Below are positions 1 through 37,922 of a stretch of 37,922 bases of DNA, piece by piece. This stretch comes from Dimargaris cristalligena. Its lineage: Eukaryota. Numbering within the stretch: position 1 is the stretch's first letter; every line of letters begins with the position of its first letter. The notes beneath the pieces were generated by a model. That model did not search any database. It saw only the letters and a list, made by a program, of their open reading frames with translations, and was not told the origin of the DNA. Made by a program: the position numbers and the translations under genes. The stretch covers positions 1 to 37,922 of the forward strand of contig ML002365.1 in assembly GCA_003614675.1 (NCBI GenBank). Direction: 5' to 3'.

Positions 1-2584
1 GGGGGGTCGAGATCATCAATGGAATTAAACAGGATTAAATATGAATTGCTTTACAGTGACTATTACAGCAAAGCATTGTCATGGTAAAGGCGGCTGTATT
101 GCTGGGTGGTACTGAGAAGTAAAGTATGACGGTAAAGACTGGCAATATCCAGCTCACCTCGGCAACTGATACACTGTATAATCACAACTATACGTTGACT
201 GGATTGTTGTTACAATACAGTAAGACAGATATGGGCAAATCGCTCACTGGCTGGCGAGGTGAGACTATTCTTAAACCAGCCCATGATATTTTTGGAAATA
301 GTACTGGCTACCAATTCACACAGTGCCAACCATTTCGGATGGGTCTATAACTGGGAATTCACCACAGTTGGCAACCCAGGAGTACCGTCTATATTAGCAG
401 ACAAAGGAGGGTCAAAACACGTAATGGTGTACAAGGCACTTGGTTTAGCCATGACTACCTTCCATTTTAGCGCTTCAGTGTACTACCTCTCACCACAACT
501 TGTATTTTATCGGTTTTTACTCTCCCGCACCTTCAATAGACATTTTCCCCTTCATTCCCGGGTGTACCCGGTGTTACACGGGATGCGGCGTAGAAAGTCC
601 CGTCTAAATCAGGGCAAATAGGCCTTGTTAGGGAGACTTGGGTATCATAGTGATAAAGGTAATAGAAGAGGTGAGGCGGAGGGGTGACGTTGCGCGGATC
701 CTAAGCACCTTCTCGGCCATAGCTGTAGACATATATAGTGTGGATAATAAGCCACTGAATTACGCGTATTTGCCGCCGCCTAGAATAAGATGCCTTTATA
801 TTTACCATTAAAGACTACTACCACTCCTCGCGCCACAGTTACGTGGAGCCACCCAAGCTGCTGCTTAGTCAAGGGCTGGAGGTACGCGACTTGCATTTGG
901 GCCAGTAAACCGGTGGTTTGAGAAGCCACAAACCAGTGGCCTTGGATTGGCCAATAAGACCCCTGGTCAATGGCGGATTAATGTAATTTCCTGTAAAACC
1001 ATGCCACCGATAAATCAATGTACACATTATTTCTAGTGAAGGCTGGATTCGGTAAGAGCCGTTTAATGAAAGAGCAGTGATCCATTGGAACTATCCGCAG
1101 TAAAATATACTGGAATACGCCAAAGGTAAATAAGGCGCGCGGGATTTTAAGGGGACGAAATGGTAATTACATACCGTATCATATCTACGGGAACGGCAGT
1201 TTGATCCGATGGGTGAATGGATCCCAAAAGTCGCAAGATTCCCGGATATTGCCAAGAACATTGTATATTCGGGCATTTGGAGATATTGTAAGCCTATTAG
1301 TTCGTCTCACGAAATGGTATTGAAAGATAGCACAAATGTATACGGGGATTCCCACCCACAACTAGATAAAAAATGACAGTGCAAAATCGAAAATAGACAA
1401 ACTACTTAAACCCTAAATATAATGACGTATACCCCTAGTCCTGTCTATTCAAGGCGGCAAATTTATTTACTCTACGTAAGCTAAAGCAAATCTGTACTAA
1501 TAGTTACTAATCGACTAGCTAGCTTTACAACCCCTCCACATTGGGACGGGGAATCGGTTGGCCAATTTTCAGTAGGGACCCACGGCAACCGCTAAATCAG
1601 GAAAACCCCAGCGCACCGAGCAGTCCATGTGGTCTCCGGAATAGGGATACCACGCTCAGCGACGAACGAGCAGTTACCGTCCCAATCGAACCCCGAAAAC
1701 GAACCTAGAGTATAACGCATAATTATCATCCGAATAGCCGGGTTCATTATGTTCCAATATTGTAATAAGTGATTTATACGGTAATTCATTATAAAAGCAC
1801 ACGGGGTGAGATTGGCTATTGACACCATTGGGTATCAGCTGACAAATTGCGGTAGCGAAGAAGAAGAAAAAGCAACAATTAGCAGTGAAGTCGGCAAACA
1901 AAGATGCTAAATAGAATAAAGATACACATGGGAGACACTCCACCTAGCAGGTGGAAGCATTCGAAGGATATGGCATTGGAGCAATGGGGCGGTATGCTTG
2001 AATTTTACCGGTGTAGCCTTGTCAGGGACTGGAGACTAGTTAGTGGTGACTGGGCTGGGTTTAGCCAAAATGCATCCCTATGCTTATTCATGAGATACGA
2101 CGGATAAGTAGAAAAAAAGAGGACGGCAAAAGAGACGGATACGATCAAGCAAGTAAGTGTTACAAATGAAAAAAAAAGAGCTATATTTATATATACGTAT
2201 GGGTAAAATATATACTGGAAAATTTAACCGAGATAAATTTGACTCATTGGTAAAAAGTAAAGAAATAGAAGGGTCATTAGAAAGTAGGTCGTAAAAATAG
2301 GAAATCAAAGATGGGAAGGGCCTCCATTTACAACATGGTAATTGAAAATGGGGTCGTCCAGTATACGGAAATGGAAATCTGATGGCGCCCATTTTCTTGA
2401 GAATAGAGGATTGTCTCTCTCGCATCTTAGTAGAGGAAGAATGGAGGTAAGGCAACCCCGAAAACCTCCTTAACCTTTGAGACAATGGAGTAAGAGGGCG
2501 GAGGAGATGCCCGCCATATCTGGTGTATAGCCTAGTGCAGAAAAGGTCTACATTCAACTTTAGGGGGTAGGTGTGAGGAATTTA

Positions 2585-5500
2585 TTAACAGTCGGTACTG
2601 TTCCAAACAAATAGGAAACGCCGACTCACTTTACCGGTATCGTAGAGGTAGCCCGGCGTGGGTTCTATGGCGTGAAAGGGCCGATGATCCCCGGAGAGAT
2701 GTGGCTGATGAAGGTTCTCTTCGTCTTGCTTGAAGGTGACGACTGACGGAGCGGCCTTGAGTTGACTGGAAGCCACCGAAATCAGGGAGGGGTTGGAGGG
2801 GACGGGGAATAGGCCCTGGGTCACCCGCTGATCGGCTGGATTGGTGATTATGGATAAAGGGAGGGAGAGTTGGGAGTCCGGAGGAGGCATTTCAAAGTGG
2901 CACGCTGAAGGCAAGGAAGGTCGGGGCACGGGATCATTTAATGAACACGTCGTTTGGGCTGAATCGAGACTGATATTGGCCAGGTCGGCGGGGTGGAGAC
3001 TACGATCGTCGTCAACGTCCGAATGATGGGATTCACACTCGGTGGCGTCACTAGCTGTCGTACTGCTGTCCTGATCAACCCCACCCTCGGCATCGGCATC
3101 GACACCGGCTTCGGTGTCAGTACCCTGCCGGTTACTGGTAAGGGGGTCCTCCTCGACCGGGTCGAGTTCGGGGATAAATTCCGTTAAAGCGTGAGCCGAT
3201 AATTGGGCGGGGGCTCCTCCTCCACTCACAGCGGAGAGTAGCGAGTGAGCAGAGGGGGCCGTCATAACCGACCGTAGGTCCATACTCGAGTCCTCGGGTA
3301 GCGAGCCTGTGACGGAGCTAGGGGCATCGTCGATGGGAAGCGAGGGCTGGTTCTTGCGCCGTTTGTCGCGCAAAACTTCGATATGATCGAGAATGCGGAC
3401 AATATCTTGCTTGTACTTGGACGACCGGGCGGAGTGCTGCACCATAAGATCCGAGTCCAGGCCCAGGTCCAAGTGGGCGAGGTTGGCGTCGGTGGAGAGG
3501 CGCTCCAGGTGGATCGAGGCCCGCTGCTGCTGATTGGTCTGGTTGGGATTAAGCTGCTGTTGGCTGCGGCGGTGTTGGTGGAATCTATTCGCGGGTAGTA
3601 ATGATAAGGGGGACATGGGTGGAGAGTTCTCCCCACCTTCCTTAATGGCCGGTAGGGACGGCACAGGGCTGGTCATATTTCGCTGTCGGATCGTTGGAGA
3701 CTTGGGACCCGCGCGAAGAGGTGGGCTGCTACCGTGGGCTGCGGTTGATTTGCCAGTCAGAAGGGGAATGTTGAACGTACGGGACTGACGGCGTTTAGCC
3801 CGGGACATGGGGTTTTGGTCGTCAAACGCCCGTTCGGACTCGGCAAAAGAGGGACGGTGGCGGGAGTCTTCCGAGGGCCGGGCAAGCAATGAGGGAACCG
3901 TTCGCTTGAAAGAGGGCATACTGATACCGCTTAAGCGACTGGAACGACGCTGCTTCGCTGGATTGGGATGATGAGGGTGGTGGCTGTGGGGATGTTGCTG
4001 TGGCTGTTGCTGGAGACGCTGAAGGCGTTTCTGGTAGGTCCGAACTTGACGAACGATACGGATTTCCTGTTCTAACATGGTCTTCCACTGGGATTTGCTT
4101 TGAGCATCGTCAGCCAGGATATAAACCCGCATCCGCCAGGCACTGTAAAAGGTCTGGGTGTCTTCTTCGGTAATATTCATGGTTTCCAGGATTTGGTCCA
4201 GGTCCAAGTGGGACTCGTCTACAGAAGCAACGGCGCTTGTGTGGGTGCGGACCGATGCGGGACTGCCGTCAATGGATACATCACAGGGCGAATCGGTCAG
4301 GACGGATTCCTGCAGCATAATCTGGCGGGCGGCCTTGATTTCAACGGGATGGGGGAAAGCACTTTGCCTCCGCTGTTTGTCGGTCATGGACAGGGGGCTG
4401 AAGGCGAGTTCCAGGCCGTAGGGGCCCAGGTTAATGACTTCCGAAGTGGGGTTATGCACCTGGGTTAGGTGAATCAGGGAAATCCGACCGCATTTGGGGC
4501 GGGCCTCACGGTGCTCCGGGTGGAAGAGAATCAGGGAGTGCTTATCCATGACCATCCAGAACCGCTTCCAGGAGGCCCCTTTGCCGGAACGCACAAACAG
4601 GGAAAGATGGCCGCTAAAATGGGTTGGGATTGGGGGAGCTCGGGAAGCATGGGAGCTGGAGGGCCGGTCCTGGTTAACGGAGGTTCCCCCCATGGAGATA
4701 CGCTGGGACGAGGCGATGCTGGTGTAGGAGAGGCGGGACTTGTGGATGGTGGTGCGTACCGAGTCGGTGTAGCCGTTGGCCTTGAGCCAGGGTTTGGCCG
4801 GGAACGAGTACTTGCCATCTTCGTGGAAGGGGTCGTGTTCAATGACCACGCCCACCTCTAACGTCACTTCAAGGGACCGTTTGAGCATTTCGGAGGAGGA
4901 CAGAGTCAGGAGCGGCATATTGTAGGTTTTGGTTTCTTTGCTCAAACGGCGGAATCCGAAATCCAAATACAGTTCACTAAGCACCTGGCCCTCCGAGCGG
5001 GACCGACGATTGGCTAGGCTTTGGAACCAGCGGGAGGGCGTGGCGAATCGACCACCAGGGCCGCCGCCGCCACCACCACCACTACTCACCGGGCCCGAGC
5101 GATCGCCGGCGGAAAACGGAGGCCGATTGGCTGATGAAGCCACGGCGGCACTGTTAGAACGTAAGAGGGGCTTGGGCAGGACCGAGAGCTTGAAGGTGAA
5201 GGGGTGTAGAATGTCAAACACGAACACGTCGGGGTATTGGGCAACGTGGACATTTTTGTCAACCCGACGGGGATTGGTCACGTCGGTTGAAAAAGACTGC
5301 TGGCCCACTTCCATGACGCACTGGAAGGCCGATGACTTGGAAGGGCCAATGTATTCCAGCTGGACCACCCGCACATAGAAGATACCGGACGGGGGCTTGA
5401 CTTCCTTCGGTTTATGATGAGGATCGGCGGTACTTTGGGGTATTTCGGGCTGAGACAGTTCCTCCCGTTTGAGCAAGGGAGCGGATACAGTGCTGGTACC

Positions 5501-5959
5501 GTGGATGCTGGATCGCCGGCTCCGTCGGTTGCGGGTATTGCGGGAGGGGGTCTGGGGGCTGGGTGTGACAGGGGGAGTATCGTGGCGGAGGGAGTCAGGA
5601 GGACCCCGCTGGGGGGTGGTGATTCGAGTGAGGGAAGTGAGGGGGAGGGTCGAAGCGGGGGATGAGAGGGTTTTGTGGGCGAGGGGACGCTGCGAAGGAG
5701 TGACGACGAAGGGGTCGGAGGCGACGCGCGGGGGAGTGGACATGGGCGGAGGTTCCCAACGGGGCGGAGGCGGAGCGGTGGCCACGGACTTGCGGGGAGT
5801 AAAGAGACCATAGCGCATGGTAGCGGTGCGGAGCAGGCCATTCTTGGGGGGTGGGTGAGCGGGGCCGGGCAGGTCCGCCGGCTCCTGGTCGGGGGCGCCT
5901 TCCACGGCGGGTTTCTTGTGGAAACCGGCTAGGAAGGTGTCCTTGATAAAACTGAGCAT
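2585..5959 (-). CDS. Anillin/Bud4/Mid2-like (or rhotekin-like) protein with C2-like domain and split PH domain, long disordered N- and C-termini, 1124 aa
   Basis: Single long ORF; first ATG (MLSFIKDTF) at 5959. Beta-rich C2-like block GIFYVRVVQLEY...DVFVFDILHPFTFKLSV...LEVTLEVGVVIE (~5390-4840), then PH motifs SGHLSLFVRSGKGASWKRFWMVM...CGRISL...GLELAF and terminal strand/helix RVYILADDAQSKSQWKTMLEQEI. PH is well supported; the family assignment is by eye. Confidence 0.7.
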   Translation of the reverse strand: MLSFIKDTFLAGFHKKPAVEGAPDQEPADLPGPAHPPPKNGLLRTATMRYGLFTPRKSVATAPPPPRWEPPPMSTPPRVASDPFVVTPSQRPLAHKTLSSPASTLPLTSLTRITTPQRGPPDSLRHDTPPVTPSPQTPSRNTRNRRSRRSSIHGTSTVSAPLLKREELSQPEIPQSTADPHHKPKEVKPPSGIFYVRVVQLEYIGPSKSSAFQCVMEVGQQSFSTDVTNPRRVDKNVHVAQYPDVFVFDILHPFTFKLSVLPKPLLRSNSAAVASSANRPPFSAGDRSGPVSSGGGGGGGPGGRFATPSRWFQSLANRRSRSEGQVLSELYLDFGFRRLSKETKTYNMPLLTLSSSEMLKRSLEVTLEVGVVIEHDPFHEDGKYSFPAKPWLKANGYTDSVRTTIHKSRLSYTSIASSQRISMGGTSVNQDRPSSSHASRAPPIPTHFSGHLSLFVRSGKGASWKRFWMVMDKHSLILFHPEHREARPKCGRISLIHLTQVHNPTSEVINLGPYGLELAFSPLSMTDKQRRQSAFPHPVEIKAARQIMLQESVLTDSPCDVSIDGSPASVRTHTSAVASVDESHLDLDQILETMNITEEDTQTFYSAWRMRVYILADDAQSKSQWKTMLEQEIRIVRQVRTYQKRLQRLQQQPQQHPHSHHPHHPNPAKQRRSSRLSGISMPSFKRTVPSLLARPSEDSRHRPSFAESERAFDDQNPMSRAKRRQSRTFNIPLLTGKSTAAHGSSPPLRAGPKSPTIRQRNMTSPVPSLPAIKEGGENSPPMSPLSLLPANRFHQHRRSQQQLNPNQTNQQQRASIHLERLSTDANLAHLDLGLDSDLMVQHSARSSKYKQDIVRILDHIEVLRDKRRKNQPSLPIDDAPSSVTGSLPEDSSMDLRSVMTAPSAHSLLSAVSGGGAPAQLSAHALTEFIPELDPVEEDPLTSNRQGTDTEAGVDADAEGGVDQDSSTTASDATECESHHSDVDDDRSLHPADLANISLDSAQTTCSLNDPVPRPSLPSACHFEMPPPDSQLSLPLSIITNPADQRVTQGLFPVPSNPSLISVASSQLKAAPSVVTFKQDEENLHQPHLSGDHRPFHAIEPTPGYLYDTGKVSRRFLFVWNSTDC

Positions 5960-6432
5960 ATAAGGACAGGTGAGGTAAGCGGGAGTAGAATAGAGGCGGG
6001 GTAGTACAGTCAATACGGACTGAGTTGGACAGTGGAGTCCAACTGGATAGATAGTTTGAACGAGGGCGGGATTAGCAGAAATAGAAGCGTCAAGCGGGTG
6101 GTGGTGACACCAGGACGGTCGCTCGGGTAGTGCAGACCTGGGGGATTAGCAATAAATCAGCTTGGAGGGTTAGGGGGTCGTTAAGCCGAACGAATGCGGC
6201 CGGGCATAAAAGGTAATATAAAATAGAAATTAATAAGATAATGAAAGAAAGTGGGTAGAGAAGAGTTAGGCCCAAAGAGAAAGGAAGGGGGGTAATAAGT
6301 AAACAAAGGGGCATACAGCGGCCCAGGGGATAAGGACCGTGGGGAGAGGAAACACGCAGCGAAGGGACCGGGCAGAGCCTCGTCGCAGTTGCAGTTGTGG
6401 TTGTGGCCGTAGTCGTAGTGATCGTTGTTGCA

Positions 6433-6467
6433 GTCGTAGTCGTAGTCGTAGTCGTAGTCGTAGTCGT
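6433..6467. repeat. Hexanucleotide microsatellite (GTCGTA)~5.8 within a degenerate triplet tract (6381-6467)
   Basis: Direct reading: gtcgta x5 plus gtcgt. Confidence 0.95.
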
Positions 6468-9400
6468 TAGCGTCAGGGCGGGGAAGGGGCATAAAGTGGA
6501 CGGGGAGAGTGTGTGCTGGTCGTAGAGAATATCTAATAGAATCTATATATATATATAAAAAGACGGAGACCGAATCAATCAACGGAAGAAAACACATACA
6601 TAAGCCGAGGTCAGGATATATAATAAAAGAGAGAGAGAAAGGAAAAGGGAGAGCACGGCAGTGGGAGGAGGGCTTTAAGGTTAAGTCAGGGCGATGCTCA
6701 CTCCCATTCACCCTCATGCACCAATGTGCATTGCCACACACTGTTGCCCCTTGGCATCTAGCCGGCGACGGCTCTCCAGGCAGGCCACTCCTACCAAAAC
6801 CCGACCCCTTCCTCGCTACCCCTCGGCTCCAGGGAATGCGACCAGTGCGTTATCGGCCAATGTACCACAATGTATGACGGAGCAGGGCCGGGTTGCGCTA
6901 CTGATCTGAGAGGAACCGCTCCTCCAGACTACAATCCCTGGCTGATGTGTTCGCTTTTAAATCCCATGGTTTTGTTGCTTTATAATTAGTATATATATCT
7001 CTTCATTTCTCTCAATTCGCGTTCTTTTAATCAAATCCGGCCCTTCCCTGCCCGCTACGGGCTACTATGACCATTTTTAAAATCTGCGTTTTTCTGGAAT
7101 GCGATGGACAGTTGGGCCGCTCTTATCACTGGGTGGGCTTGTTTCAGCTATACAAGTTGCTCCGCTGGCGTCGACCAGGGTGCCTAGTCCCATATTTCCC
7201 GATCAAGCCCCGCCGGCTTCCCATCACTGCCACATACCAATTTTAAATGTTTAGAGTTTGTTTACGTAAATAAGCCCGCCCGCTCCGATGATAGGCCGGG
7301 TTTGTTGATTCATATGGGCAACCGCCATTGGAAATGGGGCCAAGTGGGTTGGGGTAGCAATAATATCAGCAACGGGGAGCAATGCTAATATAAAACAGCA
7401 CTCCAGTGGGTGGGAAAGGCGAAGATCCTCTCTACTTCCATGCCAATCATTGGATCCCACCCACTCTCCCCGCCTACCGTCAACAGCATCGGCACCCTTT
7501 GCTGGTCCTTGTTCCATTCACGTATTGGCACCAGGGCCAATCAAATCGTCACCGTGTGTGTACTCTACACATCGCAAAAGTGTAAACAACGATGGATTTT
7601 TAGACGCGAGAGCGCGTCCGAAGTAGTTGGTGACGAGTAAACTGATCACGACCTCTAGCGCTGCGTCAACCTTTAAATCCCTATAGACCCTCTTTGACTG
7701 CCCGGTTTGATCATCGCTCTCCTGCATGATGATGATACCAAAAATTACACATATCTTTGCAACAAGGGATACCCGGTTTTTATCCCCACACCCCCTCCGC
7801 AACTGCCGTACACCCTTTTCCTTCAATAATTGACAAATACTCATATTGGGCGGTCAAAACGGTTTTTTCGGTTTGCACTGATGGGCAGGTTGGGTCGCCG
7901 AGTAGCTCAACCATGGATAGCTCAATCCAGAAGGGTATAGTCAGAAAATAAGTCACCCAATACCAGCCTGGTCATAGTATGATGCATTAAAACGGGGTTC
8001 GGATAGAAATGGCCAAAGTCTTTCAAGTGGGACGGCCGAGAAGACAAATAAAATGGCCCCAATACTCATCTATCATGCTAGAAGCCAACCAACCAAATTG
8101 AGACAATCCACTGTCATTCAAAACCAACGAGATCACGGCGGTTCCCGAAACAGGGTTTTTCATATACCCGCTAAATGATAAATATACTATTTAACCAGCA
8201 AAAGGACCATGAGTAAAAGGGATAATAAAGGGTATAGAGGATGCGACTAATGGGCAGTGCGGTGCGAGTACCACACAGCAGACAGCAAAAGGCAGTCTAA
8301 ATCCACCGTCAATTCGGGTGACCGTCAGTTCAAACTCGGCAACTAACTCTATAACACCCCAAACTCCACTTTTACCGGTTGGGAGCTCGCATCCAATTTG
8401 TCCATAGATTGACTCCCGCTCACCACTTTAGGGTGTTGGTATAAATATTTACCGCCTCCCTTCCGCAGTGTTAATCACTTTGGCACAAATTAATGATTTT
8501 GGACCCATCTTGGCAACATCTCTCTCCCCCCGAAATTGCAATACAGGCAGTTCCAACTAACCATTCTCAAAAGAAAGAAGAGAATTGGGCAACCCATAGC
8601 GGGTGAGCTAACTCTGGCACGCAGCAGACTAGGTGGGGAATTTACCAACACCGTATTCCGGACTTACCTCTACCCTGGCTTAGTAGTACAGCTTACCAGG
8701 ATCATCAACGGCCTTGACGTCTTTCCAACGCCAAGGAATAGCGTGGTTCTATCTGTATAGTGCCTTACTTTTGCAAGTAGAAGATATTGATATCAACCCG
8801 ACACTATTCCCCCAAAATAAGATTTATAACATTGCGTCAAATGAAATGACCGTATACCATATTTCGGAAAACCTATATTGTCCATGTTAAAACTATGGCA
8901 CATTGTGGATTTTATTATCTCTTGTTTTTGTCCAACTATGTTGGTTTTTTTATAGGTATACTAGGTCCTTTGGCTTTAACCACTTAAAATACTCCCTGTC
9001 GGCCATAATTTTCAATAAAACCAGCCAACTAGAGGCGTCCGCCGGCCACAAGTTGCTCACTTCCCTTGCACACAGGTTTATTGATGCATTTTTAGCATTT
9101 CCAGCAGCCCATAGACTAGCTACCACATGAGAATAGAGGCAGCCCTGACCTCTATCTATCATTTAATTGTGGTGGACCCGTTCCGAAGTACTTAATCGAA
9201 ATCACAGAAATGCTATATAACCCAAAAAAAGTATATAGCACCGGTTCCCCGCTTCCGTTTTCTCCCCTCTTTTAGTTGACTACATTCCTCTCCCGTCCTA
9301 CATTCTTTTCGCATCTTTCATAATTTTGACCTACTTCTAGAAAACGGTTGACATTCGGTATCTAATGTCGTTTAGGATACGAGGCTATCCCATCGGTAAT

Positions 9401-10152
9401 GATCACATTATGATTGGTCACAGGGCATCTAACTGACTGGGCAGTCGTGCCATTTCCCAATAGCTGTCCACATTGTGAAACAAAAGTGGCTCTTGGCTGA
9501 TAGTTGAGGAAACTCACAGTGGTCAATGGTTACACGGAGATAGGGGACGTGCATGCCCGCCAGTCCTTAAGCAGGGAGCCTAGATTAAACAGAATGTAGG
9601 TTTGAAGGTAAGGCCGAACGGTGAGGTGGATAGGGTTGTAGGTAGTGCGTTATATCGGCTTGGGAGGGGTGCAGCGAAGGGAACAGACTCTAAACTGATG
9701 CCGAACAATGCCGTTTAGTTTTCCAGCGTAACAGTGGCTCAGGCTCCACCCTGCTGGCTTTGCAAAAACGGTATCTAGAATTAATTGAAGTTACACGGGT
9801 GTAAAAGAGAAGACTCGCCGTTTCCCCGTTGTTTTTGTATGAAACATAAAAAGGGGTTTATAAATGCAATTGTCCATACCAAAAGAGATCGTATCTAAAA
9901 TGTACATTGTGCGACGATATGCCCAACTCTAGACATAGGTTAGATACATTAATCGCAATATGGTCATCACAGGGCAATCGCTGTGATGTTTTTAGGTGAA
10001 TTTCAAACCAGACGTGTAGGCCAACCGTATCGGGTGCCTCAAGTTACATTCAGCAGGTTGACTGGGGTAAAGTCGTGTCCCCCGCAGGCTCTTTGCATTT
10101 AATTTCCACACTATTCCTCTAGAAAAAAAAGGGGGGCCTAGGTCTACGTTAG

Positions 10153-10160
10153 TATAAATA
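10153..10160 (+). promoter_or_regulatory. Putative TATA box of the secreted-protein gene
   Basis: TATAAATA ~210 bp upstream of ATG 10365, followed by a pyrimidine-rich leader. Confidence 0.5.
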
Positions 10161-10364
10161 TTGCCTCCACCCCCTCTCCTCAGCCCAATCGCTACCCATC
10201 CATCTCTATTGTGTTGCCATCTGCACCATTTTGCCATTGTTCACCACCTTTACTTACACTAGTCCCTTATCACCGACTCTCTCACCATCCGCCCCCTTCC
10301 GCTCCTATATCCCTGGACTGCCGACCAATAGTTTACCTCAACAACCCGCTCCCACTAGTCAAAT

Positions 10365-11027
10365 ATGAAGATCCAATTTACCCTGACCATTTTATCTTTA
10401 GTGGTCTTATCCACTACCGCTGCTCCGGCGACCCAAGATAGTCCGATCCATTCGACCCCAACCGACGCTCCTACCACCCCTTTACCCGTTTTTAAGCGCC
10501 CTACAGAGTACCATTTGGATAACGCGGCGTGTGATACCCCGTCGATGCTCGCAAACCTGGGAATTCAGCCGATGGCCGATAGTACGGCCGGCCCCTTCGC
10601 CTTTACAGAGGAACCCGAAGGTTCTGAACCCAACGTGATTGATCATATGCCGTGCAATAGTCAGTTGCCTATTGGAAACCGCCCCGTCGCACTTAACACC
10701 GAATCCCAGAAGCTCCTAGAGCAGTTCATGAATGGGTACCAACCATTCAAGGGCATTGATGCTGATTTCTTTAAAATGCATGCCTGGTCAAAGAGCACAT
10801 CTGCCCATGACGCTCAGGCCAGTGGTGAGAGAATTGCCCCCGTTTCCGAACCCTCCATTGATTTAGGGGCCTCCAAAATTATGGCGGAATTTGTGCAAGA
10901 AAACCCCCAGTTTAAAAACTTGAAGCCCGGCTACTTGCCAAAGGATGGCCCTAAGAGTCTGAACCATCATCTTCCTGAGGGTTCCATCGATTTGGGGACC
11001 CGTTTCCCAGGTAATAAATTCCAATAA
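10365..11027 (+). CDS. Small secreted protein of unknown function with internal repeats, 220 aa
   Basis: Classical signal peptide MKIQFTLTILSLVVLSTTA/AP, P/T-rich linker, intronless ORF with coding-like composition, upstream TATA box and AT-rich 3' flank. Confidence 0.8.
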   Translation: MKIQFTLTILSLVVLSTTAAPATQDSPIHSTPTDAPTTPLPVFKRPTEYHLDNAACDTPSMLANLGIQPMADSTAGPFAFTEEPEGSEPNVIDHMPCNSQLPIGNRPVALNTESQKLLEQFMNGYQPFKGIDADFFKMHAWSKSTSAHDAQASGERIAPVSEPSIDLGASKIMAEFVQENPQFKNLKPGYLPKDGPKSLNHHLPEGSIDLGTRFPGNKFQ

Positions 11028-11114
11028 TTCCAGCAAGATAAATTGCTTCAAGGAATATTTAGAATAGCCGAGACTCAAAAGAATAGTTAGCCATAATTAA
11101 CAATGTTAATTATT

Positions 11115-11141
11115 ACACACACACACATATATATATATATA
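11115..11141. repeat. Compound (AC)n(AT)n microsatellite in the 3' flank
   Basis: acacacacacacacatatatatatata read directly. Confidence 0.85.
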
Positions 11142-12322
11142 GACTTTTTTTCTAGACTTACTTTAGAGCAATATATCTTTTTTTTTTACTAAAGCTTTCG
11201 AATAAACTAGTAGATGGTACACTGTATCTCTACGACAATAATATTGACAAACCTGTGTTTATCCGACTATCGTCTAATAATAATAAGTCTGTTTCTACTG
11301 GTCTGACAACTTGGGTGGTGGTAATTAAGGCCTCGGTATAGTCGGAGTATAGGTCGTCAACCCAGCTTGACCCTGTTTTTTCTATCGTGGCAAGGTCACC
11401 TAGTTGAAGCTGCATAATAATATTGCTATCCAACCACTCCTTTACAGGACTAACCTTAGTGACATGTGACTGTATAAATTAATAGAGTATCCGTTAATCG
11501 TTTCTCAAAGAATACTGACGCCATTTTTCTGGCCTTTGAATCTGGCCACATCAGGTATTAAATTGACCTGGCTATATAAGCAGAAGTTCGTATACCGAGT
11601 CTGACTTTACTGGCCGAAAATAGGTGCATCTTCAAAACCATTAAATAGAGGTATTCAAAATACGTTTCTAAATAGCAAAGGGGGCTGACCACGCACTCAG
11701 TCCTTAAAGTGGTTGCTAATGAGGGAATGTGGGTTATTGGAATGGAAACAGGGGGGGCTCTTGGTTTTATACTTGGAGCCTACCTAATAATCAATCGAGG
11801 GAGATGTGTTTTGGTGTTGTTTACATAGATTTCGAAGCTACACTTATATATAGTAGGGGCTGGATAATGGGTGAGGAAGAAATCTCCCATTGGACCAGGC
11901 AGAGGGAGCCAAAAGGCCTCATGACGGTCAAACTAATTACCAATCAGTCATTGAAGCTGTGTAATTCATACATATTGGGAAATCCCTGATACTCATGTGT
12001 TTCGGGGGCTTTCAGTGGGAAACGACTCGACGGGAGTAAATCGATTGTTTCTGGTTTGGTTAGGAAGCCCCGCTGTTCCGTTTCCCAGCTCCCGTTACTT
12101 TCATTTGCGATGAGTCAGTCCATTTTGATAATTACCCTCGGTCGGCTCGTAAAAGCAGAGTCGCCAAGGCTTACTGCAACATGGCACTCACTCTCTCTTT
12201 TTTATTCCGCTTCAACACCCACGACTTTCCACCCGTTACTCAATATGTGTTTGCGCATTGCACCACCCTTCCAACTACGTTGAATAAGTTTGTTACCCTC
12301 CCCATTCCCTCGTTTCACCACC

Positions 12323-14774
12323 ATGAATTCCGGCAGTGGGCCCGTCGCTGACAGTAGCCAGACCTTGAACGAAGTGTCGGTCGGCAACCATTTCGACACA
12401 GACACCCACACCATAATGCAGGAGGGTAAGTATAGTGTAACCCGCTTATTTGCGCAACGGTTACTTATGGAAGAATGGTGCATTATCTAACGAGTTATGC
12501 AATACCCTCATTAACGTATATTACCCGGTCCGTTGGTAACTTCATTTTACTCTAGAATTGACGGACTGCGTGTCCAAAAGATACAGCGCCGTTATTGAAG
12601 CGTATACCAATTGGCGCGATAACGAAAACTACGTGCGCCGGGTCCGAGGGCGGCCCGAAATCACACTGAAGGACCTTGCCTTCTTCCGCCTCCTATCCAA
12701 CGAAAAGCTGGACCCGTCCTACCAGACTATTTTGGAATACTTTATCTATAATCCCGACCATTTGCGAGACGCTTTTCACGGATTGGAGTCCAGCCCCCCC
12801 GGCAGTCTGTGGTCGTTGTATTTTGAATTGTGTACCCATCCGGCAATTCCCGCTTTTATCCAGCAGAGCCATTTCCGCGCCGCCTTTTCGGTCTCCGCCA
12901 TTACTTTGGAATGCATGTACGACATTCTCCATCCGTCCACCTTGGCCTCGCCGGCGCTGACCTTATTGATAGGCGGTATCCAGCAACTTATTTTGGATCA
13001 TTTCTGTTCGGGCCGTTCGGCATTCATTAATCCCCGGAAGGTTCTACGCGAGAGCCCCGACTGGCCCGTCCATGATCCCATCGAGCAGAAAATCCTGCTC
13101 AGCCGGTCCAGCGAGGAAATATACGCCAATCCCCGGATTCGGTATACCATCCTTCAGAATTTATCCTGCCATTTGCTATTTTTGGCCAACTTTTTCGATG
13201 GGTTTAAAGCCATGGTTGACGACTTTCCCTACTCTTTCCGGTGGATGGTCAAGCCATTCATCCGGCTGAATATAGTCACCGTACCCCGCGACGAATCTGT
13301 GCAGTACTTTAAGTTTATCTATGACTTGGTCGGCCTTATTCCTATGCACTTGTTTACGGTGGTGCTCGACAAGACCGTCGATTCCTCGCTGATGGACGAT
13401 TTTTTGGACCTTCTGGATATTGTATTTGGCACCCATGTGCGAGAGGTTCCGTATATGTTTCTGTTAAGCCCCTCCATTGACGCGGCTCGGCCGGTTCTCG
13501 TTGCCAAAGCCGTGGCGGCCCTGGATGCTTTCATCGACGTCCCCGATGCCCAAGTTCCCGTCGGACCTATCCCCGATGAGATTGTCGAAATGTTCCGGGG
13601 GGATTTTCCGTTTTCCTACCCTATCAGTGAATCACTTGAGATAATTATCGAGCAACTGCATAGCCTGGTACCGGAAGATAGGCAAAGTAGTTGTCCCTTC
13701 TACCTGTCCGCCGAATTGTGCCCCCACGACGTCAGCGATGTTGCCGATTCGTACATCGATGTGCCCATTTCTTGGAGTCACTACCTCGATACTACTTCCA
13801 CCTTGGGCTCTCCCAACTACACCTACACGTTTGATAGGACTCCAACCTTATCCATTGGCCTCGAGAACACCATCTTAAACCCATCTGACCCAAGTTACAG
13901 CCAACTTCCTGGTTATTTGAGTGACCCACTCATGATATTCCAGCGGATGGCATCCCACGCCAACCCACCGTCTGCTACACTTTTCCTGGACTTTAATGGC
14001 TCTGGGTCCACGGATGCCCCGAATTCGCTAGTCCATGATACGAATCGGACCTTGGCCCGGAATTCCCCCACCTCCCTGTTGGTCAAACAGCGGTATGATA
14101 TGTTTTGTGTGGGACCCTACCATTACCGTGATTTGTATGTCACACTACGCCTGTACCAGGGGGTCTTCGAGTGCGCATCCATCAATAGTTTCGTATCTCT
14201 TAATCAGGTCAACTCCCTTCTGCGTCTGCCCCCGTTACTCCGGCGGGTGTCCCCGGCGTTTGTACTGCGCTGGTCTACCGCCCGAGGATCACTCGACCAT
14301 TACACGCCTACATCCTTTGCGCGGCCCTTGGGCCATTCGGGGAATAAACCACCTAATTCGTGGCCGGACTTGTCGGTGATCAATCCCCTGGACCACCCGT
14401 GGGCCCGGTATCGCCTAGCCAAACTGGTCAAAACCGGGGTCATTGACATCAATAATGACGGTAATGATTCAGCGGTGCCCTACAACCACCAATCGCAGAG
14501 TATCACCTCTAAATACCCCCAAATCACCAACTACCCTTGTATTCATTTTAATAGTCTACGTCTCCTTGTGGTTTCCTTTGACCCAAGCTGCTATGTTTTG
14601 TACATTTACTGCTCCAAGAATTGCTTCGCCCCACAATCCAAGGTCCTGATGCTCGATAGTTTTGCCGGTCAATCCGATTGGACCTGGACCTGGGATCTCC
14701 TGGTTTTCGACATGATGAAATTACAACCATTTCTGAGCTGTGTTATGCAGCATACGTTTGTGGAGCAGCTTTGA
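12323..14774 (+). CDS. Hypothetical protein, two exons (12323-12425, 12556-14774), 773 aa
   Basis: ATG in good context (caccATG) at 12323; donor G|GTAAGT at 12426; acceptor ttcattttactctAG at 12555. The phase-1 junction G+AA gives Glu and runs in frame into the 738-codon ORF. No family recognised. Confidence 0.75.
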
Positions 14775-15991
14775 CCGGTTATATTTACTATTTGTATGTG
14801 TTTATTAATCAGATATTGTTTACCTATCTCGCCTATTTGGTTATAAATCGGCATTCTATGTTGTCGCAATGGTTAACCGCTCGAAGCTGCTTTCGGATCC
14901 ATTAGATTCGAACTTACTTTACTGGCGATGTTATTGACTGGGATTTGTTAGTACTGGGGGGGTATTCAATTTATATTGAACGTGCTTTGGCGTGGGGTAT
15001 TTAAAGGAGTGGGCAAATATACCAGACATTAGTTACTGGTTCCAAGGCGAAATTTTATGTCAGTCTTGGATAATGGGGGATGGTTATCGCCAAACATGAT
15101 ATTGGAGTAGGGTTAAAATAATCTAACGAGTTACCTATAATTGGATGCTTATTAGAGGCATCGAGTGCCCAGTGGAGTATCCGTGAACATTATCGCCTGT
15201 GTTAATACTGGCTGTCGAGCACCCAGAGAGTCAGCATCACTAGGCGATTAATTACCGTGGTCCCCGGAACTGACTGACGAACCCAGGGCCCCAATATTGG
15301 CTCGAACCATAGTCAAAGGGTAAGTAAACCTGTGAATTATTTGATGACTGTGCAACCAAAACCCCAACGAGATCACATTCGACATATATTATAATTTACA
15401 ATTGGCGGGCTAATTCATAAAGTTCGCTGCAATTGACCAAGGCCGTTCAATGTTTGGTTAGTTGAGGAAATGTATGCGATTTTGTAGTGGGGGATATAGC
15501 TGAATCGTAAACTGGATCAGTCCAAACCTAAATACAACTTTCGGAGCCTTTATATTAATGCCATAACATCTGTTTTCGTTTATCAAATATTCAATTTCCT
15601 TTTCGGCGCCTATTATCATACCTACCAAGGCTTCCAGGGCCAAACTCCTTAAACATTTAACTGCATTCCATGATATAACGAACCAACGGCACTATTTGTT
15701 AGCGTTCGGTTCAAATTCGCCATGCTTTACCACTGTAAGACCTTAGCGCATAATAGGTTTTATTAATAAACTATATTACCGTTGGTACTATGTATCCATA
15801 TTCACAACCAACTACACATGGGTCCCTGATTTCACGTCCCCAGGTTACCAGACTAAACACTCATAAATAAATAGGAATCAAGAAAAAAGCACGCCCTTGG
15901 TCGATATTCTCAGTGGAAACATTAACAATAGTTTAAGGTAGTAACACCGGTTAATAAATTCAAAAGGTATGATCAAAATAGTACTCCCTGC

Positions 15992-17781
15992 TTAGGCGCG
16001 CTTTTTACGAGGTGTAGTTCGGCCCAATGATTTAAGTCGAGAGTTAGTGGTCGAGGCGGATCTGGAAGTTAAATTAGATCCGAGGAGCCGGTAATTTAGA
16101 TACAGAAAGCTGAGGCCAAACAGGCCGCAGGAGAGCAGTACGTTGGCTACAATGTAGATGTGTGGGTAGCGGGCGGGTGGGGGCACTAGGGCATCCAACA
16201 AGTGGATACTCAGCATGGTGGTAAAGACGGCGTAGATTGCTCGGCGCAGAGGCACATTGGGGATGTTGAAGGGGAAGCCACCCAGCCAGTTCCAAAACAA
16301 AGTGCAGACAGCGTGGGACAGGACAATTTCATCGCGTTGGAGGAGAGTGTACATGCTGTGTATCGGAATCGAATAAAGCCAGGCAAAAAATACCGGGGAA
16401 GGGTATAAGCATATTGTTAAAACCGAAACATGGTCGTGGCTGGTGGTGGGGATCTTTCAGGGGCCTATCCAAAGGAGTGGCTAATGTGAGGATAAGTAGG
16501 GCGGTATGAAAGGATCTCTGGCCATCTTCCAAATTCCGGGACCAACCACCCAAAGTATACCTACCTAAATACAGCGACATTGACGAAGAAGAAAGCAAAT
16601 GTTCGTTCCCGGTCCATTAAAAGCGTGATAGGAAGTGCCGGGAGGAGGATGGATTTCTCGTGCACCTGGAAGGCGAATAAGAAGAAGGCCAGGGCCGAAA
16701 TGGCCAGCGCGTACAAGAAGCGGGGCAGCGTTGGGCGACGGGCGACGGCGTAGCAGGCGGGCAGTAGGGCTGCTAGCGTTACAGCGGCGCTTAATTTCAC
16801 CAGGGCCTCCTGCTTCCACACGTGACGGAGTTTTAGGACCACATTGGACGCACACCAAAAATTGGCCACTTTATCTTCGTAGAGGCCCCGATCTACGGGA
16901 AAGATCCGCTGTAGCACCTGGCTCAGCTGGGCCCAGGAACCTAGGAACGGGCCGAAGCAAATCGCGGTGGTCAGGGCAACGGTGAGACCCAGTTTGACGA
17001 AGAGTTGGATACCCCGGGGGCCCTGAAAGCACTTGCCCAATAAAAAGGCGAATACGGCGGGGGCGAAATAGAGGGCCATTTGCTTGAAGGCCAAGGCTAG
17101 GCAGAAACTAATGGCGCCCAGGATATAGAATTGGCGCTGGAAGGCCACCACAGTCCACAGAACCAGGCCCAGCATCACTGAGTTGTACTGGAAGTGGCCG
17201 TGGTCAATTAAAATGAGGGCAGGCTGCAGAAGAATCAGGAGCCAGAGGGTTTGCCGGTGGACCCACTGCACCGTGTCTGAAGCCGACTTCCCCGCCCGTA
17301 AAAATAAGTAGACAGCGGGAACGTAGACGATCAATTCGCAGACCAAGACGGTGGCGCGCATGAACACTTTGCTATCGGGGGTTTCGATCCCCCGCGACGT
17401 ATCCAGAGCCACCCAGGTCGGATCGATCCAGTGGGCGATAGCCCCACATAGCCAGGACAGGTAGGCGGAGAGCGGGGGATAGTCCAGTCGCCAGTAGGTT
17501 GGACTATAAAAATACCACTGGTCCACGGGGAGGTGGTACGTGAGTTCCATCCAGTGTCGCTGGGCCTCGTAATCGCCGTAGGTCGGCTGCACGCCCCGTC
17601 CCGAATAGCTCCCCAGGGCTACGGCCCACCGGACGTAAATGGCCAGACCAAGGGTGACGAGGCCGGCGGCGGTTGAAAAACCGGGGGCATGGGCGAAGGC
17701 GGTGGCGGCGTAGGTAAACCAGCGTCGGGTGGGCGAAGCGAAGGAATCGCCCAAGGCGGCTGGCTTGCTGGTAGAGCTCAT
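15992..17781 (-). CDS. ALG6: Dolichyl-P-Glc:Man9GlcNAc2-PP-dolichol alpha-1,3-glucosyltransferase (GT57), two exons (17781-16565, 16355-15992), 526 aa
   Basis: Family motifs YGDYEAQRHWMELT, YWRLDYPPLSAY, LILIDHGHFQYNSV, FKQMALY, RIFPVDRGLYEDKVANFWC, FQVHEKSILLP. Intron 16564-16356 (GTAGGT...CACAG) restores FSMYTLLQRD. C-terminal KKRA is a KKXX ER-retrieval signal. Confidence 0.95.
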
Positions 17782-18493
17782 GGTTAAAAACCGATGGGCC
17801 CTTGGTAAGAGTTATGGGTCAACACACCCCACGCACGCAAGGGTTTTAACTTAGAGATACAGTGGTTAGAACAACAATGGCAAATGGACGAATTAGTGGA
17901 AATACATTTACTTAAAATGGGAGAAAAAGGAAGCAGGAGTGTCCATCTAGAGAAACACAAATTCAGCGTACTTCAACCCAGGTATATTTCGTTCAGTGGC
18001 TTTATGAAGGAAGTCCAGCCTGGCTCTTCTCCCTATACTGCAAACATAGTTATTTACCAATGGCCAATCCCCCCAATTAAGTCATGGAAGTCCATAGCCA
18101 CCATTTCTTCGCTGGCTTCGCTTTTCAATAGTCACTCGGCACTTCAGGAGCTATCCCCTCCCGCGTTCATACCAGTTAGACGTCCATAAATTAATAGGCC
18201 AATATTTCCTATGTAGCTCAGTCCATTATAATGAAAATATCCCCAGGCTGACCAGTTGCATAAATTCAGTAAAAATAGCCTTAAACACCCATTTGGTACA
18301 TCCGCCTATTTCAAATTATCTACAAACACAAAGACTCTAAGCAGCTCTCTCTTCAGTACATTGCGGGTAAAAACACCATTGGATATAACTTTCCACTTAT
18401 AGAGAATAAAATCTTGACAGTCGATTAGTTTATTTAGGAAGAAACTAGATGCGGGAAATCTGCGTTACAAAAATAACTACCAAGTGCCATGTA

Positions 18494-20284
18494 TTACCAA
18501 CCCCCTACATAAGGAAAAACCTTGTATTCGTAAAGCAGTTCACCCTTGTCACCATAGTGAAACAGGTCGTAGCAATTTTGGCAGAAGAAACACGGGTTTT
18601 GCCCGCTGTAGAAGTCATCCGCGGTGACCAGGTCGGAGGGTGCATTGCGGCACATACGGCACCGGTGCCGTTTTTGGAAACAGCGGAAGCTCTGGCGGGG
18701 GTAAACGAGAGCGTTATTCGCATCGTGCAGCGGAATGGGCTTGCGTACATCGGTGATGACCAGCGTATGTTCACAGTCGCCCTGGTGCATGAACGTATAA
18801 GGGGTGAAGAGGTCTAAAGTTAAGTCGGCGAACCGGGTTTGGGACATGGGTTTAGTTTTCAAATTGGCGAACTTGGGATCAAACCGGCGGGCATCGGAGG
18901 CCTGCACCCAATCGATAATGGGTTGGCTATAGTCGATGGCGTCGGGATCCCGGTCGTCGGAGTAAAAGGTCTGGTTGATGAAAAAGAAGGAGGCACTAGT
19001 TTTCTTCGTGGCGGTGTTCGGGTTATCCTTCTTGCCCGAGTAGGGAGCGAAATCGGCCATGCAGAAGAGCGCGTCCCGCAGGACGGTGAGGTACTGTCGA
19101 CCTAGGACTTGGAATTCCTGTAGTTTGTTGGTACGACGGTTGCTGAGGTATACGGCGATGTTCAGCACCACTTCGTCATCAGCCAGGGGTTCTTCGCCGA
19201 GTAAAAGCTCCAGGTCGGAGATGGGCCGCCGGGCGGGTAATTTCTTTTGCCGCCGGACCGTTCGGGCAATGGATAAGGGGGTGATTTCCGACTTGGCCGC
19301 TTTGGAAAAGGCGTAGTTGATTTCGGGTTTCATGTAGCTGGGTAGGTCAATTTGGTTTTGGTCGTCGAGGCAGCTAAGGGAGGATCGGTCCATCATTTCG
19401 TAGAGTTCCTTGATTTGATCGTCAAACCGCGTCGGATGGGCTAAAGGACCGGTGCTGTCATTCTCGGGTGGAGTAGGGGGAGCGGCGGGAGTGGGGGTGG
19501 GAGCTTTGGTGGTTTTGGATAGGGATTGGTCTTGGACTTGGTGGACATTGGTGCTTGACCCAACAAGGTCGCTCCCGTTTCTACTGGTAGTGGCTGGGTG
19601 GGTCGGTTCCAGGTACATAATTCCGAAGGGACTTGGCGTGCCCATTAGTTTATCGGGTTCCGAAGAGCTTTCGGGGACTGAAGCTGGCTTCTCCGGTCGT
19701 GGGGTTGGGGGTAGAGGGGGTAGTGATTCGACATTGCTCATTTTGGTGCTGATGGCGAGCGGTCTCCGCCGGGGCGGGGCTTTACCCGCGGGATTTTCGT
19801 TGACAAAGCGAAACACGACTGGTACAGCGGACCGGACAGCCGCGGGCGTGCGTTTATTTCTTTTAGCCCGGGAGTTTCCGCCGGCCGACTCGTCGCTGGG
19901 TTCATCGGTAGACGGAGACGGCGGTTCGTTTTGTTTGCGGGATCGCTTGGCCGGGGGGTTGTTGGGTGGGGTGGCCTCCGGTGTCGCGGGAGAGGACACC
20001 TTGGGGTCATGCCGGGCCTTGAGACGTAGAAACACGGCGGGCTCCTCAAAACAGGTCGAGGGGAATTGGAACGAGTCGTCGAGTTGGCAGCGGGCTTCAA
20101 TGTCACGGAGGGCAGTGCCGCCCTCCCTGGGGCTAGAGGGCGTCCGTTTTTGGCGCAGCCACACCTCCCGCTTGGCCTTTATACGGGCCTGCTTCTCCGC
20201 ATAGGCTTGGGAGTCGGTAATGAAGTCCTTGACGGATACGGTCTGATAGGGCGGATTCAGCCGGCGGTAGGCTAACGATTCCAT
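18494..20284 (-). CDS. SNAPC3: snRNA-activating protein complex subunit 3 (SNAP50/PTF-beta), ~596 aa
   Basis: C-terminal SNAP50 signature QEFQVLGRQYLTVLRDALFC, SFFFINQTFYSD, YTFMHQGDCEHTLVITDVR, and zinc finger CRMC...PCFFCQNCYDLFHY. First ATG (MESLAYRR) at 20284; the upstream GTG start in the track is not used. Confidence 0.9.
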   Translation of the reverse strand: MESLAYRRLNPPYQTVSVKDFITDSQAYAEKQARIKAKREVWLRQKRTPSSPREGGTALRDIEARCQLDDSFQFPSTCFEEPAVFLRLKARHDPKVSSPATPEATPPNNPPAKRSRKQNEPPSPSTDEPSDESAGGNSRAKRNKRTPAAVRSAVPVVFRFVNENPAGKAPPRRRPLAISTKMSNVESLPPLPPTPRPEKPASVPESSSEPDKLMGTPSPFGIMYLEPTHPATTSRNGSDLVGSSTNVHQVQDQSLSKTTKAPTPTPAAPPTPPENDSTGPLAHPTRFDDQIKELYEMMDRSSLSCLDDQNQIDLPSYMKPEINYAFSKAAKSEITPLSIARTVRRQKKLPARRPISDLELLLGEEPLADDEVVLNIAVYLSNRRTNKLQEFQVLGRQYLTVLRDALFCMADFAPYSGKKDNPNTATKKTSASFFFINQTFYSDDRDPDAIDYSQPIIDWVQASDARRFDPKFANLKTKPMSQTRFADLTLDLFTPYTFMHQGDCEHTLVITDVRKPIPLHDANNALVYPRQSFRCFQKRHRCRMCRNAPSDLVTADDFYSGQNPCFFCQNCYDLFHYGDKGELLYEYKVFPYVGGW

Positions 20285-22076
20285 GTTGGGACAATCGACA
20301 AGGGAGGGGGGAGTATTATGGTGGATATACCAAGCAAGAATGGCTACCGAGTCGGCAAATGAGCGCGAAGAAGGCACTTCCCAAGAAGTAATGCTTATGA
20401 GGGGTCCGTTAATTAAATGAGTATGTTACAAAATGGAGACAAGTTTAGAAAAAGATGCATTGGAGATAAAGGGCACGTCCTTTGGGCATGAAGAATAAAT
20501 AAATACAAGAAAAGAGCATATAGGCGGTAGTGGTTGCTGAGTAGAATGAGTCCAATAAAAATCACCAAAATTAATGGTTGAGAATACACTTTATTTTCAA
20601 TGGCCCAGTCCAAGAAAAACGAACGGTGCGGCCTGCGGCAGGAAAAAAAAAGTGAAAGTCCCAATTGGGAGAAAAAATTGAGTACATTATTGGCCCACCG
20701 TCAGCCCAAAAGGACTTAGCTGCCACGTGGTCCAAGGGGACACAGGCCACTACTATATAAAAGGTGGCCAATTCCCTCACGCACGTAGCGAGACTGCTCT
20801 AGAGTAAAAATACCTTACTATATCGAGAGAAATACGTGTATAAATGGTACCGTAAGAAGGGCAGCAAAAACAGGCCGAATATGAAAGAGAAAATTCACAA
20901 TGGTCTTTTATCGGGCATATAATGTATAAACAAGTATGGAACAAAAGCAAGCCAGTGCTTTATTCAACTGGGTGGTCCGGCAGGTACTATAATCATGCTG
21001 ATGGAGGTGGAGTTGAAACGATGGGCTGTTGCCTAAATCATCCCCATACGATAGAGCTCCCAGGCACTATTGGGGAGCTAAAGAACCCTAAACTGAACAA
21101 TGCATGAGATATATCTAAACATTAGCGATATTTCCTCTCTCCATATATATACATACATATGAGTGAAATTCGGACCAACTGTATAAAATTTCTTCCTTAT
21201 TGGTATGACGAAATAGGCGGGTGATTAGATTATAACTAGTAATATGTGCCTTATCCAACAGAATTATCGGTATACAATCTAGTTGAACCTCTCCTATATA
21301 TTTAATATGAAATGGAAACCGAGTGGCAAGAGTCTGACTAGCCGCACGATATTCTAATTCGGTATCGACTTAAAGACCCGTTTATGTTTACACGAGGGAA
21401 GGGGGGCTTTTCCGGGTTAAAGCCAACGCGCTTTAGAGAACCCCGTATCTACCAACATAGTCACGAAAGTCACATTAGCTGCCACGTATCGTGAACTTGA
21501 ATAGTATTTATCGATTAGTGGCCACACTCATCACAGGCTTCTACCCGAAGTCCTGCTAAATACAAGTCCAGGACATATTTTAATGCTATGATTCCAAAAC
21601 CGAGAACCCCTTCAGCCCCACCTAGAGGCCATACTTATCAAAGCCACCTATACTGGCCCACATAATATAGGGTCCACCCAATTAGACAAGACCGATCAGG
21701 CAATGTAAATGGCTTAATCATTTGGTACTTGGATTATATATACTGTAGTATAGGTCAAAAAATAACAGCCTATGGCCAACATTTATTCACTGACGACGGA
21801 TCAGCCTGGTATATATTCACAGGTATGATGGATATACAAAATTACATAGCAATATATGGTAAAGAGAAAGAGAAATATGATGTAAAACCACTGGCCTAAA
21901 TATAGGACGAGGGATGCCTAGTGAAATAATAAGTATATATATTATGCTACGCATGGAAAGAGCGGTAGATTAAGGGGAGAGGGCCCGTTGCTCTGAAAAC
22001 CGATACAATAAATAATTAACAGAGAAAAATCACCAAACCCGCCGAAAGGGATCGGCTCGTACTATTACCCAAGAAC

Positions 22077-23261
22077 TTAAACACAAGTGTAATCGTGGTC
22101 GGACTCCACGGGAGAGGGGTGGTCCACTACGCTCACTACATGATCTACTTGGGTGCCTTGTTTTAGGTGGGCTGTCCGACCCGCATCGACGGCATTGTCG
22201 AACAAACCGGTGGTCTTGGGGCCCATGTCCAGAGTGTGGATAAGGTGGGCCTTTTCCACCGCCCCGCCGGTGTTGGTGAAATCCGAGAAAGTCGACAGGG
22301 TATCCTTACCCGAGACGGTGTGGGTATCGTAGGTCGGGATTTGGGAGCTCTTCTTGTCGGAGAACCGGCGCCAGAAACTGCTTAGACCCACGGTAGGGTC
22401 CTTGTAGGCAGCTAGCATGACGGGATGGAACAGGAAAATGCACAGACAGAAAACCCCGTCAATCTCCAAACTCATGCGGGTATAAAGGTTGAAGTTCCAG
22501 GGCCAGTCAGCATCAGTGTAGGACAGGAACCACGGGGACAGGGCGGAGGGCATATAGGCAATTAGCTGGGTGATGGGATAGGCCATAATCAGGCGGGTGT
22601 TACGAATCAGAGCCGGGGAGTAGGCCGGTGAGACACCGTTCCGAGCGAACTTGCCGATGCCCGCTTGGGAGCCGAAAACCTTGATACAAATCATGATGGT
22701 CATGACCAGAATATAACACATGCCCAAGACCAGCCACACCGAATTCCAGATTTGAAAAATCTTGGTCCAGGTCCTGCCAACGGCCTGGATGGTCACGCCG
22801 CCGAGTTCGCCGTACCGGACGTCGGGGGTGATGAGGGACCACATGGAAAGCAAAAATGCAATCAGGGTGGCCAGGGCGGGGTACCACTGGCGAATCCGGG
22901 CCTGCCGCGGTAACCGATGGAAGAAGACCAGTTGCAGGTCTAGCATAATCATAGCGGTGAAGAAAATAGACCACAGCGGCTGGAAAATAGTCAGCCAAAG
23001 ATTAAAGCGGGCATTGGCGTTCGTTTCCGGAAATGTCACTGCGATTATATCAGACCCGAGAAAATCGTATAAGCTACCCAGTAGAATGGACATGGCTATA
23101 TAGAAGCTGAGCACAAACGAAGGCGATTCTTTGCTAACGGAGTTGTGGTAGCGGACCCACAGGTTCAGGCCCATAACGACCAGGCAACATACGGTCGAGA
23201 TTAAGGCAATGACGGTAATTGCCATCGTAAAGGCTTCGGTTTCGCCGTATACCCCAGCCAT
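22077..23261 (-). CDS. Seven-transmembrane GPCR-like protein (cAMP-receptor-like/Git3-like fungal class), 394 aa
   Basis: Seven hydrophobic segments, short N-terminus, SPSFVLSFYIAMS after TM1, WSIFFTAMIMLDLQLVF (TM3), RLIMAYP (TM6), GVFCLCIFLFHP (TM7), Ser/Thr-rich cytoplasmic tail. Confidence 0.8.
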   Translation of the reverse strand: MAGVYGETEAFTMAITVIALISTVCCLVVMGLNLWVRYHNSVSKESPSFVLSFYIAMSILLGSLYDFLGSDIIAVTFPETNANARFNLWLTIFQPLWSIFFTAMIMLDLQLVFFHRLPRQARIRQWYPALATLIAFLLSMWSLITPDVRYGELGGVTIQAVGRTWTKIFQIWNSVWLVLGMCYILVMTIMICIKVFGSQAGIGKFARNGVSPAYSPALIRNTRLIMAYPITQLIAYMPSALSPWFLSYTDADWPWNFNLYTRMSLEIDGVFCLCIFLFHPVMLAAYKDPTVGLSSFWRRFSDKKSSQIPTYDTHTVSGKDTLSTFSDFTNTGGAVEKAHLIHTLDMGPKTTGLFDNAVDAGRTAHLKQGTQVDHVVSVVDHPSPVESDHDYTCV

Positions 23262-23489
23262 CCTTAACCGCAGGAATGATATAGATATGGGCGGGCGTTA
23301 GGGGGCTACCATACAATGGGAAAATGCACCCAATGTAACAAAGATGTATACTTTGGAGTAGAATTAAACAGGGAAACTGTATAGTATGAACAATCGATCG
23401 AAATATTAACTGAGTAGGAGGGGGGATGGTCAGTGGAAATGAGTGAGGCGGGAATGTGGTACAACAGTGGGGCAGCCGGGTGGGTGCAC

Positions 23490-23495
23490 TTTATA
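23490..23495 (-). promoter_or_regulatory. Putative TATA box of the GPCR-like gene
   Basis: TATAAA(G) on the minus strand ~230 bp upstream of ATG 23261. Confidence 0.4.
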
Positions 23496-26400
23496 GGGTT
23501 GGTGTCGGCTACCAGGGAATGCGGGTTTTTTTCATTTTGACTTGCACTCCTTCGACCACTGACGCGCATGGTGTACTTCCCGGCCTCCCAGTTTGATTGG
23601 GGAGGAATCACCATCTCCTCCTAATCTCCAATGATCCACCCTCTCCCCTGGTCCAGCCATATAGAGGTATTCTCAGGATGCTCCTCAGTACGCTAGTCTC
23701 CTCTAGAGGGAATAGCGGAGAGGTAGTTTATGTCCCCGGCCTTAGCCGTTAGTTTCTTTTCCAGGGATTTAGAGAAGCTGAACTGTCATTGGATGGTCAT
23801 AGTGGCCGACTTCCCACAGCGCCCACTACAGCCCTGGCTATTTTTATTTCGGAACAAAACACCTGGTGGATATAACTTTATCATATGTTCAATGTCCACT
23901 GTGCGCTATCCCGCCGAGTCCTTAAAATGGTCTGTGCAGCGTAACTCCCTTATCCAATGTGACCGGCTAGACGCGACCGAAACCCGGTCGCCAGGCGGTG
24001 GGCACTACTCGACTATACCTGTGGTTTGAACTTGCGATACGCCTATTTTAATAACAGGTCTATATCAGTTACCATCTGGGCTACTCAGACCTACCCAAGC
24101 TAACCACCCCAAACCCCCTGAGTCCCAAGGTTTGGCTATTTTTCCCGAGCCCTAGCTTCCGTATTAACGCTCCTAGCTTCTCATTTCCGAGACCGCTATC
24201 CCCCGCTTAGTTCCTAATTTATTGGCTAGTTTCCGTATGTATACTTACATCCGGGGGTCTATTTCCACATGCCTTCGTATCGAAATGACCTACTGATATA
24301 ACCGAAGCGTATAGGCATGTGTAATGAACAGGTAAAGGTAAAATAGGCGGAATCCATATTTTTTTAACCAGCTAAATTCGTCCTACCTATTAAATTATTT
24401 GATATACAGCTAGGTTGAATCTCCCTCCCATACACATATATATATTTTGCGCTATAGTTGGTTGGGCCTCTAGGCAAATCCCTTGGCTGATTCATCCTCC
24501 ATACCCACGGTAGACCACTAGCTCGAACGGATAGGGCACCAATGACAGCAGTTATCTAATGATTCCCAGTAGGTCGATTGGTCAGCCATTCAATCTCTAA
24601 CTTCTCACCCCCCTCCCCTTTTATCCATTCCTTCTACCGGTCATGTGCGGGATTGGTTTAACAGGTAGTTTTTATACGCCCATGTGCGACATTTACTCAT
24701 GGTCAGTTGTCAGTCCTGCGGACTAATACACGCCAAAAGACCAGCGCCAGGGAAGCTACCGAATTATTCCACACATTGTTTGGTCGGAGATGGGTCAACT
24801 ATTCGGTGCAACTCATCCTACCATTCGTTATCTGGACTAGGCGACTGAACCTCCTTTGGAAACTCCTGAGGCCCCACGATGGCCTCTTGCCCTGTAGAGG
24901 GTATTGGCCATGTACATTGGCCAGGGTAATGGCGGCATCCCCACCACCGAGTCTAGCACCCGGCCCATGGACCAACCCTTTTCTAAAATAAGGAAAGGCA
25001 CGCTGCCAGAGAACTCGAAATAGGTAAGTCAAGGTTAATCCCCCAAACGCCCCGCATTTTTTTCTTTACGGAAAACGAACAGCAGTTGGGCTAGAGGCCG
25101 GTTATGCTCAAGTTTAAACCCACTCCCACCCCGCTCTTCAATATATTAGTATGGACCCATGGGGACTGAGACCTGCTTGAAGTCGTGCTTTATCGAAGGG
25201 CCCCTCCGCCGGACATGACTGCCAATTACTAAAATCATAATGAGCGGCACTTTGAAACTGACCGATTTAGTAAGCAATCCCCTCCTCTTCATGAATCCAC
25301 CTTTGGAAGGTGAGACTAACAATACGAACATCCCCCTCACGTTTATATGTTACCCGCTTGGTTGGATGGCTTATCTAAGGGGGCTAGGGGCTTGGTGTAT
25401 TTCAACCACATGTAAATCCAACCGAATCGGTGTGGAGGAGGGTGTACTGGACTCAGTCGTGGAGAAAACAAATCCCTTTTCCCTGGCTGTTTTTCCTATA
25501 TTTTTATATTTTCTAATTCTTAACCAATTAGGGCAATCCCACAGGTCGATTAAGGTTCGACTTGCCCATGACTAAAGCGGCTCCCGGTTTATTATGGTTG
25601 CCCTTGCATTTACAGCGGATTCTAAATCCAGGTATCAATCATTCTTCAACAATAAACCTAAACAAGGGACCACTCGGCGTTGAAGTAGGAGGGGGGGGGG
25701 GTTGCAAGGCCATAGCTCGGCCGAATTGGGAGGGATCTGCTCAAGCACGTCGGTAAAGTCCATACTCACCTCCTAAATCAAGCACCCGGTGCTGACGACT
25801 TGGTTTAGGAGTTTCCAGTGTTAAGTGAAGAGTAGGGTAAATCCATCCCACTGACCTTCCGATTGTTGTTGAAGCCAACGTCACTATCTACACTGGCCTT
25901 GGATTGTCATCTTTTCTATAATACGTTTATAACGCATGGCCCAGAAACAAACGCATAAAAAGTCAAGGGAAGGTATCAGAATAGTTATCTAAACGGGTAA
26001 GGGGCTAAAGAAAATATAGATAGTGCGATGGATATAATGAGTAATTCTGGAAAAATCCCCCAAAAATCCACATTTTGGTTCAGTTTGATCCAAAGTAGCA
26101 CTTTTATTATTATTTAGCTATTAACTCGGTAAAACAATTATTATCTTATTGAACTTGACCCGATCACCACCTTTGTTTCTTTACAGTCCATGTGGTCTAA
26201 ACCAATTCAAGGTGCGATAGATACCCATGCCAGCACTCTTTGTTCTCACCACTCTAAATGGCCGGTTTTACCTATGCCCCTACTGTTCACATGGTATATT
26301 TACAATAGTACCCAAAAGAAGGACGGCGGGGGCAATTTTGCGAATTACACGTTAATTATAATAGTGACAAAGCAAGAAGCCATTCTCTGGATGCCCTATT

Positions 26401-27848
26401 TTGTCCACTTTGGGAATTTCTCTAAAAATGGGTAGTTAAATCCTACATCCGCTGTTGTCGGCGACCTTTCTTGTCAGGGGGAGTACTCCACGCCCATCCA
26501 CACACCGCCCTTCAATGGCTACGATAGTGGAAAGTGTACTTATTGATACTAACAGGCAAAGGTATTGATAATAATTAGATTATAGGCGGTGATGAATATC
26601 GCCAAGCTGACATGGCTATTTACTACTCTTGATGATTCCTGCATTTCACAATTCTTGCTCTTTTGAAATACGTCAGGGTCGCGTTGCTTCGTTTCCACCT
26701 CACTCTATAACTTTGAGCTACGAGTAACTTAACTGACTGGGATTGTTATGTAGGCGGTTTCATTAAAAAATACTTACCATTATCCACTGCCCGAACATAC
26801 TATTAGATTCAAAGATGTACCAGGGCCTCATCTGTGATCTAAAATATCCACTGACAAGGTATTCAATTAGACCAACTCCGGATTATATAAAGCAGTGATC
26901 AACTGTCGGACTTAAATATTTTCTAATTGACCCAGCTGACAAGTCATGTCATTCAATCTGAGCTAAGGGTCCATACTTGGGCTAAATTGATCTTTTTGAT
27001 GAGGTTGCTAAAAGCAGCCCATCCTTATGGGTTGTATATCTAATAATGCGCCTAGTCAAAAGTGGTAGCACATGTGGGGACCAACTATTAGAAAACCATA
27101 TCTAGGACAGTAGTATATATATATCATCAAATTCACCTACTGGGAAATGTACCGACGCTACACTGGCCTCGCTGAAAATCGAAACTCACTTTCACGGAAC
27201 TAACGCGGACCTAACCAGCACCACTAGTTATTCAAATCATCGACCTGGTATCATTGGAGGTCTGGTACTGGCCAGCTCGAACAGTCCAAAGTTGATTAAT
27301 GTCCATATGCTTGAGTTTAGCAATCTTGCAGGTTTTTATTTAGTCACCATTGACTACCCGTTATACATTCCTGGCGATGGTGTGACAAAATACTCTATTG
27401 GAAACGTAAAGAAGATACGGGTCAGACGGATTAGTTTTTGAGAACTAAAAAAGGATTGCATATAATATTAGAAAAACGACATCGCATAAAAACAAACTCT
27501 AAAATCTAGATAGTGAATTAGTCGAGAACCTTCGATGCTCTATAAAATATATCTACTATGAATTAATAATTGGTTCAAGAATATAGCCACACTAGGACCA
27601 ATACAGAGGGACTTGTTACCACGTTGGTAACACGGAAGTATATGAAAAACTGGATAACATGAATAAATACCTATATATTATTTGGTTGTAGAAACTCGCT
27701 AGCTAAACTAGGGGGGTAGGGAAGGGGTAGAAAAGTAGAAATAAAGCCATAATAGAGGGCGAAATTTGGCTGTAGAGATGGTAAGCGAGTCCAAAGGGAA
27801 TGCCAATGGCTTCCGAGGAATTGCTTGGTTTAGACAAGTATAGTATGA

Positions 27849-29622
27849 TTAGCTAAGGCTGGATTTGGTATTTCGCCAAGCTTGGAGTAGCCTGACAAAA
27901 AACCCGGCGGACCGATTATTGTTACTTGAATAGGGGGGATGCGGTCCGTCAAAGAGTTGGTTGAATTCATCTATATATATATCATCTCCTTTGGAGGAAG
28001 ACCCTGGCAAATGACTAGATTTAACCTGGCCATCTCCATCACTGCCGTACTTCTTCATTGACTGGTACTGTTCCAGGGGTTCGCGGACATAACCCGAGTA
28101 TTCGGCATACTGGAGCGCAGTGGGGTGTTCCAGCACGGCCACGGGGACCGCTTGTAGCAAATCACCGTCAGGGGTAAGATGCTGGAATTGTTCGTTCAAA
28201 AAATAAATGGGGTCCAGAATATCGTCTTGGGTAATATCGCCGGCATCCTGGGATTCGGGCCAGATTTGGACTAGGTAGTTCGCCGCTCGATTCAATCGGC
28301 GCGCTCGCAGTTCGTCGATTAAATTAGCATGTTTCTGGCGGAAGGTCAGCGCTCGGGCAGCCGTTAGGGAGGTATCGTATTGGGCAATAAGATGATCAAC
28401 TTCCAGGACGATTTCCCTCTGGTCATCCAGGGCCGCCATAGTGACGGCCATTTGGGCAAAGTCGTGCACGAAATACGTGAGCAGTGAATTATAATTCCGG
28501 CCGTCGGTCAGATACTGTTGCAGAGTCCCAGAAATGACCTGGAAGATCCCCTGGACGGTTTGCCAATCCCGAAGGCGACAGAGGTACCACAGTACGCCGA
28601 AGATGATTCGGGTCATGGCCTCCCGAAGGTAAAGGCTAAGGGGCAGTTTGCCTGATAGAGCCACCAGATTCAAAGTTCCGGAACTAGTAACTGTTTCGCC
28701 CATTTCCATGCTCCACATTTGCAAATGCAGGTTCATGAGGTCAACGGCCGTGGTGGGAGTCAAGTTGACCAACAGGGGAAAGTAGGCCTGGAGGTCCTCG
28801 GGCACCAATTGGCCCACCGCCACCAGAACCCGGCGGTTCTGGGTCACCAGTCGGTTAAGTCTATTGTCCTTTAGAAAGGCGTGGTAGCGCCCCCCACGTT
28901 TGAGTGTGGTGGGATGGGGTGGGGCCGTTTTGCTAGCTAAACTTTGCACGCATTCTTGGTAGGATTGGGCCCAGCGCTTATCAATCTTGTACAATAAAAC
29001 GTCCCAGGCCTCAATTGGGGCCATGGTGAACCACAGAGGTCCAAAAGATTTCCACTTCTGGGAGGTCCGGATGACCTCCTGGGCGAGTGCCACTGTTTGG
29101 CTCCAATTCCGGTGAATCTAGATTTAAATGGGGTGTGTGCAGGTAGGTCGGGTATAGTGAAAGGTGAAAAAAAGGTAAGATATTGCCAGGGGTTGCGCTA
29201 GCTTGGAGGCGGGGATATCTTTTTGGATGGGTTGATTTTAAGGTGATTTTTCGGGTCCCCCAACGCAATAAAGGTACTATCGTTACGGTTGTTACTCTGA
29301 CTGTCTCGTATAGTTAAATAGGTGGACACACAAGGTGTACCACCTCCCATATCTAAATGTGAATTACCTCGGTCTTGAGATTCCAGCGAGCTTTTTGACC
29401 GATAAAAGATTCTTCCAGAGCCCATGTTCCAAGATTTTCAATGTCAATGTGAGAAAATATTTGACAAATGAGCTCCTCTGGCAAAGTATCCAGGTTCTTG
29501 GGTAGGTGGTTACTATTCGGCTGTGGGAGGGTTGTCGCAATGGATGGTCCTTGACTCGGATTCGCCTCCATCATACAATGGAGGCCCGGGACTATGGCTG
29601 CCACTAAATATAGAGGACGCAT
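27849..29622 (-). CDS. Putative secreted protein with N-terminal F-box-like motif, two exons (29622-29368, 29117-27849), 507 aa
   Basis: Joins the 89-aa and 414-aa track ORFs: donor GAG|GTAATT at 29367, pyrimidine-rich tract and acceptor aaatcTAG|ATT at 29118, both phase 0, giving ...NLKTE-IHRNWSQTVALAQE.... The N-terminus is hydrophobic (MRPLYLVAAIVPGLHCMMEA/NP), with LDTLPEELICQIFSHIDIENL at aa 44-64. Confidence 0.75.
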
Positions 29623-29793
29623 GGTTGTAGGCTAATGATAAAGAAAAATTCAGCCGGAAATGGATAATTGTAGGGTAATAGGTAGAGGCAGAGATATCCA
29701 ACTATAGCCGACCTTAGAGGGCAAAGATTGAACATGCTAGTTATTGGGCAATTTTATCAATTCCTTCTACCCAGAGAGCAATGTCCCGTCTAA

Positions 29794-29799
29794 TTTATA
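29794..29799 (-). promoter_or_regulatory. Putative TATA box of the F-box-like gene
   Basis: TATAAA on the minus strand ~170 bp upstream of ATG 29622. Confidence 0.45.
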
Positions 29800-30871
29800 C
29801 TCCTCCGTAATCACATGAAAGTTTTCTGCATCCCGAAAAAAGCAACAATAGCGGGCTTCGCTGTGTTATGCATCGTAGAGGGCGATGCTTCTAAGACTAA
29901 ACACAGCGTAAACCACTGATTGTGGTCTATTTGGGGACCAAGCCCCGCACCCAATGACCTTTAGGATGGTACACAGCGAAGTACCACTGTGTTACTTAAG
30001 TACAACTCCTATGAAATGACCGAGGTGCTTGAGGTTGTTAGCTGATATCAATCAGTGTAAAGGTGGCCCTGGCCTGTGTCCAAAACCTATTCACTTGCCT
30101 AAAAGGACCCGCTTGCTAGCGTATAGATTAGGAGATTGGCCAATCGGTACCACTATCCATTAGCACAGAGACAGCCGAATACACAAACCTATTTTTACCG
30201 GACTTGTCGCCCAACGTTGAGCAGATGTGCTATATTCGCAATTTCTTGTAATTTCCCGTGGGTGTGTGTAAGAGGGGGCTGGGTCTGTGTATCTGTAGAG
30301 ATGGCTTCCATTTAGCCATCTTCTTCCCCTTTGGTCCCGAGAGGCGCATTTCAATTTAGCCCTCTAGACAGTGGCAGCTGATACAGCTTGGCTGAAAGAA
30401 TTCACTCGTGTTTCCATTGTGTAATGACAACTCCCTTTAACGGTCGGTAATATTGGGTAATATGTCGGCGTCTCAATTTTTTTTTTCAATGGGGCAGTTC
30501 TCTCATTGTTGTCCCCACCTGGTTGGGAGTCTCTCGTGAGTAGACCATATGTAATCTTTTATTCGATGTGAATGGCCGGAAAAAAAGGAGGGCAGTCAGC
30601 ACTTTAGTACACATAGATCCATGCCTCTAATACCCCCCGATCGGTGGTCGGTTTGAGATAAATAATAGATGAGTGCACTTAGAGAGGGATCTACAAAAAT
30701 GAAGTTAAAATAAAGAGCGAGAAAAAATAGAATCATCTAGCTCTCCAAAAAAATAATTAAAGCGAAATGTGGTACGGGGTTTGTTTTGGCTTTAAAAGAC
30801 CAATGGGCGTTGCAAAGTAAGAGTGGCCGATCCCGGGGGTATCAGTACAGGGTTAAACATAGTGCCATCAA

Positions 30872-32035
30872 TTAGGAGGAGTTGGGGAGGGCCAGGAACT
30901 GATTGGTACATGAATGCTCGGATAGGTGGAGACTATCTTTGGGGTTGCAATGGCAGAACTTATTGAGGGCCTTGGAGTTGGGACAGTTGTAGAAGGGCCC
31001 GTGGTAATAGCCCACGTCCTCGAACCAGTGCACTTCTTCCTTCTTGAGGAACATGGCGACGGCCAGGGAATGTACAGGGGCGTCACCCCATCGCTCGTAG
31101 AAGAAGCCGCCGGCCTTGTCCAGATAGTCAAAGTACTCCATGTATTGCTTGGACCGCAACCAAGAGAGGCTGGCGATTTCAAAATTGGACCAGAAATGGC
31201 ACAAATTGTAGTCACCGTCGGTCCCGTTGACCCAGCCCATAAGGTTGTTCTCGGCAATTAGCTCGGGGCGCTGCTCCATGAAGCGCTTGGTGGTTTCCCA
31301 TAGGGTAGGGATAGTGTCGCGGTACTCGAAGAGGGAAATGGTGAAACCATACTTGAGCTGGCGCTCCTGCATCATTAGGAAGGGGTCGTACTGAAGGTCG
31401 CAAAAGAAGTTCACGTCCGGCTCGACCCGCCAGTAGTACTCGTATTCGTCCATGAGGGGATGCCGGAAGAAGAACCCGGACTCGAAGCGGCACATGTGAC
31501 GGTAGGATTCGCTGGATCCGTAGATGATGTCCTTCATTTTGACACGGGTATCGGCGGCCTTTTGCTCGGAAATCCAGCTGGGGAAGCTCCAGTGCTCTTT
31601 GGGAATTAGGCCGTACGAGGTGTTACCACTGGTGATACTGGTGGTGAGCTCTTTGAAGTGGTCCGTGAATTCCTCGTTGTTGAGGAACACGTACGGGTAA
31701 TTGTACTTGTGGTTGAAGCGGTCCTCGAGTTGCCGCAGGGTGGCCCGCATAGAATGCAGGTCATCGTTGCGAACCAGGATGACGAAACAGGCCTTGGCCC
31801 GCCGGGCGGTGTAGGGAGGGGGATTGTATGGCGTGAATGAGGACCAATCGTACTCGGGGGCCTCGGAGTCACCACCTCCCGGGTGGAGCTTCAGCTTGAC
31901 CCGGGGATTCTCATCGGAGCCAGCCTGGAAGCTCTGGGATAGAAACGGGGTCAGCAGGTAGTGGATGGCAACGACGAGGATAAGGACAATGAAAATGACA
32001 CGAAGGCTGAGTTTGCCTAGAATGCCTGAGGCCAT
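30872..32035 (-). CDS. Alpha-1,2-mannosyltransferase, glycosyltransferase family 15 (KRE2/MNT1/KTR family), 387 aa
   Basis: Type II membrane anchor (LRVIFIVLILVVAIHYLL), motifs ACFVILVRN, LEDRFNHKYNYPYVFLN, SYRHMCRFESGFFFRHPL, YYWRVEP, YNLCHFWSNFEI, GGFFYERWGDAPVHS. First ATG MASGILGK at 32035. The specific paralogue cannot be assigned. Confidence 0.95.
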   Translation of the reverse strand: MASGILGKLSLRVIFIVLILVVAIHYLLTPFLSQSFQAGSDENPRVKLKLHPGGGDSEAPEYDWSSFTPYNPPPYTARRAKACFVILVRNDDLHSMRATLRQLEDRFNHKYNYPYVFLNNEEFTDHFKELTTSITSGNTSYGLIPKEHWSFPSWISEQKAADTRVKMKDIIYGSSESYRHMCRFESGFFFRHPLMDEYEYYWRVEPDVNFFCDLQYDPFLMMQERQLKYGFTISLFEYRDTIPTLWETTKRFMEQRPELIAENNLMGWVNGTDGDYNLCHFWSNFEIASLSWLRSKQYMEYFDYLDKAGGFFYERWGDAPVHSLAVAMFLKKEEVHWFEDVGYYHGPFYNCPNSKALNKFCHCNPKDSLHLSEHSCTNQFLALPNSS

Positions 32036-33701
32036 GGCAGCGAGGGGCGGCCGAGTGACTGGGCAGGGAAAGCAGGGTGTGTGACAAGGGAAATGTGCGC
32101 GCCAGAGCAAGTCGAGGAACGAGGATGGTGAACGAGAGAGAGGTAGTGACGGGAGACGAAAGCTCCGCGATGGAGATGGACTAAGTGGAGGTTTGGGCAG
32201 AGGGAATGAAAGCAGACGGCTCGTCGACCTGGAAGGGAGGCAATCGAGGAAAACCTAAAAGAAGGATACAGTAGGCATTGAGGTTTCTCAATATGCGGGC
32301 AGGCGGGGAATATAATAGGTACGTCACATTTGATGGGAGTGACAGGGGGGAGCGGGAAGGATGGGCCTTGGCGACTAGAGTGGGTAGAGTAAACCCTAAG
32401 AAATCCCCTTTCACCAAGACAGGCTCTACAAAGTGGTTGGCCGTAGCACCAACTTCCCCCAAATAAAACACGTGACGAAGGCGGGTACTGTGTAATATAC
32501 CCCATTCATAAGGAAGGGTTTCTTAGTTATTATTTATCCCTAATTAATCGTGATAAAGTGTTTGGGCCATTGTGATCACTAGGTCTTCCAACCCATATCA
32601 CTAGCCCACCATACTCAAACTCGCACCATATATAAGGATCTATTATTTCCTAGATTTGTTATAATATCTGCTACAGGAGGAAGATGGCCATATATATGGA
32701 CCACCACTTCCCATCACTACTACTCACCTATAGAGGCTGTTTGATTCGGCCCAGGGGGGGGATGTCCATGCGCTCTATTACGAGAATCCTACATATCAAC
32801 CACCTTTCCCGAAAAATAGGCTAGTGATACTACTGTCTCTCGATCTACTCAGGCCGTAATCAGAAGGCATATACCAAGCCATTTAGTTAGTTATTGCTAT
32901 TGCACAAGGCGTCATTCAATTCGTCGACACCCAGGCCCTCTGTTGGTTAAACGGTTTTACCATAAACATATATATTGTTTCTAAAATCTCTACGTTCTGG
33001 AAACAATGAACTCGGTTAGGGCCTATGGATAGATCTGGACGTAGTTGGACAGCGGTACCAATTGTCCATGAGTTAACATAAATCGGTTTCTTAAGGTGCG
33101 AACATGATGTGCCACCAGCATTTTTATCAATTGCATCGACAGTTTCAGTATCACCCATTTACCCTCAAAATCAACTATTGCTGTCGCGCTTTTAATAATC
33201 TAGATTACCACACCCAAATCTATGGGCTTTGGAGCTGTTGGACTTTGGTCTGTAAACCCTGCATCTATACTTGACCCAACTCCGACGTATTCACCGGCTC
33301 TGTTGTGCAATCCCTTCTCCTAAAATCCATAGTTGTAGAAGGTTGTTGTCAAACTCCCTTTGGGGCCAACAAACCACCCCCATTCGATATCTACAAGGCC
33401 AATTCCAATGAAAGGGGCAACCACACGAACCCCCGCTCCTCAGTGGTTGCTCCATGGTCGCCATTAACACTCAATGTTTTCATTTTTCGCCCTCTTCTCT
33501 CCCTATCTCACTCACTCTCTCTCTCTGCCGAAACTGATTCGTGTTTCCTTTGTTTACCAGTTTCGTGGGCATTGCTTCTCTACTATCTTTCCACTTTATT
33601 TCGCCAGTGTATTGTTACCACCTTCGCGGGGCGTATTTCCAGTTAGTTCACTTCCCGGCTCTCGATATTTGGAAAGCCCCATTCGAACCATTCGGTTGTA
33701 C

Positions 33702-36700
33702 ATGTTGACCACCATGACCGAAGTTCAGGTAAGTTATGGACCCCAGGTCGCAGAAGGAATCCCCGTGAGGAAACGCGTTTACAGAGCGACGGCTAGTTCG
33801 GATTACTCCTAAGGGTAGTGGGGGTTATGGTAGCCTTGTTCCATGCCATTGTATACTATACATGCGCTCTGGTTCATCTTCCATTCCCTCCCCCTCAATA
33901 GCCGGTACTGTCTTTTCTCCCCACTTCTAATTTGACCCCTGACTCACCGAATTCTCCACCCATGTTGCAAAATTTGCCCTTAATGTCCGGGACCTGTCCC
34001 TGCCGTACCGCATTTCCATCGGAATTAGCACCCCTCTGATATCAATGACACCGAGTCCGAGAATGCCACTCCTACTCCCGAAGAGCTCGTTACATCGATG
34101 AAGCTCCGCGACGAAAGTGACACGGAACGGTCCGCTCGTCGGTTTGCCTATTTACTGACCCTAACCGACCTGTTTTCCCATTTTCTGCGGGACTTCGTAA
34201 CCAACCCAGAAATGAAGGCGGCCATCGATCGTCATTTGGCGGAACATCATAAACCCGGCCAAAAGGCCGGCTCCCGGCGCCACCGTAAAACGGAGAAGGA
34301 AGAGGATGCCGAGCTTCTCGAAGGCGAAACCCATACATCTAATCAAGTCGCCCAGGTCTTTAGCGATTCCCCCCGTTATGTCGAAGGGGGCACCATGCGC
34401 GACTACCAAGTCCAAGGGCTTAATTGGATGATCTCGCTCCACAATAACAACATCAACGGTATCCTGGCTGATGAAATGGGCCTAGGCAAGACCCTGCAAA
34501 CCATTTCCTTCCTGGGTTATCTGAAGCTCTTCCGGGGAATTTCCGGCCCGCACCTGGTGGTGGTCCCCAAATCCACCCTCCACAACTGGCAAAGCGAATT
34601 CCGAAAGTGGGTGCCGGCCCTCAACTCGTTCATTTTCCACGGCAGCAAGGAGGAGCGTCCCCGACTCATCCAGGAACGCCTGGTCCCACTCTCGTTCGAC
34701 TGCTGTATCACCACCTACGAAATGTGCCTACTGCACAAGAGCGACTTCAAGAAAATCAACTGGGAGTACATTGTCATTGATGAGGCCCACCGCATTAAAA
34801 ACGAAAACTCCAGCCTGTCCCAGATGATCCGCTTGTTCAACACCCGCAACCGCCTATTGATTACCGGTACTCCGCTGCAGAACAACCTCCACGAGCTTTG
34901 GGCACTGCTCAACTTCCTGCTCCCCGACGTATTTCGATCGGCCGAGGACTTCGATTCGTGGTTCCAGGTGACGGACGGTAACGACCAGAATACCCTTGTC
35001 ACCCAGTTGCATGCCGTTCTGCGGCCCTTCGTGCTCCGGCGGGTCAAGGCCGACGTGGAGCACTCCCTGCTCCCCAAAAAGGAAATTAACCTCTATGTGG
35101 GCATGAGCGGGATGCAGAAGAAGTGGTACCAGAAGATTCTGGAGAAGGATATAGATACGGTGAATGGGGCTGCCTCGGGTAAAAAAGAGGGCAAAATGCG
35201 CCTCATGAATGTCGCGATGCAACTCCGCAAGTGCTGTAACCACCCCTACCTCTTCGATGGGGCCGAACCGGGACCCCCATATACCACCGACGAACACCTC
35301 GTGGACAATTCCGGCAAAATGCTGATTCTAGACAAGCTGCTCAAACGAATGCAAGCCCAGGGATCCCGCGTACTCATCTTCAGCCAAATGAGCCGCATGC
35401 TCGATATTCTGGAGGACTACTGTATTTTCCGGGATTACAAATACTGCCGAATCGATGGCCAAACCGACCACGAGGACCGTATCGAGGCCATAGATGCGTA
35501 CAACAAACCCGGCAGTGATAAATTCATTTTTCTGCTGACCACGCGGGCGGGTGGTCTGGGGATTAATCTGGTGACCGCCGACGTGGTTGTCATCTACGAT
35601 AGCGACTGGAACCCCCAGGTCGACCTACAGGCCATGGACCGAGCCCACCGTATCGGCCAAACCAAACAGGTCTATGTATTCCGATTCGTCACGGAGAATG
35701 CCATCGAGGAGAAGGTCATTGAAAAGGCCTCCCAGAAGTTACGCCTAGACCAGTTGGTGATCCAGCAGGGCCGGCTGTCCCAGCAACAGACCACCACCCG
35801 GGGGGACCTGCTGACCATGATCCAGCATGGCGCCGAAAAGATCTTCCAGAGCGGAACCCAGGACGACGAGGGCTTAGCGGACGCCGACATTGACACCATC
35901 TTGGCCCGCGGTGAGGCCAAAACCGGTGAACTCAACAAGAAGTACCAGACGCTGGGTCTCGACGACTTGCAAAAGTTTTCCCTCGATACGATTAACTCCT
36001 ACGAATGGGAAGGGGAGGACTATCGCGGTAAGCGCAAGGCCGAAATCATCGGACTGAACTGGATTCAGCCGACCAAACGGGAGAGAAAGTCAAACTACTC
36101 CGTCGACGAGTACTACCGCGAGGTTTTCCGGGGCCCTCCCAAGGCGCCCAGTGCCCCTCGGCTGCCCAGGCCCAAGAAACTGGCCATCAATGACTTCCAG
36201 TTCTACCCGTTGGAACTCAAGGAACTGTTGGAGAAGGAAGCCGACTACTATCGCAAGTCTATCAACTACAAGGTTCCCTACGAGGGAGACCCGGCCGCCG
36301 ACAGTGTCGAAGTCCGGGAGGCCAAGGAAGCCTCGCAGGCCGAGGAACAGGCCAAGATTGATCAGGCGGAGCGCCTAACTGACGCCGAACTCGAGCTCAA
36401 GGAGCGCCTCTCGACCGACGGTTTCGAGCACTGGAACCGCCGGGATTTCCAGGCCTTTATCCGGGGTTGCGAAAAGTACGGGCGGACTAACCTAAAGGCC
36501 ATTGCCGATGATTTGGAGGGTAAAACCCTGAACGAGGTCCGGGCCTATAGCCAGGTGTTCTGGAAACGGTATCCTGAATTGGCCGATCACGAGCGTCTCT
36601 TGGCCAACATTGAAAAAGGGGAGGCCCGTCTCGCCAAACAGCGGGAAATCCAGCGGATGCTCACCCAGTTTGTCCGGTCGTGCGAACACCCCCTCCAGCA

Positions 36701-37922: not shown

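Follow-up and report, generated by a model that had tools for sequence, protein, structure and literature searches.

In a 37,922-nt stretch of DNA from Dimargaris cristalligena (the window), comparison with paralogues identifies as real a two-exon gene whose exons are joined through an intron at 29367-29118, a gene that each of the two public annotations either truncates or misreads. It belongs to a 13-locus family that is diverging fast and has so far been seen only in D. cristalligena. The encoded protein is probably secreted, to judge from its N-terminus, and we regard the chances as evenly balanced that the loci form a candidate secreted effector family whose product would function in the manner of an effector beyond the cell that makes it. 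Hijacking of a host SCF ubiquitin ligase through a diverged F-box is, in our analysis, a plausible extension of this idea but a rather unlikely one. The features to which we refer below are as follows.

29368..29622, minus strand: exon 1, 85 codons, ATG at 29622-29620; the JGI model lacks it, and the second public model reads it out of frame.
29118..29367, minus strand: intron, 250 nt, donor GTAATT, acceptor TAG.
27849..29117, minus strand: exon 2 in its read-through form, 422 codons plus a stop at 27851-27849.
29575..29622, minus strand: signal-peptide-like N-terminus, residues 1-16, with Met-Arg, a 12-residue hydrophobic core, and possible cleavage after Cys16.
29494..29574, minus strand: Pro/Ser/Thr/Asn-rich linker, residues 17-43, as read from the sequence, with the alternative starts Met17 and Met18 inside it.
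29368..29493, minus strand: portion of the F-box-like module that exon 1 encodes, residues 44-85, with the LPxE helix-1 motif at 29493-29431.
28062..29105, minus strand: conserved all-alpha domain, exon-2 residues about 5-352, with the motifs APLExWD, FPL, LWxLY, WP, and DGDLxQAVP.
27852..28022, minus strand: putative C-terminal end of the read-through model, 57 codons, coding score -0.06, GC3 0.42.

The intron begins with GT at 29367-29366 and ends with AG at 29119-29118 of contig ML002365.1, and splicing joins 85 + 422 codons into a reading of 507 aa. The donor is the only phase-compatible GT beyond the last residue homologous to P0017, the closest paralogue, which carries a signal-peptide-like start and an F-box-like stretch within one model; the same GT is used as a donor by the second public model. 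The acceptor is the only AG between an in-frame stop at 29120 and a conserved Trp codon. Homology to 12 paralogues thus fixes both splice sites uniquely. All 12 paralogue alignments to exon 2 begin 5' of the annotated Met 29024, with homology reaching 31 codons upstream of it, as far as the in-frame stop, and five of them extend into the first six codons of exon 2. Exon 1 aligns with residues 1-76 of P0017 (BLASTP E 1e-05), collinear with the exon-2 match to the same protein (E 6e-48), and an N-terminal HMM built from 10 other paralogues, with the target excluded, matched the exon-1 ORF at E 1e-06 (next best 0.52), the sole significant match among 760 six-frame ORFs. A TAG lies in frame four codons 5' of the exon-1 ATG. 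An intron of ~200 nt is also required in the neighbouring ALG8 gene, and the 250-nt intron is therefore not out of place. These results bear out the two-exon gene with a 250-nt GT-AG intron that a first-pass annotation of this DNA had proposed. The 89-aa ATG ORF on which that proposal drew is present at 29353..29622 (minus strand); its "414-aa ORF" measures 422 aa from stop to stop and 391 aa from the first ATG.

The JGI model starts at Met 29024 and omits exon 1. The second public model starts at ATG 29425 in a different frame, which gives it an N-terminal 19 residues without similarity to any paralogue and skips the conserved Trp (exon-2 residue 5). Codon bias in exon 1 is weak: it scores 0.010 per codon, whereas real coding windows reach 0.055 at their 5th percentile, and its GC3 of 0.46 compares with 0.62-0.73. 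At the other end of the gene, the last 57 codons resembled paralogue tails no better than shuffles did, and each of the two public models leaves 27852..28022 by a splice of its own. Given the low coding score and the absence of significant tail similarity across these codons, the 3' end and the claimed 507-aa length are not established, although 85 + 422 codons can be read. Placement of the stop at 27849 by tail similarity in a MAFFT alignment failed the shuffle test and was discarded.

A phmmer search with exon 2 recovered 12 paralogues (E 1e-24 to 3e-06), which gives the family of 13 loci. Every homologue found among 1.84 billion representatives was named D. cristalligena, where the representatives are 50%-identity clusters inside which a sister species could be hidden, and no further copy was found in the window by tblastn. 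The median terminal branch of the family tree was 1.28 changes per site. This is the pattern of a multigene family that has expanded within one parasite lineage. Protein searches by word index lacked sensitivity (the family profile A1 met only its self record though 12 paralogues exist), and the blanks from such searches (P0002, own record only; P0001, none) are uninformative on distribution.

The N-terminus of the target has Arg2, a hydrophobic core at residues 3-14, and possible cleavage after residue 16 in a heuristic scan of hydropathy and the -3/-1 positions. Its best 9-residue Kyte-Doolittle mean, 2.46, exceeds the 95th percentile (2.37) of 466 internal family windows; the core is broken by Pro and Gly and is followed by in-frame Met codons at 17-18. 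The same heuristic scan found a signal-peptide-like start, consisting of M-(K/R), a hydrophobic core, and then small residues, at 10 of the 13 family loci, and seven of these 10 scored above the 95th percentile of internal windows. Across the family the cores span about 11-16 residues and are thus too short for a membrane anchor. The Pro/Ser/Thr/Asn-rich stretch that follows corresponds to the P/T/S linker described in the first-pass annotation, as the hydrophobic N-terminus does to its signal peptide, and the equivalent residues 20-41 of P0017 are predicted to be disordered (AlphaFold2, pLDDT < 50). The term 'transcriptom' does not occur in the main text of the 2018 genome paper of D. cristalligena, and all paralogue N-termini are accordingly predicted models.

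The linker leads into the motif LDTLPEELICQIFSHIDIENL at residues 44-64. Helix 1 of an F-box is defined by the pattern L-P-x-E-(I/L)-x-x-x-I-(F/L), which target residues 47-56 fit. In a Pfam scan of exon 1 alone, with helix 3 running on into exon 2, F-box-like PF12937 matched at E 0.0015 (18.7 bits versus a cutoff of 24.3) over profile positions 1-22 of 47, and PF00646 matched at E 0.022 (15.1 bits versus 20.5). The target thus falls short of the Pfam F-box gathering threshold, and F-box HMMs recognise the proposed motif in its first half only; the exon-1 match was nevertheless the only F-box match among 135 ORFs of the window. When a five-member family N-terminal profile was searched against the PDB, the F-box of FBXL2 ranked top (E 0.044) and that of FBXW7 fourth (E 1.2), with the target helix-1 stretch aligned to FBXL2 residues 14-33. 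The second half, already judged diverged in the first-pass annotation, carries a five-residue insertion relative to FBXL2 and is not aligned by Pfam. In the ESM Atlas, the 10 best named clusters for residues 38-85 all belong to the F-box family or clan (0.91, 0.87, 0.86), and the best match has 119 of 256 features in common, which is in the range of chance matches or distant relatives. Together with the UniProt names of two paralogues given below, this makes four weak signals that point to an F-box, and several methods independently read the motif as F-box-like.

Five members of the family carry such a stretch, namely the target and the paralogues P0017, P0004, P0019, and P0021. Only two of the five had a Pfam F-box match at E ≤ 1 (the target at E 0.0015 and P0017 at E 0.1, 12.8 bits); P0004, P0019, and P0021 had none at that threshold. 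UniProt names P0004 and P0017 'F-box domain-containing protein', and P0004 lacks the Leu-Pro pair. The AlphaFold2 model of P0017 places helices at 43-51, 57-67, and 70-82 after the disordered linker, with pLDDT 60-74 over 43-82, and these helices continue unbroken into those of the domain that follows. A segment equivalent to helix 3, xxIGxxARxxL, is also kept in P0022, P0018, and P0020, which lack helix 1. Mapped onto the family tree, the F-box-like label requires four changes, and 327 of 500 shuffles did as well, so carriers are not clustered. The motif is absent from eight paralogues and is thus dispensable for whatever the family does.

The part common to all family members is an all-alpha domain of about 350 residues. 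AlphaFold2 models exon 2 as almost wholly helical (pLDDT 76, pTM 0.75), in agreement with the earlier description of a mostly helical and unrecognised C-terminal region. Exon 2 had no Pfam match, and no Pfam repeat family, LRR and ankyrin repeats included, was found there or in any of the paralogues. A sequence search of the PDB gave one match at E 0.59 for the family profile A1 and none for P0001 alone. Foldseek returned no match at E ≤ 0.001 for the exon-2 and P0017 models, a search in which the N-terminal F-box-like part was not sampled. The best VIA Z scores, 7.5 for exon 2 and 8.9 for P0017, were to generic helical proteins over 70-100 aligned residues, and the best ESM Atlas score for exon 2, 0.84, was to unnamed bacterial clusters and lies under the useful range. 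As modelled, this is a domain without a recognisable fold. None of the Pfam, PDB sequence, and fold searches pointed to an enzyme signature, a Cys pattern, or a domain of extracellular type. The protein also departs from the classical small fungal effectors in being large and not rich in Cys.

UniProt names P0022 an MpaB/Lcp oxygenase. This assignment was not reproduced: Pfam gave no match for P0022 at E ≤ 1, no MpaB/Lcp chain occurs among the 50 fold-search matches listed, and the family alignment contains no invariant His or Cys.

Dimargaris cristalligena is described as a haustorial mycoparasite, and the Dimargaritales as feeding via haustoria within host hyphae (PMC9866270), which makes a host-directed role biologically reasonable. 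The host in question is another fungus; the first-pass annotation had left it unspecified. Under the proposed mechanism, the protein would enter the secretory pathway, lose its signal peptide, and be released at the parasite-host interface, where, outside the cell that made it, it could behave as an effector. It would then have to enter the host hypha, where the diverged F-box would dock on host Skp1 and the alpha domain would offer the host SCF ligase one of the host's own proteins. That a private family of Sec-secreted F-box proteins takes this entire path, crossing into the host hypha, docking on host Skp1, and marking host proteins for degradation via a new all-alpha domain, we consider unlikely.

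The rival that survives best, and one we hold to be a real though tentative possibility, accepts a secreted or lumenal family and takes the F-box-like stretch either to have decayed into a relic or to cap the alpha domain with its helices, and to play no role in an SCF complex. The protein could then work outside the cell or at the haustorial interface, where a conserved surface of the alpha domain containing Glu, Asp, and Arg might, for instance, bind a component of the host's wall or membrane. Eight of the 13 members lack the LPxE motif yet retain the domain, the Pfam match spans half a domain at a score under the threshold, and both the persistence of the helix-3 equivalent in the three paralogues without helix 1 and the unbroken helices predicted for P0017 fit an integral structural element. 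Against a relic or cap, the helix-1 motif of the target is textbook, the four independent weak signals all indicate an F-box and nothing else, and the searches turned up neither an enzyme signature nor a Cys pattern nor a domain of extracellular type.

F-box proteins are normally cytosolic or nuclear, and a quite improbable second rival holds that the gene encodes an ordinary intracellular Dimargaris F-box protein, translated from Met17 or Met18 or retaining an uncleaved N-terminus, that acts within the parasite as substrate receptor for its own SCF ligase. Besides fitting the usual location of F-box proteins, this reading draws on the first 16 codons, whose coding score (-0.16) is the lowest in exon 1, on the context of Met18, with A at -3 and G at +4, and on the models of P0019 and P0011, which have no hydrophobic N-terminus. 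However, the first ATG (29622) also has A at -3 and is met first by a scanning ribosome, and clear signal-peptide-like N-termini are present at nine other loci, P0017 with its F-box-like stretch among them. P0011 and P0019 may themselves be 5' truncated, as the target was, and the second model of P0011 joins it to a HAUS1-like gene lying upstream. Finally, it is very improbable that exon 1 lies outside the gene and that one public model is correct (Met 29024, or ATG 29425 in the other frame), since the choice of these starts by two annotation pipelines and the weak codon bias of exon 1 are countered by paralogue homology up to the in-frame stop, by the unmatched 19 residues and skipped Trp of the ATG 29425 model, and by the E 1e-06 match of exon-1 frame 0 to the family N-terminus.

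Almost nothing is known of host manipulation by biotrophic mycoparasites of early-diverging fungi. The genome papers that we consulted treat proteases, CAZymes, and secondary metabolites; 'effector', 'secret', and 'F-box' are all missing from the main text of the 2018 genome paper, and our literature search found no paper linking Dimargaris cristalligena with F-box. Public proteomes show this candidate effector family only in part, since 5' exons that encode the signal peptide and F-box-like motif were missed or misframed. If the F-box is functional, F-box mimicry of host SCF, known from bacteria and a gall midge, would extend to fungus-fungus parasitism, and the alpha domain would be a new substrate-binding fold for SCF ligases. 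Were the host-Skp1 reading true, these would be, as far as our searches show, the first ubiquitin-ligase-mimic effectors in a fungus-on-fungus interaction. Even with a non-functional F-box, this would be a lineage-specific, fast-evolving secreted family of interest for mycoparasitism.

Among known systems, the SSGP-71 proteins of the Hessian fly have a classical signal peptide. Together with Ralstonia RipG7, they are described as secreted F-box mimics, and they resemble the D. cristalligena proteins as a large lineage-specific family of a eukaryotic parasite with an F-box near the N-terminus and a protein-interaction domain, in which some members lack the F-box (PMC4617103). SSGP-71 differs in having a cyclin-like F-box and LRRs, and its binding to host Skp has been shown (PMC4617103). 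The D. cristalligena candidate family has a sub-threshold F-box, an all-alpha C-terminal domain of no recognised fold, and a fungal host.

The proposed logic of a parasite-encoded F-box that recruits host Skp1/SCF is also that described for the Ralstonia RipG/GALA proteins (PMC4617103). Bacterial F-box effectors differ in their type III or type IV delivery and their LRR or ankyrin domains, whereas the D. cristalligena protein is proposed to use the eukaryotic Sec pathway and would need an uptake route. Agrobacterium VirF and Legionella AnkB are likewise bacterial F-box effectors. From fungi, the Rhizophagus clarus effector candidate NLS_30765 (542 aa, F-box-like PF12937 at 2.8e-07) is similar as an in-silico secretome candidate of comparable size with an F-box-like domain and a proposed interference with host signalling, but it comes from a plant mutualist, stands alone as a candidate, and matches Pfam significantly (PMC4746824). 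No sequence relation between it and the D. cristalligena family was found by phmmer, whose matches were all from Dimargaris. Ordinary fungal F-box proteins likewise combine the LPxE(I/L)xxxIF helix-1 motif with a substrate-binding domain C-terminal to it. They differ in having no signal peptide, whereas the target, P0017, P0004, and P0021 have a signal-peptide-like start ahead of the motif.

We evaluated the two-exon model of the minus-strand target gene (exon 1, 29622-29368; exon 2 from 29117) comparatively, by homology. The 89-aa ORF, the GT at 29367, the AG at 29119-29118 and the 250-nt spacing were all as reported in the first-pass annotation, and its in-frame join gives 85 + 422 = 507 codons; the downstream ORF that it put at 414 aa measures 422 aa between stops, or 391 aa counted from the first ATG. 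A full HMMER scan of exon 2 against 1.84 billion representatives returned 12 homologues (E 1.1e-24 to 2.6e-06, 24-32% identity). All 12 alignments begin upstream of the annotated Met (29024), and five extend into the first six exon-2 codons, which include a conserved Trp at residue 5. An in-frame TAG (29120-29118) lies directly upstream of exon 2, and exactly one AG occurs between it and this Trp codon, thus fixing the acceptor. Exon 1 matches, collinearly, the N-terminus of P0017, the closest paralogue (BLASTP E 1e-05; this 510-aa protein is 31% identical to the target across the domain, E 6e-48), and only one GT, at 29367 in phase 0, lies between the last P0017-homologous residue and the stop. 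When the pre-domain N-termini of 10 paralogues, with the target left out, were made into an HMM and this was searched against the 760 six-frame ORFs of the window, the exon-1 ORF was the sole significant match (E 1e-06; runner-up 0.52); an HMM from the four F-box-like paralogues only also ranked it first (0.0012; next best 0.33). Codon statistics of exon 1 are weak, at 0.010 per codon: genuine coding windows score higher (mean 0.357, 5th percentile 0.055) and off-frame windows lower (95th percentile -0.105). Its GC3 is 0.46 compared to 0.62-0.73 in six training ORFs.

Counting the longest model per locus, the target family comprises 13 loci, and all 12 homologues carry the name Dimargaris cristalligena and come from two assemblies; a hypothetical protein of this fungus is also the single database record identical to the exon-2 translation. 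Because the HMMER library is clustered at 50% identity, with a single representative for each cluster, restriction of the family to this species is uncertain, and word-indexed protein searches are insensitive and no guide to its distribution. Terminal branches of the maximum-likelihood tree are very long, with a median of 1.28 changes per column, and the tree has two supported groups, four loci without the F-box-like motif versus nine loci (98/97). Common to all members is a C-terminal domain of ~350 residues carrying the motifs APLExWD, FPL, LWxLY, WP and DGDLxQAVP. This region had been described as mostly helical-looking, and AlphaFold2, run on the 13-sequence alignment, modelled it with confidence (pLDDT 76, pTM 0.75) as helical almost throughout, apart from a small beta hairpin. 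We found no Pfam family for the domain, no relative among PDB sequences and no Foldseek match to the domain models at E ≤ 0.001; VIA-align returned generic helical matches only, the best of which (Z 7.5 and 8.9 over ~70-100 residues) fall in its own uninformative range for helical proteins. UniProt names one paralogue as an MpaB/Lcp oxygenase domain protein, an assignment that the Pfam scan did not reproduce. The family alignment contains no invariant His and no invariant Cys.

The reported F-box-like motif is located at target residues 44-64. By eye and by alignment, an LPxE(I/L)xxxI(F/L)-type stretch is found 20-30 residues after the signal peptide in the target and in the paralogues P0017, P0004, P0019 and P0021. 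The F-box tests were run on exon 1 by itself or on P0017 in place of the joined protein. Exon 1 did match the Pfam families F-box-like (E 0.0015) and F-box (E 0.022), but only over profile positions 1-22 of 47 and below both gathering thresholds. Across the 135 window ORFs of at least 75 aa, just one other sub-threshold match at E ≤ 0.01, to low-complexity Mucin, lay on an ORF without an above-threshold family. In a search of 177,635 PDB sequences with a five-member N-terminal profile, FBXL2 ranked first (E 0.044), aligned at its F-box, and the FBXW7 F-box ranked fourth (E 1.2). For residues 38-85, the nearest ESM Atlas clusters were F-box clusters, the family or clan common to the ten best named matches (0.91, 0.87, 0.86); the ESM match has 119 of 256 features in common, a level typical of chance or distant relatives. 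UniProt names both P0004 and P0017 'F-box domain-containing protein'. In the AlphaFold2 model of P0017, a disordered linker separates the signal-peptide helix from three short helices at 43-82 (pLDDT 60-74). Against an F-box identity, alignment to FBXL2 shows a 5-residue insertion between the second and third helices. As a further lead, the Trp-to-Trp spacing of 10 residues across the exon junction matches the usual end of an F-box module. We consider it likely that the target stretch descends from an F-box; retention of putative Skp1 binding is much less certain. The Pfam F-box score of P0017 is only 12.8 bits, P0004, P0019 and P0021 have no Pfam F-box match at E ≤ 1, and the F-box-like label is unclustered on the tree, requiring four changes, with 327 of 500 shuffles equally good. 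That the family is secreted and the motif a relic or structural cap is a possibility to which we give tentative but real weight.

Sequence and hydropathy both revealed the hydrophobic N-terminus followed by a Pro/Ser/Thr/Asn-rich stretch that the first-pass annotation had described. In 10 of the 13 loci, a Met-(Lys/Arg or similar) start precedes a hydrophobic core of ~11-16 residues and then small residues; the best 9-residue Kyte-Doolittle means in these loci are 1.87-2.84, and seven of the ten lie above 2.37, the 95th percentile for 466 internal windows. The loci without a signal-peptide-like N-terminus, P0026 (a partial model with no Met), P0011 and P0019, may be 5'-truncated like the target. 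The second assembly's record of the P0011 locus, P0023, is one 673-aa fusion with an upstream HAUS1-like (augmin subunit) gene, suggesting another mis-modelled 5' end in the family. The first 16 codons of exon 1 score -0.16, and translation from Met17 or Met18 would yield an ordinary cytosolic F-box protein; set beside the recurrence of signal-peptide-like N-termini in the family, we judge this unlikely. The reading with most support makes the target a secreted member of a family that is specific to its lineage, diverges fast and belongs to a biotrophic parasite. Dimargaritales are described as appressorium-forming parasites of Mucoromycota and some Ascomycota with a biotrophic haustorium (PMC9866270). 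Lineage specificity, rapid divergence and predicted secretion in such a parasite constitute an effector-family profile.

Judged by sequence comparison, both public gene models of this locus are in error. The one from JGI (P0003, 364 aa) has Met 29024 as its first residue and splices 28025-27671 into a 30-codon exon without similarity to any paralogue. P0025 (384 aa), the model in the second assembly, shares our donor at 29367, reads exon 1 from the ATG at 29425 in a different frame, and takes an acceptor at 29093 that skips the conserved Trp. Both models, over 27575-29425, have short terminal exons after differing 3' introns, and their 3' ends match neither one another nor the read-through. 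The 2018 genome paper does not use the string 'transcriptom' in its main text, and the public models are therefore probably without RNA support. The last 57 read-through codons (28022-27852) score -0.06 with a GC3 of 0.42, and MAFFT alignments of the target tail to the tails of eight paralogues were no better than shuffles (z -1.3 to 0.7); thus, the 3' end and the length of 507 aa are provisional. That the public models are right is very improbable. Of 370 residues shared by the two strains at this locus, one differs (D to N). Several members, including the target (27852-27910), P0019, P0018, P0027 and P0017, end in a short basic, amphipathic-looking helix, a similarity that is not significant.

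Neighbouring genes in the window encode ordinary fungal proteins:

15995-17811, minus strand: ALG6/ALG8 glycosyltransferase, housekeeping; gene split over two ORFs with Pfam matches
18497-20425, minus strand: SNAPC3, housekeeping
30875-32254, minus strand: KTR-type mannosyltransferase, housekeeping
34029-37004, plus strand: ISWI ATPase, housekeeping

As the ALG8 gene also needs an intron of ~200 nt to join its two ORFs, the 250-nt target intron is not out of the ordinary. A TATAAA lies at 29794-29799 (minus strand), some 170 nt 5' of the start codon that we propose, inside the 1.25-kb gap between the target and the KTR mannosyltransferase gene. Directly 3' of the target, and thus adjoining a candidate effector gene, ~4.5 kb (23300-27850) is gene-poor with 40-47% GC, and contains no ORF of >118 codons in any frame, Pfam match, tandem repeat or tRNA. 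Elsewhere, a 1186-codon ORF (2588-6145, minus strand) has a sub-threshold PH-domain match only; just upstream of it, overlapping ORFs (6093-6849, minus strand) contain a hexamer tandem repeat (CGTAGT x 10.5, 6408-6467) and a low-complexity 'Mucin' match. A 406-codon ORF (22080-23297, minus strand) matches 7tm_3 (class C GPCR-like) weakly and under the cutoff (E 0.00088), and a 744-codon ORF (12540-14771, plus strand) has no Pfam family.

The order of modules, from signal peptide to F-box-like stretch to putative substrate-binding domain, together with precedents, leads us to infer that the F-box-like stretch could engage a host SCF ligase, with the C-terminal domain as putative substrate binder. 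Hessian-fly SSGP-71 proteins combine an F-box with LRRs and bind host Skp, with the F-box missing in some members, and the F-box of Ralstonia RipG7 is essential for virulence (both PMC4617103); an in-silico fungal precedent comes from the secretome of Rhizophagus clarus, where one candidate has an F-box-like domain (PMC4746824). These bacterial, insect and mycorrhizal cases were the only ones found in the literature consulted on secreted F-box or mycoparasite effectors, and a full-text literature search found nothing naming Dimargaris cristalligena together with F-box. Our analysis corrects the target gene models relative to public annotation and proposes a putative function for the family from sequence and models. 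Compared to known F-box effector systems, the C-terminal fold of the target family is new, as is the kind of host, proposed to be a fungus.
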